IMG/VR virus record: IMGVR_UViG_3300050500_000418
Source of the DNA: a virus
Reading direction: 5' to 3' (one strand)
Length of the DNA: 64,000 nucleotides
Under the pieces are notes generated by a model. That model saw only the letters and a list, made by a program, of their open reading frames with translations. It was not told where the DNA came from and ran no database searches. The translations under genes and the position numbers were made by a program. Within the stretch, counting starts at the first letter, position 1; each line of letters starts with the position of its first letter. This document shows, piece after piece, positions 1 through 64,000 of this stretch.

Positions 1-1
1 G

Positions 2-58
2 AAGGGCGGCTGCGGCATCCACGGCTTCATCCGCAACGGCCTGTGGGTGCCAGCGTGA
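2..58 (+). CDS. hypothetical protein, 3' end only (partial at window edge)
   Basis: Open frame from window edge to TGA 56-58; stop overlaps next start (GTGA). Confidence 0.35.
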   Translation, partial: KGGCGIHGFIRNGLWVPA

Positions 59-243
59 CGGACCGGGCCGACTTCAACGCCCGCCAACACGACCGCATCG
101 TGGAGCGCATCATCGGCAGGCCCCTCACTGACGAGGTCCGCGCCGAGCTGGCCGCCATGGACGACGACGACCGGGACACGTGGCCCGCCTGGTGGCGCGA
201 GCGGGTCGAGGCGGCTGAGGCCCTCTGGGACGCGTACGGGTAG
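55..243 (+). CDS. hypothetical protein
   Basis: Frame of ORF-track 43..243; GTG 55 overlaps upstream TGA (alternative GTG 43); G/C-rich third codon positions. Confidence 0.5.
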   Translation: MTDRADFNARQHDRIVERIIGRPLTDEVRAELAAMDDDDRDTWPAWWRERVEAAEALWDAYG

Positions 244-249
244 CCGGCC

Positions 250-266
250 CTAACCGCGGTTAGGGT
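250..266 (+). promoter_or_regulatory. cassette variant: CTAACCGCGGTTAG palindrome with -10 TAGGGT (261-266)
   Basis: 2-mismatch copy of the recurrent palindrome; ATG 274 lies 7 nt after the -10. Confidence 0.45.
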
Positions 267-273
267 GGGCGGC

Positions 274-594
274 ATGCCCGTAGCTGCCACCGCAGAAGAC
301 GTCCTCTCCGCGATGGAGGAGGCGATGGCCTGCCAGATCGGTCCCACCGGCGCCCGCGACGCCATGGAGGCCCTCCGGCATGCCGAGCTCGCCATCATCG
401 TCATGACGCCCGACGAGGCCCGCCACCTGGGCCGCTACAACCAGGCCATGCGTGACCTCCTCAGCCACTCGTCGAAGTGGTCGTACATCCCCGCCAACTT
501 CCTGGACGGTCGCGACGAGGACCCCGCCATCGAGGCGCAGGACCTCCTCGAGAAGGCCGTGCGCGCCCTCAACTCGGACCCTGACCGTGGCTGA
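274..594 (+). CDS. hypothetical protein (leaderless start)
   Basis: ATG 274 in frame of ORF-track 265..594, 7 nt after -10 hexamer, no SD. Confidence 0.6.
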   Translation: MPVAATAEDVLSAMEEAMACQIGPTGARDAMEALRHAELAIIVMTPDEARHLGRYNQAMRDLLSHSSKWSYIPANFLDGRDEDPAIEAQDLLEKAVRALNSDPDRG

Positions 595-862
595 CCTCCA
601 CCCGTACGCGGAGGCCGCAGCCTTCTACTGCCACGCCCTGGGCCTCCCGGCCGGAGACTTCCTCCCCTCGGATGTGCGCCAGGATCGCGCCGATCCGGGG
701 CCGCCCATCGACCCCGGCCCCCCGGAGGAGGCGCCCGTGCTCGGCGGCCGCCGCGAGCTGATGCTGGGCATCTGGCCCGCCGGCCGCGGCGGTGAACCCC
801 TCATCGTCGAGGCCGTCTACGACGAGCCGGGTGACTGCCCCGGCCACGAGGCCCCCGCATGA
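587..862 (+). CDS. hypothetical protein
   Basis: GTG 587 in frame of ORF-track 452..862; 8-nt overlap with upstream gene. Confidence 0.5.
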   Translation: MADLHPYAEAAAFYCHALGLPAGDFLPSDVRQDRADPGPPIDPGPPEEAPVLGGRRELMLGIWPAGRGGEPLIVEAVYDEPGDCPGHEAPA

Positions 863-1371
863 GCCCGGGCGGCATCGAGGTGACGCATGGAGAGGTCACC
901 GAGCACGTGATCATCATGGAGGTGGCCGGCCAACCCGTCATCGTGGTCGGCACCCAAGGCGGCGATGAGGTCGCGGACGCTGCCCAGAAGATCGCCGAGG
1001 CCCTCCACGCTGAAGCCGGCCAGCCCGTGCCCATCCTCATCGACCAGGTCACGAAGGACGTGCGCCAGCTCGTGGGCGTCACCAACTACGGCCCCCGCTT
1101 GACCCCGGCGCCGCCCGGCCAAGGCCAGGGCCGCTACTTCCTCGTCGTCCTCAACAACGACGGCCTGCGTCACTGGCGGGAGGGCCCCGGCCGAGGCGTC
1201 CCCCGCAACCGCCAGATCATCGCTTACACCAACACCCCCGACGGCGCGGACAGGTTCCGCGGGCACCGCCTCAGGGAAGGCGACCAGCTCATCTCCTGGG
1301 GCGCCTGGATGACGGGCCGCTACGCCAACCGTGTCCGCAACGAGGTCGCCAACATCCAGAGGCCCGGCTGA
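859..1371 (+). CDS. hypothetical protein
   Basis: ORF track; ATGA overlap with upstream stop; strong GC3. Confidence 0.6.
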   Translation: MSPGGIEVTHGEVTEHVIIMEVAGQPVIVVGTQGGDEVADAAQKIAEALHAEAGQPVPILIDQVTKDVRQLVGVTNYGPRLTPAPPGQGQGRYFLVVLNNDGLRHWREGPGRGVPRNRQIIAYTNTPDGADRFRGHRLREGDQLISWGAWMTGRYANRVRNEVANIQRPG

Positions 1372-2132
1372 TGCGCGCCATCCCCATCCCCGACCACATC
1401 GCCAAGCACCTAGGCGGCCGACGCGCCATCTTCGGTGAGCCCGGCGACCCGACCCGCACCGACGTGCGCCCCTGCGAGTACCTGGCCACCCCCTCCCAGC
1501 TTTACCCCCACCGCTTCGCATACACCGCCCTCATCGAGCTGGAACCGGAGGAGCGCACCGCGATCGCTGAGGGCGCCCAGATCCTCCTCGTCCTCGATGG
1601 CGCCGAGGTGCCCTGGGCCCTCATGGCCTACATCCCCCCGCCACCCCCCCGACGCCGACCCGCCCAGGGAGACCACATGAGCCGTGCCCGTCTTGTAGCG
1701 ATCCTCACCCTCGCCGCGCTGGCGCTGTCCTGCGCCGCCATCATCCTGGCCGGCTGCGCCTCATCCGAGTCCACCAGCACCAGCGGCGAGCCCTGGTCCG
1801 CCGAGTCGGCTGACCCCGACTTCCTGCGCCGCGCCGCGGATGTCCTCGCCAACGCAGACGAGCACGTCCGCGGCTGGAACGTGGCCGTCGTCCTCGCCGA
1901 GGACGACGAGGGTTACTCGGCGCGGTGGGTCGTCCTCGATGACGCCGGTGAGCTGACGATCCTGGAGCCGGCCTACACCTGCAACGACGATGACACCACC
2001 GAGGAGGGGGACCTGTACCTGATGCTCTCCCCCGGCGACCTCATCGCGTGGGACCCCAAGGGCAACGACACCCGCCTGTGCACCGCCGAGGTTGACGTGA
2101 CCGCGGTGGGCGCGGCGTTGCCCCCGGCATGA
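1371..2132 (+). CDS. hypothetical protein with internal signal-peptide/lipobox-like segment (..LALSCAAIILAGC..)
   Basis: ORF track; TGATG overlap; internal ATG 1677 (MSRARLVAILTLAAL..LAGC) could be an alternative lipoprotein start. Confidence 0.55.
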   Translation: MRAIPIPDHIAKHLGGRRAIFGEPGDPTRTDVRPCEYLATPSQLYPHRFAYTALIELEPEERTAIAEGAQILLVLDGAEVPWALMAYIPPPPPRRRPAQGDHMSRARLVAILTLAALALSCAAIILAGCASSESTSTSGEPWSAESADPDFLRRAADVLANADEHVRGWNVAVVLAEDDEGYSARWVVLDDAGELTILEPAYTCNDDDTTEEGDLYLMLSPGDLIAWDPKGNDTRLCTAEVDVTAVGAALPPA

Positions 2133-2626
2133 GCAGCGACCACGACGCCGTCCTCGAGGAGGTGGCCGATGTCGTCGTCGCGTGCGCCGATGCCATCGGC
2201 CGGGCCGGGGCCCTCGACTTCACCGTGGGGCACCTCGACGATGACGTGCCCGTGCACATGGCCCGCTGGTACGCCCAGGCCACCTGGCAAGGACGACGGG
2301 TCATCATCGAGAACCAACAGTCCCCGGCGCATGCCTGTGACCGCCTCGTCCGCCAGATCCTGGAGGGTGGCGTCTGCAACCACTGCCTGCGGCCCATCAC
2401 CCTCGGCCGCTACCACCCCGCCCAGTGCGTCTGGAGGCGCACCGGCGACCGGTGGGACCGGACGTGCCTGGACCAGCCCGACATCGGCCCCGGCTGGGAG
2501 CGCATCGGCAAGATGATCCGAGCCGTTCCGGGTGGCCCCGCTGACCCGGCCCGGCCTCCGGTGAAGGGGAGCCGCCGACGCAAACCCGGTCACCGATCCG
2601 GCAAGAAGGGCAAACGCCGTGGATGA
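2129..2626 (+). CDS. hypothetical protein (Lys/Arg-rich C-terminus)
   Basis: ORF track; ATGA overlap with upstream stop. Confidence 0.55.
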   Translation: MSSDHDAVLEEVADVVVACADAIGRAGALDFTVGHLDDDVPVHMARWYAQATWQGRRVIIENQQSPAHACDRLVRQILEGGVCNHCLRPITLGRYHPAQCVWRRTGDRWDRTCLDQPDIGPGWERIGKMIRAVPGGPADPARPPVKGSRRRKPGHRSGKKGKRRG

Positions 2627-2871
2627 CTACAAGGAAGGCCACGCCCGTGCCTGAGATGCTGCACCTGCCCGCCAGCCTGGCCACAGTCCTCACCGTCGGC
2701 GCCGGGTCCTACGCCATGCCCGGCTGCGCCGGTGGCACCTGGCTCGACACGGACCTCCACGCCAAGCTCCTGGTCGACGCCTTCGGCCTCGGGGGCCTCG
2801 GCCCGGACGGGTACCGGGAGATCATCACCACCGACAACCACTGGTCCGCCTGGGCACCGGGGCCATCGTGA
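2623..2871 (+). CDS. hypothetical protein
   Basis: ORF track; ATGA overlap. Confidence 0.5.
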   Translation: MTTRKATPVPEMLHLPASLATVLTVGAGSYAMPGCAGGTWLDTDLHAKLLVDAFGLGGLGPDGYREIITTDNHWSAWAPGPS

Positions 2872-3110
2872 TGCCAAAGGGCCACCCCAAGCTCCGCAAC
2901 CAGAAGATCAACAAGCGCTACCGGCGCCTCGTGGAGGCGGCCATCGCCCGCGGGTGGGTCCTGTCCTATGAGGGCAAGCACCCCAAGCTCACCGCACCCA
3001 ACGGCGACGTGGCCACGCCCATCCCCTCCAAGGACCACCAGGGCCTCGAAGCCCGCTTCCGCAAGCTCCTCACGACCCACTCCACCTTCCTGGAAGACCC
3101 CCTGGCATGA
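2868..3110 (+). CDS. small basic protein (only weak HicA-like resemblance)
   Basis: ORF track; GTGA-type overlap; ..YEGKHPKLTAPNGDVATPIP.. pattern. Confidence 0.5.
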   Translation: MMPKGHPKLRNQKINKRYRRLVEAAIARGWVLSYEGKHPKLTAPNGDVATPIPSKDHQGLEARFRKLLTTHSTFLEDPLA

Positions 3111-3316
3111 ACCTCCTACGCGCCCTCCTGGCCTGGCACCGCCGCCCCCACCTGACCGAGCCGGAGATCTTCGCCCTCATCGTCCTCGTGGCCATGTGCT
3201 TCGCGACCATCGTCACCGGCTGGCCCGCGGGCACCGCCGCCCAGGTCGCGGCCCTCACCATCGGGGTGCCCGCCGGGGCCTACCTGGCCCGCGACCTCTT
3301 CCGGGCCATGCCGTGA
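3107..3316 (+). CDS. small membrane protein
   Basis: ORF track; ATGA overlap; two hydrophobic stretches. Confidence 0.55.
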   Translation: MNLLRALLAWHRRPHLTEPEIFALIVLVAMCFATIVTGWPAGTAAQVAALTIGVPAGAYLARDLFRAMP

Positions 3317-3981
3317 CGGCCGAGCGCTGCCCCGCCTGCGGCCACATGGCCGATATCGACCACGACGACACCACCGGCGCCGGCCGCTGGTCCTCCCACC
3401 CCGCCTCGACCGAGCAGCGCATCGGCGAGGAGCAGCATCCCGCCCGCTGGGATGACGACGAGGACCCGCCTCCCCCGCCCACCCGCGACTGCGCCACCTC
3501 GTGGCTTGATGTCCGCCTCGTGCCCCCAGCGGCCGAGCCGGCCGGCGAGTCGTGCCCCTGGCCGAGCTCGGCCATGAAGGTCACCCTCGCTCTGGCCCGC
3601 TTCTGGTACTCCCTGCCCCACCAGTCCACCGGCGGCATCTACCACGTCGTCCTCGATGACGGGAACATCGAAGCCCACTTCGTGGAGCACTGCCGCGACG
3701 AGGCCATCACCGCCGGCTACGAGCTGGGCATCGAGCTCGGCCAGCGCCTCATGGGCCTCACCTACGGGCAACGCTGGTGGGTGTACCGAGCACTCTCGGA
3801 GAAGGCGTGGCTGGAGCTGGGCGTCCGGGCCTACCAGGTGGGCTGGACGATCGCGAACATCACTGACCCGATGATCCGTGGCGTCCTGCAACCCCACGTG
3901 GACCGGCACGGCCACCTCCCCCACGACTTCGACTTCGACCGGGACCACCCGTGGACGCCCGCCGAGGAGTCACCCACTTGA
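3313..3981 (+). CDS. hypothetical protein
   Basis: GTG 3313 (GTGA overlap) in frame of ORF-track 2968..3981; stop TGA lies inside the next -35 TTGACC. Confidence 0.6.
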   Translation: MTAERCPACGHMADIDHDDTTGAGRWSSHPASTEQRIGEEQHPARWDDDEDPPPPPTRDCATSWLDVRLVPPAAEPAGESCPWPSSAMKVTLALARFWYSLPHQSTGGIYHVVLDDGNIEAHFVEHCRDEAITAGYELGIELGQRLMGLTYGQRWWVYRALSEKAWLELGVRAYQVGWTIANITDPMIRGVLQPHVDRHGHLPHDFDFDRDHPWTPAEESPT

Positions 3982-4007
3982 CCGAACCCACTAACCCGGG
4001 TTAGCGT
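3978..4007 (+). promoter_or_regulatory. promoter/operator cassette: -35 TTGACC, CTAACCCGGGTTAG, -10 TAGCGT
   Basis: Exact palindrome 3991-4004; 18-nt -35/-10 spacing; ATG 4014 6 nt after -10. Confidence 0.65.
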
Positions 4008-4013
4008 CTGGGT

Positions 4014-4376
4014 ATGAGCACGCAGCCCACCACCGACTGCCACGCCGCCTTTCCCGGGCACGTGCGCAGCCACTCCCACAACTCCTGCCCCGACTGCGGC
4101 GGCTGGATCGACGCCCCGGCCGACCCGCCCACCACCACCTACGAGGCGATCTTCCCCAAGGCCCGCATGGCCGACGAGCTCGCCGAGCGCATCACCACCA
4201 TGCCGTACGGCGCCACCAACGTCGTGCACCAGCCCCGCACCCGCAAGGTCATCTTCGACGGGCCGGCCACCCGGGCCTACCGCATGGACATCGCCGAGAC
4301 CATCGGCTACTTCGGGTCCCCGCCCAGCGGCCCCGTGGCCACCCTGGACGGCATCCCCACCCCCCGCTCCTACTAG
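4014..4376 (+). CDS. hypothetical protein (leaderless, MST.. start)
   Basis: ORF track; ATGAGCAC directly after cassette. Confidence 0.65.
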   Translation: MSTQPTTDCHAAFPGHVRSHSHNSCPDCGGWIDAPADPPTTTYEAIFPKARMADELAERITTMPYGATNVVHQPRTRKVIFDGPATRAYRMDIAETIGYFGSPPSGPVATLDGIPTPRSY

Positions 4377-4403
4377 CCTCCCCTGCTGGGGAGAGGCAAT
4401 CCA

Positions 4404-4431
4404 CCGGGGCCAGCGTTCGCGCTGGCCCCGG
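4404..4431 (+). terminator. intrinsic-terminator-like hairpin
   Basis: 12-bp perfect stem CCGGGGCCAGCG/CGCTGGCCCCGG with TTCG loop, downstream of CDS 4014..4376. Confidence 0.6.
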
Positions 4432-4513
4432 TCCGCGTCTCGGGCCTACACTCACCCCTGTGACCCGGGCCGCCCTGCGCCGAGAACGAGAGCGTCGACA
4501 TCACGCTCACCTC

Positions 4514-4588
4514 GGCGCGGTCGTCTAGCTGGCCCAGGACCCCCGGCTTTCAACCGGGACAACGCGGGTTCGATCCCCGCTCGCGCCG
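4514..4588 (+). tRNA. tRNA-Glu (anticodon TTC)
   Basis: Hand-folded cloverleaf: acceptor GGCGCGG/TCGCGCC, D-arm TCGTCTAGCTGGCCCAGGAC, anticodon loop CTTTCAA, T-arm GCGGGTTCGATCCCCGC. Confidence 0.85.
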
Positions 4589-4597
4589 CCCAGCGAT

Positions 4598-4668
4598 GCC
4601 CCCATCGTCTAGTGGCAGGACAGCACGTTCTCAGCGTGCAAGCGCGGGTCCGATTCCCGCTGGGGGCA
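4598..4668 (+). tRNA. tRNA-Glu (anticodon CTC)
   Basis: Acceptor GCCCCCA/TGGGGGC, anticodon arm GCACG-TTCTCAG-CGTGC, T-arm GCGGGTCCGATTCCCGC. Confidence 0.8.
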
Positions 4669-4673
4669 CCCAA

Positions 4674-4745
4674 GCCTTCATAGCTCAGCGGAGAGAGCAG
4701 CGGCCTACGGAGCCGTGTGCCCAGGTTCGAGTCCTGGTGAGGGCG
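4674..4745 (+). tRNA. tRNA-Arg (anticodon ACG)
   Basis: Acceptor GCCTTCA/TGAGGGC (one G-U), D-arm GCTCAGCGGAGAGAGC, anticodon loop CTACGGA, T-arm CCAGGTTCGAGTCCTGG. Confidence 0.8.
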
Positions 4746-4746
4746 C

Positions 4747-4819
4747 GGTGGCCGTAGCTCAGTGGTAGAGCGCCGGATTGTGCCCCCGGATGCCACGGGT
4801 CCGATTCCCGTCGGTCACC
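4747..4819 (+). tRNA. tRNA-His (anticodon GTG), candidate
   Basis: Extra 5' G(-1) opposite discriminator C as in tRNA-His; loop TTGTGCC. Weakened by an A-C mismatch closing the anticodon stem and C at position 37. Confidence 0.6.
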
Positions 4820-4836
4820 CCAACCCCCCCACCCCG

Positions 4837-4853
4837 CTAACCGGTGTTAGGGT
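4837..4853 (+). promoter_or_regulatory. cassette variant CTAACCGGTGTTAG with -10 TAGGGT
   Basis: 3-mismatch palindrome copy; ATG 4860 6 nt after -10. Confidence 0.45.
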
Positions 4854-4859
4854 CGGCGC

Positions 4860-5450
4860 ATGCTCCTACACCTGACCGAGGTGCACGCCCCCGGCGGCCG
4901 AGGCCCCCGACCCGTGCGCATCAACCCCGAGGCCATCGCCATGTACCGAGAGCCGGGAGGCACGGCCGGCTCCCCCGACGGGGCCGGTACCTACATGAGC
5001 CTCATCGGCGACCGGGGCCTCTACCTGGCCGAGACCCCCGAGCAGATCGACGAGGCGTGGGAGCGCATCTACCCCACCTTCGACATCGAGGACCGCGTCG
5101 AGGTGGCTGTGGGCCTCATCGAGGACATCACCCTGCCCCTGGACACCGTGCGGGCCGGCGATGACGGCAGCCTCGTGGCCACCGGCACCCTGTCCGAGGA
5201 GTGGCTCGCCGCCCACCCCGTCGTCGCTGAGCGGCTGCGCACCGCCAGCGCCGATGACCCGCAGCTCGTCGAGGTCAACCTCGACGACATGGACCTGGAC
5301 GCCACCGAGGCGGAGCGTGGCGTGCGCCTCGTCATCGAGCGGCGCGACCAGGGCGCCGACCTCAACGCCTGGACGGAGGTCTACACCCTGTGGGACCGGG
5401 AGGTCCCCGTGGGCACCTTCCCCGACTACCGCATCACCCCCGGCCCGTGA
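4860..5450 (+). CDS. hypothetical protein (leaderless)
   Basis: ORF track; ATG immediately after cassette. Confidence 0.65.
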   Translation: MLLHLTEVHAPGGRGPRPVRINPEAIAMYREPGGTAGSPDGAGTYMSLIGDRGLYLAETPEQIDEAWERIYPTFDIEDRVEVAVGLIEDITLPLDTVRAGDDGSLVATGTLSEEWLAAHPVVAERLRTASADDPQLVEVNLDDMDLDATEAERGVRLVIERRDQGADLNAWTEVYTLWDREVPVGTFPDYRITPGP

Positions 5451-6088
5451 CGGACTGGCTCGACCTCACCGGCGACGACGGCAAGCCCACCCACGTGGCC
5501 GTCGACCACATCCTCTACCTGAGGCCCTCCACGGTGGGCAAGGGCACCCTCATCCACTTCGCCGGCCGCCAGGCCGTGGGCGTCTCCCAGAGCATGGCCG
5601 AGATCCGCGGCATCCTCACCGCCCTCGACGAGGTGCACCAGGCCGAGGGCCCGGCCAGCGTCCGAGCCCAGCTCGCCGCCATCATGTACCCGCCCCTCCC
5701 GCCGCTGCCCCGACGCCGGCCCGGCATCGAGCCCGTCGAGGAGCGCCCCGGGACGCCGCCGATCATCAGCCACCTGATGCTCTGCGAGGGCACGGGCTTC
5801 GTGGCCCGCCGGACTAGCGACCCGTCCGGGGCCACCGTGTGCATCGTGTGCGAGCAGACCGTCACCGCCTCCGGGCAGGACTGGCTCGTCGACGCCCACC
5901 CCGGCAACCCCTGCCCCGGAGGCGGGCGCCTCCAACCCACCGACGTGCCCCACGTGACCGGCTCCTGCCACGTGTGCGGCCGCCTCAACGTGGGCATCGA
6001 GTACGGCGTGCTCCGCGCCCACGTCGCGCCCATGACTGACGCCGACGCCGACCGCATCACCAACACTCCCGAGGCCCCCACCCCATGA
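5447..6088 (+). CDS. hypothetical protein with two CxxC pairs (zinc-ribbon-like)
   Basis: GTG 5447 (GTGA overlap) in frame of ORF-track 5390..6088; CIVCEQ and CHVCGR motifs. Confidence 0.6.
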   Translation: MTDWLDLTGDDGKPTHVAVDHILYLRPSTVGKGTLIHFAGRQAVGVSQSMAEIRGILTALDEVHQAEGPASVRAQLAAIMYPPLPPLPRRRPGIEPVEERPGTPPIISHLMLCEGTGFVARRTSDPSGATVCIVCEQTVTASGQDWLVDAHPGNPCPGGGRLQPTDVPHVTGSCHVCGRLNVGIEYGVLRAHVAPMTDADADRITNTPEAPTP

Positions 6089-6420
6089 CCACCCCCACGC
6101 CCCTCGCCATCCCCGCGTCGGAGGTCCTCGAGTTGCCCCTCCGGCGCACCTGCGACCTCCACAACGTCACCGGCGCAGAGACCATCGGCGCCGCCCTCGC
6201 CGCGATCCTGGCCGCCCTGTGGCAGGACCACGCCGGCAACGTGTCCGGGAAGCGCCCCTTCGGGAACAGCTCGTGGCGGTACGACCTCTACGAGGCCCTC
6301 GGCGACGCCGGCCTCATCAAGGTCACCTACGACGAGCACGAGCCCCTCGACATCGAGGACGTCGACTCGGCGATGGGCGACCGGTACATCCTCGCGGCCT
6401 GCAACGCCCTGGCCCCCTAG
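6085..6420 (+). CDS. hypothetical protein
   Basis: ORF track; ATGA overlap. Confidence 0.6.
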   Translation: MTTPTPLAIPASEVLELPLRRTCDLHNVTGAETIGAALAAILAALWQDHAGNVSGKRPFGNSSWRYDLYEALGDAGLIKVTYDEHEPLDIEDVDSAMGDRYILAACNALAP

Positions 6421-6422
6421 GG

Positions 6423-6438
6423 CTAACCCGGGTAAGGT
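6423..6438 (+). promoter_or_regulatory. cassette variant CTAACCCGGGTAAG with -10 TAAGGT, upstream of tRNA-Gln
   Basis: 1-mismatch palindrome copy; no start codon follows; next feature is the tRNA at 6552. Confidence 0.45.
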
Positions 6439-6551
6439 CCACCACCGCGGGCGGGTAGGGCGCCGGGGCGCCGGCCACCGATCCTGCGCCCAGGGGCGCC
6501 GCCCTCCGGCCATCCGCTGGAGCGGCGGCGGCCCGCCCGCACCCCACACCT

Positions 6552-6624
6552 TCGCGGGTAGTTCAATCGGCAGAACGCCAGCCTCTGGAGCTGGATGTTG
6601 GAGGTTCGAACCCTCCCCTGCGAG
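6552..6624 (+). tRNA. tRNA-Gln (anticodon CTG)
   Basis: Acceptor TCGCGGG/CCTGCGA (one G-U), anticodon arm CCAGC-CTCTGGA-GCTGG, T-arm GGAGGTTCGAACCCTCC. Confidence 0.8.
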
Positions 6625-6806
6625 CCGGGACCGGAGGCTTCCCCCTCTGGGCCACGGGCCTGCCTGTGGCGGAGGCTGGGAGCTGGCGCGTCAGTGCGGC
6701 CTCTGGTCCTGACCCTTCCCTGCCCGTCACACCGGAACACCAGCAGGCCCGGCGCCGGGTCCGAGCGTGGCCAGGAGGCGGGCAAGGGAAGCCGGCCCCC
6801 CGTCCA

Positions 6807-6823
6807 CTAACCCGTGTTAGTGT
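6807..6823 (+). promoter_or_regulatory. cassette variant CTAACCCGTGTTAG with -10 TAGTGT
   Basis: 1-mismatch palindrome; ATG 6830 6 nt after -10. Confidence 0.5.
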
Positions 6824-6829
6824 AGGGGG

Positions 6830-7222
6830 ATGCTTACCCCTGACATCGTCGAGTGGATCAACCAGGACCTCAACTACACCCGCCCCGGGTGGAAGGTGTC
6901 CGCCGCTGAGGTGCCCTGCCCTCACGTGGACGTGGATGGGCAGTGGCCCGTCCTCTTCGTGTCGTACGTCGAGGCGGATACCACGCCCGGCGGGACGGGC
7001 GCCCCCTTCCCCCAGACCCGGACCATCCTCATCGACCCCCGCCTCGTCGGTGACGCCGATGACCTGGCCGCCCTGGTCTTCGGGCACATCCTGTGGAGCG
7101 TCATCCACGAGGAGCGGGAGCGCTTCATGGTCAACGGCGCCCAGCCCTACTTCCCGCACCACACCGCCACCCGCGAGACGTGGGACGCCCGCCGCGGCCG
7201 CGTCCTCGCCCAAGTCGACTGA
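6830..7222 (+). CDS. hypothetical protein (leaderless)
   Basis: ORF track; start directly after cassette. Confidence 0.6.
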   Translation: MLTPDIVEWINQDLNYTRPGWKVSAAEVPCPHVDVDGQWPVLFVSYVEADTTPGGTGAPFPQTRTILIDPRLVGDADDLAALVFGHILWSVIHEERERFMVNGAQPYFPHHTATRETWDARRGRVLAQVD

Positions 7223-7226
7223 CCCC

Positions 7227-7256
7227 TCGACACCGCCCGCTAACCACGGTTAGGGT
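7227..7256 (+). promoter_or_regulatory. cassette variant: -35 TCGACA, CTAACCACGGTTAG, -10 TAGGGT
   Basis: 2-mismatch palindrome; 18-nt spacing; ATGAGCAC at 7265. Confidence 0.5.
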
Positions 7257-7264
7257 CAACCGCT

Positions 7265-7801
7265 ATGAGCACCGATCGCGCTGAGGGCCCGGACCCGCTG
7301 TACTGCGCGGCCCGCCCCTGCCCCACCTGCCCCGAGGCCGTCCGCACCCCCGCCGGCATCTGGGCCGCCCACGAGTACGAGAAGCTCGCCGCCTACGACG
7401 AGGACGCCGCCACCGGCCGGGCGCCCTTCGGCGTCTTCCACTGCCACCAGGAGAACGCCACCGGCCGCCCCAGCGTGTGCGTCGGGTGGCTGGGCATCCA
7501 CGGCACCGACGCCATCGCCGTGCGCCTCGCCCTGTCCCGCGGGCAGCTCATCCCCGCTGACGTCGAGAAGGCCCAGGCGACCGACGTCGAGTTGTACCCC
7601 ACCGGTACGGCGGCCCGCGATGCTGGCCTCGCCGGCATCACCAACCCGAGTCCCGAGGCCCACGCCGCCATGGCCCGCCTGGCCCGCAAGGGCGCCGGCC
7701 TGCCACAGACCGAGCACGAGCACGCCCAGGAACCCGCATGTACCACGAGTTGCGCCGCCACCGATGCCGGCGCCGACCCTACGGAACCCGATGCCACATG
7801 A
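7265..7801 (+). CDS. hypothetical protein (leaderless, MST.. start)
   Basis: ORF track. Confidence 0.65.
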   Translation: MSTDRAEGPDPLYCAARPCPTCPEAVRTPAGIWAAHEYEKLAAYDEDAATGRAPFGVFHCHQENATGRPSVCVGWLGIHGTDAIAVRLALSRGQLIPADVEKAQATDVELYPTGTAARDAGLAGITNPSPEAHAAMARLARKGAGLPQTEHEHAQEPACTTSCAATDAGADPTEPDAT

Positions 7802-7965
7802 CGCCGCCCTACCCGCCCCCGCCGCCTCCTCCGCCCGTGCCTCCCGCCCGGGAACGCCTCACCGAGGAGCGCATCCGCCAGATCCGCTTGACAGGCGCCT
7901 GCATCGTCACCCTCACCATCCTGGCCGCCATCTTCATGGTGGTCATCATCGGAAAGGTCATCTGA
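7798..7965 (+). CDS. small Pro-rich membrane protein
   Basis: ATG 7798 (ATGA overlap) in frame of ORF-track 7738..7965; C-terminal hydrophobic helix. Confidence 0.5.
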   Translation: MTPPYPPPPPPPPVPPARERLTEERIRQIRLTGACIVTLTILAAIFMVVIIGKVI

Positions 7966-7967
7966 CC

Positions 7968-8240
7968 GTGGACCAGCCCACCCCCACCGATCGCGTCCCC
8001 TCCGAGTGCCCCAACTGCAAGGGCGCCGGCATCGTCCCCGACGCCGCCACCGAGCCCGAGCTCGCCCAGTTCGCCGCGGCGTGCGGCGCGCTGCCCGGCG
8101 ACGACTGCCCCAACTGTGAGGGCCGCGGCATCCTCGACGCCCCCGGCGACCAGCCCTCCCGCGAGGACCTCGACGCCATGGCAGGCGGCATGATCGACGG
8201 CCTCGCCCTCTACCTAGGCGACGAGGACGGCTGCCGCTGA
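7968..8240 (+). CDS. small protein with two CPNCxGxG zinc-finger-like motifs
   Basis: GTG 7968 in frame of ORF-track 7620..8240; CPNCKGAG and CPNCEGRG. Confidence 0.55.
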   Translation: MDQPTPTDRVPSECPNCKGAGIVPDAATEPELAQFAAACGALPGDDCPNCEGRGILDAPGDQPSREDLDAMAGGMIDGLALYLGDEDGCR

Positions 8241-8587
8241 TGGCCGGCCACCTGGCCATCTCGTGCCAGCTCCTGCCCACCGAGGCCCACCAGTGGCACC
8301 CCGGAGCGGCAGGCGGCGACACCTGCATCTGCGGGAGGGTCACGAAGGCCAGGGCCTGCCGCGTCTGCGGATGCACCGAGGCGGACGCGTGCCTCGATGA
8401 GATGGGCGACCCGTGCGGCTGGGCCGAGAACATGGGCGACCTGTGCACATCCTGCGTCGTGCCCCTCGAGCTGTGCACCGGCGACACGCCCGAGTGTCCC
8501 CACCTCTACTGCCCCGACGGGTGGCACACCGGCGACGACCTTCCCTGCTCCTGCACCCCGGGCTGCGCCGCCACCGAGGACGAGTAG
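8240..8587 (+). CDS. Cys-rich hypothetical protein
   Basis: ORF track; TGATG overlap; CRVCGCTEADAC..LCTSC cluster. Confidence 0.6.
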   Translation: MAGHLAISCQLLPTEAHQWHPGAAGGDTCICGRVTKARACRVCGCTEADACLDEMGDPCGWAENMGDLCTSCVVPLELCTGDTPECPHLYCPDGWHTGDDLPCSCTPGCAATEDE

Positions 8588-8781
8588 TGGCCCTCTTCGC
8601 GCCGGAGGGCCGGCCCCGCGGCTGCCACAGCAGCGTGACCCTCCGCATGACCTTCCACACCTGGACGGGCGGCATGTTCACCCTGGCCCCCTGTGACTGC
8701 GGCCGGGCCCTCGCCTCCGGACTGGGCTTCGGCACAGTCACCCTCGACCAGGACCCCGCGGCGGAGGCGGGGCCAGCGTGA
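8587..8781 (+). CDS. hypothetical protein
   Basis: GTG 8587 overlapping upstream TAG, in frame of ORF-track 8413..8781. Confidence 0.4.
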   Translation: MALFAPEGRPRGCHSSVTLRMTFHTWTGGMFTLAPCDCGRALASGLGFGTVTLDQDPAAEAGPA

Positions 8782-9371
8782 ACGGCCCCTACGACGACCC
8801 TGACGTCACCCTGGAGGAGGTCACCGCCCCCCATCCCGTGGGCTTCTACCTAGCGCCCGGTCCCCTCCCCGACGTGCCCCGAGCCCGGCGCCCTCCGCCC
8901 GGGATGTTCACCACGGCCATGGGCCTCGTCCTCCTGGTCGCCGCCGTGAGCGTCGCATACGTCGTCGGCCCCCTCGCCGACCTCACCCAGGGCACCACCC
9001 GCCCGGCCCCGGAGGTCGCCGAAGACGCACCGCCCGCATCCTCGACCACCACCACGACCACGGCGAGGCCCACCACCTCAGCGCCGGCCACCACAGCCCC
9101 TCAGCCCCCGCCTCCTGCCCCGACGATCCCGCCGGCCTCCACCACGAGCCTGGCGCCCACGCCGGCCACCACCGCCCCACCGACGACCGCATCCACCACA
9201 ACGAGTACCACCGCCCCGCCCACCACCTCGACCAGCACCACCAGCACGACCATCCCCCCGTCGACGACGCCGCCGACGGTTCCATGCCCGGGAGATCCAA
9301 CATGCCCACCCCCCTCCGTACCCGAGCCCGCCGCCGACTCATCCTCTTCGCCCTCCGCCACCCCCGGGTAG
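8778..9371 (+). CDS. membrane-anchored Thr/Pro-rich protein
   Basis: ORF track; GTGA overlap; one TM helix then about 110 aa of T/P/S/A repeats. Confidence 0.6.
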   Translation: MNGPYDDPDVTLEEVTAPHPVGFYLAPGPLPDVPRARRPPPGMFTTAMGLVLLVAAVSVAYVVGPLADLTQGTTRPAPEVAEDAPPASSTTTTTTARPTTSAPATTAPQPPPPAPTIPPASTTSLAPTPATTAPPTTASTTTSTTAPPTTSTSTTSTTIPPSTTPPTVPCPGDPTCPPPSVPEPAADSSSSPSATPG

Positions 9372-9392
9372 CCAGGGCACTACACAAGGTCG

Positions 9393-9409
9393 CTAACCGG
9401 TGTTAGTGT
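9393..9409 (+). promoter_or_regulatory. cassette variant CTAACCGGTGTTAG with -10 TAGTGT, heads the MC-array operon
   Basis: 3-mismatch palindrome; ATG 9418 8 nt after -10. Confidence 0.5.
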
Positions 9410-9417
9410 GGCCGGCC

Positions 9418-9627
9418 ATGTGTGACAACTCCAGCAACGGCCACGGCTCCGACTCTGACGCCGGAACGGCCGCCCGGGGCGCCGGCCAGGGATCGAGCCT
9501 CTCCGCCATCTTCGGCCGGCCCACCGACCGGACCACGCCCTCCGGGCGCAATGGCCACCGCATCGGCCTCACCCGCCTGCTGACCCTCGACGTGGCCCGC
9601 CGACTCGCCGCGAGGGGGACCGCCTGA
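9418..9627 (+). CDS. MC-array unit 1 (MCDNSSNGHG..)
   Basis: ATGTGT at 9418 in frame of ORF-track 9400..9627; leaderless position. Confidence 0.6.
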   Translation: MCDNSSNGHGSDSDAGTAARGAGQGSSLSAIFGRPTDRTTPSGRNGHRIGLTRLLTLDVARRLAARGTA

Positions 9628-9773
9628 TGTGCGTGGAACGGACCCGCACCGACGCCGACGGCAACGAGGTCACCGAGATCTGGGTCCGCCGCAACCCCTG
9701 GCGTGAGGGGCCGCCGCCCATGCCCCTCACCCGCCTCCTCCGGCGACTCGCCGGCCTGATCCATGTGCGCTGA
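9627..9773 (+). CDS. MC-array unit 2 (MCVERTRT.., 48 aa)
   Basis: Hand translation; TGATGTGC stop/start overlap; below ORF-track size cut-off. Confidence 0.45.
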   Translation: MCVERTRTDADGNEVTEIWVRRNPWREGPPPMPLTRLLRRLAGLIHVR

Positions 9774-10011
9774 GTCGAACGGCCACGGCGGCGACGGCAA
9801 CGCCCAGAGCGCCGTGAACGATCACACCGGCCGCACCACCTGGGAGGGCATCACCCGCCGAGGCCAGCGCCCCGGCCGCCGCCCCTCCGGCGGCAACGGC
9901 CGCGACGGATCCCACCCCCGATGGGGCACCCCCATGACACGCATCAGCATCCGCCGACGGCTGGCCATCCGCCTCGCCGCAGCGAGCCTGACCTACCTGG
10001 CCACCCGCTGA
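9763..10011 (+). CDS. MC-array unit 3 (MCAESNGHGGDG..)
   Basis: ORF track. Confidence 0.55.
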   Translation: MCAESNGHGGDGNAQSAVNDHTGRTTWEGITRRGQRPGRRPSGGNGRDGSHPRWGTPMTRISIRRRLAIRLAAASLTYLATR

Positions 10012-10190
10012 TGTGCGATAGCAGCAACGGCAACGGCCACGGCGCCCCCGGCGATGCCCGCCGCGTCATCGACCACGCCACCCCCGACCGGCGACGCCGG
10101 CACTTCCTGGGCGGCTGGTCCATCCGCCACCGAGGCAACGGCCACCCACCCCAGCCCGCGCCCACCGCACCTGAGCACGAGGACACCTGA
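10011..10190 (+). CDS. MC-array unit 4 (MCDSSNGNGHG..)
   Basis: ATG 10011 (TGATGTGC overlap) in frame of ORF-track 9921..10190. Confidence 0.55.
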   Translation: MCDSSNGNGHGAPGDARRVIDHATPDRRRRHFLGGWSIRHRGNGHPPQPAPTAPEHEDT

Positions 10191-10192
10191 CG

Positions 10193-10444
10193 ATGTGCGA
10201 TGGAAACGACGGCCCCAAGCGGGGCCGCACCGCAAGAGGCTGGTACGGAGAGCAGTACGACCTCCGCACCCGTGAGGAGCGAAGCCGCTACCCCCGCAGC
10301 GCCGGCAACACCAACCCCGAGGGCCCCGGCTGGCAGCCCCCGCCCCCGACCCGCCGCGGCTGGGAGAAGCCCCCTGACCAGTGGATGGGCCGCACCCTAT
10401 GGCCCATCGCACTACTCACCCGCCTCATCCCCCGGAGGACCTGA
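10193..10444 (+). CDS. MC-array unit 5 (MCDGNDGPKRG..)
   Basis: ORF track; TGAcgATGTGC junction. Confidence 0.55.
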   Translation: MCDGNDGPKRGRTARGWYGEQYDLRTREERSRYPRSAGNTNPEGPGWQPPPPTRRGWEKPPDQWMGRTLWPIALLTRLIPRRT

Positions 10445-10446
10445 CG

Positions 10447-10959
10447 ATGTGCAAGCCCCACCCCACTGATCCCCGCTACTGGTCCAACCCCCCGGACATG
10501 ACCGACCACCCACCACGCGGTGGGATGCAGAACTTCCAGGCCGTCACCGCACCCCTCGTGGCGCTGAGCATCCTCATGGCCTGCACCAACGGCGACGGGG
10601 ATGATGGCGGCGGCCGGCCCGGCCCCCTGGCCCGAGCCCGGGCCTACATGAACGAGCCCATCGATGACGCCCGCGCCCCGCGCAACGGCCCACGCCCGGC
10701 GCCGCCCTTCCACTGGGCCATCCCCGCCGCGCGGGGCCTCCTCCTGATGTGCACAGGCGGTGATGAGAGCGACGACGTGTCCGGGGGTACCCCGCCGCGC
10801 CCCGGCTGGCCGAGCCGCAACGAGGCTGACCAGACGGCACCCCCGGGCGGCTGGGGCAAGTTCAGGATCAGGCCCAAGGGCACGCACGGCCCGTGGAACT
10901 TCCGGCGCATCCTCGACCTGGCCCTGCACCGCCACCCCGCCTACAACCGGCGCGCCTGA
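10447..10959 (+). CDS. MC-array unit 6, composite (MCKPHP.. + signal/lipobox-like LVALSILMAC-TNGDGDD + in-frame MCTGGDESDD)
   Basis: ATG 10447 in frame of ORF-track 10381..10959; TGAcgATGTGC junction; internal in-frame CTGATGTGC at 10744. Confidence 0.55.
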   Translation: MCKPHPTDPRYWSNPPDMTDHPPRGGMQNFQAVTAPLVALSILMACTNGDGDDGGGRPGPLARARAYMNEPIDDARAPRNGPRPAPPFHWAIPAARGLLLMCTGGDESDDVSGGTPPRPGWPSRNEADQTAPPGGWGKFRIRPKGTHGPWNFRRILDLALHRHPAYNRRA

Positions 10960-11483
10960 TGTGCAAGCCCCGCCCCGGTCCCCGGTCCTACCGGGGACCG
11001 GGCGAACCGCAGGGAGGCCTCGACCCCCACCTCAGGGCCAGGACCGCCCAACCCTCCAACGATCGGAGACCGACCATGTGCGACCCCGCAGACCGCGGCC
11101 CCTCCCAGACCATCGAACGACGAGGCGCCCGGCGAGCCCACGATGTCACCACCGGCCGCGAGGACTGGTGGAAGGGCCACGGCTTCATCCCCCTCGCCGT
11201 GCTGGCCCTGGTGACTCTGGCTTGCCCCAACGGCGATGACGGCAACGGTGACCCCGCCGCTCCCCTGCGCGACGTGGACCCCTCCCAGGCCCCGCCCCCG
11301 CGGACCTTCCGGCTCATGACGTGGCTTCGCCAGTCGACCACCAGCGATGGGGGCAACCTCCTCCGCCAGGGCCGACCGGTCGCGTGGTTCCGGTGGACGT
11401 TCCTGGACCTGGACCGGCACGCCCAGGGCTGCCAGTGGGTCCGCTTCCTGCGGGCCCTCGGCTACCGCCGGACGGCCGCGTGA
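10959..11483 (+). CDS. MC-array unit 7, composite (MCKPRP.. + in-frame MCDPADR.. + LAVLALVTLAC-PNGDDGNGD)
   Basis: ATG 10959 (TGATGTGC overlap) in frame of ORF-track 10893..11483. Confidence 0.55.
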   Translation: MCKPRPGPRSYRGPGEPQGGLDPHLRARTAQPSNDRRPTMCDPADRGPSQTIERRGARRAHDVTTGREDWWKGHGFIPLAVLALVTLACPNGDDGNGDPAAPLRDVDPSQAPPPRTFRLMTWLRQSTTSDGGNLLRQGRPVAWFRWTFLDLDRHAQGCQWVRFLRALGYRRTAA

Positions 11484-11620
11484 TGTGCCGGGGCAAGGAC
11501 AACCCCTACATCAAGCGCCCGGCCCCGCCGCCCTCGACCAGCGCGGCCGCTACGCCCCGAGCCCGGCGATCGAAGTGGATCGCCCCCTTCCGGCGCGTCC
11601 TGGCCCTGAGGGCCGCGTGA
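11483..11620 (+). CDS. MC-array unit 8 (MCRGKDNPY.., 45 aa)
   Basis: ATG 11483 (TGATGTGC overlap) in frame of ORF-track 11321..11620. Confidence 0.5.
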   Translation: MCRGKDNPYIKRPAPPPSTSAAATPRARRSKWIAPFRRVLALRAA

Positions 11621-11757
11621 TGTGCGGCCACCAGCAGGAGCCGCCCCCGCCGCCGCTCAAGCCCCCCCAGAAGACCGGCCTCGGCCTCGTGAGCGAGCGG
11701 CGCGGGTGGCTGGGCATGATCGTGCGGCTCCTACGCCGCCGGCCCATCATCGCCTGA
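11620..11757 (+). CDS. MC-array unit 9 (MCGHQQEPP.., 45 aa)
   Basis: ATG 11620 (TGATGTGC overlap) in frame of ORF-track 11347..11757; same length as unit 8. Confidence 0.5.
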   Translation: MCGHQQEPPPPPLKPPQKTGLGLVSERRGWLGMIVRLLRRRPIIA

Positions 11758-12119
11758 TGTGCCAACTCGACCGCCTCCCCGCCGACCAGGCCAGGGAGCT
11801 GAACGCCCGCTACCGCAAGGATGGACACGCCATGTGCTCCAACGATGAGCCCGGCCAGAACCACACCGTCTGCCGGTACCGCCCCGACATGGACGATCCC
11901 TTCAACTCCAACCGCTTCGGTGCGCTGGCCCTGGCCTGCTCCGGCAACGGCACCGACGACGCCGCCGACCAGACGCCCCCCGCCGGCCGCAGCCCCGAGC
12001 CCTACGGCCGAGACTTCGGCTCCCGCCTGCCCCGCTTCTTCGATCGGGCCATCCTGGCCATCGCCTCCGCGGTGGCCTTCGTGGTCGGCTGGACTGTGCG
12101 CGGCCCCGAGGCTCGGTGA
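11757..12119 (+). CDS. MC-array unit 10, composite (MCQLDR.. + in-frame MCSNDEPG.. + FGALALAC-SGNGTDD + C-terminal TM)
   Basis: ATG 11757 (TGATGTGC overlap) in frame of ORF-track 11622..12119. Confidence 0.55.
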   Translation: MCQLDRLPADQARELNARYRKDGHAMCSNDEPGQNHTVCRYRPDMDDPFNSNRFGALALACSGNGTDDAADQTPPAGRSPEPYGRDFGSRLPRFFDRAILAIASAVAFVVGWTVRGPEAR

Positions 12120-12340
12120 TGTGCACCAACCAGAACAGCGGCTCAGGCGAGGGCGGCAGGGACATCGGAAGCGTCGGCGGCTGGGCCACACCCCAGGAGT
12201 CCAACGATCACTACGGGGCCTGGGGGCGTCCCTCCGCCCGCGAACGCGAGCAGCACCAGCGCGAGGAACACCGAGGCCGAGGCCGCCCACCGGGACGCGG
12301 TACCCGCGGCGGCCGCTGGCCCCGACCTGACGGCTCATGA
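12119..12340 (+). CDS. MC-array unit 11 (MCTNQNSGSGEGG..)
   Basis: ATG 12119 (TGATGTGC overlap); ORF-track 12116..12340. Confidence 0.55.
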   Translation: MCTNQNSGSGEGGRDIGSVGGWATPQESNDHYGAWGRPSAREREQHQREEHRGRGRPPGRGTRGGRWPRPDGS

Positions 12341-12531
12341 CCGCCTACCGCCGGCACCGCTGGCGCGCCCTCGCCGCCGGCATCGTGGCCTTCGGCGTCA
12401 CCGTCACCGGCGCCTGCCAGACGCCACCCGATGATGACGACCGGCCCGGCCATACCGACACGAGCCAGACCCCCAACCGGTGCGCCGACGTCGACGGGAC
12501 GGGCCAGGACTGCGAGGACCTGGCCCCATGA
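12337..12531 (+). CDS. small putative lipoprotein (..GVTVTGAC-QTPPDDDD)
   Basis: ORF track; ATGA overlap; basic n-region, hydrophobic core, lipobox-like Cys. Confidence 0.55.
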   Translation: MTAYRRHRWRALAAGIVAFGVTVTGACQTPPDDDDRPGHTDTSQTPNRCADVDGTGQDCEDLAP

Positions 12532-12773
12532 CGACCGAGCTCACCGCAGAGGATCACCTCCTCGAGGTCCTCGATGAGATGCGCGTGCCCATCATCGGCC
12601 CGGCCATCCTCCCCACCCGGGAGGCGGCCGCCGTCGTGGCGCTGCCCATCACCCACGTGAAACTCCGTGCCCTCCGCCGCCGCGGGTACGGCACGTGCGC
12701 CGCCGGCTCCAGCCACGCCTACGTGTGGCCCCCCGACCCCAACCCCCAGGAGTCCCCCGATGTGCAAGAGTGA
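12528..12773 (+). CDS. putative helix-turn-helix DNA-binding protein (excisionase/MerR-like pattern)
   Basis: ATG 12528 (ATGA overlap) in frame of ORF-track 12480..12773; ..ILPTREAAAVVALPITHVKLRALRRRGYG.. Confidence 0.45.
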   Translation: MTTELTAEDHLLEVLDEMRVPIIGPAILPTREAAAVVALPITHVKLRALRRRGYGTCAAGSSHAYVWPPDPNPQESPDVQE

Positions 12774-12939
12774 GCCGCCCCGCCCCAACACCCCCGAGGC
12801 CCGCCGCCAGGCCGACGAGACCCTCGGCCGCATGAAGAGTGAAGGGCCAGACCCCCGCCCGAACGGCCCGTGGACCGCAGCGATGCGCCTCACCGGGGAC
12901 CTCCTATGGTGGGCAACCCGCCGGCCCCGATCAACGTGA
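12760..12939 (+). CDS. MC-family outlier (MCKSEPPRP..)
   Basis: ATGTGC 12760 in frame of ORF-track 12667..12939; N-terminus like units 6 and 7. Confidence 0.45.
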   Translation: MCKSEPPRPNTPEARRQADETLGRMKSEGPDPRPNGPWTAAMRLTGDLLWWATRRPRST

Positions 12940-13322
12940 CGGACGCCGAGGACCAGCACCAGGCCCTGCTGGGGGCCCTCATCGGTGACCGCCGCGACGA
13001 GTGGCGGACCAGCAACCACTTCCGGTTCGGCATCCTCCAGCTCGCGTCCTGGCTGCCCCACCTCGTGGATGCCATCGCCGACCAGGCCGCGAAGGCCGAC
13101 GAGGCGCAGCGCCTCCTCATCGAGATCGAGAAGCGCACCCTCCCGCCCACCTTCCGCCTTGAATCCACCGAGGCCGGCATCAAGGCCACCGTCGGCGACA
13201 AGACCGAGCAGCGCCGCGCCACCGCCGCGGGCATGGGCCTCGACCTGGACGAGCTGGAGGGCGCCGCCCGGTCCGTCATCTTCCATCCCAACGTCATCGA
13301 CGAGGCCAGCCCGGAGGCGTAA
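12906..13322 (+). CDS. hypothetical protein
   Basis: Frame of ORF-track 12870..13322; start uncertain (ATG 12906 or GTG 12870). Confidence 0.5.
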   Translation: MVGNPPAPINVTDAEDQHQALLGALIGDRRDEWRTSNHFRFGILQLASWLPHLVDAIADQAAKADEAQRLLIEIEKRTLPPTFRLESTEAGIKATVGDKTEQRRATAAGMGLDLDELEGAARSVIFHPNVIDEASPEA

Positions 13323-13400
13323 CCTCCCGGGGGTGCGCCAGCGACCTACCCCGCCGCCGATGTAGGGCCTGAACGCCACCGCGCGTCCAGGCCCTCATGG

Positions 13401-13472
13401 CTGGGCGTAGCGCAGCGGTAGCGCACCCGGTTCGGGACCGGGAGGCCGGGCGTTCGAATCGCCCCGCCCAGA
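13401..13472 (+). tRNA. tRNA-Pro (anticodon CGG)
   Basis: Acceptor CTGGGCG/CGCCCAG (C1:G72), D-arm GCGCAGCGGTAGCGC, anticodon arm CCCGG-TTCGGGA-CCGGG, T-arm GGGCGTTCGAATCGCCC. Confidence 0.8.
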
Positions 13473-13475
13473 CCC

Positions 13476-13505
13476 TTGAGCATCCCACCTAACCCCGGTT
13501 AGGGT
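13476..13505 (+). promoter_or_regulatory. cassette variant: -35 TTGAGC, CTAACCCCGGTTAG, -10 TAGGGT
   Basis: 1-mismatch palindrome; 18-nt spacing; ATG 13512 6 nt after -10. Confidence 0.5.
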
Positions 13506-13511
13506 CGGCGT

Positions 13512-13703
13512 ATGCCTGACGAGACGCCCGGCCAGCCTGCCGGCCCCCAGACGCCCACCCATCCCGCTCCCCTCGTGCCCAGCGCACTCGGGAGGGCCCG
13601 CCGAGCTCAGGCCCGGAGAGGCGCAGAGAGGGCCGACGCACGTGGCCTCACGGGCTGCGCCGCCGCCCCTGAGGCTGAGGACCCCGACCCGCGCGAGGCG
13701 TGA
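13512..13703 (+). CDS. hypothetical protein (leaderless)
   Basis: ORF track. Confidence 0.5.
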   Translation: MPDETPGQPAGPQTPTHPAPLVPSALGRARRAQARRGAERADARGLTGCAAAPEAEDPDPREA

Positions 13704-13897
13704 CGCTGAGTACTCAGCCCCGCCGCTCGAGGAGACTGTTTGACGCCGGCCTCCTCACCACCGTGACGACGGGCATGGCCATCTTCTACGCGTCGATGAC
13801 GCCAGCGGTCCTCTACGCCCTCGTGTACGTGACCCTCGTGACCGCCGGAGGCGCCGTCTCCAGGTGGGCCTGGCGCTCCGACCCTAACCCGGGTTAG
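13700..13897 (+). CDS. small membrane protein
   Basis: ORF track; GTGA overlap; ends ..NPG-TAG inside the next palindrome. Confidence 0.5.
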   Translation: MTLSTQPRRSRRLFDAGLLTTVTTGMAIFYASMTPAVLYALVYVTLVTAGGAVSRWAWRSDPNPG

Positions 13898-13900
13898 GGT
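13884..13900 (+). promoter_or_regulatory. cassette: CTAACCCGGGTTAG with -10 TAGGGT
   Basis: Exact palindrome; ATG 13908 7 nt after -10. Confidence 0.55.
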
Positions 13901-13907
13901 CGGAGGC

Positions 13908-14261
13908 ATGAGCAACCCCAACACGGCGCCTGACCGTGAGGTCATCGTGTACCTCATCGCCGACTTCATCGGCGCCTACTCCCCCGCCGCCGAGGTCTAT
14001 GAGGCGGCCCGCTACCCCGCCCGCCGCAACATCGACACTGAGGTCCGCAAGGCCATCTGGACCTTCGCCTCCGAGCCGGGCGCCATCATCCTGGAGCCCG
14101 ACGCTGAGACTGTGGCCCTGCGCCAGGCCTGGGAGGACGCCGGCCACCGCCGCCTCGGTCAGGGCGACGTCATCGTCGTGGACGGCCGGGCCTACACCGT
14201 GACGGCCGCCGGCTACCGGCCCATCACCTTTGACGCTCAGCGTCAGGTGGTGACGGTCTGA
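13908..14261 (+). CDS. hypothetical protein (leaderless)
   Basis: ORF track. Confidence 0.65.
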   Translation: MSNPNTAPDREVIVYLIADFIGAYSPAAEVYEAARYPARRNIDTEVRKAIWTFASEPGAIILEPDAETVALRQAWEDAGHRRLGQGDVIVVDGRAYTVTAAGYRPITFDAQRQVVTV

Positions 14262-14488
14262 TGCCGGAGAGCCTCATGCCCGTCACCCGTGTCTGCGTGG
14301 GTGACCGCGTCCGCCTCGACGGGAAGGTCTACACCGTCGCTGTGTCTGAGCCCTGCGACCTCAACGCCGGGGCCTGGCACCTGGAGATGGAGGAGGACGA
14401 TCCGAACGCCCCCTCGGGCTGGCCCTACAGCATCCGCTACCTCAACCCCGACGCCACCATCGAGCGCATCAAGGCGGTCACGGGCTGA
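14261..14488 (+). CDS. hypothetical protein
   Basis: ORF track; TGATG overlap. Confidence 0.6.
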   Translation: MPESLMPVTRVCVGDRVRLDGKVYTVAVSEPCDLNAGAWHLEMEEDDPNAPSGWPYSIRYLNPDATIERIKAVTG

Positions 14489-14718
14489 TGGCCCGCCCCA
14501 TCGTCCCGACCCTCACCCCGGAGGAGTCGCGCCAGGCCAAGGCCGCCGCCTTCGCCAACACCCTGGGCCTAGACGGTGACGCCCTCTTCCGCGCCGCCAT
14601 CGCCGTCTGGTCGAACCTCAACCCCCAGAAGACGAGCTTCGACCGGGCCCTCAGCGTCGCCGGCTCCGCCCTCCGGGCCGCGGCCGACCCCTCGACACCC
14701 ACGCCTAACCCGGGTTAG
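14488..14718 (+). CDS. hypothetical protein
   Basis: ORF track; TGATG overlap; stop TAG is the end of the next palindrome. Confidence 0.6.
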   Translation: MARPIVPTLTPEESRQAKAAAFANTLGLDGDALFRAAIAVWSNLNPQKTSFDRALSVAGSALRAAADPSTPTPNPG

Positions 14719-14721
14719 CAT
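14692..14721 (+). promoter_or_regulatory. cassette: -35 TCGACA, CTAACCCGGGTTAG, -10 TAGCAT
   Basis: Exact palindrome; 18-nt spacing; ATGAGCAC at 14729. Confidence 0.6.
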
Positions 14722-14728
14722 CCCCCGC

Positions 14729-15046
14729 ATGAGCACCCACCCCCTCCAGCCCCGCCCTGAGGTCCTCGTCTGCCATGACCTGGGCCAGCCGCGGGACGGC
14801 CGCCCCGCCCCCGACCTGGACGCCCTCCTGGCCCGCCTCGAGAAGGCCGAGCCCGGCGCCGTCACCGACGTGGAGACCCGCCACGAGCAGACCTACGGGC
14901 GGCCGGAGGGGACCACCCACCCCGTCCACTACATCACCTTCAACGCGGCCCGGCTGCGTAACACCGAGGCGCAGGGCTACGGGTACCGCCTGGGCTTCGT
15001 GTCCAGCGTCTCCAGCGTCGCTGGGACCAGGCCGGGCCTCTTCTGA
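14729..15046 (+). CDS. hypothetical protein (leaderless, MST.. start)
   Basis: ATG 14729 in frame of ORF-track 14576..15046. Confidence 0.6.
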   Translation: MSTHPLQPRPEVLVCHDLGQPRDGRPAPDLDALLARLEKAEPGAVTDVETRHEQTYGRPEGTTHPVHYITFNAARLRNTEAQGYGYRLGFVSSVSSVAGTRPGLF

Positions 15047-15453
15047 TGCACGTGGACGAGGCGGCCGCCTACGCCGCATGGATCGCCGGTGAGCCGGTAC
15101 CCTGCACCTGCGGCGCCCTCCTGACCCGCACCACCTGGGTCGGGCGCCGCGAGGACCTGGACCCCCACGATGAGCCGGAGGGGACGTGGGCGCACCAGGG
15201 CGCCCACGGTGAGATCCTCGAGACCGGCCACCGGGCCGTCCCCGCGACCTGGCAGCGCCCACCCGTAGAGGTCATCGATGCGACGACTGATGACGTCCGC
15301 TCGGCGCTGCGATCGCACCTGGCCGACGCCGACGTCACACGCGCCCAGATCGACGCTGAGACGGCCGCCGGCCGCTGGTCCGCCAACGAGCACCGGTGGC
15401 TGGCCTGGGCCTCTCACTTCGCTGGGCTGTGCGGTATCCAGGGCGAGCCATGA
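15046..15453 (+). CDS. hypothetical protein
   Basis: ORF track; TGATG overlap. Confidence 0.6.
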   Translation: MHVDEAAAYAAWIAGEPVPCTCGALLTRTTWVGRREDLDPHDEPEGTWAHQGAHGEILETGHRAVPATWQRPPVEVIDATTDDVRSALRSHLADADVTRAQIDAETAAGRWSANEHRWLAWASHFAGLCGIQGEP

Positions 15454-15458
15454 CGCCC

Positions 15459-15488
15459 TCGACACGACCCGCTAACCCGGGTTACTAT
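15459..15488 (+). promoter_or_regulatory. cassette: -35 TCGACA, CTAACCCGGGTTAC, -10 TACTAT
   Basis: Exact 12-mer core; 18-nt spacing; ATGAGCAC at 15496. Confidence 0.6.
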
Positions 15489-15495
15489 CCAGGGC

Positions 15496-15885
15496 ATGAG
15501 CACCACCTTCGCTACTGAGCCCAACGGCCGCCCCCTGTGCCCGTGGGTGACCACCGTCCCGGCCACCCCGTACAACGTGTGGCACGGCGCCCGCTTCAAC
15601 CTGGCCGCCGCCCGCTTCGACCGCAAGGCCGACGCCCTCGGCCTCACCGATGAGGAGATCGGCGGCGGCTACGCCACCCGCGAGCAGGCCCTCTGGGACG
15701 CCGCCGTCGAGCACCTCCTGACCATCGAGCTGGAGCGGCCCACCCTGCGGGAGGCCATCGCCGCTACCCGCCTGTGGGACGAGAAGCACGCCGCTGGCCT
15801 CTGCCCCGCTGAGGCCGTAGCCTGGGCGCTCAACCTGCCCCAGGGCATGACGGACCGCCTCCTGCGGGACGCCCCGTCCATGTGA
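15496..15885 (+). CDS. hypothetical protein (leaderless, MST.. start)
   Basis: ORF track. Confidence 0.65.
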   Translation: MSTTFATEPNGRPLCPWVTTVPATPYNVWHGARFNLAAARFDRKADALGLTDEEIGGGYATREQALWDAAVEHLLTIELERPTLREAIAATRLWDEKHAAGLCPAEAVAWALNLPQGMTDRLLRDAPSM

Positions 15886-15891
15886 TCGCCG

Positions 15892-15929
15892 GAGGAGGGG
15901 GCGCCCCGCACCCGGGGCGCCCCCTCCTC
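15892..15929 (+). terminator. intrinsic-terminator-like hairpin
   Basis: About 16-bp GC stem GAGGAGGGGGCGCCCC/GGGGCGCCCCCTCCTC right after stop of 15496..15885. Confidence 0.6.
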
Positions 15930-15940
15930 GCGTCTCCCGC

Positions 15941-15970
15941 TAGACCGATGGCGCTAACCCGGGTTAGTAT
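15941..15970 (+). promoter_or_regulatory. cassette: -35 TAGACC, CTAACCCGGGTTAG, -10 TAGTAT
   Basis: Exact palindrome; 18-nt spacing; ATGAGCAC at 15977. Confidence 0.6.
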
Positions 15971-15976
15971 CTTCGT

Positions 15977-16204
15977 ATGAGCACGAACCCCTTCGGACCA
16001 GTCCCCATGGGCCACCTGTTCACCTTCGCCGTCGTGTACGGCACCGGCCCCGACGCCACCATCGAGGAGATCGACGTGGAGGCTCCCAATCTGGACTCGG
16101 CCCGCAAGGCCGCTGAGGCCCAGGCGGCCGCCGAGCTGGAACCCGGCTGGGACCGCATCGTCCCCATGGCCCCCGGCGGCTCCGGTGGCCTGGTCATCTT
16201 CTGA
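15977..16204 (+). CDS. hypothetical protein (leaderless, MST.. start)
   Basis: ORF track. Confidence 0.65.
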   Translation: MSTNPFGPVPMGHLFTFAVVYGTGPDATIEEIDVEAPNLDSARKAAEAQAAAELEPGWDRIVPMAPGGSGGLVIF

Positions 16205-16454
16205 CCTCCCGGCGGCCCGCCGCCTGGTCCGTGCACTCGACGGGCTGGGCGGCGGGCCGGAGGGGACCCTCACCCTGGGCCGCGCCATGACGCCCGCCCA
16301 GTGGGAGCAGGCGGCCGTGCACCTGGCCGGCATGGCCGCGCCCACCATCCCCGTGATTGAGGCGGCCCTGGGCATGCTCACCGACCGCGTCGGGTGCGCT
16401 CTGGCGTGGGACCGCCTCACCCACGGCAACTTCCCCCACCGCCGCCCCGCTTGA
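16185..16454 (+). CDS. hypothetical protein
   Basis: ORF track (GTG start, 20-nt overlap; start uncertain); stop TGA lies inside next -35 TTGACA. Confidence 0.45.
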   Translation: MAWSSSDLPAARRLVRALDGLGGGPEGTLTLGRAMTPAQWEQAAVHLAGMAAPTIPVIEAALGMLTDRVGCALAWDRLTHGNFPHRRPA

Positions 16455-16480
16455 CAGACGCCGCTAACCCGGGTTAGTGT
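16451..16480 (+). promoter_or_regulatory. cassette: -35 TTGACA, CTAACCCGGGTTAG, -10 TAGTGT
   Basis: Consensus -35, exact palindrome, 18-nt spacing; ATGAGCAC at 16488. Confidence 0.7.
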
Positions 16481-16487
16481 CATCGGC

Positions 16488-16817
16488 ATGAGCACCGACT
16501 ACACCAGCGCCTGCAACGAAGCTGCCACCGCCCAGGGCCTCGACCCCATCACCGCTGCCCTCACCGCGGCGGGCATCGACCATGACGTCGCCCAGACCGG
16601 CGGCTTCTGCATGGTCATCGAGATCACCTCCGCCCACGACGCCGGCGCCAAGCTGTGCATGACGGCCGACACCGCTGAGGACGGCGAGGCCCTCGTGTGC
16701 TACCTGTCCGCTGACGCCGCCCAGGGCGAGGCCGACGAGGTCCTCGTGGGCGACCTGCCCATCGAGGTCGCCGTGGCCACGGCCCGCAGCTTCGTGGACA
16801 GCGGCATCGTCCCCTGA
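16488..16817 (+). CDS. hypothetical acidic protein (leaderless, MST.. start)
   Basis: ORF track. Confidence 0.65.
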   Translation: MSTDYTSACNEAATAQGLDPITAALTAAGIDHDVAQTGGFCMVIEITSAHDAGAKLCMTADTAEDGEALVCYLSADAAQGEADEVLVGDLPIEVAVATARSFVDSGIVP

Positions 16818-16828
16818 CCCCTTCCGCC

Positions 16829-16861
16829 AGATGCCGCCGGGCCACCGCCCCGGCGGCATCT
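16829..16861 (+). terminator. intrinsic-terminator-like hairpin
   Basis: 13-bp stem AGATGCCGCCGGG/CCCGGCGGCATCT followed by TCGCG. Confidence 0.6.
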
Positions 16862-16873
16862 TCGCGCTCACCC

Positions 16874-16903
16874 TTGACCGAACCCGCTAACCCGGGTTAG
16901 TAT
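16874..16903 (+). promoter_or_regulatory. cassette: -35 TTGACC, CTAACCCGGGTTAG, -10 TAGTAT
   Basis: 33-nt near-identity with copies at 3977 and 26113; ATGAGCAC at 16910. Confidence 0.7.
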
Positions 16904-16909
16904 CTTCCT

Positions 16910-17110
16910 ATGAGCACGACGCACCTGAGCCGCAGCCCCCGCTTCATCCGCAAGGGCGACGTCATCGTCGCCGGTGTGACCCGCAAGGTCGTCAACCACG
17001 TCGTCGCCACCGACGGGGGCATGCTCATCACCACCACCTACCAGGGCCGCACCGGCCGCATGGTCTACAGCGACTCGGTGCGCTTCGACATCGAGCGGCC
17101 GGCCGCCTGA
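16910..17110 (+). CDS. hypothetical protein (leaderless, MST.. start)
   Basis: ORF track. Confidence 0.65.
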   Translation: MSTTHLSRSPRFIRKGDVIVAGVTRKVVNHVVATDGGMLITTTYQGRTGRMVYSDSVRFDIERPAA

Positions 17111-17123
17111 GAGTGAGACCCGC

Positions 17124-17158
17124 CAGCGGCGCCGCACCCACCAGGGGCGGCGCCGCTG
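17124..17158 (+). terminator. intrinsic-terminator-like hairpin
   Basis: 12-bp stem CAGCGGCGCCGC/GCGGCGCCGCTG. Confidence 0.55.
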
Positions 17159-17177
17159 CCGCGTCCGGGGCGCTCAC

Positions 17178-17189
17178 GTGGGTTAGCGT
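17178..17189 (+). promoter_or_regulatory. degenerate half-cassette (GTGGGTTAG) with -10 TAGCGT
   Basis: Right half of palindrome only; ATG 17197 7 nt after -10. Confidence 0.35.
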
Positions 17190-17196
17190 GGCCGGC

Positions 17197-17376
17197 ATGA
17201 ACCCCCGCGACGCCTACCGCATCCTCTCCGAGCGGCTGCCCGCCGATCCCTCCGACAACGATCCCATCCCCGTCCCGCCCGCCGCCGTGCGGGCCCTCCT
17301 CCCCGGCCCCCAGAACGTGGCCCGCCTCCTGATCCTCCTCGGCGTCGCCTTCCTCGTGGGCCGGGCCAGCAAGTAG
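17197..17376 (+). CDS. small membrane protein (leaderless)
   Basis: ATG 17197 in frame of ORF-track 17113..17376; C-terminal TM helix. Confidence 0.5.
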   Translation: MNPRDAYRILSERLPADPSDNDPIPVPPAAVRALLPGPQNVARLLILLGVAFLVGRASK

Positions 17377-17389
17377 CCCACCAGCTACG

Positions 17390-17420
17390 AGGGCCGCCAC
17401 TGTGCCCGGTGGCGGCCCTC
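17390..17420 (+). terminator. intrinsic-terminator-like hairpin
   Basis: 12-bp stem GAGGGCCGCCAC/GTGGCGGCCCTC. Confidence 0.55.
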
Positions 17421-17433
17421 AACGCGCCCGGGG

Positions 17434-17450
17434 CTAACCCGGGTTAATGT
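17434..17450 (+). promoter_or_regulatory. cassette: CTAACCCGGGTTAA with -10 TAATGT
   Basis: Exact 12-mer core; GTG 17458 7 nt after -10. Confidence 0.55.
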
Positions 17451-17457
17451 AACGGCC

Positions 17458-18009
17458 GTGACCGACGCACAGACCGAGACCGAGGCGCCCCGCGCCTACC
17501 AGCACCCGCCCTTCATGGTCGAGCGCATCGCCGCCACCATCGCATCGGTGAGCACGCCCCTCTCCCTGACCGAGATGCCCGCCGGCGTCCGCACCGTCGT
17601 GGAGGCGCTGGCCCGGGAAGTCCTCGACGCCATCCGCGGTGACGAGGCCGACTGGCCCGAGCCGCCCCTGGAGCGGGCCCTCACTCCCGATGAGGTGGAC
17701 CGCATCACCCACAGCTACGACCGCACGGGCGTCCTCTTCAAAGACATCTACCGGCTGGCGGACAGCCACCGCCTCATCCACAACGCCCTCCTCGAGGAGT
17801 ACAAGGACACTGAGGCGGACCGCTCCACGGGCGGCCGCTACCTGGGCGAGTTGCTGTGGCTCGTCGCCCACCTCGCCGACCGGGTCTCGCCTGAGGTCCT
17901 GCTGCCGCCCCGCCTGGCCGGCCACGTGGCCGGCGCCCGCGCCATCTATGACCCCGGCCGCTACACCGTGGGCGTCCCGGTCGCGAGCACGGCCCCCGCC
18001 TCAGAGTGA
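17458..18009 (+). CDS. hypothetical protein (leaderless GTG start)
   Basis: ORF track. Confidence 0.6.
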   Translation: MTDAQTETEAPRAYQHPPFMVERIAATIASVSTPLSLTEMPAGVRTVVEALAREVLDAIRGDEADWPEPPLERALTPDEVDRITHSYDRTGVLFKDIYRLADSHRLIHNALLEEYKDTEADRSTGGRYLGELLWLVAHLADRVSPEVLLPPRLAGHVAGARAIYDPGRYTVGVPVASTAPASE

Positions 18010-18680
18010 AGGCCCTCACCGTCAAGGCCCACTGGGGCCTGTGCCTGGTAGGCGGCTTCAAGTGGATCGAGACGAGGCCCCGCCCGTGCAAGTACCGGGG
18101 CCGGCTGGCCATCCACCACAACCGCGACCGCCAGAGCTTCTGGGAGGTGTGGCACGCCGGCCACCAGTACGCCTACAGCGTCGAGGCCCGCATCGTCGCC
18201 GCGATCTCCAGCCTCGAGCTTGACCTCGTGGCCGACGATGACGACTACTTCTGCGCCATCACCGGGGGCGTCGAGCTCGTTGAGTGTGTGCCCATCGTGG
18301 CCGAGCCCTTCGAAGCGACGCCAGAGGCGCTGGCCGCCGGGGCCATCGTCGTGGACGCGGCCGGGGACCGGGCCTGCTACTACCGGCCCGGCATCGGGAC
18401 CAGCGAGGCGTGCCTGGACGTCTCCGACCAGCTCCCCCTCGGCGACTTCACTCCAGGGCGCTACGGCCTCATCATGCGGGACCCCGCGACCATCCTCGAC
18501 CGGTGCCCCTACTGCTGGGGCCGCGGCGAGGTGGACCCTGACCCTGACGTGGGCGGCGTGATCATCGAGGCCCACGGCCGGCGCCACCAGCAGTGCCCCG
18601 TCTGCGGGGGCAAGGGCGCCACCCCCGCCCCGGTCCCCGCCCGCGGGCAAGTCTCCGTCCCCTGGAACTGGAACCCATGA
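18006..18680 (+). CDS. ASCH-like domain protein with C-terminal CxxCxGxG zinc-finger motifs
   Basis: ORF track; GTGA overlap; ..KWIETRPRPCKYRGRLAIHH.. plus CPYCWGRG and CPVCGGKG. Confidence 0.5.
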   Translation: MKALTVKAHWGLCLVGGFKWIETRPRPCKYRGRLAIHHNRDRQSFWEVWHAGHQYAYSVEARIVAAISSLELDLVADDDDYFCAITGGVELVECVPIVAEPFEATPEALAAGAIVVDAAGDRACYYRPGIGTSEACLDVSDQLPLGDFTPGRYGLIMRDPATILDRCPYCWGRGEVDPDPDVGGVIIEAHGRRHQQCPVCGGKGATPAPVPARGQVSVPWNWNP

Positions 18681-19078
18681 CGAGCCAGCCCCGTCACCCT
18701 CGGCCGCCCATGCGCTTCCCGGGCGCTCATGGCTCCGTCCCCGCCCGGCACCGAGGACCGCGCCGGTGGATACTCGGCCACTGTGGCGCCTGCACGCTGC
18801 CCCTCGCTGTGGCCGGCGTCCAGGACGGGAGCGTCCACGTGTGGCGCGCCGTCAAAGTCGACAACGAGCGCCTCCGTGACATCCAGTCACAGAACCCGGG
18901 CTGGCCCGCCCACGGCACATGGATAGCCAGCCCCACCAACCTCACTGAGTGGGCCCTAGCCACTCGATGCCCCCGGTGCCAGACCCGCCACACCATCACC
19001 CACCCCCAAGCCCTGGCGCTGGCCTCAGCGGCCATCTCGGCTGGCGCCCGCCGCTTCACCATCGGAGAGACCCCATGA
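18677..19078 (+). CDS. hypothetical protein
   Basis: ATG 18677 (ATGA overlap) in frame of ORF-track 18593..19078. Confidence 0.55.
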   Translation: MTSQPRHPRPPMRFPGAHGSVPARHRGPRRWILGHCGACTLPLAVAGVQDGSVHVWRAVKVDNERLRDIQSQNPGWPAHGTWIASPTNLTEWALATRCPRCQTRHTITHPQALALASAAISAGARRFTIGETP

Positions 19079-19320
19079 ACCGCCACCGCCTCGCCATCAC
19101 CGCCGCCGCCGTGCCCGGCATCATCCTTGGGACGTGCATCCTCGTGGGGCACTGGGCGCGTTGCCCCGAGCGGTCCCGCGGCCACGGCCGCTGCGTCCTG
19201 GCCCGCGGCCACGCCCGCCCCGAGGGCGGCCGCTCCGCGCCGAGCACGACCCGCCACATCGGCGTCCACGGCCGCGGATGGACGAAGGTCACCGTCCAGC
19301 ACGTGCGCCGCGTCAGCTAG
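19075..19320 (+). CDS. small basic membrane protein
   Basis: ATG 19075 (ATGA overlap) in frame of ORF-track 18949..19320. Confidence 0.5.
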   Translation: MNRHRLAITAAAVPGIILGTCILVGHWARCPERSRGHGRCVLARGHARPEGGRSAPSTTRHIGVHGRGWTKVTVQHVRRVS

Positions 19321-19340
19321 ACCCCCCGACCCGTATACAC

Positions 19341-19353
19341 CCCCGGTTACCCT
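19341..19353 (+). promoter_or_regulatory. half-cassette CCCCGGTTA with -10-like TACCCT
   Basis: TACCCT 19348-19353, GTG 19362 8 nt downstream; same TACC(C/G)T-N6-8-GTG layout at 48320 and 50901. Confidence 0.3.
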
Positions 19354-19361
19354 CTCCCCCT

Positions 19362-19616
19362 GTGGGAACCCGACCCATCTGCTACCGGGCAGCACCGGAG
19401 ATCGCGGACCTCGTAGACCGCGCCGCAGCAGATGACGAAGTGACGCGCAGCGACTGGCTCGCCGGCCTCATCGACCGGGGCCTGGAGGGGAAGGGCCTAC
19501 TCTCCGCGGACCAGGTTCGTGAGCGGCGCGTCGCCCGGGTGGCGGCCGCCGACCATGAACGCTCCATGGGCCGCGGCGTCCGCCGATACCGACCCCACCC
19601 CGAGGACTACCAGTGA
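19362..19616 (+). CDS. putative ribbon-helix-helix DNA-binding protein
   Basis: GTG 19362 in frame of ORF-track 19134..19616; ..ICYRAAPEIADLVDRAAADDEVTRSDWLAGLIDRGL.. fits a beta-strand plus two-helix pattern. Confidence 0.45.
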   Translation: MGTRPICYRAAPEIADLVDRAAADDEVTRSDWLAGLIDRGLEGKGLLSADQVRERRVARVAAADHERSMGRGVRRYRPHPEDYQ

Positions 19617-20128
19617 AGTACCTCCGCAGCATCTTCCCGACGATGAACCGCTGGCGCACCGCCGAGGACGATGTGGCCGCCATCCAGCAGGCCGCAGCAC
19701 AGACCGAGGAACGCTTCCTCGTTGATGCGCCCACAACCACCGAGTGGACGGACCCCTCCTCGGACCCGCTGGGCGATGTAGCCGCCGCTGCGGCCCAACT
19801 CCGGGCGACGGCCCTGGCCGCCCGCCGCACCATGGACGCCCACGATGAAGTAACGACGGCCGTCGAGGAGCGCCTGGCCGAGCTCGACGACGAGATCGCC
19901 GGGACGCACCGGCGCATCGCGGCCGCCGCCTGGGCAGAGGTCGCCGAGGCTGGCCTCTTCGACCAGGACCACACCCACACCTGGGACCGCGACGACGTCC
20001 AGGGCCGCCCCGGCTTCGCCTGTGCGTGCGGCAAGTCCAAGTGCGACCTCCTGCGCTGCGTCCTCGAGCAGGACCACGAGCCGCCCCGACACGGCTTCGC
20101 CTCCGACCCGCCTCTACTCGGAGGGTAG
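19613..20128 (+). CDS. hypothetical protein (small-terminase position)
   Basis: ORF track; GTGA overlap; immediately upstream of large terminase. Function assigned by position only. Confidence 0.45.
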   Translation: MKYLRSIFPTMNRWRTAEDDVAAIQQAAAQTEERFLVDAPTTTEWTDPSSDPLGDVAAAAAQLRATALAARRTMDAHDEVTTAVEERLAELDDEIAGTHRRIAAAAWAEVAEAGLFDQDHTHTWDRDDVQGRPGFACACGKSKCDLLRCVLEQDHEPPRHGFASDPPLLGG

Positions 20129-21616
20129 GTGCCCTCCCCGGCCGAGCTGATCGCCGACCGCCTTGCACGGGAGGACCTCACGCCCCAGGAGCGGCGTGAG
20201 GTCCTCAAGACGGTCGCTGGCCGGGCCAGGGACTGGCGCTTCTGGGCCAGACCCGACCAGCTAGAGCCGCCCGGGGACTGGCAAATCTGGCCCGTCATCG
20301 CCGGCCGAGGAGCCGGCAAGACGAGGACGGGCGCCGAGTACTGCATCGACCGGGCCATCCAGTACCACCGGGCCAACGTGGAGATGCGCGGCGGCCTCGT
20401 GGGCCGGACCGCAGCGGACGTCCGCGACACCATGGTCGAGGGTGAGTCGGGCATCATGGCCTGCCTCGACCGCCGCAAGATCGCAGCGAAGTACGAGCCG
20501 GGCCGCCGCCGCATCGTCATCCGGCCCCTGCAAGCGACGCTTCACACCTACTCGGCGATGGAGCCTGACAGCCTCCGAGGCCCCCAGCATCACACCCTGT
20601 GGTGCGATGAGCCCGGGGCCTGGCGCCACCGCACCGACGCCCAGGGCAACAACGCCTGGACGAACGCCCTCTTCGGGTTGCGCCTCGACGCGGCGGGCCT
20701 CATCCCCCGGGTCGTGGCCACCACCACCCCCAAGCCCATCCCCCTCATCAAGGAATGGTTCGAGGCGTGCGCGCCGTGCAAGCGCCCGGCGGGCCACACC
20801 GGCAAGCACGGTGGCCGGGAGGCCCAGGACGACCGGGAGGCCCCCCTGTGCGGCATCATCGACGGCCGCGTCGTCATGACCCGCGGGAGTCTCTACGACA
20901 ACATCGCCCACCTGGCGCCGATGTTCGTCTCCCAGATCGTCGACCGGTACCGGGACTCGCCGCTGGGCGCACAGGAGATCTTCGGGCGCCTCGTCCTGTC
21001 CAACCCCGGGGCCCTCTGGCAGATGGCCAAGATCGAGGCGTCCCGGCGCCTCACCACCCCCGAGTTGTCCCGGGTCATCATCGCCGTGGATCCGCCGGCC
21101 GAGGCCATCGCTGAGTGCGGCATCATCGTGCTGGGCATCGGCGCCTGGGACCGGGAGGTGTACGTCCTCGATGACCTCTCCCTGGTGGCCCGCGGCGAGG
21201 ACTGGGGCGCCAAGATCGTCGAGGCGTACCGCAACACTGAGGGGCTGTACCCCATCGACCCCAGCCTCGTCGTCGCTGAGCGGAACATGGGCGGCGACAT
21301 GGTCCGCACCGTCATTCACCTCCAGGACTCCGGCATCCTCTACGAGCCCGTCAACGCATCACAGTCCAAGTGGGAGCGCGCCGAGCCCGTTGCCTCCGCG
21401 TACAGCCAAGTCCACCACGTGGACTACTTCCCCGACTTGGAGGCTCAGATGTGCACCTGGACGAAGGACGAGGACTTCTCACCGGACCGCCTTGATGCCC
21501 TCGTGCACGGCGTGCGGTACCTCATGCCCCACATCATCGGGGCGCCGGTGCAGAGCTTCTCGGCCGCGGACCTGCAACTCCAGTCGACAGTCATGCAACG
21601 CGGCGACCGCCTGTAG
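20129..21616 (+). CDS. terminase large subunit
   Basis: ORF track; Walker A VIAGRGAGKTRTG, Walker B-like LWCDEPG; size and position typical. Confidence 0.85.
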   Translation: MPSPAELIADRLAREDLTPQERREVLKTVAGRARDWRFWARPDQLEPPGDWQIWPVIAGRGAGKTRTGAEYCIDRAIQYHRANVEMRGGLVGRTAADVRDTMVEGESGIMACLDRRKIAAKYEPGRRRIVIRPLQATLHTYSAMEPDSLRGPQHHTLWCDEPGAWRHRTDAQGNNAWTNALFGLRLDAAGLIPRVVATTTPKPIPLIKEWFEACAPCKRPAGHTGKHGGREAQDDREAPLCGIIDGRVVMTRGSLYDNIAHLAPMFVSQIVDRYRDSPLGAQEIFGRLVLSNPGALWQMAKIEASRRLTTPELSRVIIAVDPPAEAIAECGIIVLGIGAWDREVYVLDDLSLVARGEDWGAKIVEAYRNTEGLYPIDPSLVVAERNMGGDMVRTVIHLQDSGILYEPVNASQSKWERAEPVASAYSQVHHVDYFPDLEAQMCTWTKDEDFSPDRLDALVHGVRYLMPHIIGAPVQSFSAADLQLQSTVMQRGDRL

Positions 21617-21626
21617 ACACCGGCCA

Positions 21627-21643
21627 CTAACCAGGGTTACCGT
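21627..21643 (+). promoter_or_regulatory. cassette variant CTAACCAGGGTTAC with -10-like TACCGT
   Basis: 1-mismatch 12-mer; here followed by a leader with SD-like GAGAGGGG before ATG 21688. Confidence 0.35.
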
Positions 21644-21687
21644 GAGGAGTCCGTAACCGCGACACCGTGAGAGGGGAATCCCCCGCC

Positions 21688-21903
21688 ATGGCCAGCCCCC
21701 AGGACACCACCCACCAGGTCACCGCCATCGGCACAGGCATCAGCCCGACCGCCGTCCGGGCCGCCGCTGAGCGTGCCCAGCGAGACCTCGCCACCATCTA
21801 CGAGACGCAGATCACCGGCCTCGCTGCCGGTGAGCAGCACGCCATCTCAACGGCCCGCTTCGTGTGCTCGGAGATCGTGGACGGCGACCGTCGTGTCATC
21901 TGA
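21688..21903 (+). CDS. hypothetical protein
   Basis: ATG 21688 in frame of ORF-track 21667..21903. Confidence 0.5.
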   Translation: MASPQDTTHQVTAIGTGISPTAVRAAAERAQRDLATIYETQITGLAAGEQHAISTARFVCSEIVDGDRRVI

Positions 21904-22213
21904 CCGAGCCGGCCGGCCGCGAGCGAACCTCGCGGTCGGCCGTCTGGTCGAGAGGGCCCGGGACCTGCTGGCCGCCGGCTGGTCGCCCCTCCACGCCCAG
22001 GGCCAGCACTACTGGGCACGCCGCAGCGGCGGCGTGGAGGAGCGCCAGGACCTAACGCCCGCCGATGGCGTGGCCCTCGACGCGCTGACGATCCTGGGGG
22101 CTGACACCGGCCACGGGTTCCCCCACAGCCACCCCCATGCCGGGCACACCTACCATCACCGGCACCGGGGCGGGCACCGCCGCCACACCCACCTCCTCCA
22201 GGAGCCCGAGTGA
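21893..22213 (+). CDS. hypothetical protein, His-rich C-terminus
   Basis: Frame of ORF-track 21773..22213; start uncertain (GTG 21893). Confidence 0.4.
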   Translation: MSSDRAGRPRANLAVGRLVERARDLLAAGWSPLHAQGQHYWARRSGGVEERQDLTPADGVALDALTILGADTGHGFPHSHPHAGHTYHHRHRGGHRRHTHLLQEPE

Positions 22214-22515
22214 ACGTCTTCCCCATCTCCGTACTCGACCCCGCCAACCCCGCCGTCATCCGGTACCGCGACTGCCGCCTCACCTGGGATGGCACCACCT
22301 CCCGCGTGTGGACGTGGCCCTCCAACGCGCCCAAGGCGTACGCCCTCATCACCGTGGAGGGCACCCCTGAGAACGACGGGAACCTCTACCGCCTCGAGAC
22401 GCCCGACGGCCCGATCCTCCTGCGTGAGGAGGAGTCGTGCGGCTGCGGCTCCAAGCTCAAGGGCTACACCCCCACCGCGGCCAAGCCCACCCGCGCCTTC
22501 ACCGAGTCGCCGTGA
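22210..22515 (+). CDS. hypothetical protein
   Basis: ORF track; GTGA overlap. Confidence 0.55.
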   Translation: MNVFPISVLDPANPAVIRYRDCRLTWDGTTSRVWTWPSNAPKAYALITVEGTPENDGNLYRLETPDGPILLREEESCGCGSKLKGYTPTAAKPTRAFTESP

Positions 22516-22552
22516 TGGCACCCCGGACCCTCACTGAGGAGGAGTCCTGATC

Positions 22553-22828
22553 GTGGCCTGCAAGAAGTGCGGCAACGAGATCGTCTGGATGGCCGTGGAC
22601 CTTCGGACCGGCGCCCGTCGCAACATGCCCGTCGACGCCGGCGTCGGCTCCGACGAGGTCATCCGGCCCCGCCAGGTACCGGATGGGAACCTCCGGCCCA
22701 TGGGCACCACCGTCCAGGGACGCTACGGGCCCGTCAGCCTCGCCAAGTACGTTCCGCCCGGCGAGGGCCGCTACCGCATCCACCAGTGCCCGAGGCGCAA
22801 CGAGACCCGCAGAGGCGCCGCCAGATGA
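22553..22828 (+). CDS. small zinc-ribbon-like protein
   Basis: ORF track; SD-like GAGGAGGAG upstream; CKKC..HQCP. Confidence 0.55.
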   Translation: MACKKCGNEIVWMAVDLRTGARRNMPVDAGVGSDEVIRPRQVPDGNLRPMGTTVQGRYGPVSLAKYVPPGEGRYRIHQCPRRNETRRGAAR

Positions 22829-23145
22829 CCACCACCAACCCGGGCTGCGACATCCCCGGCTGCGTCGTGGATCACCGACCCAAGACGCCGCCCATGGTGG
22901 TCACCGGAGGCTGGTGCGCCCCCATCACGCCCGGGTCGCCTTTCGACTTCTGGGGCGGCATCCGCACGCCGTGGCTCTACCCCGACGACCGGTGGGCCGA
23001 TGACCTCAACGTGACGGCATGGCTGTTCCCCGCCTGGGCTGCGCTGGAGGCCCGGGGCCGCGACTACCGCCGCCGCTACCGCGCCGTGAAGGGCTGCCTC
23101 CGCCTGGCATGGACGGCCGCCCGCCGCCGCACCCATGACCAGTGA
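22825..23145 (+). CDS. hypothetical protein
   Basis: ATG 22825 (ATGA overlap) in frame of ORF-track 22567..23145. Confidence 0.55.
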   Translation: MTTTNPGCDIPGCVVDHRPKTPPMVVTGGWCAPITPGSPFDFWGGIRTPWLYPDDRWADDLNVTAWLFPAWAALEARGRDYRRRYRAVKGCLRLAWTAARRRTHDQ

Positions 23146-23169
23146 TGACTACCCCGAGGACGAGGACAC

Positions 23170-23577
23170 GTGACCATCCACATCGCCGGCCTTGACGTGC
23201 AAGTCGGTCCCCTCGTACGCCAGCTCTGCGCCTGGTGCGGCGAGACCATCGAGAACCGTGACCTGTCCAAGGAGAAGGTGGCCGTCCAGCCCGGCCACCC
23301 CATCCCAGAGACCCGCAGCGGCTGGCCCATCGGCGCCCTCATCGAGATCACCACCAGCCCCACAGGCGGCGGCCGCATCGTGTCCATCGTCGACCACGAC
23401 CCCGCCGTGAAGCTCCCCATCGACTGCTGCGCGATGGATGAACCGGAGGCGACCGACCTCCTCGACCACCCCGACCTGGCCACCCTCGACGGGGACCTCG
23501 ACGAGACGCACGCCCGCATCGCGGACCGCAACAACGACGACGAGCGCGGCCTCTACGGGGGCGGCCCCGCGTCCTGA
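23170..23577 (+). CDS. hypothetical protein
   Basis: ORF track (GTG start). Confidence 0.55.
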   Translation: MTIHIAGLDVQVGPLVRQLCAWCGETIENRDLSKEKVAVQPGHPIPETRSGWPIGALIEITTSPTGGGRIVSIVDHDPAVKLPIDCCAMDEPEATDLLDHPDLATLDGDLDETHARIADRNNDDERGLYGGGPAS

Positions 23578-23610
23578 CGCCCTGCTCCCGGGCCAACTTC
23601 CAGCCCACCC

Positions 23611-23639
23611 TAGACGCTTCCCCTAACCCGGGTTAGCAT
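23611..23639 (+). promoter_or_regulatory. cassette: -35 TAGACG, CTAACCCGGGTTAG, -10 TAGCAT
   Basis: Exact palindrome; ATGAGCAC at 23648. Confidence 0.55.
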
Positions 23640-23647
23640 CAACGGGC

Positions 23648-23860
23648 ATGAGCACTGATGACGTCGACCAGTTCCTCGAGGAGCACGGCCTCACCATCCG
23701 GGTCACCCGGGGGCCGAGCTTCACCGTCGAGGATGAGCTCGGCCAGCTCGTCGTGGACGCCCCCTACCTGGAGGCCCTCGACGCCCTGTCCGAGATCACG
23801 GACGTCGCCGACGCGGACGCCATCCTGTCCGCGGCCGTCGACGGTCGTCTGGCCGCCTGA
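23648..23860 (+). CDS. hypothetical acidic protein (leaderless, MST.. start)
   Basis: ORF track. Confidence 0.6.
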   Translation: MSTDDVDQFLEEHGLTIRVTRGPSFTVEDELGQLVVDAPYLEALDALSEITDVADADAILSAAVDGRLAA

Positions 23861-23916
23861 CTCGGCGCTCTACCCGAGACCGGCCACCGGGCCGGCCCAC
23901 GAGTAGTGGAGCACCC

Positions 23917-24621
23917 GTGAACCTGAACCGACCGCGTCTGGGCCTGGCCGGCCTCGGCGCCCTCATCCTCATGGCCGCCAGCGCATGCTTCCCCCAGTCA
24001 CCCACGCCCGCAGAGCCGTGCCCCACGGACCGGCCCGTCGACGTCTACGAGTTCGGTGACAGCCTCACCGCCTGGGCCAAGAACACCCCCGCCCCCCGGG
24101 CCGGCGAGAGTGAGCCGGGCTTCACCGGCATCTGCCAGCGCTTCACCGAGCAGACGAGCGTGGGCATCTCCGTCAACGCCATGGGAGGCACGAAGGTCCG
24201 CGACCACTTCCCCACGATGCCCAACCTCCTCGCCGGGAAGTGCGCCATGGTCTTCCTGGCCACCAACGACATCGGCAACCTGACCCTCGCCGAGGCGAAG
24301 GCCGACGCTCTGGCCGCCATGAACATCCTCCGCGACGCCGGAGTCCGGCGCATCGTGTGGGGCCTCCTCGACGAGAACAGCGCATCCCACCGCACCGCGG
24401 CCATCGCGTCCAAGACGGTCGCGTACAACGCGTGGCTCATCGACGTGGCCCAGTCGGCCACGTACGGTGACCTCCTGGTCCTCGCTGACTGGCGCGCCGC
24501 GTCCGCCGGCCACGATGACTACCTGCTCCTGGCCAGCAACGATCCCATCCACCACACCGACGCCGGGGCCGACGCCTACGCGGCCTTCATCGTCGCCTCC
24601 TACCTGGAGCTTTGCTCATGA
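23917..24621 (+). CDS. SGNH/GDSL-family hydrolase, putative lipoprotein
   Basis: ORF track; signal + ..LMAASAC; block I FGDSLT, block III LATNDIGN, block V DPIHHTD. Confidence 0.7.
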   Translation: MNLNRPRLGLAGLGALILMAASACFPQSPTPAEPCPTDRPVDVYEFGDSLTAWAKNTPAPRAGESEPGFTGICQRFTEQTSVGISVNAMGGTKVRDHFPTMPNLLAGKCAMVFLATNDIGNLTLAEAKADALAAMNILRDAGVRRIVWGLLDENSASHRTAAIASKTVAYNAWLIDVAQSATYGDLLVLADWRAASAGHDDYLLLASNDPIHHTDAGADAYAAFIVASYLELCS

Positions 24622-24872
24622 TCGTCGCCCTCCAAGCCGCCGGCATCTACGGCGCCGTGGCCCTCACTGTCCTGTGGCTCATGGTCATCGTGGCCATCAT
24701 CCAGGACGCCTTCGCACCGCAGCCCGGCCTCGTGGGGCGCTTCTCGAGCCGCCCCATCCAGGCCCGGCCGCTGCCACCCTCCGTGGCTCTGACCGAGCGC
24801 ATCCAGGCCCGCATCATGGCGGCACCCTCGCCGCTGGCCCTCCCGGTGGCACCATGGCGACCGACGGCCTGA
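24618..24872 (+). CDS. small membrane protein
   Basis: ATG 24618 (ATGA overlap) in frame of ORF-track 24612..24872; hydrophobic N-terminus. Confidence 0.5.
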   Translation: MIVALQAAGIYGAVALTVLWLMVIVAIIQDAFAPQPGLVGRFSSRPIQARPLPPSVALTERIQARIMAAPSPLALPVAPWRPTA

Positions 24873-25312
24873 CCGTCACCCTCCTGGCGTTGCTCGCGAC
24901 GTGGAGCCTCACCCAGCTCGCCACCCGCGACGTCATCACCGCCCGGTACCGGGCGGGCCTTCGCCGATGGCTGAGGGCCCGCCGGCATCGCCAGACCTTC
25001 GTCCCCTACGAGGGTGTGTACCTCTGCTCCTGTGGCTACGAGACGGGCGACCAGGACGCCTTCGTGGACCACATCGTTGTCGGCCGCGTCGAGGCGACGC
25101 AGGGCTGGGCGTACAAGCTCACCACGTGCCCATGGTGCGTGAGCTTCTACATCGCCGCCGTCGTGGGACTCAGCGCGGCGTGGCTGGGCGACACCTTCTG
25201 GTGGCAAGTCACCGCGTTCGCCCTCGGCGCCCGGGTCTTCACCGGTGCGACCGTCACGAAGCTAGGACCACCCCCCGACGACGACGAGGACATCGCCGAT
25301 GATCCCCTCTGA
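24854..25312 (+). CDS. DUF1360-like membrane protein
   Basis: ATG 24854 in frame of ORF-track 24467..25312; ..LTQLATRDVIT.. and ..TTCPWCVSFYIAAVVG.. motifs. Confidence 0.55.
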   Translation: MATDGLTVTLLALLATWSLTQLATRDVITARYRAGLRRWLRARRHRQTFVPYEGVYLCSCGYETGDQDAFVDHIVVGRVEATQGWAYKLTTCPWCVSFYIAAVVGLSAAWLGDTFWWQVTAFALGARVFTGATVTKLGPPPDDDEDIADDPL

Positions 25313-25850
25313 CGACCAGCGCCCCGTGCCCCTACTGATCCTCGACCTCGACGGGACCGTCCGGTTCGGGAAGGACGAGTTGGGGCACTTCGTCAACAGC
25401 CCCGACGACGTGAAGATCTTCCCGGAGGCCATCGATCGCATGGCCGCGTGGAAGGCCCGAGGCGGCCGCATCATCGGCGTGTCCAACCAGGGCGGAGTCG
25501 CCCTGGGCATCGTCACACGCGCCGCTGCCCAAGCGGCCGTCGCCGAGACGAACCGCCAGACGGGCGGCCTCTTCGACGCTGCCCTCCTCTGCCCGCACCA
25601 CCCCCAGGCGCCCGACCCGGCGATGCGCCGCTGCTGGTGCCGCAAGCCCCGCGCCGGCCTGGCCATCGAGGCTGCCACCATCCTGACGATCCACTACCCC
25701 AACGACTACTACCCCGCCGACCAGATGCTCGTCGTGGGTGACCGCGACGAGGACCGAGGGTGCGCCCAGGCCCTGAGCGCGGACTTCCTGCCAGCCAGCG
25801 CTTGGCGCGAGGACGGCCCCACCTCACCCCTCCGAAGCTGCCCCGTATGA
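25299..25850 (+). CDS. HAD-IIIA phosphatase, GmhB-like (heptose bisphosphate phosphatase family)
   Basis: ORF track; DLDGTV, GVSNQ, VGDRDED motifs plus CPHHP..CWCRKP zinc motif. Confidence 0.65.
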   Translation: MIPSDDQRPVPLLILDLDGTVRFGKDELGHFVNSPDDVKIFPEAIDRMAAWKARGGRIIGVSNQGGVALGIVTRAAAQAAVAETNRQTGGLFDAALLCPHHPQAPDPAMRRCWCRKPRAGLAIEAATILTIHYPNDYYPADQMLVVGDRDEDRGCAQALSADFLPASAWREDGPTSPLRSCPV

Positions 25851-26140
25851 GCGACGCGATCATCGGCCCCGTGCAACGGAGGGCCCACGGTGACGTACAC
25901 GCCGCTGTGACGTGCATGCTCCACGGCCAGGACGCCGCCGCCCGCGAGATCCTCTTCACCAGCCCCGCCCCCGTCGCGGTCGCGTACGCCGCCGTCGTCG
26001 AGCTGGTCACCGCCATCCAGACGCTGGGCGAGGTGACGGCCAGCGATCCCAAGGAGGGATGGGCGCTGCTGTGCCAGCACTGGTCCGGCGACCCCGACAC
26101 CGGAGGGCCAGGGTTGACCGAACCCGCTAACCCGGGTTAG
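25847..26140 (+). CDS. hypothetical protein
   Basis: ATG 25847 (ATGA overlap) in frame of ORF-track 25760..26140; reads through next -35 and stops at palindrome TAG. Confidence 0.55.
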   Translation: MSDAIIGPVQRRAHGDVHAAVTCMLHGQDAAAREILFTSPAPVAVAYAAVVELVTAIQTLGEVTASDPKEGWALLCQHWSGDPDTGGPGLTEPANPG

Positions 26141-26143
26141 TAT
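26114..26143 (+). promoter_or_regulatory. cassette: -35 TTGACC, CTAACCCGGGTTAG, -10 TAGTAT
   Basis: Near-identical to copy at 16874; ATGAGCAC at 26150. Confidence 0.7.
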
Positions 26144-26149
26144 CTGGGC

Positions 26150-26740
26150 ATGAGCACGACCGATCGCCAGGCCACCCTCACCATCGCCCTCACGGGCATC
26201 TACCAGGCCATCCGGGCCGCTGGCGTCAGCGACGCCCACTTCGACGCCCTGGCCGAGCGCGTCGAGCTGTTCTACGACCTCGACGAACTGGAGGAGTTCG
26301 TCAGCATGGTCACCATCCGCGTCGAGGACGGCCGTACCGCCTACTCGGCCGCCATGGAAGCCGCCGCCATGCTCGTCGATGACGGCCTCTTCGAGGCGGC
26401 CCGCGCTCACGGCGGCGGCTGGGACGCCCTCTACGGCGCCCCCGAGGCTGAGGACCCCATCTACGCGGACTACTACCACGGCGTGGCCCACGCCCTCCTC
26501 GCCGGTGACGGGCTGCGCCTGTGCACCACCATCGGCCACGAGACCCCGGACCTTGACGTGGCCGAGGCGCTGGTCGCCGTTGCCGTGACCCCCGACCAGG
26601 CCATGGGCCTCGTGTCGGTGACGGTCATCCCCCGGTCGACCATGGTCCACCAGGCGTTCGGTTCGCTGCCTGAGGGCGTCGTGGAGGGTGTGACGACCCT
26701 CGTGCTGGACTGGGAGGAGCAGGTCTACATCCGGCACTAG
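26150..26740 (+). CDS. hypothetical acidic protein (leaderless, MST.. start)
   Basis: ORF track. Confidence 0.65.
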   Translation: MSTTDRQATLTIALTGIYQAIRAAGVSDAHFDALAERVELFYDLDELEEFVSMVTIRVEDGRTAYSAAMEAAAMLVDDGLFEAARAHGGGWDALYGAPEAEDPIYADYYHGVAHALLAGDGLRLCTTIGHETPDLDVAEALVAVAVTPDQAMGLVSVTVIPRSTMVHQAFGSLPEGVVEGVTTLVLDWEEQVYIRH

Positions 26741-26935
26741 CGCCGGCCGGTCCCGGGCCGGTAGCCTCTACAGCCCCGGGACCTCCCTCCCGGCCCCAAC
26801 TCAGTTCCACAGCTCGGCCCCTGGGACGCCCCCCGTCCGGGGGCCGATGCGCGTCTGGTCCCCTGCCCGCCTCGATGGCGACAGGTACGCTCAGCGGCAT
26901 CGTGCCCAGGCATCCCCTCCCGGTGCGGCGCCGCG

Positions 26936-29545
26936 ATGGCTGCTGACGACACAGGCGACCGCGCCGGCGCGTCCGTCGTGCTCGCGTCGCGTCCTGGACG
27001 CCCCGCTCCGGCCCCTCCTGCGGCGTCTCCTGCCATCGAGGCGCCGGCCGCTTCTGCACCCCCCGCCCGGTCCCTGACGGCCGCGGCGCGGCGCATCGAT
27101 CTGACGACCCGCGACGGACGGCGCATCATCACGAAGCCCTCCGAGCGGGACAAGGCCATCTGGTCCTTCATCCGCTCAGTCCCCGAAGCGAAGTTCGCTG
27201 TGCGGTTCATGGGCAACGCCCTATCCCGGGTGACCCTCTACCCGGGCGTCATCGTGGACCCGGCCGAGGCGCCCGTGCCCGTCGACCAAGCCGTCGACGA
27301 CCCTGAGATCAAGCTGCCCCCGCAGATCGCAGCGGACGCCCTATCCGAGCATGAGCGCATCACCGCCGGCCCCGACGGGCAGGCCGGCCTCATGCGCGGA
27401 TTCGGCGAGAACCTGACGGCCACCGGCGAGGCGTACCTGGTGGGCCGCGGCGCCGACGAATTCGACCCCGTCATCGACGACGAGGTGTGGCAGGTCTACT
27501 CCAAGAGCAACATCGTCGCCGGCCGCGGGCAGGACAGCATCCTCCTCAAGTCCAGCCCCAAGGACCCCGGCCGCGAGCTGGCGCCCGACGACCTCCTCTA
27601 CCGCGTCTGGCGCCGCGACACCGAGTGGCCCGACATCGCCGACGCCGGCATCGGGTCGGTCATCGATGAGCTGGAGGAGCTGCTCATCTACTCGCGGCAG
27701 TTCCGCGCCGTGGGCAAGAGCCGCAACCCCGCCGGCATCCTCCTCCTCCCCTCCGAGCTGGACCCGCCCAAGCCCCAGCGCGCCCAGGGCGCCGCCGGCC
27801 AGACGCCCACCCCCGACCCGGCTGACCAGACGCCCGCCGACGGGTGGACGCAATTCGAGACGAGCCTCGTGCGGAGCCTCATCGCTCCCAACGAGGATGA
27901 CGGGTCCGCCGCCAGCGTCGTCCCCCACATCATCAAGGGACCCGGCAGCATCCTCGAGAAGGTCCGCCACCTACTCCTCGACCGGACGATCGACAAGGAA
28001 GCGATCGGCCGCATGAAGTTCCTCATCGAGCGGATCGCGCACGGCGTCGACCTGCCCGTTGAGGTCCTCACCGGCATCGCTGACGCCAACCACTGGACGG
28101 GCTGGCAAATCGAGGACTCCACGTGGAAGGCCCACGTGGAGCCCACCGCCCAAATCCCCGCCATCGGCCTCACGGCCGTGCACCTGCGCCCCGCCCTCCT
28201 CGGGCACGGCCACGACCGCCAGTGGGTCCGCCGCATCGTCTTCGGCGTGGACCCCTCCCGGCTGGTGGTGCGACCCAACCGCGCCGCTGACGCACAGAAG
28301 GCCCATGAGGCCATCGTCATCAGCGACGAGGCGTACCGCGGACACCTGGGCTTCGCCGAGTCCGACGCCCCCACAGAGGAGGAGCGCCTCCGCCGCTACG
28401 CCCTCGAGAAGTCCGGCATCGGCCAGGACATCACAGCCCAGCTCTTCAACTTCCTGCGCCTCCTGCCCCCCGAGGCGCTGGGCCTCGACCCGCACAAGCC
28501 CGTCCTCATCCCCTCCGAGATCGCAGCCAAGGCCGGCGCCGAGGCCGCCATCGAAGTATCCGAGGCCGTCCCCGAGGACGCACCGCCGGCCGATGACGCC
28601 ACCCCCGAGGAGGGCGGCGACCCCACCCCCGACACTGAGCCGGCCGAGCCGCCCGAGGATGACGCTGCGAGTGACACGGCCGCCGGCCTCACCGCCGCGG
28701 GCGTCGAGCTCACCGGCCTCGGCGAGACCCTTGACGGCATCGAGACCCGCCTCCGGGACCGCCTCCAAGTCGCCGCGTCCGGCGAGATGAACAGGGCCCT
28801 CACCCGAGCAGGCAACCGCATCCGCGGGTCCGTGCAAGGCGACCCCGAGGCGCGCGACGAGGTCAACGGCGTGCCCGCCGAATCGGTGGGCCTCATCCTG
28901 GGCACCGAACGCTCACCCGTCACTGACCCTGAGCAGCTCCTGGTCGGCGCCTTCGAGGACCTACGCGGCCAGTGGGACGCCTGGGTCACTGACGCTGAGG
29001 CGGCCGCCGCCACCGCTGTGGCCACCAGCTCAACCACCGACGCCACGCCCGATGACGGGAGCACCGACCGTGACGCCGGCTGGACTGCCCTGTACCTCGG
29101 CCTCCTGGCCTACGCAGCGCCCCGCATCTTCCAGGCCGTAGACGCTGAGGGAGGCGAGGCTGATCTGACGCTGTCGGTGCCCGCCGGCATCATCCGCGAC
29201 GCCCTGACCGTCGCCGGTGGGGGCCAGAGCGGGTTCGCTCCGGCCGGCCTCGTGGGCCAAGTCGGTCCGCCAGGTCTGCTGACGGGCCCCCGCTGGCGCG
29301 AGCGCCTCGCCGCCCAGGGCATCCGAGTCGTGGCCCTCACCTGGAACGTGGGCTTCCCCTCCGCTCCCTTCGCCCCGCATCAGGCCCTCGCCGGGACCGT
29401 CTTCAGTGACTGGCAGGACCCGCAACTCACGAACGGGGGGACGTTCCCCGCCACATCCCACTTCTACCCAGGAGACCATCGAGGCTGTCAGTGCTCCACC
29501 GGCTCGATCCTGGTACAACTCAATCGACAGGAGGACGCAGCATGA
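26936..29545 (+). CDS. portal protein, apparently fused to a C-terminal MuF/SPP1-gp7-like head-morphogenesis domain
   Basis: ORF track; 869 aa between terminase and protease; C-terminal ..HFYPGDHRGCQCSTG.. resembles the MuF HPNCRC motif. N-terminal start uncertain. Confidence 0.6.
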   Translation: MAADDTGDRAGASVVLASRPGRPAPAPPAASPAIEAPAASAPPARSLTAAARRIDLTTRDGRRIITKPSERDKAIWSFIRSVPEAKFAVRFMGNALSRVTLYPGVIVDPAEAPVPVDQAVDDPEIKLPPQIAADALSEHERITAGPDGQAGLMRGFGENLTATGEAYLVGRGADEFDPVIDDEVWQVYSKSNIVAGRGQDSILLKSSPKDPGRELAPDDLLYRVWRRDTEWPDIADAGIGSVIDELEELLIYSRQFRAVGKSRNPAGILLLPSELDPPKPQRAQGAAGQTPTPDPADQTPADGWTQFETSLVRSLIAPNEDDGSAASVVPHIIKGPGSILEKVRHLLLDRTIDKEAIGRMKFLIERIAHGVDLPVEVLTGIADANHWTGWQIEDSTWKAHVEPTAQIPAIGLTAVHLRPALLGHGHDRQWVRRIVFGVDPSRLVVRPNRAADAQKAHEAIVISDEAYRGHLGFAESDAPTEEERLRRYALEKSGIGQDITAQLFNFLRLLPPEALGLDPHKPVLIPSEIAAKAGAEAAIEVSEAVPEDAPPADDATPEEGGDPTPDTEPAEPPEDDAASDTAAGLTAAGVELTGLGETLDGIETRLRDRLQVAASGEMNRALTRAGNRIRGSVQGDPEARDEVNGVPAESVGLILGTERSPVTDPEQLLVGAFEDLRGQWDAWVTDAEAAAATAVATSSTTDATPDDGSTDRDAGWTALYLGLLAYAAPRIFQAVDAEGGEADLTLSVPAGIIRDALTVAGGGQSGFAPAGLVGQVGPPGLLTGPRWRERLAAQGIRVVALTWNVGFPSAPFAPHQALAGTVFSDWQDPQLTNGGTFPATSHFYPGDHRGCQCSTGSILVQLNRQEDAA

Positions 29546-31197
29546 GGACCTGGACGAGCCCGGCCGGCATCGCGTACGAGGACGTGCAAACGGGCGACGG
29601 GCGCATCTTCGTCGCCGGGTGCTTCTACTGGGACGACCCCGGGCAAGGCTGGCCCCACCGCCTCGACATCGAAGACGACGGGTGGCACGACGGGGCCCTC
29701 CTCATCGGGACCATCCGCACCATGGAACGCCGCGGCGACGGGACCATCGGCGCCGAGGGGTGGATGGACGACGAGACGACGGCCGGCATGGTCGCCGCCC
29801 GGATGCACGACCAGGGCATGCCCCTGGGCGTCTCCGTGGACCTCGACGACATGGCAGTCGAGTTCGTGGCCACCGACCTCGAGGAACCCGAGTCCGAGGA
29901 GGAGATGAGCGTGGTGTACGCCGCGCAGGGCCTCACCGCCTCGGCCATCTTCACCGACACCGGCGAGCTCCACTCCCTGAGCATCCCGGGCCTGCGCGGC
30001 GTCCTCGCCGCCGCCGGCATGGAGGGACTCCTCGCAGCGGCCGGCGACGGGGACCCCGACGACGGCGTCGTCATGTGGGCCGACTCCATGGACTCCATGA
30101 TCATGCGCTGCACCCGCGCTCGCATCCGCGGCCTCACCGAGGTGCAGATCCCCGCCTTCGCGCGGGCGGCCCTCCTCTACGCCGACGCCGGCGCCCCCGC
30201 CGACGACAGCGCACCCGAGGATGAGCCGGCCGTCGAGGAAGGCGACGGTGACGCCTCGGTGCGCGTCACCCACGAGCCCGCCCCGGAGACCACGGCCACG
30301 GGGTGCGGAGGTGAGTGTGGCTGCGGAGGTGATTGCGACGGTCAAGCCCTCGCCGCCGCGGCCACCACCTCCACCATCCCCGTGCGTCCCCCGGCCGCCT
30401 ACTTCACCGACCCGGGCTTCAGCAACGACGACGTCATCACTGTGGAGGACCCCGACACGGGCCGCACCCTGCGCGGCGTCCCGATGCAGTACCTCCCCTC
30501 CGGTGAGGTCCTGGGGCACATCGCCATGTGGGGCCAGTGCCACACCGGCTCCCCCTCCGGGCAGTGCGTCCTCACGCCCCACTCAGCATCCGGGTACCGG
30601 TGGTTCCAGCCCGGCCACATCGAGCTCGATGACGGGACCCTCCGCCCCAGCGGCAACCTGACGCTGGGCGGCGGCCACGCCGACGTCATGCTCTCCTACC
30701 GGGCCGCCCTCAACCACTACGACGACGTGAGCACCCAGGCCGCCCAGATCACAGCAGGCGAGGACCGCTACGGCGTATGGGTCCACGGCGCGGGCCTCCC
30801 GGACGTGTGGGACAACGAGCTGACCATGCGCAAGCTCCGGGCCGCCAGCCCCTCAGGGGACTGGCGATGGATCGGCGGCACCCTGGAGCTGATCATCGCC
30901 CACTGCGTCAACGGCCCCGGCTTCCCTGTTCCCCGCGCGCAGGTCGCATCGGGCGGGACCGTCACAGCCCTCGTCGCCGCGGGCGCCCGGGACATGGCAC
31001 TCCTCGCCGCCGCTGCACGAGGCGAGGCGGACCCGGCCGCCGCTCTGGCAGCGGAGGTCCGCGAGGCCATCGCCGCTGGCATCGCTGACGGCGTAGGCCA
31101 GGTGCTGGGAGCGCAGAGGGCACGCGAGACCGCCGACGCTCGGCGACGCCTCCTCGCCTCCCGCCGCGATCGCGTAGTGGCCAGCCTCAAGGGCTAG
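29542..31197 (+). CDS. prohead (capsid maturation) protease, HK97-type, with long C-terminal extension
   Basis: ATG 29542 (ATGA overlap) in frame of ORF-track 29491..31197; ..GWHDGALLIGTI.. and ..PLGVSVDLDD.. resemble His/Ser catalytic regions. Confidence 0.55.
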   Translation: MRTWTSPAGIAYEDVQTGDGRIFVAGCFYWDDPGQGWPHRLDIEDDGWHDGALLIGTIRTMERRGDGTIGAEGWMDDETTAGMVAARMHDQGMPLGVSVDLDDMAVEFVATDLEEPESEEEMSVVYAAQGLTASAIFTDTGELHSLSIPGLRGVLAAAGMEGLLAAAGDGDPDDGVVMWADSMDSMIMRCTRARIRGLTEVQIPAFARAALLYADAGAPADDSAPEDEPAVEEGDGDASVRVTHEPAPETTATGCGGECGCGGDCDGQALAAAATTSTIPVRPPAAYFTDPGFSNDDVITVEDPDTGRTLRGVPMQYLPSGEVLGHIAMWGQCHTGSPSGQCVLTPHSASGYRWFQPGHIELDDGTLRPSGNLTLGGGHADVMLSYRAALNHYDDVSTQAAQITAGEDRYGVWVHGAGLPDVWDNELTMRKLRAASPSGDWRWIGGTLELIIAHCVNGPGFPVPRAQVASGGTVTALVAAGARDMALLAAAARGEADPAAALAAEVREAIAAGIADGVGQVLGAQRARETADARRRLLASRRDRVVASLKG

Positions 31198-31202
31198 GAC
31201 TA

Positions 31203-31220
31203 CAAGGGCCAACGGCCCCA
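31203..31220 (+). repeat. direct repeat CAAGGGCCAACGGCCCC(A); partner at 31371-31388
   Basis: 17/18 match with one indel; the pair flanks the terminator and promoter cassette. Confidence 0.6.
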
Positions 31221-31237
31221 TCCATACCCCCACAAGC

Positions 31238-31267
31238 CCGGCCCCCGCCCCACCAGGCGGGGGCCGG
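31238..31267 (+). terminator. intrinsic-terminator-like hairpin after protease gene
   Basis: 12-bp perfect stem CCGGCCCCCGCC/GGCGGGGGCCGG, 6-nt loop. Confidence 0.55.
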
Positions 31268-31332
31268 CACGCGTCCGCAGCCCCTGCGACCTGCCCAAAC
31301 AAACCCGGGTTAGAAAAGTTCCGCCCAAACGC

Positions 31333-31362
31333 TTGACCTGCTGCGCTAACCCGGGTTAGTGT
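31333..31362 (+). promoter_or_regulatory. cassette: -35 TTGACC, CTAACCCGGGTTAG, -10 TAGTGT, with no start codon after it
   Basis: Exact palindrome 31346-31359; 18-nt spacing; expected start-site region CTCTCTTGCAAGG has no ATG/GTG. Confidence 0.65.
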
Positions 31363-31751
31363 CTCTCTTGCAAGGCCAACGGCCCCCCGGGGCCACCGGC
31401 CCCCGGTCCTTGAAAACTGAACCAACCGCCTGGCCAGTGGCCGGGCAGCCCGCAAGGTGGGCCACCGCCGACGCCATGAGCGTGCCGGGGAGCGGAGCCA
31501 CATCTTCGAGGGAACCATCGCTCAGCCCACGGGCTGGGGGGACTCCCCGGTACCTGCCCGGCCACAACGGCCAGCGACCACCCCTGGGGTAGTGAACCCA
31601 GCCGCGAGGCTGGGGAGGCACGACCTGCGGGAGCCCCACTAGCAACACCGGTGGGTGTCTGATCCCAGGGGAGGTCACACCATCGTTGAGGTGGTAGTCG
31701 GAGCACCGGCCATCCGCCGGGACCGCCGGCCATGACGCCTCAACCAAATCG

Positions 31752-31834
31752 CCGGAAGATGCGGGTTCGACTCCCGTCCAGTCCACAACGAGGGCTGGTA
31801 GCTCAACGGTCAGAGCACCGGGTTTCTTGTTCGG
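31752..31834 (+). ncRNA. circularly permuted tRNA-like module inside the large RNA
   Basis: Order: T-arm GCGGG-TTCGACT-CCCGT, CCAGTCC, 7-nt loop, GGGCTGG (7 complementary pairs incl. one G-U), D-arm GCTC-AACGGTCA-GAGC, then CCGGG-TTTCTTG-TTCGG hairpin. Confidence 0.55.
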
Positions 31835-32170
31835 TGAGAGCGGCCAACCACATGGGTGGCCCGCCGCTCGCCCAGGGTTCTACGTGGCCAACGCCTGGCT
31901 CCCTGGCACCGAACATCCCTCCGCCGGCCGCTGCCTGGATCCGCCTCCCAGGCGGCGGCCGCCGGCACACCTCCACCACGCCTCGCCCCCCGTGGCAGGT
32001 GGAGGCGACGCGAGGACCCCGGGGGCCGGCCACGCAGAACCGCCACTCGTCGCCGGTCACCGGGGCCTCGACCACCCACCCGCCGCCCGCGGCGGACCGA
32101 CCCTGAGCGCAGGCGCCCTCCGCCCGCCTGGTGATGACCAGCCCCACCCCGCCAGGGCTGTTCAGGGTCG

Positions 32171-32260
32171 GTCCCTGCGGGGGCCGCACCGACTCCGAGA
32201 CTGGCCACCGGACTCCCATCCACGGTCACTGCTCCGGGCTGGTGCGGCCCCCGCAGGGAC
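32171..32260 (+). repeat. 20-bp perfect inverted repeat (long-range helix) within the large RNA
   Basis: GTCCCTGCGGGGGCCGCACC (32171-32190) and its exact reverse complement (32241-32260), 50 nt apart. Confidence 0.8.
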
Positions 32261-32473
32261 GGGACTCCCTGCTCCCAACACGCCGGCCCGATGCCGGCAC
32301 CCGCAATACCAGCGCAGCGGCCGGGCCTCTTCGCCGTAGAGAGGCCCGGCCCTGCGTGGGCGCCACACCCACCCGGCCCCGTTCGAACGCATCGACCACG
32401 GAGGAGCGAGGCCCGGGGCGGCCTTGAACGCAGGGTGTGACGCCCACGCAGGAGGTGCCTGCGCGTGCTCAAA

Positions 32474-32501
32474 GAAGCCCCCGACTCCGGTCGGGGGCTT
32501 C
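32474..32501 (+). terminator. intrinsic terminator
   Basis: 12-bp perfect stem GAAGCCCCCGAC/GTCGGGGGCTTC, TCCG loop, then TTCGCG. Confidence 0.65.
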
Positions 32502-32563
32502 TTCGCGTCCCCGGACGCTCCCGCCTCACGCCCCCTCTCTGAGCCTCGACGGCGTCAAGGTGC

Positions 32564-32593
32564 TTGCACCCGCCGTCACCTACGTCCTACGAT
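32564..32593 (+). promoter_or_regulatory. possible SigA-type promoter without palindrome (TTGCAC-N18-TACGAT) upstream of capsid gene
   Basis: Hexamer match and spacing only; would give an approximately 130-nt leader. Confidence 0.3.
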
Positions 32594-32731
32594 CCCGTCA
32601 GCTTCCAGCCGTCCCTAGGGCGGCTCCGGTAGCGGCCATAGGTCCCGAGGGCCTGCACCGTTCTTGCGTGCGCCCCGAGGATCGCGTCTGGCGTACGCCC
32701 CCACGTACGACCCGAAGCGAGGCCCTTCCGC

Positions 32732-34672
32732 ATGGAAACCCTCATCCAGCTCCTGACCGCCTACGGCGCGTCGGAGGAGATCGTCGCTCTCGCTCAGCGG
32801 CTGGTGGACGCCACCGTCCCCGAGCCGGCCGAGGGTGACACCGAGCCCGAGTCCCGCCTCCTGTCCTGGCAGGGCGACCCCCTGACCGACGCCGAGCTGG
32901 AGACCCTGCGCACCTACCTGGAGGGTCTGGGCGACGACAACGACGCCGAGATCGAACTCCTCGAGGCTGCCCTCGACGGCGTGTCCCGCATCCGCGAGGA
33001 GGAGACCTACCGCGACGCAGCGGCCGAGGCGGCCGCCAGCGAGCGCGAGGACCTCGTCACCCGCCTGCGCGGCGAGCGCGCCGAGGAGGCCGGCGACGAG
33101 GGCGGCGACCCCGCCGAGGGCGACGACGAGGACGAGAACGACGGCGGCGACCCCGCCGAGGGCGACGACCCCGAGGCGACCGACGATGCCGGCGCCGAGG
33201 AGGAGGAAGGGGACCGGGAGCCGGTCCTGGCCGGCGCCGTTCCGGGCCGACGCGTCTCACGCTCCGAGCTGGCCCGCCGCCAGCCCCGCCGCCAGCCCCC
33301 CAACCCGGCCCCGGACCCCGCCGACACGACCACGGCCGCCCTGTCCGACATCGTCTTCGCCGCGGACGTCCCCGAGACGCCCGCCGGTCGCATCACCCAC
33401 ACCCTCGCGGACGTCGACAGGGCGCTGGAGCGTCGCCGCGACGGCTTCCGCCGCACCCACCGAGGCCGCGGCGCGAGCTCGGCCGGCCACTCCAAGGACG
33501 GCGAGGCCGGCCCCCAGGAGTACCTGACGGTCGCGACCGTCATGTCCGACTACCCCGAGAACCGTCGCCTCATGGACGCGGACGGCGAGATGCTGTCCTC
33601 GGCCCAGGTCACCCGCATCATCCGGGAGGCCATCGACGACGGCATCGCGGCGACTCGCGAGCGGGGCGGCATGGTGGCGGCCGGTGGCCTGTGCGCCCTG
33701 CCCACGCCGCTCTACAACGTCGTCACGTACGGCAACCCCCGACGGCCCATCCGGGACCAGGCCCTCGTCAGCTTCCAGGCGGCCCGCGGTGGCGTCACCG
33801 ACCTCACGCCGCCCACCCTGGGCAACATCCTCACGGGCGACGCCGCCGGCCGGGCCATCAGCGAGTGGACCGTGCAGAACGACACGGACGCCACCGCCGG
33901 CACCCCCACCAAGCCGTGCCAGCGCGTCACCTGCGGCGCCCAGCGCACCACCCAGATCTACGCCGTCACCTACTGCCTGACGGTCGGCAACATCCTGGCC
34001 CGGACGTACCCCGAGCTGCAGAACGCCTGGTCCAGCCTGGCGCTCATCGCGCACGCCCGGTTCTCCGAGGCCCTGATGTTCGCCCGCCTCCAGACGCTGG
34101 CGACGACGACGACCAACACGATGACGGACTTCTCCGCGTCGCGGGACGTCCTCACGATCCTCGACCAGACGGCCGCCGGCATGCGCTCGCGGCACCGCCT
34201 GGACGACGACTTCCCCTTCATCGTGATCCTCCCGTCGCTGCTGAACACCATCTTCCGCATCGACATCTCCCGCAGCCTGCCCGGCGGCAGCTTCCAGGAG
34301 AACCTCACGCTGGCCCAGGCGCAGATCAACGCGTGGTTCGCCTCCCGGTTCATCACGCCCGTGTGGTCACCGGACGTGAACACCATCGGCAACCAGGGCG
34401 CGGACACCGCCCTGGCCGCCCTCCCGCCGACCATCAACTACGTGATGTACCCGGCGGGGACCTTCATCCACCTCGACGGCGGCGAGCTGGATCTGGGCGT
34501 CGTGCGCGACACCGCGACCAACGCGGTGAACGACTTCCAGGTCTTCTCGGAGACCTTCGAGAACGTTCACATGGTCGGCCCGGAGGCCATCGACGGGACC
34601 ATCGACGTGTGCCCCTCCGGTGCCGTCGCCGGCACCATCGACCCGGCGCCCTTCTGCGCCTCCTACACCTGA
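32732..34672 (+). CDS. major capsid protein with long acidic N-terminal (scaffold/delta-like) region
   Basis: ORF track; position after protease; first approximately 230 aa Asp/Glu/Ala-rich. C-terminal approximately 400 aa has capsid-like composition. No separate scaffold gene seen. Confidence 0.7.
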   Translation: METLIQLLTAYGASEEIVALAQRLVDATVPEPAEGDTEPESRLLSWQGDPLTDAELETLRTYLEGLGDDNDAEIELLEAALDGVSRIREEETYRDAAAEAAASEREDLVTRLRGERAEEAGDEGGDPAEGDDEDENDGGDPAEGDDPEATDDAGAEEEEGDREPVLAGAVPGRRVSRSELARRQPRRQPPNPAPDPADTTTAALSDIVFAADVPETPAGRITHTLADVDRALERRRDGFRRTHRGRGASSAGHSKDGEAGPQEYLTVATVMSDYPENRRLMDADGEMLSSAQVTRIIREAIDDGIAATRERGGMVAAGGLCALPTPLYNVVTYGNPRRPIRDQALVSFQAARGGVTDLTPPTLGNILTGDAAGRAISEWTVQNDTDATAGTPTKPCQRVTCGAQRTTQIYAVTYCLTVGNILARTYPELQNAWSSLALIAHARFSEALMFARLQTLATTTTNTMTDFSASRDVLTILDQTAAGMRSRHRLDDDFPFIVILPSLLNTIFRIDISRSLPGGSFQENLTLAQAQINAWFASRFITPVWSPDVNTIGNQGADTALAALPPTINYVMYPAGTFIHLDGGELDLGVVRDTATNAVNDFQVFSETFENVHMVGPEAIDGTIDVCPSGAVAGTIDPAPFCASYT

Positions 34673-34747
34673 TCCTGGCCACGTAGCGCACGCAAGGCCC
34701 CGGGCCCCCTTGTGGGCCCGGGGCCTGTGGCCGGAGAGAGGACGTAG

Positions 34748-35623
34748 ATGCTCAACGACATCATCCAGGCGCCGCCCAACCGCCAGCCCAATACCGGCCT
34801 CCTCGCCCTCGCCGCGCTGCCTGAGGTGGAGGGGCAGGCATGGGAGGGCGGCTTCGGGTTCAACCCCGAGACCTGCGACGACGGCCTCATCCTGGAGATC
34901 AACTGCGACACGCCCGACCCCGAGGATGACGACAAGGAAGTCGGCGACAACCCGGCGGCCGTGTCCTACATCCCCGGCATGCTCGTGGGCGGCTTCAAGT
35001 GCACGACCATGTCACGCGTCGGCGACGAGCAGGGACGGGCCAACCGGCACCTCCTGACCGTCGAGTCGCGACTCCTCGAGCGGCTCCTGTGGACGGGTGA
35101 GGCGGCCAACACCGTCGCGCCCTTCGACGATCGCATGCACCTGGCCGATGGGAACTCCACGGACATCGCGGCCGGCGCGGCCCTCGACCCGCGGCACGGG
35201 TTTGCCCTCATGGACCAGCGCCTGACGACGTGCCTCCACAACGTGCAGGGCATGATCCACATGCCCCCATACGCGCTGGCCGTGCTGGCCGAGGCGAATG
35301 CCGTGCACTACCAGGGCAACCGGTGGCTCTCCCCCAACGGCAACATCATCGTCGCTGGGGCCGGCTACACGGGCCAGGGACCCCGGGCCACAGCGGCCGA
35401 CCCTCTGCCCGCCGCCCCCGACTTCGATGCCGTGACCCCGCCCAACGACGTGTGGATCTACGGCACGTCGCTGGTCAACGTCCTCCTGGGCGATCGACAG
35501 GACTACGCGGACGTGGACCGCAGCGTCAACACCCGCCGCATCATCCAAGAACGAGCCGGCGCCGCCTTCTGGGGCAACTGCTGCCAGCTCGCGGCCCAGC
35601 TCGACTTCACCCCGCCCGCCTGA
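34748..35623 (+). CDS. hypothetical structural protein (by position)
   Basis: ORF track; SD-like GGAGAGAGGA upstream. Confidence 0.55.
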   Translation: MLNDIIQAPPNRQPNTGLLALAALPEVEGQAWEGGFGFNPETCDDGLILEINCDTPDPEDDDKEVGDNPAAVSYIPGMLVGGFKCTTMSRVGDEQGRANRHLLTVESRLLERLLWTGEAANTVAPFDDRMHLADGNSTDIAAGAALDPRHGFALMDQRLTTCLHNVQGMIHMPPYALAVLAEANAVHYQGNRWLSPNGNIIVAGAGYTGQGPRATAADPLPAAPDFDAVTPPNDVWIYGTSLVNVLLGDRQDYADVDRSVNTRRIIQERAGAAFWGNCCQLAAQLDFTPPA

Positions 35624-35642
35624 CCGGGAGGAAGGCACCACC

Positions 35643-36308
35643 ATGGCGAACGCCACTTGCACCCAGCGACTCAAGGTCTGCCACCTGCGCGTCCTGCGCC
35701 TCGACGACGACGGGACGATCTTCGTCGGCGCCGAGTCGCGCTACGAGTACGGAGCACCGGCGACCTTCAGCTACACGGCCACGAGCCCCGACCGGGAGCG
35801 CTTCGAGCAGATCGACGGGTGCGGCGACCAGTGCGCCCTCTACATCGGTCCGCCCAAGGCCGTCGACTCCGCCGACCTCGCCCTCACCACCTGCAACGAT
35901 GACGCCGAGGTGACCGAGCTCCTCGCCGGGGGCGCCGTCATCGACACGGCCACCGGCGGCGGCGACACCATCGGTTACCTCTCCTCGACGGACGCGACCG
36001 TCAACGTCAACGGCGTGGCCATCGAGGTGTGGTCCTACCAGTGGAACGGCCGCCAGCGGGCCCTCCGCAACGGCTCCCCGGCCTTCTACCGCCACACCTT
36101 CCCCATGACGAACTGGGAGGTGGACCAGAAGACCATGGAGAACGCCATGGGCACCGTGAGCTTCACCGGCATCGCGCAGACCAACTCGGGCTTCGCCACC
36201 GGGTACTCGGCCGATCCCTTCCCCGTCTCCATGGGCGAGTCCGTCTACGGGTGGTTCATCGACGACGCCGTGCCGGCCAGCGCCTGCGGGTACCAGGCCG
36301 TCGCCTGA
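35643..36308 (+). CDS. hypothetical structural protein, possible major tail subunit
   Basis: ORF track; beta-rich composition; assignment tentative. Confidence 0.5.
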   Translation: MANATCTQRLKVCHLRVLRLDDDGTIFVGAESRYEYGAPATFSYTATSPDRERFEQIDGCGDQCALYIGPPKAVDSADLALTTCNDDAEVTELLAGGAVIDTATGGGDTIGYLSSTDATVNVNGVAIEVWSYQWNGRQRALRNGSPAFYRHTFPMTNWEVDQKTMENAMGTVSFTGIAQTNSGFATGYSADPFPVSMGESVYGWFIDDAVPASACGYQAVA

Positions 36309-36323
36309 GCCCGGCGGCGGGTC

Positions 36324-37904
36324 ATGGTCGACTGCACGCAGATCCCCGTACCGGTCGAATGCCGGCCGGTACGGGCCTACCCCGCGGATCAGCAACCCCG
36401 CCGCGGCACCACGAGCGCCGACTTGCCACTCACGGAGTACCGCGCCCAGTCGGTGAGGGCCCGCACCGGGAGCAACGCCTGCATCACCGCATGGCTAGGC
36501 GACAGCTTCACCGAGGCGTACAACCCGACGAAGCGCAGCTTCCGATGGATCGAGCGGCTCGCCCACCGCCTCAACACCCGCCGCGAGGCCACCGTCCTCT
36601 ACTACCCCGCCGCAGCCTCCACGTTCTCCACGACGGCCGCGAACACCTGGCCCGGCGGCCAAGCCCCCTGGACGTACACAGGATCAGTGGCCGGCTCCGT
36701 CCTCTACGGCGCCGACCTCCACGCCGTGACCATGTCCGCCGCAGCCACGGCGACCATCGTGTGGTTCGGCGACACCATCAACATCCTCTACACCCGCACC
36801 CCCACCGGACCCTCCGCCGCCGCAGTGACCCTCGACGGTGCCGCCCAAACCGTCATCAACGCCAACGGCACCCTCACCCCCGGCCAGTCCGCCACCTACG
36901 GCACCGTCGGGGACTACGGCGTCCACACCCTCGTCATCACCGCCACCAGCGCGCCCCTCATCCTCGAGGGTGCCCTCGTCCACGATGGAACCCGCATCGG
37001 CTTCGGTGTGCCCTTCGACAGCATCTACACCCTGGCCTTCGGGCACGCCGGCTTCTCCACACAGCACTTCGTGGACAACACCGACTGGGTCAAGAGCCTC
37101 GCCTCCATGGCCGGCACCGCCGCCCTCATCGGCATCAGCCTCGGCCCCAACGACGCACTCGAGGACCGCGACGCCGCCGACTTCGGCGCCAACCTCGTGA
37201 CGATCATGGAGCGCATCGACGCCCAGATCGCCAGCCTGGGCATCACCTCACGGCCCGGCTACATGCTCCTCATGATGCCCACGGCGCCCTTCACCTACGT
37301 GGACGCGGCCCACAACGCCGCCCAACTCTTCAACGAGGAACGGGCCTTCGCCGTTGACCTGGCCGCCCTCCTACCTGACGGAGCGGACGGGTGGGGGACC
37401 TTCGACGCCGGCAACGGCCACCCCAACGACGCCGGGCAACTCTGGATCGCGGACCAAGTCGCCCACATCCTCGACCCCGCCGCCCCCTCCGGGCTGCCCC
37501 GCATGGACCCAGGCGGCCCCCTCATCGAGGCGGCCGACACGCCCACCCGCCGGTCGAGTTGGACGGCCAGCTTCGGCATCACGAACGGCCAGACCTACGA
37601 CACGACCTCAGCGGACAACACCGTCCGCGAGCGCCGGCACCGCAAGTGGTTCGAGCCGGGCACCTACACCGCACGCGTCCGCTACGAGCAGATCACCACC
37701 ACCGGCGGGACCGTCCAAGTCCTCATCGGCAACTCGTCGTGCGGGACCGTGGCCACCACCGGCACCACCGGCACCATCGGAGAGACCGCCCTGGGGACGC
37801 CCGTCGTCATCGACACGCCCGGCTGGTACCCCGTGACCATCCGCAAGACGGCCGCCAGCTCCGCCGCGCTGCGCTTCATGCGCCTCAAGTGCGTCGCGGC
37901 CTGA
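36324..37904 (+). CDS. SGNH/GDSL-hydrolase domain protein with C-terminal beta-rich domain (virion-module location)
   Basis: ORF track; block I WLGDSFTE, block III LGPNDA, later ..GHPND.. motif. Confidence 0.6.
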   Translation: MVDCTQIPVPVECRPVRAYPADQQPRRGTTSADLPLTEYRAQSVRARTGSNACITAWLGDSFTEAYNPTKRSFRWIERLAHRLNTRREATVLYYPAAASTFSTTAANTWPGGQAPWTYTGSVAGSVLYGADLHAVTMSAAATATIVWFGDTINILYTRTPTGPSAAAVTLDGAAQTVINANGTLTPGQSATYGTVGDYGVHTLVITATSAPLILEGALVHDGTRIGFGVPFDSIYTLAFGHAGFSTQHFVDNTDWVKSLASMAGTAALIGISLGPNDALEDRDAADFGANLVTIMERIDAQIASLGITSRPGYMLLMMPTAPFTYVDAAHNAAQLFNEERAFAVDLAALLPDGADGWGTFDAGNGHPNDAGQLWIADQVAHILDPAAPSGLPRMDPGGPLIEAADTPTRRSSWTASFGITNGQTYDTTSADNTVRERRHRKWFEPGTYTARVRYEQITTTGGTVQVLIGNSSCGTVATTGTTGTIGETALGTPVVIDTPGWYPVTIRKTAASSAALRFMRLKCVAA

Positions 37905-37908
37905 CCTG

Positions 37909-38265
37909 ATGGGCGCCACCCTCACGGCGAGCCCGGGCTGCAACTGCGGCGGCGACGTTGCCATCCCACGCGAGAGCATCCAGACGATCACCGTCGAGGA
38001 CCTCGTCTTCCGTGAGGACCCCACCGGCGCGACCGCCGAGTTCGCGTTCCTCGGCCCCGAAGGCACCCGGCCCATCACGAGCTGGACGGCCGGGACCCTC
38101 GGCCCCGTGATCGCAGAGACGGGCGCCTGGCGCACCTCGGCCGAGACCCCCCAGATCGGCACCGGCCCCCTCGACCTGACCGTCGGGTTCTGGCGCCTCT
38201 TCGGACGCTTCACCTTCAGCGGGGACACCATCGTCGTCGAGCTCGGGACGATCCGCATCACCTGA
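37909..38265 (+). CDS. hypothetical protein
   Basis: ORF track. Confidence 0.55.
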   Translation: MGATLTASPGCNCGGDVAIPRESIQTITVEDLVFREDPTGATAEFAFLGPEGTRPITSWTAGTLGPVIAETGAWRTSAETPQIGTGPLDLTVGFWRLFGRFTFSGDTIVVELGTIRIT

Positions 38266-38296
38266 CGGGGGCGACTTCAAGCCAACCGTCATTCCG

Positions 38297-38319
38297 GCGG
38301 GAGATCTTCAACCTCCCGC
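38297..38319 (+). terminator. weak hairpin
   Basis: 7-bp stem GCGGGAG/CTCCCGC with 9-nt loop. Confidence 0.3.
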
Positions 38320-38326
38320 GCCCCGC

Positions 38327-38356
38327 TTGACCTTTCCTGCTAACCCGGGTTAGTGT
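38327..38356 (+). promoter_or_regulatory. cassette: -35 TTGACC, CTAACCCGGGTTAG, -10 TAGTGT
   Basis: Exact palindrome; 18-nt spacing; ATGAGCAC at 38364. Confidence 0.7.
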
Positions 38357-38363
38357 CATCGGT

Positions 38364-38762
38364 ATGAGCACGCACACCACTGACGAAGATGCCCCCCTCA
38401 CCCCGGCCGAGTTTCGGGCCCTGCTCTTCGACAACATGCGGCCGACCCTGCGCCTGGCCGTCGTGCTGGTCCACACCCGGGGCATCACCCCGGAGGCCGT
38501 GGGTGCCGCCCTGGGCTTCACCGACGAGGAGATCGCCGGCATCGCCGAGATGGTCGAGGAGATGGAGCGGCGGCGGCCCACCCTCACCAACCTCATCCCC
38601 GCCCTCCCGCAGGCCGTGCGCTCCCTCGTTGCTCTGGTGCCCGCCGGGGCCGACCGGGCCGCCGCCTTCGGGCAGGTCCGCCACCGCCTCGGCCACGACT
38701 TCGGCGATGATGGCCTCCGGGCCTGGGACGCCGCCGTCCACCACGTGGCCGCCGGCCGCTGA
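38364..38762 (+). CDS. hypothetical protein (leaderless, MST.. start)
   Basis: ORF track. Confidence 0.65.
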   Translation: MSTHTTDEDAPLTPAEFRALLFDNMRPTLRLAVVLVHTRGITPEAVGAALGFTDEEIAGIAEMVEEMERRRPTLTNLIPALPQAVRSLVALVPAGADRAAAFGQVRHRLGHDFGDDGLRAWDAAVHHVAAGR

Positions 38763-38777
38763 TCACCACCCCCAGAC

Positions 38778-38809
38778 AGGGGCGTCGTCCTCCCGGGGGC
38801 GGCGCCCCT
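38778..38809 (+). terminator. intrinsic-terminator-like hairpin
   Basis: About 13-bp stem AGGGGCGTCGTCC/GGGGGCGGCGCCCCT (with G-U pairs) then CTTGCGTT. Confidence 0.5.
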
Positions 38810-38810
38810 C

Positions 38811-38839
38811 TTGCGTTCGGCGCTAACCCGGGTTAGTAT
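38811..38839 (+). promoter_or_regulatory. cassette: -35 TTGCGT, CTAACCCGGGTTAG, -10 TAGTAT
   Basis: Exact palindrome; ATGAGCAC at 38847. Confidence 0.6.
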
Positions 38840-38846
38840 CTTCCCT

Positions 38847-39098
38847 ATGAGCACGACGCACCGAGTCACGAAGCGAGAGATCCCCGCCGAGCGGGTCATG
38901 GAGCTGTTCGCCATGGGCGTTGAGTCCGTCAACGGGGTGGCCGAGCACATGATCGGGCGGACCGTGATGGTCGAGTCGTTCGGCCGGTTCCTGACGGGCC
39001 AGGTCGTGGCCATCGACTTCGACTTCGGCCGCACGGACTTCGTCGTCGCCGGCCAGGGCTTCGAGGTCACCCGCCCGTGGGCGCTGGTCGCCTTCTGA
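38847..39098 (+). CDS. hypothetical protein (leaderless, MST.. start)
   Basis: ATG 38847 in frame of ORF-track 38811..39098. Confidence 0.6.
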   Translation: MSTTHRVTKREIPAERVMELFAMGVESVNGVAEHMIGRTVMVESFGRFLTGQVVAIDFDFGRTDFVVAGQGFEVTRPWALVAF

Positions 39099-39171
39099 CC
39101 TCACCGGGCCGCTAGCCCAACAGGGGGCGCTTCCCACTGGGGAGGCGTCCCTCACGCGTACGCTCAGGGCC

Positions 39172-39987
39172 ATGACGGCCCTCTGCTCCCCGTGGGTGGA
39201 CATCGACAACGTCCGCTACTGCAAGCCCGAGGCGGAGCCTGACGGGCAATTCCAGCGGGCGCTGGAGGCGGCCTCGGGCCTCCTGTTCCGTGCGACCGGG
39301 TACCAGTGGCCCGGCATTTGCACGGACCTCGTGTGGCCCGGCGCCGGTGGCCACACCCTCCAGACGCTCCAGAACCCCACGGGTGAGGGGTCACGGCCCC
39401 TCCCGCTGGCGGAGTGGGACTGGTGGGGCACCGGCCCCTGCTCCTGCGGAGGCGACCCCCTGGGAACGCCCTGCCAGATGCACAGCAACGTGAGGCTCCC
39501 CGGCCACCCCATCGTCGACGTGACCGCCGTGACGATCGACGGGGCGCCCTTCACCGCCTACACCATCGTGGACGACCGGTACCTCGTGCGCACTGACGGG
39601 GGCGTCTGGCCCTGCTGCAACAACCTGATCGCCGACCCCGGCCCCGGCGTCTTCACCATCGAGTACCGGTACGGGTCGGTGCCCGGCCCCGAGGGTGTCC
39701 TCGCAGCCGAGGTCCTGGCGTGCGAGCTGGTCAAGTCCTGGCCGCCGAACAACTGCGACGACTGCCGCCTCCCCCGGCGCCTCACCCAGGCCACCTACGA
39801 GGGCGCGAGCTTCACCGTCCTCGACCCCTTCACCTTCCTGACGGAGGGGCGCTTCGGGATCTACGAGGTTGACGTGTTCCTGGTCGTGGCCAACGGCGGC
39901 CGCCCGATGGGCCAGCCCGCGGCCAAGGTCCTGTCCGCCGCCGAAATGTTCGGCGGCGCCCACCGCGTCCGCGACAACCCGCCGTGA
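39172..39987 (+). CDS. putative head-to-tail connector/adaptor protein
   Basis: ORF track; N-terminal ..ALEAASGLLFRATGYQW.. resembles gp6-type connector proteins; tentative. Confidence 0.45.
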   Translation: MTALCSPWVDIDNVRYCKPEAEPDGQFQRALEAASGLLFRATGYQWPGICTDLVWPGAGGHTLQTLQNPTGEGSRPLPLAEWDWWGTGPCSCGGDPLGTPCQMHSNVRLPGHPIVDVTAVTIDGAPFTAYTIVDDRYLVRTDGGVWPCCNNLIADPGPGVFTIEYRYGSVPGPEGVLAAEVLACELVKSWPPNNCDDCRLPRRLTQATYEGASFTVLDPFTFLTEGRFGIYEVDVFLVVANGGRPMGQPAAKVLSAAEMFGGAHRVRDNPP

Positions 39988-40172
39988 CCCTCCCCTCGAT
40001 CCGCGACGCCTTCGTCTGCGACCCCGGCTGCCCTCGCTGCGCCGGCTCCGGGCACGTCTGCGAGGAGCACCCGGACTGTCCGTGGGATGAGGGTGAAGGG
40101 TGCTGCGGCGCCCCAGGCATGCCCTGCAACCCCGCCTTGCGCGGTGATCCCTCGACCTGGCCGGCCCGCTGA
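39984..40172 (+). CDS. small Cys-rich protein
   Basis: ORF track; GTGA overlap; 9 Cys in 62 aa. Confidence 0.5.
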   Translation: MTLPSIRDAFVCDPGCPRCAGSGHVCEEHPDCPWDEGEGCCGAPGMPCNPALRGDPSTWPAR

Positions 40173-41380
40173 TGCCCGGCCCCCACCGCGTCATCGTCGG
40201 CGAGCCCCCGGCAGAGCCGTCTCCCGCGGCGCCGCGCCGCTACGGTCGCCTCGTGCGCAACCACGACCCCTTCGCCCACCACCGCCGCTACGACGTGCCC
40301 CAGCTCCCCGGCGGGCGCCTCGAGGATGGCCAGGAGCGCCGACCGCAGGTCAACATCCTGGCGTGCGTGGACCGGTACCCGCCCATCCAGAACGCCGGCG
40401 CCGAGTGGATGCTCCACCACCTGCTGCGTGACAGCGTGCGCCGCGGGCACCGGGCCATCGTCGTCACGGCCACACCGGATGCGTACACCCTGGAGGGCGT
40501 CCGCGTCGTGCCCCACCGCGACCTCCACGAGCTGGCCCCCCAAGCCGACGTGATGGTGGGGCACCTCATGTGGACCCGTGAGGCCGTCGAGACGGCCGCC
40601 CTCTACCAGCGGCCCCTCGTGTACCTGGTGCACAACGACGCCCAGCTCCACCACTGGAAGCTCACGCCCGACAACCTGACGATCGCCGTGGCCAACTCCC
40701 GGTGGATCGGCGCCTCATCGGTGGCCAAGTGGGAGCAGGCCCGGGGCGCGGTGGGCCTGGTGCGGCCGCCGGTCCTCATCGATGACTACGCCCTCGCCCG
40801 GGACCCGTGGACGGCACCCTTCGTGACGCTCTCCAACCCCACGAAGGAGAAGGGCGCCGAGGTCTTCTACACCCTGGCCCGCCGGCCGCCGGCGCGCCGC
40901 TACCTGACCGTGGAGGGCGCCTACGGCGAGCAGACCCGCCCCAACCACACCACCCCGAACGTCACGTGGCAGCCCCAGACGGGCGACATGCTCAACGACG
41001 TGTACGCCCACACCCGCGTCCTCCTCGTGCCCTCCTGGTACGAGTCGTGGGGCCGCGTCGCCACCGAGGCGATGTGCTCGGGCATCCCCGTGATCGCGAA
41101 CCCCACCGACGGCCTCGTTGAGGCGCTGGGCACCGCCGGCATCTTCGTGGACCGGACCGACATCGACGGGTGGCAGGCCGTCCTCTCGATGCTCGACGAC
41201 GAGGACTACTACCGCCGGGTCAGCCTCGCCTCCTACCAGCGCGCCTCAGAGCTGACCCTCCAAGCGCAGGGTGACCTCAACGAGTGGAACCGCATCCTCG
41301 AGACGTGCGGCGCCCTCAACCCCTCCACCATGACCGCACCCCCGATCGCTGAGCCGGCGCAAGTAGCGTCACCGGTATGA
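40172..41380 (+). CDS. glycosyltransferase, GT4 / group-1 type
   Basis: ORF track; TGATG overlap; ..LLVPSWYESWGRVATEAMCSGIPVIA.. (E-x7-E region). Confidence 0.7.
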   Translation: MPGPHRVIVGEPPAEPSPAAPRRYGRLVRNHDPFAHHRRYDVPQLPGGRLEDGQERRPQVNILACVDRYPPIQNAGAEWMLHHLLRDSVRRGHRAIVVTATPDAYTLEGVRVVPHRDLHELAPQADVMVGHLMWTREAVETAALYQRPLVYLVHNDAQLHHWKLTPDNLTIAVANSRWIGASSVAKWEQARGAVGLVRPPVLIDDYALARDPWTAPFVTLSNPTKEKGAEVFYTLARRPPARRYLTVEGAYGEQTRPNHTTPNVTWQPQTGDMLNDVYAHTRVLLVPSWYESWGRVATEAMCSGIPVIANPTDGLVEALGTAGIFVDRTDIDGWQAVLSMLDDEDYYRRVSLASYQRASELTLQAQGDLNEWNRILETCGALNPSTMTAPPIAEPAQVASPV

Positions 41381-42006
41381 GTGCCCACGACCCGTACGCC
41401 CCCAAGTCAAAGGTCGGTCCCCACCGCGTCTACGTGGAGCCGCCCCCCGATCCGGCCGACCACGTGCCCGGCCACCCTGAGGACATCCTGGCCTTCCTCC
41501 GGGAGCCCGGCGCCGACCACGCCGAACGGTCCCGGCGCGTGGACCTCGTCGAGGAGGTGGAGCACGCCCGCCCCGGGCGCATGCGCTCCATCATCCTCAC
41601 GGCCGTCGCGTGGAACCGCGGCGTCATCACCGGCGCCACCGCCGACGGTGACGAGTCCTGGGAGGCCGCCATGCGCCAGGCCCTCGCCCAGGCTGGCAGC
41701 ATCCAGGACGCTCCCACCGAACCCGACGAGCAGTCCACCGAGGCCCCCGAGGCCGAGGAGCCCGCCGACGAGGCCGGTCCCCAGGACGCCCCCACCGATG
41801 AGGCCGAGGTGGCGCCCACCCCGCGGTACGCCAGCGACGACGTCCCCAAGAACGCGGCCGACGTGATCGTCTGGATCCAGAGCGCCGCCGATGAGGCCGA
41901 CGCCGCCGAGCGGTCCCAGGCCGCCTGGCTCGTCGAGCTCGCACGCCCCGAGATGCGGACCACCGTCAAGGCCGAGATCGACAAGCACCTCGACGACGAG
42001 GAGTGA
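41377..42006 (+). CDS. hypothetical acidic protein
   Basis: ORF track; ATGA overlap. Confidence 0.6.
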   Translation: MSAHDPYAPKSKVGPHRVYVEPPPDPADHVPGHPEDILAFLREPGADHAERSRRVDLVEEVEHARPGRMRSIILTAVAWNRGVITGATADGDESWEAAMRQALAQAGSIQDAPTEPDEQSTEAPEAEEPADEAGPQDAPTDEAEVAPTPRYASDDVPKNAADVIVWIQSAADEADAAERSQAAWLVELARPEMRTTVKAEIDKHLDDEE

Positions 42007-42632
42007 CCGCCCCCCGCATCGCCGTCGCCTTCATCAGCGACCGCGGAGACCTGCACCTCCCGGACTGCCGCGAGAGTTACCGCGAGCACATCCTCCCCAG
42101 CCTGGCCGCCGCCCCGGTGGACCTCTCGACGCTCATCGTGGATGACCAGGAGCACCACCTGGGGATGGCCGGCGCCGTCCAGACGGCCTGGGCCTGGGCC
42201 CTCGCCGAGGGCGCCGACTACCTCCTGCACATCGAGGAGGACTTCCGCTTCGCTGGTCCCGTTGACGTGTGGCACATGGCCAGCATCCTGGAGCGCTCCA
42301 CCTACCTGGCCCAGATGTGCCTCAAGCGCCAGCCCTGGTCACCTGAGGAGCGGGCCGCCGGTGACATCTTCGCCACCTGGCCCCCCCACGAGCTGCGCCA
42401 GCGGCAGGGCTTCCTCGTGCAGGGGCGCCTCTTCTCACTCAACCCGTGCCTCATCCCCCGCCGCATCCTTGAGTTGGAGTGGCCTTCCGGTCCCCTCGGT
42501 GTGGGCAACGAGGCTGGCTTCACCCAGCGGTGCCTCGACCAGGGCCTGAGCTTCGGGTACTACGGCCGCCGCGACGACCCGCCCCGCGTCATCCACGTGG
42601 GTGACACTCGCGGCGAGGGGTGGCGCCTGTGA
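42003..42632 (+). CDS. putative GT-A-fold glycosyltransferase
   Basis: ORF track; GTGA overlap; ..VDDQEHHLG.. and ..HIEEDF.. acidic motifs; tentative. Confidence 0.45.
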   Translation: MTAPRIAVAFISDRGDLHLPDCRESYREHILPSLAAAPVDLSTLIVDDQEHHLGMAGAVQTAWAWALAEGADYLLHIEEDFRFAGPVDVWHMASILERSTYLAQMCLKRQPWSPEERAAGDIFATWPPHELRQRQGFLVQGRLFSLNPCLIPRRILELEWPSGPLGVGNEAGFTQRCLDQGLSFGYYGRRDDPPRVIHVGDTRGEGWRL

Positions 42633-43333
42633 GGATCATTGATGTCACCCGGGGCCGGTACACCTTCGCCGTCATGGACGATGACCAGACCCGATCTTGG
42701 AACTTCTGGGAGCAGCAGTACGCCTCTGGCGTCTGGGAGCCCCAGGTCCTGGAGGCCATCCATCGGCACCTCACGGATGGTGGCACCTATCTGGACATCG
42801 GCGCCTGGGTTGGCCCGACCGTCCTGTGGGGCGCCCAGCGAGCCGACCACGTCATTGCCATCGAGCCCGACCCCTACGCCGTGCCCGTCCTCCTATCGAA
42901 CGTGGCCATGAACGCGGAGAACGTGAGCATCTGGCCCGCCGCCGTCACCAACGGCATCGTCGGGTCCATCATCCTCCGCAACCGGGCTGACTGGGGCAAC
43001 TCCGGGTCCACGACGATCGCCCCCGAGTTGTACCTCCGCCACTCCGAGGGGGAGGCGCCGATCATCCAAGAGGTGACGGCACCGGCCGTGGACATCGGCG
43101 ACGTCCTGGCCCGCGCCGGCCAGGACCTGGCCCTCGTGAAGATCGACATCGAGGGAGGCGAGGCGGACATCCTGGGGCGCCTCACGGATGTGCGCTGCCC
43201 CATGATCATCTCCATGCACTGGCCGTGGATCGCCGACCGCGACGGAGCCATGGCCGACCTTCGAGCGCTGGGCAAGCTCACCCTCCTGGAGGACTCCGAC
43301 GGGCGCTTCCCTGCCTACCTCGTGAGGCCGTGA
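42629..43333 (+). CDS. FkbM-family methyltransferase
   Basis: Frame of ORF-track 42620..43333 (GTG 42629 gives GTGA overlap); ..YLDIGAWVGPT.., ..IAIEPDP.., ..LVKIDIEGGEADIL.. Confidence 0.7.
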   Translation: MRIIDVTRGRYTFAVMDDDQTRSWNFWEQQYASGVWEPQVLEAIHRHLTDGGTYLDIGAWVGPTVLWGAQRADHVIAIEPDPYAVPVLLSNVAMNAENVSIWPAAVTNGIVGSIILRNRADWGNSGSTTIAPELYLRHSEGEAPIIQEVTAPAVDIGDVLARAGQDLALVKIDIEGGEADILGRLTDVRCPMIISMHWPWIADRDGAMADLRALGKLTLLEDSDGRFPAYLVRP

Positions 43334-43360
43334 TCGGCCGGGTTGCGCGCACGGGTGGTC

Positions 43361-43374
43361 ACCCGGGTTAGGGT
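43361..43374 (+). promoter_or_regulatory. half-cassette ACCCGGGTTAG with -10 TAGGGT; leadered transcript
   Basis: Right half of palindrome; SD GGAAGGAAG precedes ATG 43410. Confidence 0.4.
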
Positions 43375-43409
43375 CGCTGGCTTACCAACCCCCCAGGGAA
43401 GGAAGCCCT

Positions 43410-44087
43410 ATGCGCTCGCTCCGAGCCATCCTGGCCCTCGTGGCCCTGACGCTGGGCCTGACCATCGGTGTGGCATCGTCCGCCTCGCCAGCATCGGCCA
43501 GCCCCCAGACGCAGAAGCCCCCATGCTCCAGCCCCGACGTCGACTGCGATGGGGAGTCCAGCGACGACGCCGAGCCCGGCAACCGGTGCACCTTCGACCA
43601 CGACGGCGACGAGTCCACCCCGGACCTCATCGGTGAGATCGACGAGGAGGGCCGGTGCGTGTGCGCCGAGCCGCCCCCGACGACGACCTCCACCACAGCC
43701 CCACCCACGACGACGTCCACGACCGTGGCCCCAACCACGACCTCTACCATCCTGACGACCTCCACCACGATGCCTCCCCTCCCGGCCACGACCTCCACGA
43801 CGGCCGGCGACGCCAACCTGTACCAGGACTGCGACGACGTGCGCGCCGCGGGCCGAGCGCCCCTCGCCTCCGGTGACGTGGGCTACCGCCCCGGCCTCGA
43901 CGCTGACGGTGACGGCGTCGCCTGCAACGAGCCGTCCTTCGTCGCCGCCCCGCAGACGCCCACCTCAACAGGGCAGTTGCCCCAAACCGGCTCCACGACC
44001 GGCCCCATGGTGGCCACCGGAGCGGGCCTCATCGCTGCGGGCGGCACCATCATGGCCATCGCCCGCCGCCGCCTTCGGGCGGCCTGA
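43410..44087 (+). CDS. secreted LPXTG-anchored surface protein with Excalibur-type calcium-binding domain
   Basis: ORF track; signal peptide; T/P-rich linker; ..DCDDVRAAGRAP..DADGDGVACNE.. C-terminal LPQTG + hydrophobic stretch + RRRLR. Confidence 0.75.
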   Translation: MRSLRAILALVALTLGLTIGVASSASPASASPQTQKPPCSSPDVDCDGESSDDAEPGNRCTFDHDGDESTPDLIGEIDEEGRCVCAEPPPTTTSTTAPPTTTSTTVAPTTTSTILTTSTTMPPLPATTSTTAGDANLYQDCDDVRAAGRAPLASGDVGYRPGLDADGDGVACNEPSFVAAPQTPTSTGQLPQTGSTTGPMVATGAGLIAAGGTIMAIARRRLRAA

Positions 44088-44100
44088 GTCCTCCGCTGGC

Positions 44101-44119
44101 GGGGCGCCTCTTACGCCCC
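44101..44119 (+). terminator. weak hairpin
   Basis: 6-bp stem GGGGCG/CGCCCC, then ATTCGAGG. Confidence 0.3.
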
Positions 44120-44165
44120 ATTCGAGGTGCCCCGCCACCGGCCCCGCCCGGGATACCGTCCCGGG

Positions 44166-44774
44166 ATGATCGCTGTCCTCGGGGCCGGCCCGCACGGCCG
44201 CCAGATCGCCGCCATCCTCCGCGACGAGGGCCGAGGCCCGGTCCTCTACGATGACGACCAGGGCCAGCACCCCCACCTCCTGGACTGCGTAGAGGGCGCC
44301 AAGACGCACCCCTGGATCGCCGGCCAAGCATGGCCCGAGCAGCGCCGGGCCCTCGTCCAGCGCCTCTACGACCGGCGCATCGTGGGACCCCGGGGCGGCG
44401 GCGTCATGCTCTGGCCCGGCGCTCACCTCGGCGATGAGGTGACCATCGGCCACCACACCCACATCCAGTACAACGCCGTCATCGCCCACGGATCGAGCGT
44501 CGGCGAGTTCACCCTCATCTGTGCCGGGGCCGTCCTGGGCGGGGACACGACCGTCGGCCCTGACGTCGTCATCGGATCCAACGCGACCGTGTCCCACGGC
44601 GGCATCACCATCGGCGCCGGGGCCTTCGTCGGGGCCGGCGCCGTGATCATCGATGACGTGCCCCCGGGGGCAGTGGTCGCCGGTAACCCCGGTAAGGTCC
44701 TGGCGTATGACTGGTCCTACCGAGACATGGCGCAAGGCCGCCGAGGACGCGCTGGGGTGGCTCCACCCCTCTGA
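44166..44774 (+). CDS. sugar O-acyltransferase, NeuD/PglD-like (left-handed beta-helix)
   Basis: ATG 44166 in frame of ORF-track 44127..44774; N-terminal IAVLGAGPHG then hexapeptide repeats ..VGAGAVIIDDVPPGAVVAGNPG.. Confidence 0.65.
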   Translation: MIAVLGAGPHGRQIAAILRDEGRGPVLYDDDQGQHPHLLDCVEGAKTHPWIAGQAWPEQRRALVQRLYDRRIVGPRGGGVMLWPGAHLGDEVTIGHHTHIQYNAVIAHGSSVGEFTLICAGAVLGGDTTVGPDVVIGSNATVSHGGITIGAGAFVGAGAVIIDDVPPGAVVAGNPGKVLAYDWSYRDMAQGRRGRAGVAPPL

Positions 44775-45315
44775 GGGCCCCGAGCTGGCCCGTCACGCCG
44801 CGATGGCCGCCCAGGCCCACCCCGGCCTGCCCCTCGTGGAGATCGGCGGCTACGCCGGCAAGAGCGCCTGCTGGATCGGCGAGGCCGCCCGCCAGCACAG
44901 CACCATCCTCTACTCGGTGGACTGGCACCGCGGGTCACCGGAGATGGCCCCGGGCCGCGAGTGCCACCACCCCGAGATGGTCGGCCCCGACGGGCGCTTC
45001 AACAGCCTGCCCTTCTTCCAACGGACGATGCACGTGGCCGGCCTCGAGGACCACGTCGTGCCCGTCGTGGGCAAGTCCGGCATCGTGGGCCGCCGCTGGC
45101 AGACGCCCATCAGCTTCCTGTTCATCGACGGTGGCCACGACGACCAGACCGTCATGGACGACTTCCTCATCTGGGCGCCCCGCATCGCTCCCGCCGGCAT
45201 CCTCGCGTTCCACGACGTGCCCATCCCCGGCATCCAGGCCACCGTCGACCAGGCCATCAACGGGGGCTTCGCTCCCCTCCAGCGCGTCGATGACGCCCTC
45301 TTCCTGCGCCGCTAG
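44707..45315 (+). CDS. class I SAM-dependent methyltransferase (Methyltransf_24-like)
   Basis: ATG 44707 in frame of ORF-track 44653..45315 (start uncertain); ..LVEIGGYAGKS.., ..FIDGGHD.., ..GILAFHDV.. Confidence 0.55.
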   Translation: MTGPTETWRKAAEDALGWLHPSEGPELARHAAMAAQAHPGLPLVEIGGYAGKSACWIGEAARQHSTILYSVDWHRGSPEMAPGRECHHPEMVGPDGRFNSLPFFQRTMHVAGLEDHVVPVVGKSGIVGRRWQTPISFLFIDGGHDDQTVMDDFLIWAPRIAPAGILAFHDVPIPGIQATVDQAINGGFAPLQRVDDALFLRR

Positions 45316-45390
45316 CCGTGAAGCTCATCGCCATCAGCTCATGACCGGGGCGCAGGTCCCACTCGCCAAGTCCTTGGAAGGAGCCGACTC

Positions 45391-46143
45391 TTGCTTATAG
45401 CTATAACGATGGTCCGGGATGAGGCGGACATCCTCCCGTGGACGCTTGAGCACATGCTCGCCCAAGTCGACCACGTGATCATCGCTGACAACCGGTCCGT
45501 GGACGGGTGCGTCGAGGCCGCCATCGCGTACGCCGAGCGGAACATGCCGCCGCCCACCACCACTTCCCGCGTCACCGTCATCGAGGACCCCGAGCCCGCC
45601 TACTACCAGGATGACAAGATGACGGGCCTGGCCCACCAGGCGTGGCAGATGGGCGCCACCTGGGTCGTGCCCTGGGACGCGGACGAAGCGTGGTACCACC
45701 TCGACCAGCTCCGCGAGGACCCGCCCTACGACATCTTGACGGCCCGCCCGTACGTGATGGTCCCCCAACCCGGCGACGATGCTGACGACCCCAACCCCAT
45801 CACCCGGATGTTGTGGCGCACCCCCGGCCCCGAGCCCCTCCCGAAAGTCGTCTTCCGGGCCAACCCCTACGCCCGACTTCACATGGGCAACCACGGCGTA
45901 GACGGCGCCGGCCACCGCGTCCACCACCACGCCCTCGGCTGCCGCCACTACCAGTTCAGGAGCCTCGACCACCTGCGCCGCAAGATCCGCAACGGCATGG
46001 AGGCGTACAACGCCGCCGGAGCAGCCCGCGCATCATCAGGGTCCTACTGGCGCGACCTCGCCGGCATGGCCGCCGCCGGCACCCTGGACGCCTGGTGGGA
46101 CCAGTACGTCACCCAGCCCCTCATCCACGACCCCGACGCGTAA
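45391..46143 (+). CDS. glycosyltransferase family 2-like protein
   Basis: ORF track (TTG start, SD GGAAGGAG 6 nt upstream); ..ITMVRDEADILPWTLEHML..VDHVIIADNRSVDG.. Confidence 0.5.
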   Translation: MLIAITMVRDEADILPWTLEHMLAQVDHVIIADNRSVDGCVEAAIAYAERNMPPPTTTSRVTVIEDPEPAYYQDDKMTGLAHQAWQMGATWVVPWDADEAWYHLDQLREDPPYDILTARPYVMVPQPGDDADDPNPITRMLWRTPGPEPLPKVVFRANPYARLHMGNHGVDGAGHRVHHHALGCRHYQFRSLDHLRRKIRNGMEAYNAAGAARASSGSYWRDLAGMAAAGTLDAWWDQYVTQPLIHDPDA

Positions 46144-46152
46144 GGACGACCC

Positions 46153-46674
46153 GTGCACCTCGACGCCCGCCAGTGGGTAGAACGCTTCGCCGCCGCCGGC
46201 CACCAGGCCCGCATCCTGGATGTGGGCGGCCGCAACATCAACGGCACCGTCCGGGACCTCTTCACCCCCGCCAGCTACACCACCCTGGACATTCGCCCAG
46301 GCCCCGGCGTCGACGTGCAGTGCGACTTCCTGCACTACCACGGCGAGGCCGAGCCCTTCGACATGATCCTTCACCTGGAGGTCGCCGAGCACACCCCCGA
46401 CTGGCGCGACCACCTCACCCACGCCTCCACCCTCCTCCGCCCGGACGGGTACCTCATCTTCACCGCTGCGGGCCCCGGGCGTCTGCCCCACTCGGCCGAG
46501 GATGGCGGGGCCCTCCGGCCCGGCGAGTTCTACGAGAACATCGACTCCACAGAGCTGTCCGGCATCCTGTCCCGGTCCTACTCATCGGCCGTCGTGCGCG
46601 AGGCCCGCGGCGTCCCGGCCGCGTTGCGGCCCGGCGCCCAGCACGGCGACGTTTACGCCACCGCCAGGCGCTGA
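46153..46674 (+). CDS. class I SAM-dependent methyltransferase
   Basis: ORF track; ..ILDVGGRNINGT.., ..FDMILHLEVAEH.., ..LRPDGYLIFT.. Confidence 0.6.
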   Translation: MHLDARQWVERFAAAGHQARILDVGGRNINGTVRDLFTPASYTTLDIRPGPGVDVQCDFLHYHGEAEPFDMILHLEVAEHTPDWRDHLTHASTLLRPDGYLIFTAAGPGRLPHSAEDGGALRPGEFYENIDSTELSGILSRSYSSAVVREARGVPAALRPGAQHGDVYATARR

Positions 46675-46676
46675 CC

Positions 46677-47300
46677 GTGGAGATCGCCGCCATCTGCGTC
46701 AGCCTCCCCTCACGCGGGGACCTGCTGGCCGAGGCCATCGACAGCGTGTACCGCCAGACCCGCCAGCCCGACCACCTCCTCATCGGCGTCGACTACGCCG
46801 GCGTCGGTGAGGTGATGAACATGAACCGCCTCCTGGAGGCGGCCGACCGATCCTCCGGGCAGGACGCCACCGAGCTCGCCTACGCCTTCCTCCACGACGA
46901 TGACACGTGGACGCCCCGCCACCTGGCCATCGCCGAGGAGCACCTCGACGCTGGCCACGACGTGATCGTCGCGGACTGCACCACCACCGGCGGCCGCCCG
47001 CCCCTCGTGCGCCGCTGCGCCGGTGAGGTCGCCGGGGATCCCCGCACCAACTTCGCGGACATCATGCGGGACAATTGGTTCGTCCCCTCCATGGTCGTGG
47101 CCCGCGCCTCAGCCTTCGGTCGGTGGGTGGACGCTGAGCCGGCGCCGCCCGGCTCGCTACCCGGGTCCGGCACGTGGATTGACTGGACGAACTGGCGGCG
47201 CCTCGTCACCTCTGGCGCCCGCTTCTACGCCACCGGCCAGCGCACCGTCTTCTACCGCTTCGGCGACTGGAACGAGGGCAGGTCATGGAGCCCGTCGTAG
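46677..47300 (+). CDS. glycosyltransferase family 2
   Basis: GTG 46677 in the 3' part of ORF-track 45813..47300; ..ICVSLPSRGDLLAEAIDSVYRQT.. and DDD motif. Confidence 0.65.
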   Translation: MEIAAICVSLPSRGDLLAEAIDSVYRQTRQPDHLLIGVDYAGVGEVMNMNRLLEAADRSSGQDATELAYAFLHDDDTWTPRHLAIAEEHLDAGHDVIVADCTTTGGRPPLVRRCAGEVAGDPRTNFADIMRDNWFVPSMVVARASAFGRWVDAEPAPPGSLPGSGTWIDWTNWRRLVTSGARFYATGQRTVFYRFGDWNEGRSWSPS

Positions 47301-48010
47301 ACCTCATCGTGCCCGTGCTGTGGCGCCCCGACAGCGCCCGGCCCTTCGTGCACAGCCTCCGCGAGAGCGTGGACATGGACAGGGTCGCCCTCGTCGCGAT
47401 CGCGTCGGAGCGGGACGTGGCCACCGCACGCGCCTGGCAGCAAGTAGGTGCTGACGTGATGGTCTGCGACGAGCCGGGGACCTTCTCGAGGAAGGTGAAC
47501 CTGGCGTACCGCCAGATCCCCGACCTCGGGACGCCAGCCCCGTGGATGCTCCTCCTCGGCGATGACGTGCGCTTCCACGCGGGGTGGCTCGATGAGGTCC
47601 TGACCGTCGCCCAGGAGACGGGCGCCAGCGTCGTGAACACGAACGACCTGGGCTTCCACAAGGACGCCGCCGGCCCCTCCCACCCCCTCATCTCCCGGGC
47701 CTACGTGGACGCCTACGGCGCCAGCTTCGACGGCCCGGGCGTCGTGTGCCACGAGGGCTATCGGCACTACTACGTCGACGCTGAGATCATGGCCGCAGCG
47801 AAGAACCGGCACCCCGACGGGCGCACGGGCGCCCCCGACGAGGGCCCCAACATGTGGGCCAAGGCCCCCAAGGCCATCATCCAGCACCTCCACCACGTCT
47901 TCGGGACGGCCCCCGTCGACGCCACCTACCAACTCGCCACTGACGGCCTCCACGTCGACAGGGACCTGTTCTACGCCCGCCTGGCCGAGCACCGGCCCCC
48001 GCCCCAGTGA
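47285..48010 (+). CDS. glycosyltransferase family 2-like protein
   Basis: ORF track; ..LIVPVLWRPDSARPFVHSL.. and ..LLLGDDVRFHAGWL.. Confidence 0.55.
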   Translation: MEPVVDLIVPVLWRPDSARPFVHSLRESVDMDRVALVAIASERDVATARAWQQVGADVMVCDEPGTFSRKVNLAYRQIPDLGTPAPWMLLLGDDVRFHAGWLDEVLTVAQETGASVVNTNDLGFHKDAAGPSHPLISRAYVDAYGASFDGPGVVCHEGYRHYYVDAEIMAAAKNRHPDGRTGAPDEGPNMWAKAPKAIIQHLHHVFGTAPVDATYQLATDGLHVDRDLFYARLAEHRPPPQ

Positions 48011-48294
48011 CGGGCAACGGCTGCCCCGTGGAGGGGTGCACCGCCAGCCTGGGACGGGGGAGCTACCGGGAGCGCCACATCCGCCAGCCCCACGTCCGAT
48101 GCTCGTGCGGCTGGGTCGGGATGGCCAAGTCCTTCCGGTCCCACGTGGGGAGCATCCGCCGAGCGGACCGGGCCCTCGGCCGCGAGTCCGTGCCCCATGA
48201 GCGGGCCGCCGTGCTGCGCGACCACCTCCGGCCGCCGGTACTCCCGGCACCGGTCCCGCCGCCGGCCGACTCTCGGCCCGTCATCGAGATCTAA
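48007..48294 (+). CDS. small Cys/His (zinc-finger-like) protein
   Basis: ORF track; GTGA overlap. Confidence 0.5.
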   Translation: MTGNGCPVEGCTASLGRGSYRERHIRQPHVRCSCGWVGMAKSFRSHVGSIRRADRALGRESVPHERAAVLRDHLRPPVLPAPVPPPADSRPVIEI

Positions 48295-48319
48295 CCCCGG
48301 CTAGCGCCGGCACCCTCGG

Positions 48320-48325
48320 TACCGT
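48320..48325 (+). promoter_or_regulatory. -10-like TACCGT 6 nt before GTG 48332 (possible leaderless start), preceded by degenerate palindrome CTAACCCCGGCTAG (48291-48304)
   Basis: Layout matches 19348/19362 and 50901/50914. Confidence 0.3.
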
Positions 48326-48331
48326 GGGCAC

Positions 48332-48562
48332 GTGGACAAGCGCCTGTGCTTCCACCGACGCGAGACGTGCCTCTTCTGCTGGCCCGACGATGACGGCCGG
48401 CCGCCCATCGTGCGCGTCCGCCCCCACTTCTGCTGCCCGTGCTGCGGCCGTCCCGTGGGCACCCGCGCCCCGGCCGGGTGCTGCGGCTCCTGCACGAGCA
48501 AGGGCGTCGTCGCTCTGCGCCTCCCCGGCCACACCCGACGCCGGCGCCGGAGGGCAGCGTGA
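48332..48562 (+). CDS. small Cys-rich protein
   Basis: ORF track; very high GC3; 10 Cys in 76 aa. Confidence 0.55.
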   Translation: MDKRLCFHRRETCLFCWPDDDGRPPIVRVRPHFCCPCCGRPVGTRAPAGCCGSCTSKGVVALRLPGHTRRRRRRAA

Positions 48563-48987
48563 CCGTCAGAGCCGACCGCCTCATCAACGGCCTCCGCTCA
48601 GTCGGCCCCCGCATCCTGTCGGCCGCCATCGACGAGACCGTCGACCAGGCGCGCCGTCACCCCTTCGTGCCCCACGACAAGGGCCAACTCCGAGGGAGCA
48701 TCCGCCGCGACCCCGGCATCATCCTCGCTGGCCCCGTGAGCAGGGGCAAGGTCCGAGCCCCCGTCATCCAAGCCACCACCACGGACAAGGGCGCCCGACC
48801 CCACGTCATCCGGCCCCGCAACCCGGGCGGCCTCCTCGTCTTCTACTGGCCCAAGGCCGGGCAAGTCGTGGCCCTCAAGAAGGTAAACCACCCCGGCAAC
48901 CTGCCCATGCCCTGGTGGCGCGACGTCATCACCCAGAGCTACCGCCAGGCCCTGCCCATCGCCGCCCGCCGCGTCTTCCCCCAGTGA
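48559..48987 (+). CDS. HK97-gp10-like tail-completion/neck protein
   Basis: GTG 48559 (GTGA overlap) in frame of ORF-track 48439..48987; ..RRHPFVPHDKGQLRGSI.. pattern. Confidence 0.55.
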   Translation: MTVRADRLINGLRSVGPRILSAAIDETVDQARRHPFVPHDKGQLRGSIRRDPGIILAGPVSRGKVRAPVIQATTTDKGARPHVIRPRNPGGLLVFYWPKAGQVVALKKVNHPGNLPMPWWRDVITQSYRQALPIAARRVFPQ

Positions 48988-48989
48988 CC

Positions 48990-49019
48990 TTGACCGAGGC
49001 CCCTAACCCGGGTTAGTGT
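48990..49019 (+). promoter_or_regulatory. cassette: -35 TTGACC, CTAACCCGGGTTAG, -10 TAGTGT
   Basis: Exact palindrome; 18-nt spacing; ATGAGCAC at 49027. Confidence 0.7.
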
Positions 49020-49026
49020 CGTCGGC

Positions 49027-49476
49027 ATGAGCACGATCACCGTCTACCACGCTGAGCTCGGCCAGGGCGCCTTCGAGCGCTTCACCGACTCCACGAAGAT
49101 CCAGGGCGTCTACCAGTACGAGCGGGACGTGACAGCCCTCAACGTCCACGAGGTCCTCGAGAACGCCTTCTACCTGTTCAACCAGGACACTGACGCGATC
49201 CCCCACGACGCCCGCTGCACCGACGACGAGTGCATCCTTGTCGGCTGCGCCCGCTTCACCGCCGAGTCGTACCGGACCGTCCGCCTGCGCTCCCTGTCCG
49301 TCGGCGACGTCGTCGTCATCGGCGGCAAGGCCGGTGGCCCCCTCCCGGACGGGACCGGCCCCGGCGAGCAGGCGTACGCCGTGGCGTCCATGGGCTTCGA
49401 CCCGGTGCACGTGCTCCCAGAGCAGATCCTGCCCCTGGAGGTGCACCGCCCCTCGGACGCTCTGCGCTCCGTCTGA
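49027..49476 (+). CDS. hypothetical protein (leaderless, MST.. start)
   Basis: ORF track. Confidence 0.65.
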   Translation: MSTITVYHAELGQGAFERFTDSTKIQGVYQYERDVTALNVHEVLENAFYLFNQDTDAIPHDARCTDDECILVGCARFTAESYRTVRLRSLSVGDVVVIGGKAGGPLPDGTGPGEQAYAVASMGFDPVHVLPEQILPLEVHRPSDALRSV

Positions 49477-49484
49477 CCACCACA

Positions 49485-49517
49485 GAGGCCGCCGGACCTG
49501 CGGGGTTCGGCGGCCTC
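49485..49517 (+). terminator. intrinsic-terminator-like hairpin
   Basis: 10-bp stem GAGGCCGCCG/CGGCGGCCTC. Confidence 0.5.
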
Positions 49518-49531
49518 ACCGCGCCCGCCCC

Positions 49532-49561
49532 TTGACCGACGCCGCTAACCCGGGTTAGTGT
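49532..49561 (+). promoter_or_regulatory. cassette: -35 TTGACC, CTAACCCGGGTTAG, -10 TAGTGT
   Basis: Near-identical to copy at 16451; ATGAGCAC at 49569. Confidence 0.7.
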
Positions 49562-49568
49562 CGTGGGT

Positions 49569-50564
49569 ATGAGCACGCAGCCCCTCCCAGACGGCGCCAT
49601 CGAGATCCCCGGGACGATCGCCTACATCGACCCCATCCGTGGCCTCACCCGCCGCCCCGACTGGCGCCAGGTCATCGACGAGGAGATGAACCGCCCCACC
49701 ACCTGCGGGACCTGCGGCGAGACCTTCCCCTCCGTGGCCGACGAGTTCTTCCACGACTGCGAGCGGCTGGCCAGCGTCCGGGGCTTCATCCCCGGTGACG
49801 CCTCCCAGATCCGCCCCTCCGACGACGTCGACTACCGCCCGTGGGGTGATGGCGAGCCCGGCTCCGGCACGGGCCGGGGGCGCCACCGTGCCCCCCTCAG
49901 CGACGCGCAGGGCGGCCTCATCGAGCGGCTCCTCCACGAGATCGATCCGCTCATCACCGCCGCCGACGTCATGGACGTGTGCGCCGACCTGACCGGCGGC
50001 CGCGACGGCACCGCCTCAGCGCTCATTGACGACCTCTTCGCCCTGAAGGCTTACCTGGCCGGCCCCGCCCCTGCCCCGGCGCCGCTCCCCGCCGGGTGCC
50101 GCCCCAACCGCTACGCAGGCAACTGCCGCCACTGTGGCCAGCACATCGCCGAGCAGGCCGGCCTCCTGTGCAAGGACGCCACCGGACGATGGACCGTCGA
50201 GCACAACGGCACCTGCCCCACCGCTCCGGCCATCAACACCGTGGCCGCCACCGTCCCGGAGGGGCACTACGCCCTGCCCTCCACCGGCGAGAACGACCTG
50301 GTCTTCTACCGCGTCGACCGGCCCACCGAGGGCGCCTTCGCCGGCCGGGTCTTCGTCAAGATGATCGTGGGCGGCAAGCCTGACCGCAACGTGCGCCGCG
50401 ACGCCATCGCCGGCATCCTGGCCCGCATCGAGGCCGCCGGCCCTGAGGCTGCGGGCGAGCTGTACGGCCAGGAGATCGGCCGGTGCTGGAAGTGCAACCG
50501 CACCCTCACCGACGAGGCCTCCCGCGCCGCCGGCATCGGCCCGGACTGCGCCACCCGCGTCTAG
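49569..50564 (+). CDS. hypothetical protein with Cys clusters and C-terminal CWKC..LTD..S..GIGPDC motif (DUF6011-like)
   Basis: ATG 49569 in frame of ORF-track 49563..50564; leaderless. Confidence 0.6.
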   Translation: MSTQPLPDGAIEIPGTIAYIDPIRGLTRRPDWRQVIDEEMNRPTTCGTCGETFPSVADEFFHDCERLASVRGFIPGDASQIRPSDDVDYRPWGDGEPGSGTGRGRHRAPLSDAQGGLIERLLHEIDPLITAADVMDVCADLTGGRDGTASALIDDLFALKAYLAGPAPAPAPLPAGCRPNRYAGNCRHCGQHIAEQAGLLCKDATGRWTVEHNGTCPTAPAINTVAATVPEGHYALPSTGENDLVFYRVDRPTEGAFAGRVFVKMIVGGKPDRNVRRDAIAGILARIEAAGPEAAGELYGQEIGRCWKCNRTLTDEASRAAGIGPDCATRV

Positions 50565-50575
50565 CGGCCACAGGC

Positions 50576-50607
50576 CCGGGAGGCGCCCCTCCGTGCCCGC
50601 CTCCCGG
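50576..50607 (+). terminator. intrinsic-terminator-like hairpin
   Basis: 10-bp stem CCGGGAGGCG/CGCCTCCCGG. Confidence 0.45.
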
Positions 50608-50659
50608 CCTCGGCCCGACCGCACCCCCCGCACCAACCAACAAAGTAGGAGATGCCACC

Positions 50660-50830
50660 ATGGCCACAGAGCAGACCTTCACCGTGAAGGTCAAGGTCAG
50701 GCGCGTCGACGGGCCCGCCGTGGACGACGAGGACGTCGAAGCCACCCTCCATGACGAGATCGGCACCCTGGAGTTCGACGCCGGAGACGAGTCGTCCGTC
50801 TTCAAGGTCGAGGAGGTCGAGGCCGGCTAG
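50660..50830 (+). CDS. small acidic protein
   Basis: ATG 50660 with SD AGGAGA, in frame of ORF-track 50483..50830. Confidence 0.55.
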   Translation: MATEQTFTVKVKVRRVDGPAVDDEDVEATLHDEIGTLEFDAGDESSVFKVEEVEAG

Positions 50831-50860
50831 CGTCCGGCACAGCAGGAGTGTGCTCAGCGG

Positions 50861-50888
50861 CCCAGCCTCCCGACCCCGGGAGGCTGGG
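50861..50888 (+). terminator. intrinsic-terminator-like hairpin
   Basis: 12-bp perfect stem CCCAGCCTCCCG/CGGGAGGCTGGG, ACCC loop. Confidence 0.55.
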
Positions 50889-50900
50889 CCGTCACGCGTC

Positions 50901-50906
50901 TACCCT
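50901..50906 (+). promoter_or_regulatory. -10-like TACCCT 7 nt before GTG 50914
   Basis: Same layout as 19348/19362. Confidence 0.3.
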
Positions 50907-50913
50907 CAGCGGT

Positions 50914-51375
50914 GTGACGACTTCCGCTGACGGCCAGCTCCTCCTCGATACGGCGAAGGCGGCCCTACCCGATGTGGGCCGGGCAATCCTGGCCGCCGGC
51001 CCCAGCCTCGCGATCACCTGCGAGATGATCGCCGTGTACCCCGAGACGGCTGACCCGCAGCGCCAGGGCGGCGAGGCGTCGGGCCTGCCCGGCGGGCAGT
51101 GCATGTACTTCCCGTCCATCCGGTGGAGGGTCATCTACGCCCGGGACTGCTACCCCACCGTCGACGTCGAGAAGCGCAGCCTCCCCGACGCTGACGCGGT
51201 GACGGAGTGGACGAAGATCTACGTGGACCGGTGCGAGTCCCTGCAAGGTGCCCTCCTGGACTTGTCCCTGGCGCAGGGGTGCGGGCGCATCACCGTGGAG
51301 CCTGGCACCTTCCAGGGACCCTCGACCGGCGTGGCGTACGTGTCCGTTCCCGTCCTCGTGGGCCCCGGCGTCTAA
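50914..51375 (+). CDS. hypothetical tail-module protein (sits where a major tail or tail-terminator gene is expected)
   Basis: GTG 50914 in frame of ORF-track 50848..51375, chosen because the hairpin 50861-50888 lies in the longer ORF. Confidence 0.5.
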   Translation: MTTSADGQLLLDTAKAALPDVGRAILAAGPSLAITCEMIAVYPETADPQRQGGEASGLPGGQCMYFPSIRWRVIYARDCYPTVDVEKRSLPDADAVTEWTKIYVDRCESLQGALLDLSLAQGCGRITVEPGTFQGPSTGVAYVSVPVLVGPGV

Positions 51376-51414
51376 CCTGCGTTACTGACCGCCGCACCCC
51401 CCTGGAGGCCCCCC

Positions 51415-51999
51415 GTGTCAGACGCCGCCAACGCTGAGAGCATGCTCACCGCCGCCTTCGTCGAGTTCCTCAAGACGCAAGGGGCGGGCGCCGACGTGCG
51501 CGTCGACGCCCGCGACGATGAGGGTGATGACAACATCCAGTTCGTCAAGAACGGGTGGGTGCGCATCAAGGCCGGCGGCGAGGAGCACCGCCTCCGCAAC
51601 CTCAAGTTCGGGCAGCTCAAGGTCCTGTTCACGCTCCTCGAGGAGCAGCAGGACCTCGTGACCCGCCACCGCGAGACGTGCCTCCGCCAGGAGAACGCCC
51701 TCAAGAAGCGCCTCACGGAGACGATCGATCCCATGGAGGAGTGCGAGGAGAAGTGGCAGGCCCAGGCCGACATCGCCATCCAACTCCGGAGCATCGTGCG
51801 CAGCATCCGGGACAAGGCCGACGAGCTGCGCATGGAGTGGTGGACGAGGGCCTTCGAGATCGCCAACGTGCAACGCTCCGGAGAGACGGAACGCTCCAAG
51901 GGCATCGTGCCCCGAGAGTGGCCCGCCTGGGTCGCTGACGGGAGCCTGCCCACGAAGCTCCTGGAGCACTGGAGGTCGGTCCCTTTGGGCCGTGGGTGA
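51415..51999 (+). CDS. tail assembly chaperone (G-type)
   Basis: ORF track; immediately upstream of tape measure; slippery heptamer near 3' end. Confidence 0.65.
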   Translation: MSDAANAESMLTAAFVEFLKTQGAGADVRVDARDDEGDDNIQFVKNGWVRIKAGGEEHRLRNLKFGQLKVLFTLLEEQQDLVTRHRETCLRQENALKKRLTETIDPMEECEEKWQAQADIAIQLRSIVRSIRDKADELRMEWWTRAFEIANVQRSGETERSKGIVPREWPAWVADGSLPTKLLEHWRSVPLGRG

Positions 52000-52340
52000 A
52001 GGCCAAGCCCGGCCCCGATCCCATCAACCAGGCCGAGCAGATCCCCGGCGGGGCCGTCCTCCTCGAAGAGATGAAGCCCGACGAGCCGGAGTGGCGCACC
52101 GGCACCATCATCGACATGTTCAACGGGGTGTACCGGGAGATGGCCCGCCCCACGAAGCTCCGCCGAGGCTTCGCCCCCACTGAGGTCGACGAGATGGACG
52201 TGTCCACCGTCGGCGTCCTCATCGGCGCCGGCATTGACGTGGACGCCCAGATGCGCAACGAGGTCGCCGAGCTCGCCGCCCGTCGCCGCGCCGGGACCCT
52301 CCCGGACCGGTGGTGGGAGGAGGAGATGACCGACCAGTAG
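51415..52340 (+). CDS. tail assembly chaperone, predicted -1 frameshift fusion (G-T type)
   Basis: Downstream ORF 51996..52340 is in the -1 frame; shift at C CCT TTG (51981-51987). Confidence 0.55.
51981..51987 (+). promoter_or_regulatory. -1 programmed frameshift slippery heptamer CCCTTTG
   Basis: X XXY YYZ pattern in the zero frame (GTC CCT TTG). Confidence 0.55.
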
Positions 52341-52378
52341 AGTGGCCGGCACGCGGGCAGTTGCGGGGTAGCAGCGGC

Positions 52379-52411
52379 CCGGGACGGTGACGTGGGGTGT
52401 CACCGTCCCGG
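52379..52411 (+). other. 13-bp hairpin between chaperone and tape-measure genes
   Basis: CCGGGACGGTGAC / GTCACCGTCCCGG with 7-nt loop; no U tract. Confidence 0.5.
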
Positions 52412-52436
52412 CCGCCGGGCCAGCGTCGCACCTACG

Positions 52437-55400
52437 ATGAGCGCCGTGTCCGACCTCGGCCTTGACGCTGACCTCACCCTCGATATTCGGTCAGCCCTCC
52501 AGGCCGCCGAGCGCCTCCGGGCCACCCTCGACCAGGCCACCAGCGGCCAGACCATCCGCATCGAGGCGGACACTGCTGGCCTAGCCGCCGAGGTCACCGC
52601 CGCCGTAGACGCGGCCGATAGCCAAGTCGTCGTCACCGGCGACGCGACTGACCTCACGAGCGACGTCACCGCCGCTGTGGACGCGGCCGACACGGAGGTC
52701 ACTGTTGATGGTGACTCCGGTCCCCTCAAGCAGTCCGTCAAAGAGGGCCTCGACGACGGCTTCGAGGAGGGCACCTCTGAGCAGCAGCGCCAGGCCCCGG
52801 GCAAGGGCACCGCCGTGGGCGGCGCCTTCGCCAAAGCCTTCTCCCGGTCCGTGTCAGCGGCCGTCAAGGCCCTACCTGACGTTGAGGTCGGCACCGACAC
52901 CAGCCAGGCGCAGCGAGAGATCGCCGGCCTCCGAGATGCCCTCCTGCGCCTGGACAACCAGACCGTGGGCGTCGATATCAGCGACGACGAGGCCATCGCC
53001 GAGCTGGGCCGCATCCAGACCCGCCTCAACGAGATCGACGCAGGCGACGTCTCCACCGCCGTGCGCGTCGACATCGCCGCCGCGACCGCCGCCCTATCCC
53101 AAGTCGGGGCCCAACTCGACCGGGTTGATGGGCAAGTCGCCTCCGTAGGCGCTGCGGCCGGCGACGCCGCCGGGGGTGTGAGCGGCCTTGGGGACGTCCT
53201 CGATGACCTCGACGTCAGCCTCATCGCAGCCTCAGGGTCAGGCGTACGCCTCCGTGCCGTCTTCACAGCCCTGGGCGGCGCCGGCATAGCCACTGGCCTC
53301 TTCCAAGCCGCTCAGGCCGCCTCAGACCTCCAGGAGTCCACCTCCAAGGCGACGGTCGTCTTCGGGGAGGGCATCACCACCGTCCAAGAGTTCGCGGACG
53401 TCAGCGCCGAGAGCGTGGGCCTCAGCGAGGCCGCCGCCCTAGAAGCGACCGCGACCTTCGGCAACCTCTTCGTCGCGCTCGGCGCCACGAAGGAAGCGGC
53501 CACCGAACTGGCCCCCGGCGTCGTCACCCTGGCCGCCGACCTGGCGTCCTTCAACAACCTCTCCGTCGATGAGACCCTCGAGAAGCTCCGGTCGGGCCTC
53601 GTCGGCGAGATCGAACCGCTGCGGTCCCTGGGCATCAGCTTCGGCGCGGCCGAGGTCGAGGCGAAGGCCATGGAGCTGGGCCTCGCATCAGCCAATGGGG
53701 AGATCACCGAGGGGGCCAAGCTCCAAGCCCGCTGGGCCCTCATCCTCGAGCAGTCCACAACGGCCCAGGGTGACTTCGCCCGGACGAGTGACGGGCTGGC
53801 CAACCAGCAGCGCATCCTCACCGCCGAGTTCCAGAACGCCGTCACCACCCTCGGCCAGGCCCTCCTCCCCGCCCTGCTGGAGGGGGTGGGAGTCGCCCGC
53901 GAGGAACTGATCCCCGCCTTCATCGAGCTGGGCACCTCAGTCCTCCCCGCGCTCGCGGACATCTTCGTGGCCCTGCTCCCCGTGGCCGGGTCCTTCACCC
54001 GGCTTCTGGTATCCACGGCCCCCGCTCTTGAGGCTGTGGCCCGTGCCATCGCCAGCGTGCCCCCCGAGCTGATTACCCTCCTGGGCCTCCTCGCTGCCTT
54101 CAAGAGGGTCGGCGGCTCGGACCTCTTCCAGAACCTCAAGCTGGGATTCTCGGACCTGGCCGACCCCAAGAAGGGACCGGGCGGCTTCGGCGTCAGCCTC
54201 AAGCAATCCGTCGGGGACATGGTCGCCGCGAACGCGGCGAGCATCGGCCTGTCACTCGGGCTCGCTGCCATTGGCCTGGCGTTCGAGGAAAGCGCCAAGG
54301 AAGCCGCCGAGTTCGAGCGCAGCGTCGTGCAAATCCAGACAGCGTTTGGTGATGCCTTCGATGAGGGGGCGACCGGGGTCGACGCGTTTGCTGCGGCGTT
54401 CGAGGACCTCGTTGAGCAGGGCGACAGCGGCGTCGGCCTGCTCGCAGCGCTTGGGTTGAGCGCCGAAGAGTTCGGTCAGATCGTCTCCAAGAACGGCGCT
54501 GACACCGACGCGTGGGCGGAGGCGCTGGGGACCACGAGAGAAGAACTGGGGATCCTCGGGCCGATCCTCGACCAGGTCAACGACAAGATCAACCAGGCCG
54601 CGAAACGCCAGGTCGACGCGGTCACAGCATCGTCGGGCCTGTCCGATGAGTTCGTGGACATGGCGGTCAAGGCCAACACCTCAAAGGAAGAGGTGTTGGG
54701 GGTCACGGTCGCGTCGACTGACTACACCACGGTCCTCCAGATCCTCACCGACGAGCAGGCACGGCTGGCCGAGCAGATCGGCGTGACCGTCGATGAGACG
54801 GGCAACCTCGTGGAGGCCACTGGCCCCGCTGCGCTGGCCGCTGACCGCCTGGCCCTTTCCCTCGCCCAAGTCACTGATGACAGCGGCAACCTGAACCTGG
54901 AGCTGGTGGGCCTGGCCACCGTGGCCGGCGACGCGAGGGTCGCGGAGGAGGACCTCCAGAACGTCGCTGACACCCTGGGCGTGAGCCTTGATGACCTCAA
55001 GGGCTTCGTCGAATCAGTCAACGATTCCATCAACCAATTTGCTGAAGACACCGTCTCAAGTCTGCCGACTATTGGTGACATCATCAGCGGGCTGGGCGAC
55101 GAGTTTTCCGCTGAGAACTTTGTTGAGGAGCTGGAGAAGGCCAACGAGGCCATCGCAAACTTCGGTGAGAACCTTGATGTCCTCGCCGACTTCCCGCGCC
55201 TCCAGCGCATCGCCGCCACGCAGGGCCCGGAGGTGGCAGCGGCCTTCGCTGATGCCATCCGGTCCGGCAACCCCGAGATCGCGGCGGCCGCCGAGGAGCA
55301 GCTCGCCATCTACGACCTCAGTCTCGCTGGCATCGACGACAAGGCCCGCAACGAGATCGGCCCCCGCACCGCTGAGGCGACGGGCCTCATAGGCCAGCTC

Positions 55401-56432
55401 GCCACGGAGGCATTCGGGGAGCACTTCAACCCGCAGGCTGAGGCAGCGGCAGCCACCCGCGGGACCATCGCCTCCATCGAGGACGAGAACGCCAACATGG
55501 CCTCCGCTGGCGCCGGCCTCGGGGAGGCCGGCAAGCAAGGCTTCAAGGACGGCATCGGCGGCATGTCCATCGAGGGGGCCGGTGAAGCTGAGTTGACCGT
55601 CAAGGAGATCCAAGCCCACCAGGCCGGAGCCGTCATCGCCGGGGCCCTCTTTGGTGGCGGCGCGACCCTGGGCTTCGGGACTGGCGTCTCACCCATGCCC
55701 GGTGTGGGCGCCCGCTCCGCGGATTTGACGATCGGAGGCATCAGCGGCAGGGCCCCCGCCGCCGGCGTCGCTGGCGGCGTCTTCGGTGGTGGCTTCACCG
55801 GGGGCACCAGGATCGGGGCGGCCGGCATGCCCACCGCTGCGGTAGGAGCCGCCAACTCTGCCATCGCCAAGGTGGCGGCCAAGCAGTCCGCCGCCAGCGG
55901 CGCCGGCTACAGCCTCGGCACGGCACTGGCCCAGGGCATGCAGTCGGGCATCAACGCCGCCGCGCAGGCCGCAGCGAACGCCGCCGCGAACCTCGTGGAG
56001 GCGGCCATCGCCGCTGCCCGGTCAAAGGCCAAGACGGGTTCCCCTTCCAGACTCTTCGCCGAGTTGGGCATCGACATGGGCGAGGGCGTCGCCGTGGGCC
56101 TCGACGCCACCGCCCCAACCGTGGCCGAGAGTGCCGCTGGCCTCGTCACCTCAGCGGCCGCCGCTGCGGCCGGGACCCTCGATGTGGCAGCCCAGGGCCT
56201 GGATGTGGCCGCCGGCCTCGCTCCGGCTGCTCTGGCCGCCGTCACGGCCACCTCAGCGGCAGGCGGGGACACGACGGTCAACGTGCTGCCCGGCGCCGTC
56301 GTCATCCAGTCCACGCCCGGGGAGGACCAGGCGACGTTCGAGCGCAAGGCCCGGGGCGCTGCCAACGCCGTCCTGGCCGAGTGGACGATCGCTCGCCGCA
56401 GCATCGACACGAACGCGAGGATGGGCGGCTAG
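52437..56432 (+). CDS. tape measure protein
   Basis: ATG 52437 in frame of ORF-track 52392..56432; 1331 aa, Ala/Gly-rich, follows chaperones. Confidence 0.8.
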   Translation: MSAVSDLGLDADLTLDIRSALQAAERLRATLDQATSGQTIRIEADTAGLAAEVTAAVDAADSQVVVTGDATDLTSDVTAAVDAADTEVTVDGDSGPLKQSVKEGLDDGFEEGTSEQQRQAPGKGTAVGGAFAKAFSRSVSAAVKALPDVEVGTDTSQAQREIAGLRDALLRLDNQTVGVDISDDEAIAELGRIQTRLNEIDAGDVSTAVRVDIAAATAALSQVGAQLDRVDGQVASVGAAAGDAAGGVSGLGDVLDDLDVSLIAASGSGVRLRAVFTALGGAGIATGLFQAAQAASDLQESTSKATVVFGEGITTVQEFADVSAESVGLSEAAALEATATFGNLFVALGATKEAATELAPGVVTLAADLASFNNLSVDETLEKLRSGLVGEIEPLRSLGISFGAAEVEAKAMELGLASANGEITEGAKLQARWALILEQSTTAQGDFARTSDGLANQQRILTAEFQNAVTTLGQALLPALLEGVGVAREELIPAFIELGTSVLPALADIFVALLPVAGSFTRLLVSTAPALEAVARAIASVPPELITLLGLLAAFKRVGGSDLFQNLKLGFSDLADPKKGPGGFGVSLKQSVGDMVAANAASIGLSLGLAAIGLAFEESAKEAAEFERSVVQIQTAFGDAFDEGATGVDAFAAAFEDLVEQGDSGVGLLAALGLSAEEFGQIVSKNGADTDAWAEALGTTREELGILGPILDQVNDKINQAAKRQVDAVTASSGLSDEFVDMAVKANTSKEEVLGVTVASTDYTTVLQILTDEQARLAEQIGVTVDETGNLVEATGPAALAADRLALSLAQVTDDSGNLNLELVGLATVAGDARVAEEDLQNVADTLGVSLDDLKGFVESVNDSINQFAEDTVSSLPTIGDIISGLGDEFSAENFVEELEKANEAIANFGENLDVLADFPRLQRIAATQGPEVAAAFADAIRSGNPEIAAAAEEQLAIYDLSLAGIDDKARNEIGPRTAEATGLIGQLATEAFGEHFNPQAEAAAATRGTIASIEDENANMASAGAGLGEAGKQGFKDGIGGMSIEGAGEAELTVKEIQAHQAGAVIAGALFGGGATLGFGTGVSPMPGVGARSADLTIGGISGRAPAAGVAGGVFGGGFTGGTRIGAAGMPTAAVGAANSAIAKVAAKQSAASGAGYSLGTALAQGMQSGINAAAQAAANAAANLVEAAIAAARSKAKTGSPSRLFAELGIDMGEGVAVGLDATAPTVAESAAGLVTSAAAAAAGTLDVAAQGLDVAAGLAPAALAAVTATSAAGGDTTVNVLPGAVVIQSTPGEDQATFERKARGAANAVLAEWTIARRSIDTNARMGG

Positions 56433-58861
56433 TGGCCAACGACTGGAACACCAACGCCCCTGCCGTCCTCGGCAACGAGACGATGAACACCGTCGGCTCG
56501 TCCGACCCCATAGCCCAATCACAACCCGGCCTCGTCCAGGGCTTCACCTCGACGGCCACAGAGACGATCACAGACATCGAGTTGGCCCTCGCCTCCGACC
56601 CTGCCGTGACGGCGCCCCTCTACACCCTGTGGGAGGTCTTCACGCAGGGCGCCGAGGACCCCGGGACCCTCCAAGTCGTGGAGTACGCGCCGATCCTCGA
56701 CGAGTCCATCGGCTCCTGGACGGACCCGCTGGGCGGCACCACCAACCTCTACCTCTACATCGACGATCCCGTCGTGTTCCCTCCAGCGTCAGCGACGGAC
56801 TACATCCTCAACATCGGTGGCGGCACCTCCCAGTACCGATGCTCCGTTGACTCCAGCGCCTTCCCTCTGACGGCCCGCGTCTCGAGGCTGTCCATGCGCG
56901 CCGTGGTGGGCCTGGACCCGAATCGCACCAGCACCATCCCCCGCACCTTCACCCTGTCCTTCTTCCACCAGCCCACCTCCACCGTCTACCAGCCCCCCGG
57001 CGCCAGCTTCGTGAACAACGGCCTGGCACCCAACCCCATCGAGGTCTCGATGGGCGAAATCAACCCCGTGACGGGGCTGCCCTGGTGCCCCGATGATGTG
57101 CGCAGCTTCGACTCCGGGGACTGGCACCTTCGCATCACGGCACTAGGCACGGTCGCGTGCGGCGCCGTCGTCCTGTCCATGTCGCTGAAGGTCTCCTACT
57201 GGACGACGGAGAACCGCGACGCCGTGGGCGTGTGGCAGCGCCCCGCCGGGGCCCTCGCCACGATCGTCTCCAGTGACACCCTCGTCGAGCCGGACGGGGC
57301 CGGTGGGTGGGCCACGAACTGGTCGAAGGTCAACGCGACCGACTACCTCCTCGCTCCCCGCTGGGGCCGCGACACCCTCCTGTCAGGGTCCACGACGCCG
57401 GCGTCAGACATCCGGTGGCTGTCCAGTTACCAGGACCTGGGCGATGGCGGGAACCCTGCGGGCATCAGCTACCCGTCGGTGCCCGGCCTCGTCTCCCAAA
57501 CGAATTGGCAAGTCGGGTCCCACGGTGAGCCGGTGCAGGCATTCGAGGGAACGAGCCGGCGCATGGGCCGCTTCGTGCTGCGCACATCGGCACCGGCCGA
57601 CTCGGATGACTCCCAGCCCTACACCATGGAGTTCTCCGGGGACCACCTGCGCGTCCTCGACTCGGGGACCTCGATCGCGCAGCGCATCACGAGCCCGGGC
57701 GCCAACAACTACCTGGGGGTGCGCCTCGTCATCATTCCCCCCAGCACAGCGGACGCGACCCTCACCGTTCGGGTCTTCACGACGGGCGGCGCCCAAGTCG
57801 GCACCGGGGCCTTCACCATCACCGCCGAGGAGGTGCGGGCCCTGCCCCGCATCAACGACACGGAGCTGCGGTACGTGGAGGGCTTCTTCTCCGCGGTGGT
57901 GGCCCTGTCAGCGGCGACGCAATACGACGTGCGCCTCGACGTCGACACGACCGATGACTGGGTCGTGGAGACGCCCTACTGCTACACCGGCGACGCCTCC
58001 TCATCATTCGGTGGTACCACGGACAGCCTCCGGGTAGGCGGCGTGGCCGTCGCTGACGCTGACGCCATGGTCACCATCCTCATCCAGCCCGCGGCGCCCA
58101 CGAACGTGCGAGCCGAGGTCGACCAGCAACCCACCGGTGACGCCCGGTGCTTCTGCAGGGTGCCCTACATCGATCAGAGCCTCGTCCGCTGGACGGCCAC
58201 CGCCCTCGCCGGGAGCTTCTCGCGCTACGAGATCCAACGGCGCTACGACTCCGGGGACGGCACAGAGCCGGTGTGGGAGGACGTGGCCAGCATCGACACC
58301 GAGGCGACGACGTTCTTCGCTGACTACGAGGCCCGCCGCAACCGGTCGGCCCAGTACCGCATCCGCTCCGTGGCCACGACCGCCGCCTTCTCTGACTGGG
58401 CGACGACCGACTGGATCATCCCCCTCACCTACGGGTGCGAGCTGATCCTCACCAGCAACGCCGACCCGAGCCTCCAAGTCGTCTACACCCGGGAGCCGGG
58501 CGTCGACTACACCCCCCTGCGCTCCGACGTCCTCCTCCAGCTAGAGGGCCGCGAGTACCAGGTGGCCTTCAAGGACCCCCAGCGCCGAGGCATGTCCAAG
58601 ACGCTGACCATCGTGGCCAACTTCGGGCAGCAGCCCACCAACCAAGTCGGCCAGGACATCGGTCTGGACGCTGTGTGGGCGCCGCTGGAGGCCCTCGTGG
58701 ACGCGTCGCTGCCCTACGTCTGCGTCCTCGACCACTACGGCAACGTCACGTACGCGCACATCGAGATCGACCAGGCGCGCAACCAGGAACCGGCCTTCCG
58801 GTACCACGCCCGCCTCGTCATAACGCCCCTCACCGGCACGCCGACCGTCGCCACCCCCTGA
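56432..58861 (+). CDS. minor tail protein
   Basis: GTG 56432 (overlaps TAG) in frame of ORF-track 56381..58861; position after tape measure. Confidence 0.6.
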   Translation: MANDWNTNAPAVLGNETMNTVGSSDPIAQSQPGLVQGFTSTATETITDIELALASDPAVTAPLYTLWEVFTQGAEDPGTLQVVEYAPILDESIGSWTDPLGGTTNLYLYIDDPVVFPPASATDYILNIGGGTSQYRCSVDSSAFPLTARVSRLSMRAVVGLDPNRTSTIPRTFTLSFFHQPTSTVYQPPGASFVNNGLAPNPIEVSMGEINPVTGLPWCPDDVRSFDSGDWHLRITALGTVACGAVVLSMSLKVSYWTTENRDAVGVWQRPAGALATIVSSDTLVEPDGAGGWATNWSKVNATDYLLAPRWGRDTLLSGSTTPASDIRWLSSYQDLGDGGNPAGISYPSVPGLVSQTNWQVGSHGEPVQAFEGTSRRMGRFVLRTSAPADSDDSQPYTMEFSGDHLRVLDSGTSIAQRITSPGANNYLGVRLVIIPPSTADATLTVRVFTTGGAQVGTGAFTITAEEVRALPRINDTELRYVEGFFSAVVALSAATQYDVRLDVDTTDDWVVETPYCYTGDASSSFGGTTDSLRVGGVAVADADAMVTILIQPAAPTNVRAEVDQQPTGDARCFCRVPYIDQSLVRWTATALAGSFSRYEIQRRYDSGDGTEPVWEDVASIDTEATTFFADYEARRNRSAQYRIRSVATTAAFSDWATTDWIIPLTYGCELILTSNADPSLQVVYTREPGVDYTPLRSDVLLQLEGREYQVAFKDPQRRGMSKTLTIVANFGQQPTNQVGQDIGLDAVWAPLEALVDASLPYVCVLDHYGNVTYAHIEIDQARNQEPAFRYHARLVITPLTGTPTVATP

Positions 58862-58867
58862 GGCCCG

Positions 58868-59941
58868 ATGGTCTACGCCCCCACCACTGACCAGCTCCTC
58901 AACCTGGATGGCGTGTACCAGCGCAGCGACAGCTTCCGCTTCGTCCTCCTCGACCGTGACGAGCAGACCATCGGTGACCTGTACCCCAACCTGAGTCGCA
59001 CCCCCACCGTGGGCTTCAACAGCTCCGGGCAGAATCCCCGGAGCCTCACGAACTTCGACCTGACGCCCGACCAGCAAGCCGACATCAACATCCTCAGCGA
59101 CCGGGTGCAGGTCTTCATGGACCTGGAGAACGGCGATAGTTACAGCCTCGGGATCTTCCTGTGGGGCAACGGCGACCGCCCCTACTACTCGTGGGGCGAG
59201 GCCCTCGTGTCCTCCCTCGTAGACAAGAGCCTGATCCTCAACCAGGGCATCAAGAAGACGATCGGCTTCAACCGGGGCGCCGATGTTGGCATCGCTGCGC
59301 TGGGCGTGGCCCTGGAGGTCCTGGCCCTCGATGAGATCATCCTGGATGCCATCAGCGCGGACCTGGGCGCCTCCCGCGCCGATGCGCCGGGCACCTCCAG
59401 GACGCAGATCCTGGCCGACTTCATGGAGCTCGTCGGGTTCCTGCCCCCCCACTTCAACCGGGACGGGAAGCTGCGCCTCACCGATACGCCCGACCTGACG
59501 ATGGTCACGCCCACCATCCCCGCGTACACCGTGGGCGCTGACTCGCGGGTCATCGTGAACAGCGTCACCCGCAGCGACGATGGCCTCCAGGCGCCCAACA
59601 CCTACATCGTGTATGAGACGTCCGGGCAGTCCACCGTCCGCGGCGAGTACAACATCGACTCCTCCGAGCCGCACTCCGAGGACGCCCGCGGCTTCCCCGT
59701 GCCCAAAGTCGAGGGGCGCACCGGCCTGAGGACGACCGCCCAGGCCAACAAGGCCGCGAAGGCCATGGCCACCACCCGCTCCGAGACGTTCAAGTGGGTG
59801 AACTGGTCGACGCCCGCCGACCCCCGCCACGACGCGTGGGACCCCGTCACCGTCCTGGGCATCACCTACATCGAGACGGCATGGTCGCTTCCGTGCGTGC
59901 CAGGCGGCGTCATGACGCACACCGCGAGGACGGTCTACTGA
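58868..59941 (+). CDS. minor tail protein
   Basis: ORF track; position. Confidence 0.55.
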   Translation: MVYAPTTDQLLNLDGVYQRSDSFRFVLLDRDEQTIGDLYPNLSRTPTVGFNSSGQNPRSLTNFDLTPDQQADINILSDRVQVFMDLENGDSYSLGIFLWGNGDRPYYSWGEALVSSLVDKSLILNQGIKKTIGFNRGADVGIAALGVALEVLALDEIILDAISADLGASRADAPGTSRTQILADFMELVGFLPPHFNRDGKLRLTDTPDLTMVTPTIPAYTVGADSRVIVNSVTRSDDGLQAPNTYIVYETSGQSTVRGEYNIDSSEPHSEDARGFPVPKVEGRTGLRTTAQANKAAKAMATTRSETFKWVNWSTPADPRHDAWDPVTVLGITYIETAWSLPCVPGGVMTHTARTVY

Positions 59942-60249
59942 TGGCCCTCTCCAGCGCCGAACGTGACCGCATCGTGGCCGACGTCCTCCGCCAGGTCGCG
60001 CCCCTCCTCCAGCAGGCCGTCACCTCATCAGTCAACGTGGCCCTGGCCCGAGTCCGCATCACCCGCTTCGTGGGCGCGAGCGTGCAGGATGCTGATGGCG
60101 ACGTCGTCTACGTGGCCCCCGACGATGACCCGTCCACGACCATCGAGGCGACCCGCCTATCGGCATCCCAGGTGGCCGGCACCCGCTGCCTCCTGATCTT
60201 CTCCAGCGAGCTGCGCGGCGCCGTCTACGCCGTGGGCGTCATCCCATAG
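59941..60249 (+). CDS. hypothetical tail-module protein
   Basis: ATG 59941 (TGATG overlap) in frame of ORF-track 59794..60249. Confidence 0.5.
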   Translation: MALSSAERDRIVADVLRQVAPLLQQAVTSSVNVALARVRITRFVGASVQDADGDVVYVAPDDDPSTTIEATRLSASQVAGTRCLLIFSSELRGAVYAVGVIP

Positions 60250-60261
60250 GAGGGCCCGCCC

Positions 60262-60711
60262 TTGACCTGCGACACCAACGAGATCGACTTCGACGAGCTC
60301 CTGTCAAACGTCACGATCTCGGCCATCGGCAACATCCTCACCGTGACCGCTGTGACGGAGCTGCTCCGCGTGTCAGTCCCGGACTTGCCCGCCCCCGTGT
60401 ACGTAGGCGGCCAGGCCGCCGTCCAGAACGCCACCGCCGGCAACAGCAACCTGGACGTGTACCTCGTCATCGGCCCCGCATCAGCGGCCGGGACCCTCTC
60501 GGCCGCCTCCGCCATCGACGCGCACGGCGTCATCAACGTGGGCGGCTCCACGACTGAGCCCCCCGGCCGCAAACTGCGCGTCGAGCGGCGCATCCCCGCC
60601 CACTCCCCCGGCGACTACATCCTGGGAGCCTGGCGCGAGACAGGCTCCGACACCGGCGCCGCCGTCGGCAACGCCGTCACACCCATCCAGGCATGGGCAC
60701 GCCGCGCATGA
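60262..60711 (+). CDS. hypothetical protein
   Basis: ORF track (TTG start, SD AGGAGGG upstream). Confidence 0.5.
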   Translation: MTCDTNEIDFDELLSNVTISAIGNILTVTAVTELLRVSVPDLPAPVYVGGQAAVQNATAGNSNLDVYLVIGPASAAGTLSAASAIDAHGVINVGGSTTEPPGRKLRVERRIPAHSPGDYILGAWRETGSDTGAAVGNAVTPIQAWARRA

Positions 60712-61499
60712 CGTCCCGCCTCTGGCGCGCCTACACCACCCGCCGCGTCGGCGCCTACGTCGCCTCTGAGACGCAAATCGAGTACAAGAGCAGCCTGCGG
60801 TCGAGCACCGGCCGCGTGCCCATCATCTACTGCCACGGCCTCCTCGCCGCAGCCGCGGACCTGCGCAAGACGTCCTATGTGCCCCGCTTCGGGGCCATCG
60901 CCGAGTTGGCCGGTCCCGTCCTCGTCGCCGATCTGGGCGGCCTCGCCACATGGGCCAACGACACGGTTGTAGCCGTGACGACGGGCCGCATCGACGTCCT
61001 CGTCGCGTGGGCCGGAACGAACCTGGGCACCCGAACGGACAAGGTCTTCATCGCCGGGGAGTCCATGGGAAGCCTGGCCGCCCTGAACTGGGCGTGGCGC
61101 AACCCCACCCGCTGCGCCGGCATCTGGCTACGGGCGCCCATCACCCGCATGCAAGAACTCCACAACCGCCTCCTCGGGCACCCCACCCTCTCCGGCATCC
61201 CTTCCACCATGGAAACCGCGTACACCAACATCGCCGGCCTCTCCGCCGCCTACCCCACCCACGACCCCGCCGACCCCGCCAACACCACCGCCCACGGCGT
61301 CCTCACATCCTTCGGAGGCCGCACCCGCCTCGACGCCACCAGCGATGACGAGGTCGTTCCCTCCACCGAGCCCATCCTGTACGCCAACACCTACGGCGCC
61401 GAGTTGCACATGCGACCCGGCGACCACGATTCCAACCTCATCACCCCCATCACCGAGGTCGCCGAGTGGATAGCGACGACCATCGACGCCAACTCCTAG
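60708..61499 (+). CDS. alpha/beta-hydrolase (esterase/lipase-like, GESMG nucleophile elbow)
   Basis: ATG 60708 (ATGA overlap) in frame of ORF-track 60693..61499; ..IIYCHGL.. and ..FIAGESMGSLAAL.. Confidence 0.55.
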   Translation: MTSRLWRAYTTRRVGAYVASETQIEYKSSLRSSTGRVPIIYCHGLLAAAADLRKTSYVPRFGAIAELAGPVLVADLGGLATWANDTVVAVTTGRIDVLVAWAGTNLGTRTDKVFIAGESMGSLAALNWAWRNPTRCAGIWLRAPITRMQELHNRLLGHPTLSGIPSTMETAYTNIAGLSAAYPTHDPADPANTTAHGVLTSFGGRTRLDATSDDEVVPSTEPILYANTYGAELHMRPGDHDSNLITPITEVAEWIATTIDANS

Positions 61500-61509
61500 G
61501 ATCGCCACC

Positions 61510-61734
61510 ATGGCCGAGCGACACTTGCGAGTCACCCAACAGAGGACTCCCGAGCTGGGCGGCCTCGTCGAGCTGGCCCACGGCACCATCAACGACGGCG
61601 ACGACACGGTGCACCTCACGCTCCTGTTCCCCGCCGAGCGGCAAGTCGAGATGCCCCTCGGGCAACTCGAGGCGCAGGTCGCGTCCGTCAACGAGAACAG
61701 CGGATGGGCCACCGTCCTCGTCTGGGACGACTAG
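61510..61734 (+). CDS. hypothetical protein
   Basis: ORF track. Confidence 0.5.
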   Translation: MAERHLRVTQQRTPELGGLVELAHGTINDGDDTVHLTLLFPAERQVEMPLGQLEAQVASVNENSGWATVLVWDD

Positions 61735-61741
61735 CGGCCCC

Positions 61742-62122
61742 GTGGCCGAGCCCGCCACGATCCTCACCGCCATCACCACCGCCGGCTCGGTCCTCCTGGG
61801 AGGCGGGGCCCTCTGGCGATCCATGCGCCAGGACACGACCAACGCCGCCAGCACCCGCACAGACGCGGCGATCGCGAGCCTCGAACGGCAACTCGCTGAC
61901 CGCACGACCGCCGAGCAAACCCTCCGGTCCGAACTGAACGCTGAGCGCGCCGAGCGGAGAGCCTCCGAGGAGCGGCTGCGCCGGGAGCACGCCGAACAGG
62001 TCGCCGCCCTCCAACAGGCCCTAAGTGACGTGCGTGTCCTCGTGGCCCGATGCGAGGAACGCAACAAAGTCCTCGACCAGCGCCTGGGCCTCGACCGGGA
62101 GGAACACGATGAGCGTCCGTGA
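61742..62122 (+). CDS. membrane-anchored coiled-coil protein (lysis-region location)
   Basis: GTG 61742 in frame of ORF-track 61466..62122; N-terminal TM then Arg/Glu-rich helix. Confidence 0.45.
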   Translation: MAEPATILTAITTAGSVLLGGGALWRSMRQDTTNAASTRTDAAIASLERQLADRTTAEQTLRSELNAERAERRASEERLRREHAEQVAALQQALSDVRVLVARCEERNKVLDQRLGLDREEHDERP

Positions 62123-62528
62123 GACTCTACGAGCTCGCCGCTGGTGGCGCTGGCAGACGGCCGCCGCCGCATCAGGCCTCACCCTGTCCCTCACCGCCGG
62201 CATCTCCGTGGGCACCAACTACCTCGACGAGCGGTCCGATGTGGCCAACGACGAGGCGGCCCGACTGCGGTCCCAACGCGCTGACTACGAGGCCGAGTGT
62301 CGCTTCACGCTCAACCTGGACGTCCTCGTCATCGAGGGTGAGCAACTCGACGGGATGAGCGACCTCCTCTCAGCCCTCGCCGCCGAGGACCGGGACCAGG
62401 CCCTCACCGTCGTCGGGCACCTCGTTGACCTGAAGAGGCAGAAGGACGCCGCCGAGGAACGCCGCGCCGGAGCTGTGGAGACGTGCAACCGCCAGGCCCA
62501 CGACCTGTACCCCACCCCTGGCGGGTGA
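62109..62528 (+). CDS. membrane-anchored protein (lysis-region location)
   Basis: ATG 62109 in frame of ORF-track 62025..62528; basic N-terminus plus TM. Confidence 0.45.
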   Translation: MSVRETLRARRWWRWQTAAAASGLTLSLTAGISVGTNYLDERSDVANDEAARLRSQRADYEAECRFTLNLDVLVIEGEQLDGMSDLLSALAAEDRDQALTVVGHLVDLKRQKDAAEERRAGAVETCNRQAHDLYPTPGG

Positions 62529-62547
62529 GGCCGGTACCCTCACCGGT

Positions 62548-62883
62548 ATGAGCGAAACCGACACCGTCGGCTGGATCATCGAAGAGGCCACCGACCACGA
62601 CGACGCGCCGGGCGGAGGCATCGACGACTGCACCGGCGCCACCCTGGAGGGGACCGTCGACCAGCTCACCGCCGACGACGAGCTGGCCGCCACGCTGACG
62701 GTCCCCGTCGAAGGTCTGGATGGCGTCAACCTCCCCGACAACGACGAGGCTGCCGCCACCTACGGCGACGGCACCGAAGACCACGAACCCACGCCCCCCA
62801 CCCCCGAGCCCGAGGCGGCCGAGGACGAGGCGGCCTACGAGGCGGACGTGCGACGCCAACTCCGAGGGCCGACCGGTGGCTGA
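62548..62883 (+). CDS. hypothetical acidic protein
   Basis: ORF track. Confidence 0.5.
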   Translation: MSETDTVGWIIEEATDHDDAPGGGIDDCTGATLEGTVDQLTADDELAATLTVPVEGLDGVNLPDNDEAAATYGDGTEDHEPTPPTPEPEAAEDEAAYEADVRRQLRGPTGG

Positions 62884-63610
62884 CGCCAGCTTCGGCCGCG
62901 GGTACCCCGACTGCTCCTACCCCAAGGTCACCCTGTCCAAGGCCGGCGGCCTTCGCGTCGTGGTCCACCGCGAGCTGGCCGACCTGTTCTCCATGCTCAT
63001 CGACCTGACCGAGATGATGGGCTACGACATCCAGGTCGGGCAGACGTGGGGCGCCGCGTGCCGGCCCATCCGCGGGACCCAAACCCCGAGCAACCACTCG
63101 TGGGGCACGGCCCTCGACATCAACAGCCTCCAGAACCCGCAGCGTCGGCCCATCAAGACGAACATGCCCAAGCGGGTCGTGGACCTCTGGAAGAACCACG
63201 GCTTCCGGTGGGGCGGCGACTACCAGACCTCCACGCCGGACCCCATGCACATGGAGTTCATGGGCACCGTCGCCCAAGCCCGCGCCATCACCGCACGCCT
63301 CCGGGCCTTCCTCGAGGACAGCAACCCGGCCACCCCCAAGCCCCCCGCCACCCCACCGGCCCTCGCCGGCAAGCCCGCGTGGCGCAAGTACCCCGGTCCC
63401 GTCAGGCTGGGCATGGGCACACCCGAGCGGCCAAGCCCCGCCGTGAAGGTGTGGCAGCAACTCCTCGTGGACCGGGGCTACCGCCTCAAAGTCGACGGCG
63501 TCTTCGGGCTGGCCACGAACCACGTCGTCATGGATTGGCAGCGCAAGCACGGCCTCAAGATCGACGGCATCGGCGGCACAGCGACCTGGCACCAGCTCCT
63601 CTACGGCTGA
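62876..63610 (+). CDS. endolysin: M15-family (VanY-like) peptidase with C-terminal peptidoglycan-binding domain
   Basis: GTG 62876 in frame of ORF-track 62720..63610; ..SNHSWGTALDIN.., ..DPMHMEF.. PG_binding_1-like ..VKVWQQLLVDRGYRLKVDGVFG.. Confidence 0.75.
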   Translation: MADASFGRGYPDCSYPKVTLSKAGGLRVVVHRELADLFSMLIDLTEMMGYDIQVGQTWGAACRPIRGTQTPSNHSWGTALDINSLQNPQRRPIKTNMPKRVVDLWKNHGFRWGGDYQTSTPDPMHMEFMGTVAQARAITARLRAFLEDSNPATPKPPATPPALAGKPAWRKYPGPVRLGMGTPERPSPAVKVWQQLLVDRGYRLKVDGVFGLATNHVVMDWQRKHGLKIDGIGGTATWHQLLYG

Positions 63611-63621
63611 ACGGAGACCAC

Positions 63622-64000
63622 ATGCTCGCCACCCTCACAGCGCTGGCACAGGATGCCGGCAACGCCACCCCCGACTCACCCGTCGGGACGGTCTTCACCA
63701 TCAACAACAGCCTCGTCCTCCTCCTGGTGGGCTTCGTGCTGCCCCTGGTGAACGGCCTCCTCAACCACCCCAGCAACCCCGCGTGGGTGAAGATCGGCCT
63801 CGCCGGTGCCCTGGCCGCCGTGGGCAACGCCTTCGTGCAGACAATCCAGGACGACGGGACGGCGATCCTCTCGCAGGAGTGGCTCCTCCAGACGCTCATC
63901 ATCTTCGCCACCGGCATCGGCACGTACCTCGGCGTCTGGGACCCCCTCCTCCGGTCGAGGGGCGGCCTCAACCAGGCCACCGGGCCAGGCGTCATCCGGC
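63622..64000 (+). CDS. putative holin / membrane protein (partial, runs off window)
   Basis: Hand translation from ATG 63622 (SD GGAG upstream); several hydrophobic helices; no stop before window end. Confidence 0.45.
   Translation, partial: MLATLTALAQDAGNATPDSPVGTVFTINNSLVLLLVGFVLPLVNGLLNHPSNPAWVKIGLAGALAAVGNAFVQTIQDDGTAILSQEWLLQTLIIFATGIGTYLGVWDPLLRSRGGLNQATGPGVIR

What the first reader, a model, noticed from the sequence alone, without database searches (positions are those of the whole stretch)
31370..32501. About 1.1 kb promoter-to-terminator non-coding, highly structured RNA between protease and capsid genes
The 1.5-kb interval 31198-32731 is the only long stretch in this otherwise tightly packed genome without a credible ORF. 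The ORF-track candidates there (31359..31592, 31732..32106, 31827..32339 and others) give Arg/Pro-rich low-complexity products. Their third-position A/T content is far higher than in neighbouring genes.

The interval starts with a perfect copy of the cassette (-35 TTGACC 31333, palindrome 31346-31359, -10 TAGTGT 31357-31362), but no ATG or GTG follows. It ends at a 12-bp perfect terminator hairpin (32474-32501).

In between lie many long GC helices:
- 14 bp at 31925-31938 / 31948-31961.
- 8 bp at 31970-31977 / 31998-32005.
- 11 bp with one bulge at 32011-32022 / 32060-32070.
- 20 bp perfect at 32171-32190 / 32241-32260.
- 12 bp at 32319-32330 / 32340-32351.

There is also a tRNA-like module. 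Large ornate phage- or prophage-associated RNAs such as GOLLD and ROOL are known to sit near, or contain, tRNA-like elements. Whether this RNA belongs to such a class or is new cannot be decided by eye. Its position, under the shared operator inside the head-gene block, is unusual.
Basis: partly seen in the sequence, partly recalled or inferred. Interest (0 to 1): 0.85.

Follow-up and report, generated by a model that had tools for sequence, protein, structure and literature searches.

The report
Phage non-coding RNA with tRNA mimic
Between the head-protease and capsid genes of this high-GC phage lies a self-contained, about 1.1 kb gene that makes no protein but a strongly folded RNA, and its swappable middle part copies the tRNA-like domain of bacterial Y RNAs; its function is unknown.

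Summary
Window 31198-32731 shows no coding signal in any frame. It starts with one of about 22 promoter/operator cassettes, one of only two not followed by a start codon. It ends at a 14-bp terminator hairpin (32472-32503). All the reported helices exist.

The RNA has three parts:
- 5' domain, 31368-31745: fold z = -3.1.
- Central segment, 31746-31919.
- 3' domain, 31920-32505: z = -11.4 on the + strand, -7.6 on the - strand.

A 97%-identical variant phage keeps both outer domains. Its substitutions spare the + strand helices (2 pairs broken against 6.3 expected, P about 0.008; one double compensatory change). The - strand shows no such pattern, and no frame shows an excess of synonymous changes.

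The central segment is replaced outright in that variant. In the window it folds as a circularly permuted tRNA: T arm, a 7-bp acceptor-like hairpin with G3.U70 and A73, then a D arm. This is the tRNA-like effector domain of YrlA (Y RNA-like) RNAs, and it recurs almost base for base in an unrelated viral contig.

It lacks the Ro60-binding motif, the V arm and a neighbouring rsr gene. Rfam gives no GOLLD, ROOL, HEARO, OLE or tmRNA match.

Transcription, processing and function are untested, and only one phage lineage carries it.

The parts
31238..31267 (+). Perfect 12-bp GC hairpin (CCGGCCCCCGCC / GGCGGGGGCCGG) 40 nt after the stop codon of the protease-like gene. It is the likely terminator of the portal-protease operon and the upstream boundary of the unit.
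   Evidence: Inverted repeat I22. The 200-nt window at 31201 has z = -3.6. It is identical in the variant phage.
31299..31313 (.). Upstream operator-like palindrome ACAAACCCGGGTTAG, with 2 mismatches to the cassette palindrome. Its centre lies 46 bp from the main operator.
   Evidence: repeats D9 and I14.
31333..31362 (+). Promoter/operator cassette: -35 TTGACC (31333-31338), palindrome GCTAACCCGGGTTAG (31345-31359), -10 TAGTGT (31357-31362). The predicted transcript start is near 31368-31370.
   Evidence: Sequence. The palindrome gives 44 matches against 0.02 expected. Of 23 + strand cassette sites, 19 have ATG or GTG at +24 to +26, and this copy does not. The stretch 31341-31502 is identical in the variant, while 31280-31340 differs at 10 of 61 positions.
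31368..31745 (+). 5' domain of the RNA (378 nt). It holds nested helices, among them 31437-31448 / 31554-31565 (12 bp), 31581-31590 / 31662-31671 (10 bp) and 31685-31693 / 31736-31744 (9 bp).
   Evidence: z = -3.06, with 0 of 100 shuffles folding as well. It is 97% identical in the variant. A double compensatory change, 31687 U>C with 31742 A>G, keeps the 9-bp helix.
31746..31919 (+). Variable central segment (174 nt), made of the tRNA-like domain plus a three-way junction. In the 97%-identical variant phage it is replaced by an unrelated 114-nt segment.
   Evidence: Alignment of window and variant. Fold z = -3.19, and the minimum-energy and centroid structures are the same. The variant allele has no module and no Rfam match.
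31752..31821 (+). YrlA-type permuted tRNA-like domain. Closing stem CCGG 31752-31755 / 31818-31821. T arm 31761-31777 (GCGGG-UUCGACU-CCCGU). Acceptor-like hairpin 31778-31784 / 31792-31798 (CCAGUCC / GGGCUGG), with G31794.U31782 at the 3:70 position, followed by A31785 and C31786. D arm 31801-31816.
   Evidence: Rfam YrlA 33.5 bits, E = 4.6e-5, model positions 23-85 of 114. My own covariance model scores it 79.7 bits, though it is in the training set. Across 27 modules 94% of cells are paired and 14 of 20 pairs covary. A near-identical copy in L011 has a compensatory closing stem, CCAG / CUGG.
31828..31915 (+). Three-way junction downstream of the tRNA-like domain: outer stem 31828-31836 / 31907-31915, with hairpins 31838-31869 and 31872-31906. 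The span 31792-31874 also scores weakly as a tRNA lacking a T arm.
   Evidence: Rfam tRNA 22.7 bits, below the gathering score of 29. ARAGORN finds nothing here.
31920..32471 (+). 3' domain: a chain of long GC helices. These are 14 bp (31925 / 31961), 8 bp, 5+6+7 bp (32011-32070), 11-13 bp (32094-32108 / 32160-32174), 21 bp (32171-32191 / 32240-32260), 12 bp (32320 / 32350) and 12+7 bp (32351-32370 / 32433-32452).
   Evidence: z = -11.4 on the + strand against -7.6 on the - strand. It is 97.8-99.2% identical in the variant, and 7 of 8 substitutions fall in unpaired positions while the eighth keeps its pair.
32472..32503 (+). Intrinsic terminator: 14-bp stem AAGAAGCCCCCGAC / GUCGGGGGCUUCUU with loop UCCG. 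An A-tract precedes it and the 3' arm is U-rich.
   Evidence: (I3). It is identical in the variant, where a further cassette-plus-gene unit is inserted directly after it.
32564..32593 (+). Context only: a promoter-like pair, TTGCAC-18 nt-TACGAT, ahead of a roughly 135-nt leader of the capsid gene. This suggests the capsid gene is transcribed independently of the RNA unit.
   Evidence: My own reading of the sequence; the consensus scan did not report it. The stretch 32494-32731 is 88% identical in the variant, with the TACGAT kept.

Best explanation
This is a stand-alone, operator-controlled gene for a non-coding RNA of about 1.13 kb (31368-32503, + strand). It sits in a gap between the head-protease and capsid genes that behaves as an insertion hot spot.

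**Shown**
- It encodes no protein.
- It has the same promoter/operator as about 20 leaderless phage genes, plus its own terminator. A terminator lies upstream and a separate capsid promoter lies downstream.
- The transcript would fold into a 5' domain, an exchangeable central segment and an exceptionally stable 3' domain.
- The outer domains evolve so as to keep the + strand helices.
- The central segment carries a circularly permuted tRNA mimic of the YrlA type, ordered T arm, 7-bp acceptor-like stem, D arm.

**Inferred**
- As with Mycobacterium smegmatis YrlA, the 7-bp acceptor-like stem makes the RNA a substrate for RNase P, which would cut 5' of G31792.
- 3' trimming and CCA addition would follow after A31785-C31786. 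This would split the transcript into two halves that stay paired.
- The tRNA-like domain, which is the effector-binding domain of Y RNAs, would then engage a host tRNA-binding or RNA-decay factor without Ro60/Rsr, acting as a decoy or tether.
- The flanking GC helices would serve as a nuclease-resistant scaffold.
- The G3.U70 pair with A73 raises the possibility of recognition by alanyl-tRNA synthetase.
For: **Non-coding**
- There is no phase-specific GC signal.
- No frame has more than 7 of 17 substituted codons synonymous.
- A 1-nt indel at about 32381 in the variant would break the ORFs that span it.
- The 239-aa and 138-aa minus-strand ORFs have no homologues outside this lineage in 5.8 billion sequences or 1.8 billion cluster representatives.
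- No PHROG family matches any ORF of the interval.

**Unit boundaries**
- In the variant a second cassette-plus-gene unit follows the terminator. This shows these are modular transcription units.

**Structure**
- z = -11.4 for the 3' domain, -3.1 for the 5' domain and -3.2 for the centre.
- The flanking genes average -0.6 with sd 1.3.

**Selection on structure**
- There are 18 substitutions in 943 nt. On the + strand fold 11 are unpaired, 5 keep a pair and 2 break one.
- A base-matched null gives 6.3 +/- 1.6 broken, P = 0.007-0.008.
- On the - strand fold 6 are broken, P = 0.19.
- RNA divergence is 1.9%, against synonymous divergence of 2.5-7% in the flanking genes.
- The promoter and the first 135 nt of the RNA are identical, next to a spacer that differs at 16% of positions.

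**tRNA mimic**
- Rfam matches YrlA to its tRNA-like core only.
- A near-identical module lies in the unrelated 62% GC viral contig L011, with a compensatory closing stem.
- The family shows covariation.
- The same pattern search retrieved modules lying next to TROVE/Ro60 genes in 8 loci.
- The tRNA-like part is described as the effector-binding domain in bioRxiv 10.1101/312249.
Against: - There is no expression data. The promoter, the transcript start and single-transcript status are all inferred.
- The large RNA was found only in one phage lineage, in two sequence versions that are 97% identical. Proper covariation analysis is therefore impossible, and the helix-sparing test rests on 18 substitutions.
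- Constraint is moderate. RNA divergence of 1.9% is only about 2-fold below the synonymous rate and well above the non-synonymous rate of 0.2-0.8%.
- The tRNA-like segment is absent from the variant, so it is dispensable for whatever the outer domains do.
- Long near-perfect GC hairpins are also what actinobacterial terminators look like, and they are unlike the irregular helices of known ornate RNAs.
- No Ro60-binding motif (GNCGAA(N)G) occurs on the + strand of the interval.
- There is no V arm or YUAY motif, and no TROVE gene in the 64-kb window. The Y RNA analogy therefore covers only part of the molecule.
- Relatives at 48-61% capsid identity lack the RNA, and 80 more distant relatives have no module near the capsid gene.
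Confidence: 0.6

Rival explanations
1. The interval is a non-functional relic. The gap between protease and capsid accumulates inserted units (morons, tRNA genes). The present sequence would be their decayed remains: leftover terminator hairpins, plus the 3' half of one tRNA-like gene abutting the 5' half of a tandem duplicate, which happens to fold like YrlA.
For: - The gap is an insertion hot spot. The variant has an extra cassette, a 76-aa gene and a terminator, and relatives carry different small genes there.
- The central segment is replaced in the variant.
- Chen et al. warn that dimeric tRNAs score with YrlA models (PMC4201824).
- In this window a real tandem tRNA junction at 4632-4709 scores 37 bits with my model.
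- The span 31792-31874 looks like a tRNA with an anticodon arm but no T arm.
- Mycobacterium phage Whirlwind has a normal-order tRNA-like sequence with the same acceptor and T arm.
- Overall constraint is only moderate.
- Part of hairpin 32320-32350 resembles the terminator's 3' arm and tail (repeat D12).
Against: - The unit keeps an intact promoter/operator, and its first 135 nt are identical to the variant beside a spacer with 16% divergence.
- Substitutions avoid breaking + strand pairs, P about 0.008. This holds for the + strand only.
- There is a double compensatory change.
- The permuted junction, including the acceptor-hairpin loop (ACAACGA in the window, ACUACGA in L011), is conserved in a very different phage with a compensatory closing stem. 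Decaying tandem tRNAs would not be expected to show this.
- A z of -11.4 sustained over 586 nt is far beyond isolated terminators, and relatives' gaps show only isolated structured patches.
Confidence: 0.25
2. The interval is a cis-acting insulator or leader. The hairpin array would exist to stop read-through from the portal-protease operon and from the cassette promoter, or to process and stabilise the capsid mRNA. It would not act as a trans-acting RNA.
For: - It lies immediately upstream of the most highly expressed structural gene.
- It holds many strong hairpins, with a terminator at each end.
- Relatives also have strongly structured patches just upstream of the capsid gene, for example L007 at 5801 with z = -7.6.
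Against: - A dedicated promoter that fires into an insulator makes little sense.
- In the variant a whole extra gene unit separates the RNA from the capsid leader, so adjacency is not required.
- The capsid gene has its own promoter-like element and a conserved leader downstream of the terminator.
- This reading does not explain the tRNA mimic.
Confidence: 0.08
3. The interval holds a missed protein-coding gene. Candidates are the minus-strand 239-aa ORF 31810-32529 that gene callers predict, the 138-aa ORF 31803-32219 on the minus strand, or the + strand ORFs 31732-32106 and 31827-32339.
For: - Gene callers annotated the 239-aa ORF on two assemblies.
- One phase has a mild GC excess (0.82-0.90) across 31830-32190.
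Against: - GC at the would-be second codon positions is 0.68-0.80, against about 0.5 in real genes.
- No homologues exist beyond the same lineage, and there are no PHROG hits.
- The variant's ORF has a different length (267 against 138 aa), and I read all six substitutions inside the 138-aa ORF as non-synonymous.
- A 1-nt indel lies inside the 239-aa ORF.
- No frame is enriched in synonymous changes.
- The candidate ORFs lie antisense to, or overlap, the tRNA-like domain.
Confidence: 0.03
4. The RNA is a divergent member of a known large phage RNA class (GOLLD or ROOL), or a two-piece tmRNA.
For: - GOLLD and ROOL are phage or prophage RNAs that often lie near tRNAs, and tRNAs sometimes sit in the GOLLD linker between a variable 5' region and a conserved 3' region (PMC12286853). 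The three-part layout here is similar.
- The order T arm, acceptor 3' strand, loop, acceptor 5' strand, together with G3.U70, is also that of permuted tmRNA genes. A weak beta_tmRNA hit of 17.5 bits appears on the L011 copy.
Against: - No Rfam match to GOLLD, ROOL, HEARO, OLE or any tmRNA model, even at E up to 10 in a 1.6-kb search.
- ARAGORN, which also looks for tmRNA genes, finds nothing here.
- No tag-like reading frame ending in Ala-Ala-stop lies downstream.
- The D arm is a canonical tRNA D arm, unlike that of tmRNA (my own knowledge).
Confidence: 0.02

Closest known systems
[quoted passage not shown] 2014 (PMC4201824), Wang et al. 2018 (bioRxiv 10.1101/312249)
   Same: - Same permuted tRNA-like core, in the same order: short closing stem, variable loop, T arm with GGUUCGAnUCC, acceptor-like hairpin, UA, D arm with GCUCA...AGAGC.
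- Rfam aligns the window to model positions 23-85, which is exactly this core.
- The same search pattern retrieved modules lying beside TROVE/Ro60 genes.
   Different: - No GNCGAA(N)G motif for Ro60 binding.
- No V arm or conserved YUAY.
- No rsr gene within 4 kb or anywhere in the 64-kb window.
- The score is 33.5 bits against a gathering score of 69.
- It is embedded in a roughly 1.1 kb RNA rather than being a 110-150 nt sRNA.
Mycobacterium smegmatis YrlA (PMC4201824)
   Same: - It has a seven-base-pair acceptor-like stem. That paper identifies this feature as the reason the RNA is cut by RNase P and receives CCA.
- The genome encodes the first C after the discriminator. In the window this is A31785-C31786.
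   Different: - The M. smegmatis RNA is about 147 nt, lies next to rsr and co-precipitates with Rsr.
- None of that is shown here, and processing of the phage RNA is inferred only.
Orphan module in viral contig IMGVR_UViG_3300021408_000005 (L011/L033)
   Same: - The T arm, acceptor-like hairpin (including its loop) and D arm are nearly identical.
- It has G3.U70 and A73, and a compensatory closing stem (CCAG / CUGG against CCGG / CCGG).
- It also has no TROVE gene nearby.
   Different: - There it occupies a roughly 190-nt intergenic region about 35 nt upstream of a DUF2786 gene.
- It is not inside a 1.1 kb RNA, and the flanking sequences are unrelated.
GOLLD and ROOL large phage RNAs (PMC12286853)
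   Same: - They are large, phage-borne, non-coding and associated with tRNAs.
- GOLLD has a variable 5' region, a linker that sometimes carries tRNAs, and a conserved 3' region. That parallels the layout here of 5' domain, exchangeable tRNA-like segment and 3' domain.
   Different: - No covariance-model match.
- The helices here are long and nearly perfect rather than ornate.
- It is known from one lineage only.
- No evidence bears on multimer or cage formation.
Tandem (dimeric) tRNA genes and tRNA-like processing signals
   Same: - A tRNA 3' half followed by the 5' half of an identical neighbour folds like this module.
- tRNA-like structures that direct RNase P cleavage of longer transcripts are known, for example mascRNA at the 3' end of MALAT1 (my own knowledge).
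   Different: - Here neither flanking half forms a complete tRNA.
- The junction is conserved across two unrelated phages.
Phage morons and operator-linked promoters (phiC31 conserved inverted repeats, cluster A mycobacteriophage stoperators; my own knowledge)
   Same: - It is an independent promoter-to-terminator unit placed between late genes.
- It is controlled by a palindromic operator repeated about 22 times across the genome.
   Different: The payload is an RNA rather than a protein.

Membership tests
YrlA / bacterial Y RNA (RF02553) | tRNA-like domain with T arm, acceptor-like stem-loop and D arm in that order, closed by a stem | tested here: met
   - Rfam alignment to model positions 23-85.
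- The minimum-energy and centroid folds of 31746-31919 both give this domain.
- My own covariance model scores it 79.7 bits.
- The family alignment has 94% of cells paired and 14 of 20 pairs covarying.
YrlA / bacterial Y RNA (RF02553) | GNCGAA(N0-1)G motif near the 5' end, the proposed Ro60/Rsr binding site | tested here: not met
   A regular-expression search finds no match on the + strand of 31198-32731. Caveat: several Rsr-adjacent modules I collected also lack a strict match.
YrlA / bacterial Y RNA (RF02553) | V stem-loop upstream of the T arm, beginning with a conserved YUAY (seen here as GGUUAY 15-30 nt upstream of the T arm) | tested here: not met
   It is present in most of the collected modules but absent from the window and from L011.
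YrlA / bacterial Y RNA (RF02553) | Encoded within about 4 kb of an rsr (TROVE/Ro60) gene on the same strand | tested here: not met
   - The neighbours are the protease-like and capsid genes.
- Pfam finds no TROVE domain in the 10 ORFs scanned, which include the large ones.
- tblastn with 7 TROVE proteins finds nothing in the window.
- About 37 kb of the 101-kb source contig could not be examined.
YrlA / bacterial Y RNA (RF02553) | Rfam gathering score of 69 bits | tested here: not met
   The window scores 33.5 bits. The Rsr-adjacent modules in L012, L013, L015, L017 and L019 also fail this threshold, so this row is a weak test.
YrlA / bacterial Y RNA (RF02553) | Binding to Ro60/Rsr, and tRNA-type modifications (pseudouridine 55, dihydrouridine) | not testable with these tools
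   This needs immunoprecipitation and modification mapping.
GOLLD / ROOL / HEARO / OLE large RNAs | Match to the family covariance model | tested here: not met
   No match at the gathering threshold over the whole window, nor at E up to 10 over 31150-32780.
tmRNA, including two-piece permuted forms | Detection by ARAGORN or the Rfam tmRNA models | tested here: not met
   Only the L011 copy gives a 17.5-bit beta_tmRNA hit, against a gathering score of 84.
tmRNA, including two-piece permuted forms | Tag reading frame ending in Ala-Ala-stop downstream of the acceptor 5' strand | tested here: not met
   No reading frame in 31792-32510 ends that way.
tmRNA, including two-piece permuted forms | G3.U70 wobble pair and A73 in the acceptor stem (alanine identity) | tested here: met
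   G31794.U31782 is followed by A31785. Among the 27 YrlA-type modules, 10 have G.U at this pair and 9 of them also have A73.
Canonical tRNA gene | Complete cloverleaf detected by ARAGORN, or by Rfam tRNA at 29 bits or more | tested here: not met
   ARAGORN finds none in the interval. Rfam tRNA gives 22.7 bits for 31792-31874, with no T arm.
Protein-coding gene | Codon-position GC pattern, excess of synonymous changes, and homologues | tested here: not met

The most novel reading that the evidence does not exclude
This would be the first example of a new class of large, modular phage RNA. It has a conserved 5' domain and a hyper-stable 3' domain, joined by an exchangeable linker. In this phage the linker carries an Rsr-independent Y RNA effector domain. 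[quoted passage not shown]
Probability: 0.2. Interest if true: 0.8.

Novelty: new variant of a known kind. Interest (0 to 1): 0.55.

Why it matters
**Y RNA biology.** The factor that binds the tRNA-like effector domain of YrlA RNAs is still unknown (bioRxiv 10.1101/312249). Here a phage carries only that domain. It has no Ro60-binding site and no rsr gene, it sits inside a much larger structured RNA, and it is under a repressor-controlled promoter. This suggests the domain can act on its own and that phages exploit it, and it offers a natural construct for pulling down the partner.

**Large phage RNAs.** Large structured non-coding RNAs of phages are few (GOLLD, ROOL) and their functions are unknown. 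Another tRNA-associated example, from high-GC actinophages, would widen that set.

**Annotation.** Gene callers place a spurious 239-aa ORF over this RNA. In addition, the Rfam gathering score misses even Ro60-adjacent YrlA modules in viral and actinobacterial contigs.

Tried and rejected
**Searches for the interval elsewhere**
- blastn of the whole interval against 50,697 phage records: no match.
- Capsid-based and protease-based searches for relatives in IMG/VR with single proteins: nothing.
- With a capsid alignment, 80 distant loci were fetched, and none has the tRNA-like module near the capsid gene.
- Closer relatives at 48-61% capsid identity were fetched by protein look-up. Their protease-capsid gaps share no nucleotide or translated similarity with the window apart from the cassette.
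- Pattern scans of viral, metagenome and genome collections with the module: many YrlA-type modules, but only one close copy, L011/L033.
- Protein searches with the spurious ORFs, meant to fish out further variants of the RNA: only the one variant already known.

**Hypotheses tested and dropped**
- The tmRNA idea was tested and dropped.
- An attP or tRNA-fragment origin was considered and rejected. No integrase gene was noted next to the interval, whose neighbours are the protease-like and capsid genes. The 5' half follows the 3' half. The same arrangement is a folded module in other loci.
- Internal similarity between the module and the outer domains (for example 31803-31822 with 32219-32238) is not significant, with shuffle P of 0.07-0.10.
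- Complementarity of RNA segments to the capsid ribosome-binding region (repeats I5 and I10) was judged to be chance in GC-rich sequence.

**Technical failures**
- Two look-ups meant to reach the unseen parts of the contig failed because my ORF starts did not match the recorded gene calls.
- One folding script timed out.
- Base-pair probabilities came out as zero and were ignored.
Full report
**Source and setting.** The window is 64 kb of a 101-kb metagenomic contig (ENA ERZ27257655 k141_4629075). The same sequence was assembled independently from another sample. It is 71% G+C, and nearly all genes lie on the + strand. PHROG profiles identify 26936-29545 as the portal gene, 29491-31197 as a head-maturation-protease-like gene and 32732-34672 as the major head protein. 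The closest cultured relatives of the capsid are Arthrobacter, Gordonia and Microbacterium phages, at about 36% identity.

**Is the interval non-coding?**
- Real genes here have GC3 of 0.9-1.0 and GC2 of about 0.5. Across 31200-32700 no phase behaves like that. The only mild excess is 0.82-0.90 in one phase at 31830-32190, and it comes with 0.68-0.80 at the other two positions.
- A sliding test marks 31021-32880 as the longest run in the window without a coding signal.
- The ORFs in the interval have no PHROG match.
- The 239-aa minus-strand ORF that gene callers predict has no homologue other than itself among 5.8 billion sequences.
- The 138-aa minus-strand ORF hits only a 267-aa ORF from a variant of the same phage. 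A search with that ORF found nothing more.

**Promoter and terminators.**
- The palindrome GCTAACCCGGGTTAG gives 44 matches on both strands, against 0.02 expected.
- Of the 23 + strand cassette sites, 19 are followed by ATG or GTG at +24 to +26 from the palindrome start, mostly as ATGAGCAC. They are therefore promoters of leaderless genes.
- Two sites have no qualifying ORF at all: 6422, which precedes tRNA-Gln, and 31299, the upstream half-operator of this unit. At 31345 only a TTG lies in the slot, in a frame that does not look coding.
- A perfect 12-bp hairpin at 31238-31267 follows the protease gene.
- A 14-bp hairpin with a U-rich 3' arm at 32472-32503 closes the unit.
- Downstream I read a TTGCAC-18-TACGAT promoter-like element and a roughly 135-nt capsid leader.

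**Structure.**
- By the tool's dinucleotide-shuffle test the 3' domain (31920-32505) has z = -11.4 on the + strand and -7.6 on the - strand.
- The 5' domain (31368-31745) has z = -3.06.
- The central segment (31746-31919) has z = -3.19, and its minimum-energy and centroid folds are identical.
- In 200-nt windows, 31801-32401 gives z between -2.8 and -7.6, while the flanking genes average -0.6 with sd 1.3.
- The corresponding gaps of relatives show only isolated structured patches.

**A natural variant.** Two contigs from sample SRR30692733 (L039 and L008) come from a phage 97.5% identical over 6.4 kb of structural genes. Both contigs break inside the 20-bp hairpin.
- They align to window 31078-31745 at 97.0%, to 31920-32237 at 97.8%, and to 32259-32511 at 99.2%.
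- Within the RNA body there are 18 substitutions and one 1-nt indel in 943 nt.
- On the + strand fold, 11 substitutions fall in unpaired positions and 5 keep their pair. The pair-keeping ones include U-A to C-G at 31687/31742, two U.G to C-G, and one G.U to A-U. Only 2 break a pair.
- A null that moves each substitution to a random position with the same base expects 6.3 +/- 1.6 broken, P = 0.007-0.008. On the - strand fold 6 are broken, P = 0.19.
- No reading frame has more than 7 of 17 substituted codons synonymous.
- RNA divergence is 1.9%. Synonymous divergence of the neighbouring genes is 2.5-7% and non-synonymous divergence is 0.2-0.8%.
- The promoter and the first 135 nt of the RNA are identical, whereas the spacer 31280-31340 differs at 10 of 61 positions.
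- Together this points to moderate purifying selection acting on + strand RNA structure. The data set is small.

**Two structural differences in the variant.**
- Window 31746-31919 is replaced by an unrelated 114-nt segment that also folds into hairpins. That segment has no tRNA-like module and no Rfam match.
- Right after the terminator the variant carries an additional cassette, a 76-aa gene and a terminator.
- The gap is therefore a slot for modular units, and the RNA itself is modular.

**The tRNA-like module.**
- Rfam gives a sub-threshold YrlA hit at 31753-31820: 33.5 bits, E = 4.6e-5, against a gathering score of 69. It aligns only to model positions 23-85, the tRNA-like core.
- Read from the sequence, the elements are:
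  - closing stem 31752-31755 / 31818-31821;
  - five-nt variable loop;
  - T arm 31761-31777;
  - 7-bp acceptor-like hairpin 31778-31784 / 31792-31798, with G.U at the 3:70 position, followed by A and then C;
  - UA;
  - D arm 31801-31816.
- This is a tRNA circularly permuted at the anticodon loop and closed at the acceptor end.
- A pattern built on it found an almost identical copy in an unrelated viral contig of 62% G+C (L011). There the closing stem is CCAG / CUGG instead of CCGG / CCGG, and the module lies in a roughly 190-nt intergenic region upstream of a DUF2786 gene.
- Looser patterns retrieved further modules from viral, metagenomic and bacterial contigs. Eight of these loci have a TROVE/Ro60 gene next door, so the pattern retrieves genuine YrlA RNAs.
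- None of them reaches the Rfam gathering score.
- A covariance model built from 19 modules gave an alignment of 27. In it 94% of cells are paired and 14 of 20 pairs change on both sides. All seven acceptor-stem pairs covary, and the 3:70 pair is G.U in 10 of 27.
- The window and L011 lack the GGUUAY / V-arm region seen upstream of most other modules.
- They also lack the GNCGAA(N)G motif and any TROVE gene in the sequence available.
- Mycobacterium phage Whirlwind has an unannotated, normal-order tRNA-like sequence with the same acceptor and T arm, matching at 31 of 32 nt. This points to a tRNA-derived origin, probably through tandem duplication.

**What it is not.**
- No Rfam family reaches threshold in the interval. 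At E up to 10 there is no GOLLD, ROOL, HEARO, OLE, tmRNA or intron hit.
- ARAGORN finds no tRNA or tmRNA there.
- No tag-like reading frame follows the acceptor 5' strand.

**Mechanism.**
- Shown: a bounded, non-coding, + strand unit whose predicted structure is strong and under some selection, with an exchangeable YrlA-type tRNA mimic at its centre.
- Inferred from M. smegmatis YrlA: that RNA's 7-bp acceptor stem is cut by RNase P and gains CCA (PMC4201824). The phage RNA should likewise be cut 5' of G31792 and matured after A31785-C31786.
- Inferred from Y RNA biology: the tRNA-like part is the effector-binding domain and binds a still unknown factor (bioRxiv 10.1101/312249). The phage RNA therefore probably presents this domain to a host factor without Ro60, as a decoy or tether. 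The GC helices would stabilise it.
- Speculative: G3.U70 with A73 makes alanylation conceivable.
- The main rival is that the interval is a decaying pile of inserted units and tandem tRNA remnants. The variant's loss of the module and the moderate constraint favour that view. The intact promoter, the strand-specific sparing of helices and the conserved permuted junction in L011 argue against it.

**Verdict.** This is best filed as a new variant of a known kind: a YrlA-type tRNA mimic without the Ro60 module, embedded in a long structured phage RNA that matches no described family. It is known from a single lineage, so its standing as an RNA class and its function remain open.

Noticed in passing
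window 6422-6805: A second cassette-driven unit has no ORF. It holds tRNA-Gln (6552-6626) with a roughly 105-nt GC-rich leader and a roughly 180-nt trailer, and its fold z is -2.8. The cassette promoters therefore also drive RNA genes.
   Followed up: partly
window, 23 sites from 3990 to 49544: The promoter/operator cassettes (TTGACC, spacer, GCTAACCCGGGTTAG overlapping the -10) are followed at +24 to +26 by ATGAGCAC. That makes them leaderless genes that nearly all begin Met-Ser-Thr. Several lie inside the structural gene block (38339, 38822, 49002, 49544).
   Followed up: partly
window 8600-12330: This stretch of about 3.7 kb shows only weak GC3 signals that shift phase, and no ORF passes the coding filter. 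Its gene content is unclear. There is no Rfam hit at E up to 0.1.
   Followed up: partly
L008 255-561 (variant phage), inserted at window position ~32505: An extra cassette, a 76-aa Cys/His-rich gene and a terminator are inserted directly after the RNA's terminator. The protease-capsid gap is therefore an insertion hot spot. Relatives L003 and L004 carry several small real genes there.
   Followed up: partly
L012, L013, L015, L017, L019, L036, L037, L038: YrlA-type modules lying beside TROVE/Ro60 genes, some in tandem copies, do not reach the Rfam YrlA gathering score of 69 bits. L037 is from a Micromonospora genome. The curated threshold therefore misses genuine viral and actinobacterial YrlA RNAs.
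   Followed up: partly
alignment A3 (27 YrlA-type modules): The acceptor-like stem has G.U at the tRNA 3:70 position in 10 of 27 modules, 9 of them followed by A73 and often C74. This is the alanine identity set. The sample is biased by the search pattern used.
   Followed up: partly
L120 2461-2532 (Mycobacterium phage Whirlwind NC_022052, about 66,813-66,884, minus strand): An unannotated 72-nt tRNA-like sequence in normal order has the same acceptor stem (GGGCUGG / CCAGUCC) and T arm as the window's module, but lacks a proper anticodon stem.
   Followed up: partly
window 31207-31219 and 31374-31386: A perfect 13-nt direct repeat, GGCCAACGGCCCC, brackets the upstream terminator, both operators and the promoter. 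The block may have been inserted as a unit. By my estimate the chance probability is about 0.15, so this is not significant.
   Followed up: no
L039 and L008 contig ends (window 32237 / 32259): Both contigs of the variant phage break inside the 20-bp perfect hairpin 32171-32260. This is probably an assembly artefact of the inverted repeat.
   Followed up: no
window 32494-32731; L005 and L007 upstream of the capsid gene: The roughly 135-nt capsid leader is conserved: 88% with the variant, and about 82% between L005 and L007. It is strongly structured in relatives (L007 at 5801, z = -7.6) and may be a regulatory leader in its own right.
   Followed up: no

What the first reader, a model, noticed from the sequence alone, without database searches (positions are those of the whole stretch)
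31752..31834. Circularly permuted tRNA-like module
Reading 5' to 3', the sequence contains:
- A canonical T-arm, GCGGG-TTCGACT-CCCGT (31761-31777).
- CCAGTCC (31778-31784).
- A 7-nt loop.
- GGGCTGG (31792-31798), which pairs with CCAGTCC at all 7 positions (one G-U).
- TA, then a canonical D-arm, GCTC-AACGGTCA-GAGC (31801-31816).
- A, then a hairpin with a 7-nt loop, CCGGG-TTTCTTG-TTCGG.

These are the elements of a tRNA in permuted order, with the acceptor stem closed by a loop rather than carrying free ends. Just upstream of the T-arm, CCGG (31752-31755) followed by 5 nt (AAGAT) could pair with CCGG at 31818-31821. That pairing reproduces the anticodon-stem, variable-loop and T-stem spacing of a tRNA.

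A tRNA mimic with a closed acceptor and its ends emerging at the anticodon-stem position is the arrangement described for bacterial and phage Y-RNA-like (YrlA) RNAs. No Ro60/rsr gene is visible in this window. Alternative explanations are remnants of two adjacent tRNA genes or a tRNA-gene-derived recombination scar.
Basis: partly seen in the sequence, partly recalled or inferred. Interest (0 to 1): 0.75.

Follow-up and report, generated by a model that had tools for sequence, protein, structure and literature searches.

The report
Orphan permuted tRNA mimic in phage
A phage carries a perfectly formed "inside-out" tRNA look-alike, of the kind known from bacterial Y RNAs, but without the Ro protein or the Ro-binding part; it sits as a strain-specific cassette inside a long, highly folded non-coding RNA in front of the capsid gene.

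Summary
Window 31752-31821 holds a closing stem (CCGG/CCGG), a T-arm, a 7-bp acceptor closed by a 7-nt loop, and a D-arm. All class-I tRNA tertiary partners are intact.

- **Not two tRNA genes.** ARAGORN and Rfam find none at this site.
- **Matches only the tRNA-like core of YrlA.** The Rfam hit is 33.5 bits against a cut-off of 69. A junction of two real tRNAs scores the same, so I built my own model.
- **Own model separates it from junctions.** It gives 63 bits, against 35-52 for junctions of two different tRNAs.
- **YrlA membership fails.** There is no GNCGAA motif, no Ro-binding stem, and no Ro60/TROVE/DUF2828 gene in about 82 of 101 kb.
- **Syntenic relatives lack the module.** A 97-99% identical sister strain has a different cassette at that spot.
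- **Two unrelated viral contigs carry the same module.** One has a compensatory change in the closing stem, and neither has a Ro gene nearby.
- **Context.** The module lies about 385 nt into a promoter-driven, ORF-free, strongly structured RNA (z = -9.2) between the protease and capsid genes.

Best reading: a Ro-less, mobile tRNA-mimic domain, probably an RNase P/CCA-enzyme substrate. The main rival is a neutral relic of a tRNA-array junction.

The parts
31752..31821 (+). Permuted tRNA-like module: closing stem 5' strand CCGG (31752-55), variable loop AAGAT, T-arm (31761-77), acceptor 3' strand CCAGTCC (31778-84), loop ACAACGA (31785-91), acceptor 5' strand GGGCTGG (31792-98), TA, D-arm (31801-16), A, closing stem 3' strand CCGG (31818-21)
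   Evidence: Sequence. MFE fold of 31746-31829. Rfam YrlA local hit 31753-31820, 33.5 bits. Own model R1, 63.2 bits. Homologues in L301 and L303.
31685..31744 (+). Upstream hairpin domain ('seg1'), closed by GUUGAGGUG/CGCCUCAAC. It is tRNA-derived: GGTAG-TCGGAGCACCGG equals the module's GGTAGCTCAACGGTCAGAGCACCGG with an 8-nt deletion. L301 and L303 have a comparable 7-bp-closed minihelix in the same position.
   Evidence: the repeat finder D5/D6. Fold, z = -2.3. Compensatory U31687-A31742 to C-G in sister strain L299. L301/L303 sequences.
31746..31918 (+). Strain-variable cassette of 173 nt, holding the module plus the block-C hairpin (31838-31869). Sister strain L299 has an unrelated 114 nt here. 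Relative L131 has a copy of domain A instead of 31678-31829.
   Evidence: Pairwise alignments.
31333..31362 (+). Promoter: -35 TTGACC (31333-38), palindrome CTAACCCGGGTTAG (31346-59), -10 TAGTGT (31357-62). Predicted transcript start is about 31368-31370. It is one of about 20 copies of a phage promoter that elsewhere sits 6-8 nt before ATGAGCAC start codons (leaderless genes).
   Evidence: Motif count 26 against 1.7 expected. Table of motif-to-start distances. Same motif in relatives.
31430..31574 (+). Structured domain A, closed by an 18-bp helix (CTGGCC-A-GTGGCCGGGCAG / CTGCCCGGCCAC-AAC-GGCCAG).
   Evidence: the repeat finder I13. Fold, z = -3.7. Five pairs with compensatory changes against L131, where the domain lies after B instead of before it.
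31576..31677 (+). Structured domain B, 90% identical to L131 5115-5219. Its outer helix has a U-A to C-G compensatory change.
   Evidence: blastn. Folds, z = -3.6 and -4.0. Alignment fold.
31369..32731 (+). Non-coding, highly structured transcript or leader between the protease-like gene (ends 31197) and the major capsid gene (starts 32732). A terminator-like hairpin lies at 32474-32501. The next promoter-motif copy is at 38342.
   Evidence: No codon-position GC bias. No Pfam or PHROG hit for any ORF. MFE z = -9.2 against -1.6 for a coding control. Promoter list.

Best explanation
The module is a genuine, structurally intact, circularly permuted tRNA mimic. It has the same architecture as the tRNA-like domain of YrlA RNAs, but it belongs to a small family of Ro-less phage elements, with members in this window, L301 and L303. 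It most likely arose from the junction of two adjacent tRNA genes in a phage tRNA array.

In this phage it is an accessory, strain-specific cassette. It is plugged into a variable site of a promoter-driven, ORF-free, strongly folded RNA of about 1.15-1.36 kb. That RNA precedes the major capsid gene and probably serves as its leader.

How it most likely works (inferred, not shown):
1. The RNA folds into the tRNA L-shape.
2. With a 7-bp acceptor stacked on the T-arm, G+1 and discriminator A, it is recognised by the host's tRNA-handling enzymes.
3. RNase P cuts between A31791 and G31792.
4. The 3' side is trimmed to A31785 and may receive CCA, as shown experimentally for the 7-bp-acceptor YrlA of M. 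smegmatis.
5. This severs the long RNA into an upstream structured RNA and a downstream capsid-mRNA part. It also creates a two-piece, anticodon-less tRNA mimic carrying G3:U70 and A73, which can engage tRNA-binding proteins.

Shown here: the fold, the tRNA signature, the promoter context, the absence of Ro, and the family with structure-compatible substitutions. Inferred: transcription, cleavage, and any partner protein.
For: - Exact anatomy and tertiary-pair set. MFE gives the permuted cloverleaf. Re-permuted halves are called a tRNA.
- Own covariance model: 63.2 bits, against 35-52 for junctions of two different tRNAs.
- No flanking intact tRNAs.
- Two unrelated viral contigs (56% and 62% GC, different gene neighbours) carry the same module. 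Acceptor plus loop is identical at 20 of 21 nt. Flanks are barely alignable.
- All substitutions in those two contigs fit the structure: closing stem CCGG/CCGG to CCAG/CUGG, T-stem G-U to A-U, D-stem G-C to G-U. Each also has a preceding stem-closed minihelix like seg1.
- The seg1 helix shows a compensatory change between sister strains.
- A promoter of the phage's own recurrent type lies about 385 nt upstream on the same strand.
- The region is non-coding and exceptionally structured.
[quoted passage not shown] 2014, PMC4201824.
Against: - The module is missing from a 97-99% identical sister strain and from every syntenic relative, so it is dispensable.
- The family has only three members, and the acceptor stem shows no covariation. 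Recent transfer of a fresh tRNA-junction fragment could look the same.
- A junction of two identical tandem tRNAs scores as high as the module (L072, 68.9 bits). The model therefore cannot separate a mimic from such a junction by itself.
- There are no expression or processing data.
- The thermodynamic z-score of the module alone is ordinary (-1.1).
Confidence: 0.5

Rival explanations
1. Neutral relic. The module is the surviving junction of two adjacent copies of one tRNA gene (3' half of copy 1, spacer, 5' half of copy 2). It was captured or left behind by illegitimate recombination at the palindromic CCGG of the anticodon stem, and it has no function of its own.
For: - The region carries other scrambled tRNA-derived pieces: seg1 with an 8-nt D-arm deletion and a 20-nt tandem duplication.
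- Both module borders are CCGG.
- Spacers of the same type (A-CWACRA) occur between genuine neighbouring tRNAs in phage tRNA arrays (L305-L309).
- A junction of identical tandem tRNAs scores the same under my model (L072).
- The sister strain and relatives lack the module.
- The 5' half plus CCGGG-TTTCTTG-TTCGG resembles tRNA-Arg(TCT).
Against: - The same break points, closing stem (with a compensatory change), 20/21-nt acceptor plus loop, and preceding minihelix recur in two otherwise unrelated viral contigs. Independent decay would not reproduce this.
- Everything inside the module is intact, while nothing outside it is tRNA-like.
- None of about 170 capsid-gene relatives has a tRNA gene at this position.
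Confidence: 0.22
2. Bona fide Y RNA (YrlA). The RNA binds a Ro60 protein, encoded either in the unseen 19 kb of the phage genome or by the host, through a divergent binding site.
For: - Rfam YrlA is the best hit.
- Blastn finds the true YrlA of Gordonia phage Trax, which lies 130 nt upstream of its Ro gene.
- Of 26 closed-acceptor (at least 6/7) matches in viral contigs, at least 10 have a Ro60 or DUF2828/vWA Ro-like gene in the same locus; L079 also has Ro but falls below the 6/7 threshold.
- Trax YrlA itself lacks a strict GNCGAA motif.
Against: - No GNCGAA motif in 31000-32800.
- Only model positions 23-85 match, in the window, L301 and L303 alike.
- No Ro/TROVE/DUF2828 homologue by tblastn or Pfam in the window plus 8.6 kb to the left and 8.9 kb to the right, nor in L301 or L303.
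- The defining rule of 'within 4 kb and on the same strand as Ro60' (PMC4201824) is not met.
Confidence: 0.12
3. A working split or permuted tRNA, or a tmRNA-like RNA. After cleavage in the acceptor loop the two pieces form an alanine-accepting (G3:U70, A73) molecule used in translation or ribosome rescue. Alternatively, the halves are joined at the anticodon loop to give tRNA-Arg(UCU).
For: - G3:U70 and A73 are conserved in all three members.
- The gene order equals that of the tRNA-like domain of permuted two-piece tmRNA. There is a weak beta_tmRNA local hit in L303 (17.5 bits, E 0.07).
- A UUCUU stretch is conserved just after the closing stem.
Against: - ARAGORN, which includes permuted tmRNA, finds nothing.
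- No tmRNA family hit in the window at E below 5.
- No tag reading frame.
- The canonical D-arm is unlike tmRNA.
- The anticodon stem cannot be completed: G31751 opposite G31822.
- No intron, BHB motif or ligase context.
- L131 keeps blocks B and C contiguous without exons.
Confidence: 0.05
4. Site-specific recombination scar or attP. The 3' tRNA half is an attachment core, and the neighbouring 5' half was picked up by excision through a neighbouring tRNA copy.
For: Attachment cores often span the anticodon stem to the 3' end of a tRNA (general knowledge). The module starts exactly at that point.
Against: - No integrase in the 82 kb seen.
- The site lies in the middle of the structural operon, inside a transcribed non-coding RNA.
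- The same element sits in other contexts in L301 and L303, without an integrase-like ORF among those I scanned.
Confidence: 0.03

Closest known systems
YrlA (Y RNA-like A; Rfam RF02553), especially the M. smegmatis and actinophage forms
   Same: Same permuted order (closing stem, variable, T-arm, closed acceptor, D-arm, closing stem) and tRNA tertiary signature. The 7-bp acceptor matches M. smegmatis YrlA, which RNase P cleaves and which receives CCA (PMC4201824). The window is 78% identical over 57 nt to the Trax phage YrlA core.
   Different: It lacks the GNCGAAN0-1G motif, the Ro-binding stem, the 'V' stem-loop and the GGUUG linker. No Ro60 gene lies nearby. It is embedded about 385 nt into a >1-kb structured RNA instead of being a roughly 110-nt sRNA. 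It is preceded by a separate minihelix domain.
Junctions of adjacent tRNA genes (the known false positive of YrlA searches)
   Same: T-arm of one tRNA, a short spacer, then the acceptor and D-arm of the next. The Rfam YrlA score is the same (32 against 33.5 bits). The same type of spacer is seen in phage tRNA arrays.
   Different: Neither flanking tRNA exists here. The two acceptor strands pair 7/7. The ends are closed by a stem. The unit is conserved as such in other phages.
tRNA-like domain of permuted (two-piece) tmRNA
   Same: Gene order T-arm, acceptor 3' strand, intervening loop, acceptor 5' strand. G3:U70 and A73 are present.
   Different: It has a canonical D-arm and no pseudoknots or tag ORF. 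ARAGORN and the Rfam tmRNA models are negative.
Large ornate phage RNAs (GOLLD, ROOL) with tRNAs in or next to variable linkers
   Same: A long, ORF-free, highly structured phage RNA with a tRNA-type element in a variable region (PMC12286853). L301 also holds its module at the 3' end of a 1-kb region with z = -5.5.
   Different: There is no Rfam GOLLD or ROOL hit. The sequence was found only in this phage, its sister strain and L131. The embedded element is a permuted mimic, not a tRNA gene.
mascRNA/MALAT1-type tRNA-like processing signals; permuted tRNA genes of Cyanidioschyzon merolae
   Same: A tRNA-shaped element inside a long RNA that recruits RNase P. The 3' half lies upstream of the 5' half.
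   Different: These are eukaryotic systems. mascRNA is not permuted. The C. merolae genes need a BHB motif, the splicing endonuclease and a ligase, none of which is indicated here.

Membership tests
YrlA / bacterial Y RNA (RF02553) | tRNA-like domain: T-arm, closed acceptor-like stem and D-arm enclosed by a stem | tested here: met
   Rfam local alignment to model positions 23-85. Own model R1, 63.2 bits. MFE fold.
YrlA / bacterial Y RNA (RF02553) | Score at or above the Rfam gathering threshold (69 bits) with a full-length match | tested here: not met
   33.5 bits, positions 23-85 of 114 only. A junction of two true tRNAs scores 32. The true phage YrlA of Trax scores 44.1 full-length.
YrlA / bacterial Y RNA (RF02553) | GNCGAAN0-1G motif near the 5' end (putative Ro60 contact; PMC4201824) | tested here: not met
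   No G.CGAA on the + strand in 31000-32800.
YrlA / bacterial Y RNA (RF02553) | Encoded within 4 kb of, and on the same strand as, a Ro60 (TROVE) gene | tested here: not met
   tblastn with 4 Ro60 and 2 DUF2828 Ro-like queries finds nothing at E below 1 in the window and flanks. No TROVE in the Pfam columns. About 19 kb of the 101-kb genome could not be read.
YrlA / bacterial Y RNA (RF02553) | Binding by Ro60/Rsr | not testable with these tools
   Needs immunoprecipitation or a gel shift with host Rsr.
Ordinary tRNA gene(s) | Complete cloverleaf in standard order with an anticodon arm | tested here: not met
   ARAGORN finds none at 31600-31900. The Rfam tRNA model gives only 22.7 bits (cut-off 29) for 31792-31874, with no T-arm.
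tmRNA, including permuted two-piece forms | tRNA-like domain plus pseudoknots and a tag reading frame; detected by ARAGORN or the Rfam tmRNA models | tested here: not met
   ARAGORN negative. No tmRNA-clan hit at E up to 5 in 31150-32760.
GOLLD / ROOL large phage RNAs | Match to the Rfam covariance models | tested here: not met
   No hit at the gathering threshold in the window, nor at E up to 5 in the gap.
Ro-less permuted tRNA-mimic family proposed here (window, L301, L303) | Closing stem of 4-5 bp, T-arm, acceptor CCAGUCC/GGGCUGG closed by ACWACGA, D-arm; preceded by a stem-closed minihelix; substitutions compatible with the structure | tested here: met
   There is one double compensatory pair and two wobble-compatible single changes, and none is disruptive. 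With only three members the support is thin.

The most novel reading that the evidence does not exclude
Two linked novelties remain possible.

(1) A family of Ro-independent, mobile, permuted tRNA mimics in actinophage-like viruses. After RNase P cleavage these would become two-piece, anticodon-less, G3:U70 tRNA look-alikes. They could act as decoys or recruiters for host tRNA-handling or tRNA-targeting proteins.

(2) The host RNA may be a new class of large (about 1.1 kb), modular, ornate phage RNA. Its stem-closed domains (A, B, seg1, the tRNA mimic) are swapped or transposed between close relatives, much as GOLLD carries tRNAs in its linker.
Probability: 0.25. Interest if true: 0.75.

Novelty: new variant of a known kind. 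Interest (0 to 1): 0.55.

Why it matters
What the tRNA-like domain of bacterial Y RNAs does is still unknown, and it has only been studied as part of Ro60 complexes. A version that travels among phages without Ro60 and without the Ro-binding part would show that the tRNA mimic has a function of its own. It offers a minimal, testable substrate for RNase P, the CCA-adding enzyme, AlaRS and tRNA-targeting defence toxins.

The surrounding promoter-to-capsid RNA also matters. It is ORF-free, exceptionally structured, shows compensatory changes and has swappable domains. That makes it a candidate new large structured phage RNA and a possible example of RNA-level control or processing of capsid expression.

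If the module turns out to be a relic, the case is still useful as a caution. Rfam YrlA hits of 30-40 bits cannot be told from tRNA junctions without a test of acceptor complementarity.

Tried and rejected
- **Rfam score as evidence for YrlA.** Rejected after the control in Caudovirales GX15bay, where two real tRNAs give 32 bits across their junction.
- **Flanking genes as Ro60.** The 568-aa ORF upstream is a MuF/protease-like head protein and the 646-aa ORF downstream is the major capsid protein.
- **Close phage relatives.** Megablast of 30500-33500 against cultured phages found nothing. The single-protein scan of IMG/VR found nothing.
- **Profile scans for capsid relatives.** Scans of metagenomes and IMG/VR gave 160 capsid relatives, but all were too distant. 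None has blocks A or B, the module, or a tRNA in the protease-capsid gap.
- **Exact-pattern scans for block B.** In GTDB genomes there was one chance match in a coding region. In IMG/VR there were none.
- **Coding potential of the gap.** The gene caller's 239-aa minus-strand ORF and seven others have no Pfam or PHROG hit, show junk-like composition, and show no amino-acid-level conservation in L131 beyond the nucleotide identity.
- **Group I or II intron, or a permuted intron-exon arrangement.** There is no intron model hit, and L131 keeps B and C adjacent without exons.
- **The sigma-70 consensus scanner.** It missed the promoter because its -10 is TAGTGT. The promoter was established from its 20-fold recurrence instead.
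- **Reading the rest of the genome.** This was limited to one hop on each side, so about 19 kb remain unseen.

Full report
**1. The observation**

The window is a 71% GC actinophage-like genome segment with nearly all genes on the + strand.
- CCGG, then AAGAT
- T-arm GCGGG-TTCGACT-CCCGT
- CCAGTCC, then the loop ACAACGA, then GGGCTGG (7/7 pairs, G-U at tRNA position 3:70)
- TA, then D-arm GCTC-AACGGTCA-GAGC
- A, then CCGG

Folded alone, 31746-31829 adopts this permuted cloverleaf as its minimum-energy structure. Read directly, every class-I tertiary partner is present: U8-A14, A15-U48, G18G19/U55C56, C13-G22-G46, A9-A23-U12, T54-A58, G53-C61. When I join the 5' half to the 3' half in silico, ARAGORN calls a tRNA in 121 of 143 junction variants. 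The two halves are therefore one complete, mutually compatible tRNA body in permuted order. The sequence is identical in three independent assemblies.

**2. Not two tRNA genes, and the Rfam hit alone is not informative**

ARAGORN and Rfam find six tRNAs elsewhere in the window and none here. At a relaxed threshold the best hit is YrlA (RF02553), at 33.5 bits against a gathering score of 69. It is aligned only to model positions 23-85, which is the tRNA-like core.

Two controls frame that number:
- In Caudovirales GX15bay, two genuine adjacent tRNAs give 32 bits across their junction.
- A real YrlA beside the Ro gene of Gordonia phage Trax gives 44.1 bits over the full model.

The authors of the family warned about exactly this false positive (PMC4201824). 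I therefore built my own test.

- A pattern scan of IMG/VR for a T-loop followed by a D-arm gave 120 sites.
- Acceptor complementarity among them is bimodal, with a random peak at 2-3 pairs and a second peak at 7 of 7.
- I built a covariance model from 16 such closed-acceptor modules that overlap no ARAGORN tRNA, plus the Trax YrlA, with the window left out.
- That model scores the window module 63.2 bits.
- Junctions of two different tRNAs, including this phage's own, score 35-52 bits.
- Only a junction of two identical tandem tRNAs (L072) scores higher, at 68.9 bits.

**3. YrlA membership fails**

The family is defined by a 5' GNCGAAN0-1G motif, the tRNA-like domain, and a location within 4 kb of Ro60 on the same strand (PMC4201824). 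Against those criteria:
- The motif is absent from 31000-32800.
- The Ro-binding stem of the model is unmatched.
- The neighbouring genes are portal, MuF/protease-like and major capsid.
- tblastn with four Ro60 and two DUF2828/vWA Ro-like proteins finds nothing in the window or in the flanks I could fetch. Those flanks add 8.6 kb to the left and 8.9 kb to the right, so about 82 of 101.3 kb are covered.

By contrast, of the 26 closed-acceptor matches in IMG/VR with at least 6 of 7 pairs, at least 10 have a Ro60 or Ro-like gene in the same locus. L079 also has a Ro60 gene, but its match pairs at fewer than 6 of 7 positions. This module is therefore an exception to the usual context.

**4. Context: a promoter-driven, non-coding, highly structured RNA**

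The 1.5 kb between the protease-like gene (ends 31197) and the capsid gene (starts 32732) shows the following:
- There is no gene-like codon-position GC bias over most of the gap. A 0.88-0.95 third-position signal at 31930-32230 lacks the low second-position GC of real genes.
- Its ORFs have junk-like composition.
- No ORF has a Pfam or PHROG hit.

At 31333-31362 lies TTGACC, then 17-18 nt containing CTAACCCGGGTTAG, then TAGTGT. This motif occurs 26 times in the window against 1.7 expected. Almost all copies are on the + strand, each 6-8 nt before an ATGAGCAC start codon. It is therefore the phage's own promoter for leaderless genes. Here it fires into the gap. The next copy is at 38342, so the capsid operon has no promoter of this type of its own.

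The first 1000 nt of the predicted transcript fold with z = -9.2, against -1.6 for a capsid-coding control of equal length.

A relative, L131 (protease 69% identical in amino acids), shares several features:
- the promoter;
- block B, at 90% nucleotide identity, with a U-A to C-G compensatory change;
- block A, with five compensatory pairs and a closing helix of different sequence;
- block C;
- a terminator-like hairpin.

In L131 block A lies after B instead of before it. No Rfam family matches, including GOLLD, ROOL, introns and tmRNA.

**5. The module is a strain-specific cassette here**

In L131 the interval between B and C holds a copy of domain A. The module and the tRNA-derived hairpin before it (seg1, 31685-31744) are absent.

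A sister strain (L299/L123, same sample) is 97-99% identical through the promoter, A, B and seg1. Its seg1 helix carries a compensatory U31687-A31742 to C-G change. However, window 31746-31918 is replaced there by an unrelated 114 nt.

My covariance model finds nothing in the gaps of any syntenic relative. None of about 170 capsid-gene relatives has a tRNA gene at this position. The module is therefore dispensable and recently gained or lost.

**6. The module recurs elsewhere as a unit**

An exact-pattern scan for the closed acceptor found two IMG/VR contigs, L301 (56% GC) and L303 (62% GC). Neither has any other similarity to the window, and their neighbours differ: L301 sits after an endolysin, and L303 sits in a 190-nt spacer between small genes. 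Both carry:
- the same T-arm;
- the acceptor plus loop CCAGUCC-ACUACGA-GGGCUGG (20 of 21 nt identical to the window);
- the D-arm;
- a closing stem;
- a 7-bp-closed minihelix just upstream, in the position of seg1.

All differences fit the structure:
- closing stem CCGG/CCGG to CCAG/CUGG in L303;
- T-stem G-U to A-U in L301;
- D-stem G-C to G-U in L303;
- matched one-base shifts on both sides of the closing stem.

Rfam again matches only YrlA positions 23-85/86, at 37-39 bits. No Ro gene and no ARAGORN tRNA is present. In L301 the module also ends a 1-kb region with folding z = -5.5. Three members is thin support, and the acceptor itself shows no covariation. Even so, independent decay would not reproduce the same break points, closing stem and accompanying minihelix.

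**7. Origin and mechanism**

The following points suggest an origin from the junction of two adjacent tRNA genes in a phage tRNA array:
- The loop A-CWACGA is of the same type as spacers between true neighbouring tRNAs in phage arrays (L305-L309).
- The 5' half resembles tRNA-Arg(TCT).
- Both borders are the palindromic CCGG of an anticodon stem.
- seg1 is a scrambled paralogue of the 5' half.

My best explanation (confidence 0.5) is that this junction became a self-contained tRNA mimic that moves between phages. I infer that it acts by tRNA mimicry, because it has the determinants of an RNase P substrate:
- a 7-bp acceptor stacked on a T-arm;
- G+1;
- discriminator A.

The only experimentally studied closed acceptor of 7 bp, in M. 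smegmatis YrlA, is cut by RNase P and receives CCA (PMC4201824).

Cleavage at G31792 would split the long leader. It would leave a two-piece, anticodon-less mimic with G3:U70 and A73.

The rivals are a neutral relic (0.22), a true Y RNA with Ro encoded elsewhere (0.12), a working split tRNA or tmRNA-like RNA (0.05), and an att-site scar (0.03).

**8. Verdict**

The YrlA-like architecture is real, but membership in YrlA is not supported. I file it as a new variant of a known kind: a Ro-less, mobile, permuted tRNA mimic, here embedded in a previously undescribed large structured phage leader RNA. Interest is moderate (0.55). It is not yet shown to be functional, but it offers a direct handle on what the tRNA-like part of Y RNAs does.

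Noticed in passing
window 31369-32731 (domains A 31430-31574, B 31576-31677); L131 4965-5960; L299 11828-12636: A promoter-to-capsid, ORF-free RNA of about 1.15-1.36 kb with an exceptional fold (z = -9.2) and compensatory changes, matching no Rfam family. Domain A sits before B in the window and after B in L131, where a CGAG-capped stub remains at the window's A site. It looks like a modular large phage RNA with transposable stem-closed domains.
   Followed up: partly
window, about 20 sites, e.g. 16466-16480, 26129-26143, 38342-38356, 49005-49019: A recurrent promoter/operator motif, TTGACC-N-CTAACCCGGGTTAGTGT, followed 6-8 nt later by ATGAGCAC. This implies leaderless mRNAs that all begin Met-Ser-Thr, and a palindromic site for a phage regulator (26 matches against 1.7 expected).
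   Followed up: partly
L123 255-561 against window about 32494-32511: The sister strain has a 307-nt insertion carrying its own promoter copy and a 76-aa ORF just upstream of the capsid gene, flanked by an 18-nt repeat. The window's strain lacks it, so its capsid operon has no promoter of this type. The strain with the tRNA mimic is the one without the capsid promoter.
   Followed up: no
L046 7750-8000 (IMGVR_UViG_3300036780_000119, 100 kb, 68% GC): Two closed-acceptor tRNA-like modules in tandem lie directly downstream of a DUF7873 gene. One has the same CCGG/CCGG closure as the window. No Ro60 was detected in the 14-kb locus. This is another possible Ro-less case.
   Followed up: partly
L014 4644-6098 and L070 6506-7978: Closed-acceptor tRNA-like modules also sit next to DUF2828 + DUF7788 + vWA proteins rather than TROVE-annotated Ro60. 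This suggests a second, Ro-like protein partner family for YrlA-type RNAs in phages.
   Followed up: no
L301 11150-12149: The L301 copy of the module lies at the 3' end of another 1-kb ORF-poor region with folding z = -5.5 and internal repeats (CAGCTTCCTGCAG at about 11635 and 11750). It is unrelated in sequence to the window's leader.
   Followed up: no
source contigs: Two ENA assemblies of 101,343 and 101,344 bp are broken at different points, one at window position about 32403, inside the non-coding gap. This is consistent with a circular or terminally redundant genome of about 101.3 kb. The genome also encodes Gam, an ERF-type recombinase and a DnaC/IstB-like protein to the right of the window.
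   Followed up: no
window 31300-31313 and 31346-31359: Two copies of the AACCCGGGTTAG palindrome lie 46 nt apart upstream of the non-coding RNA, one of them outside the promoter. This may be a double operator.
   Followed up: no
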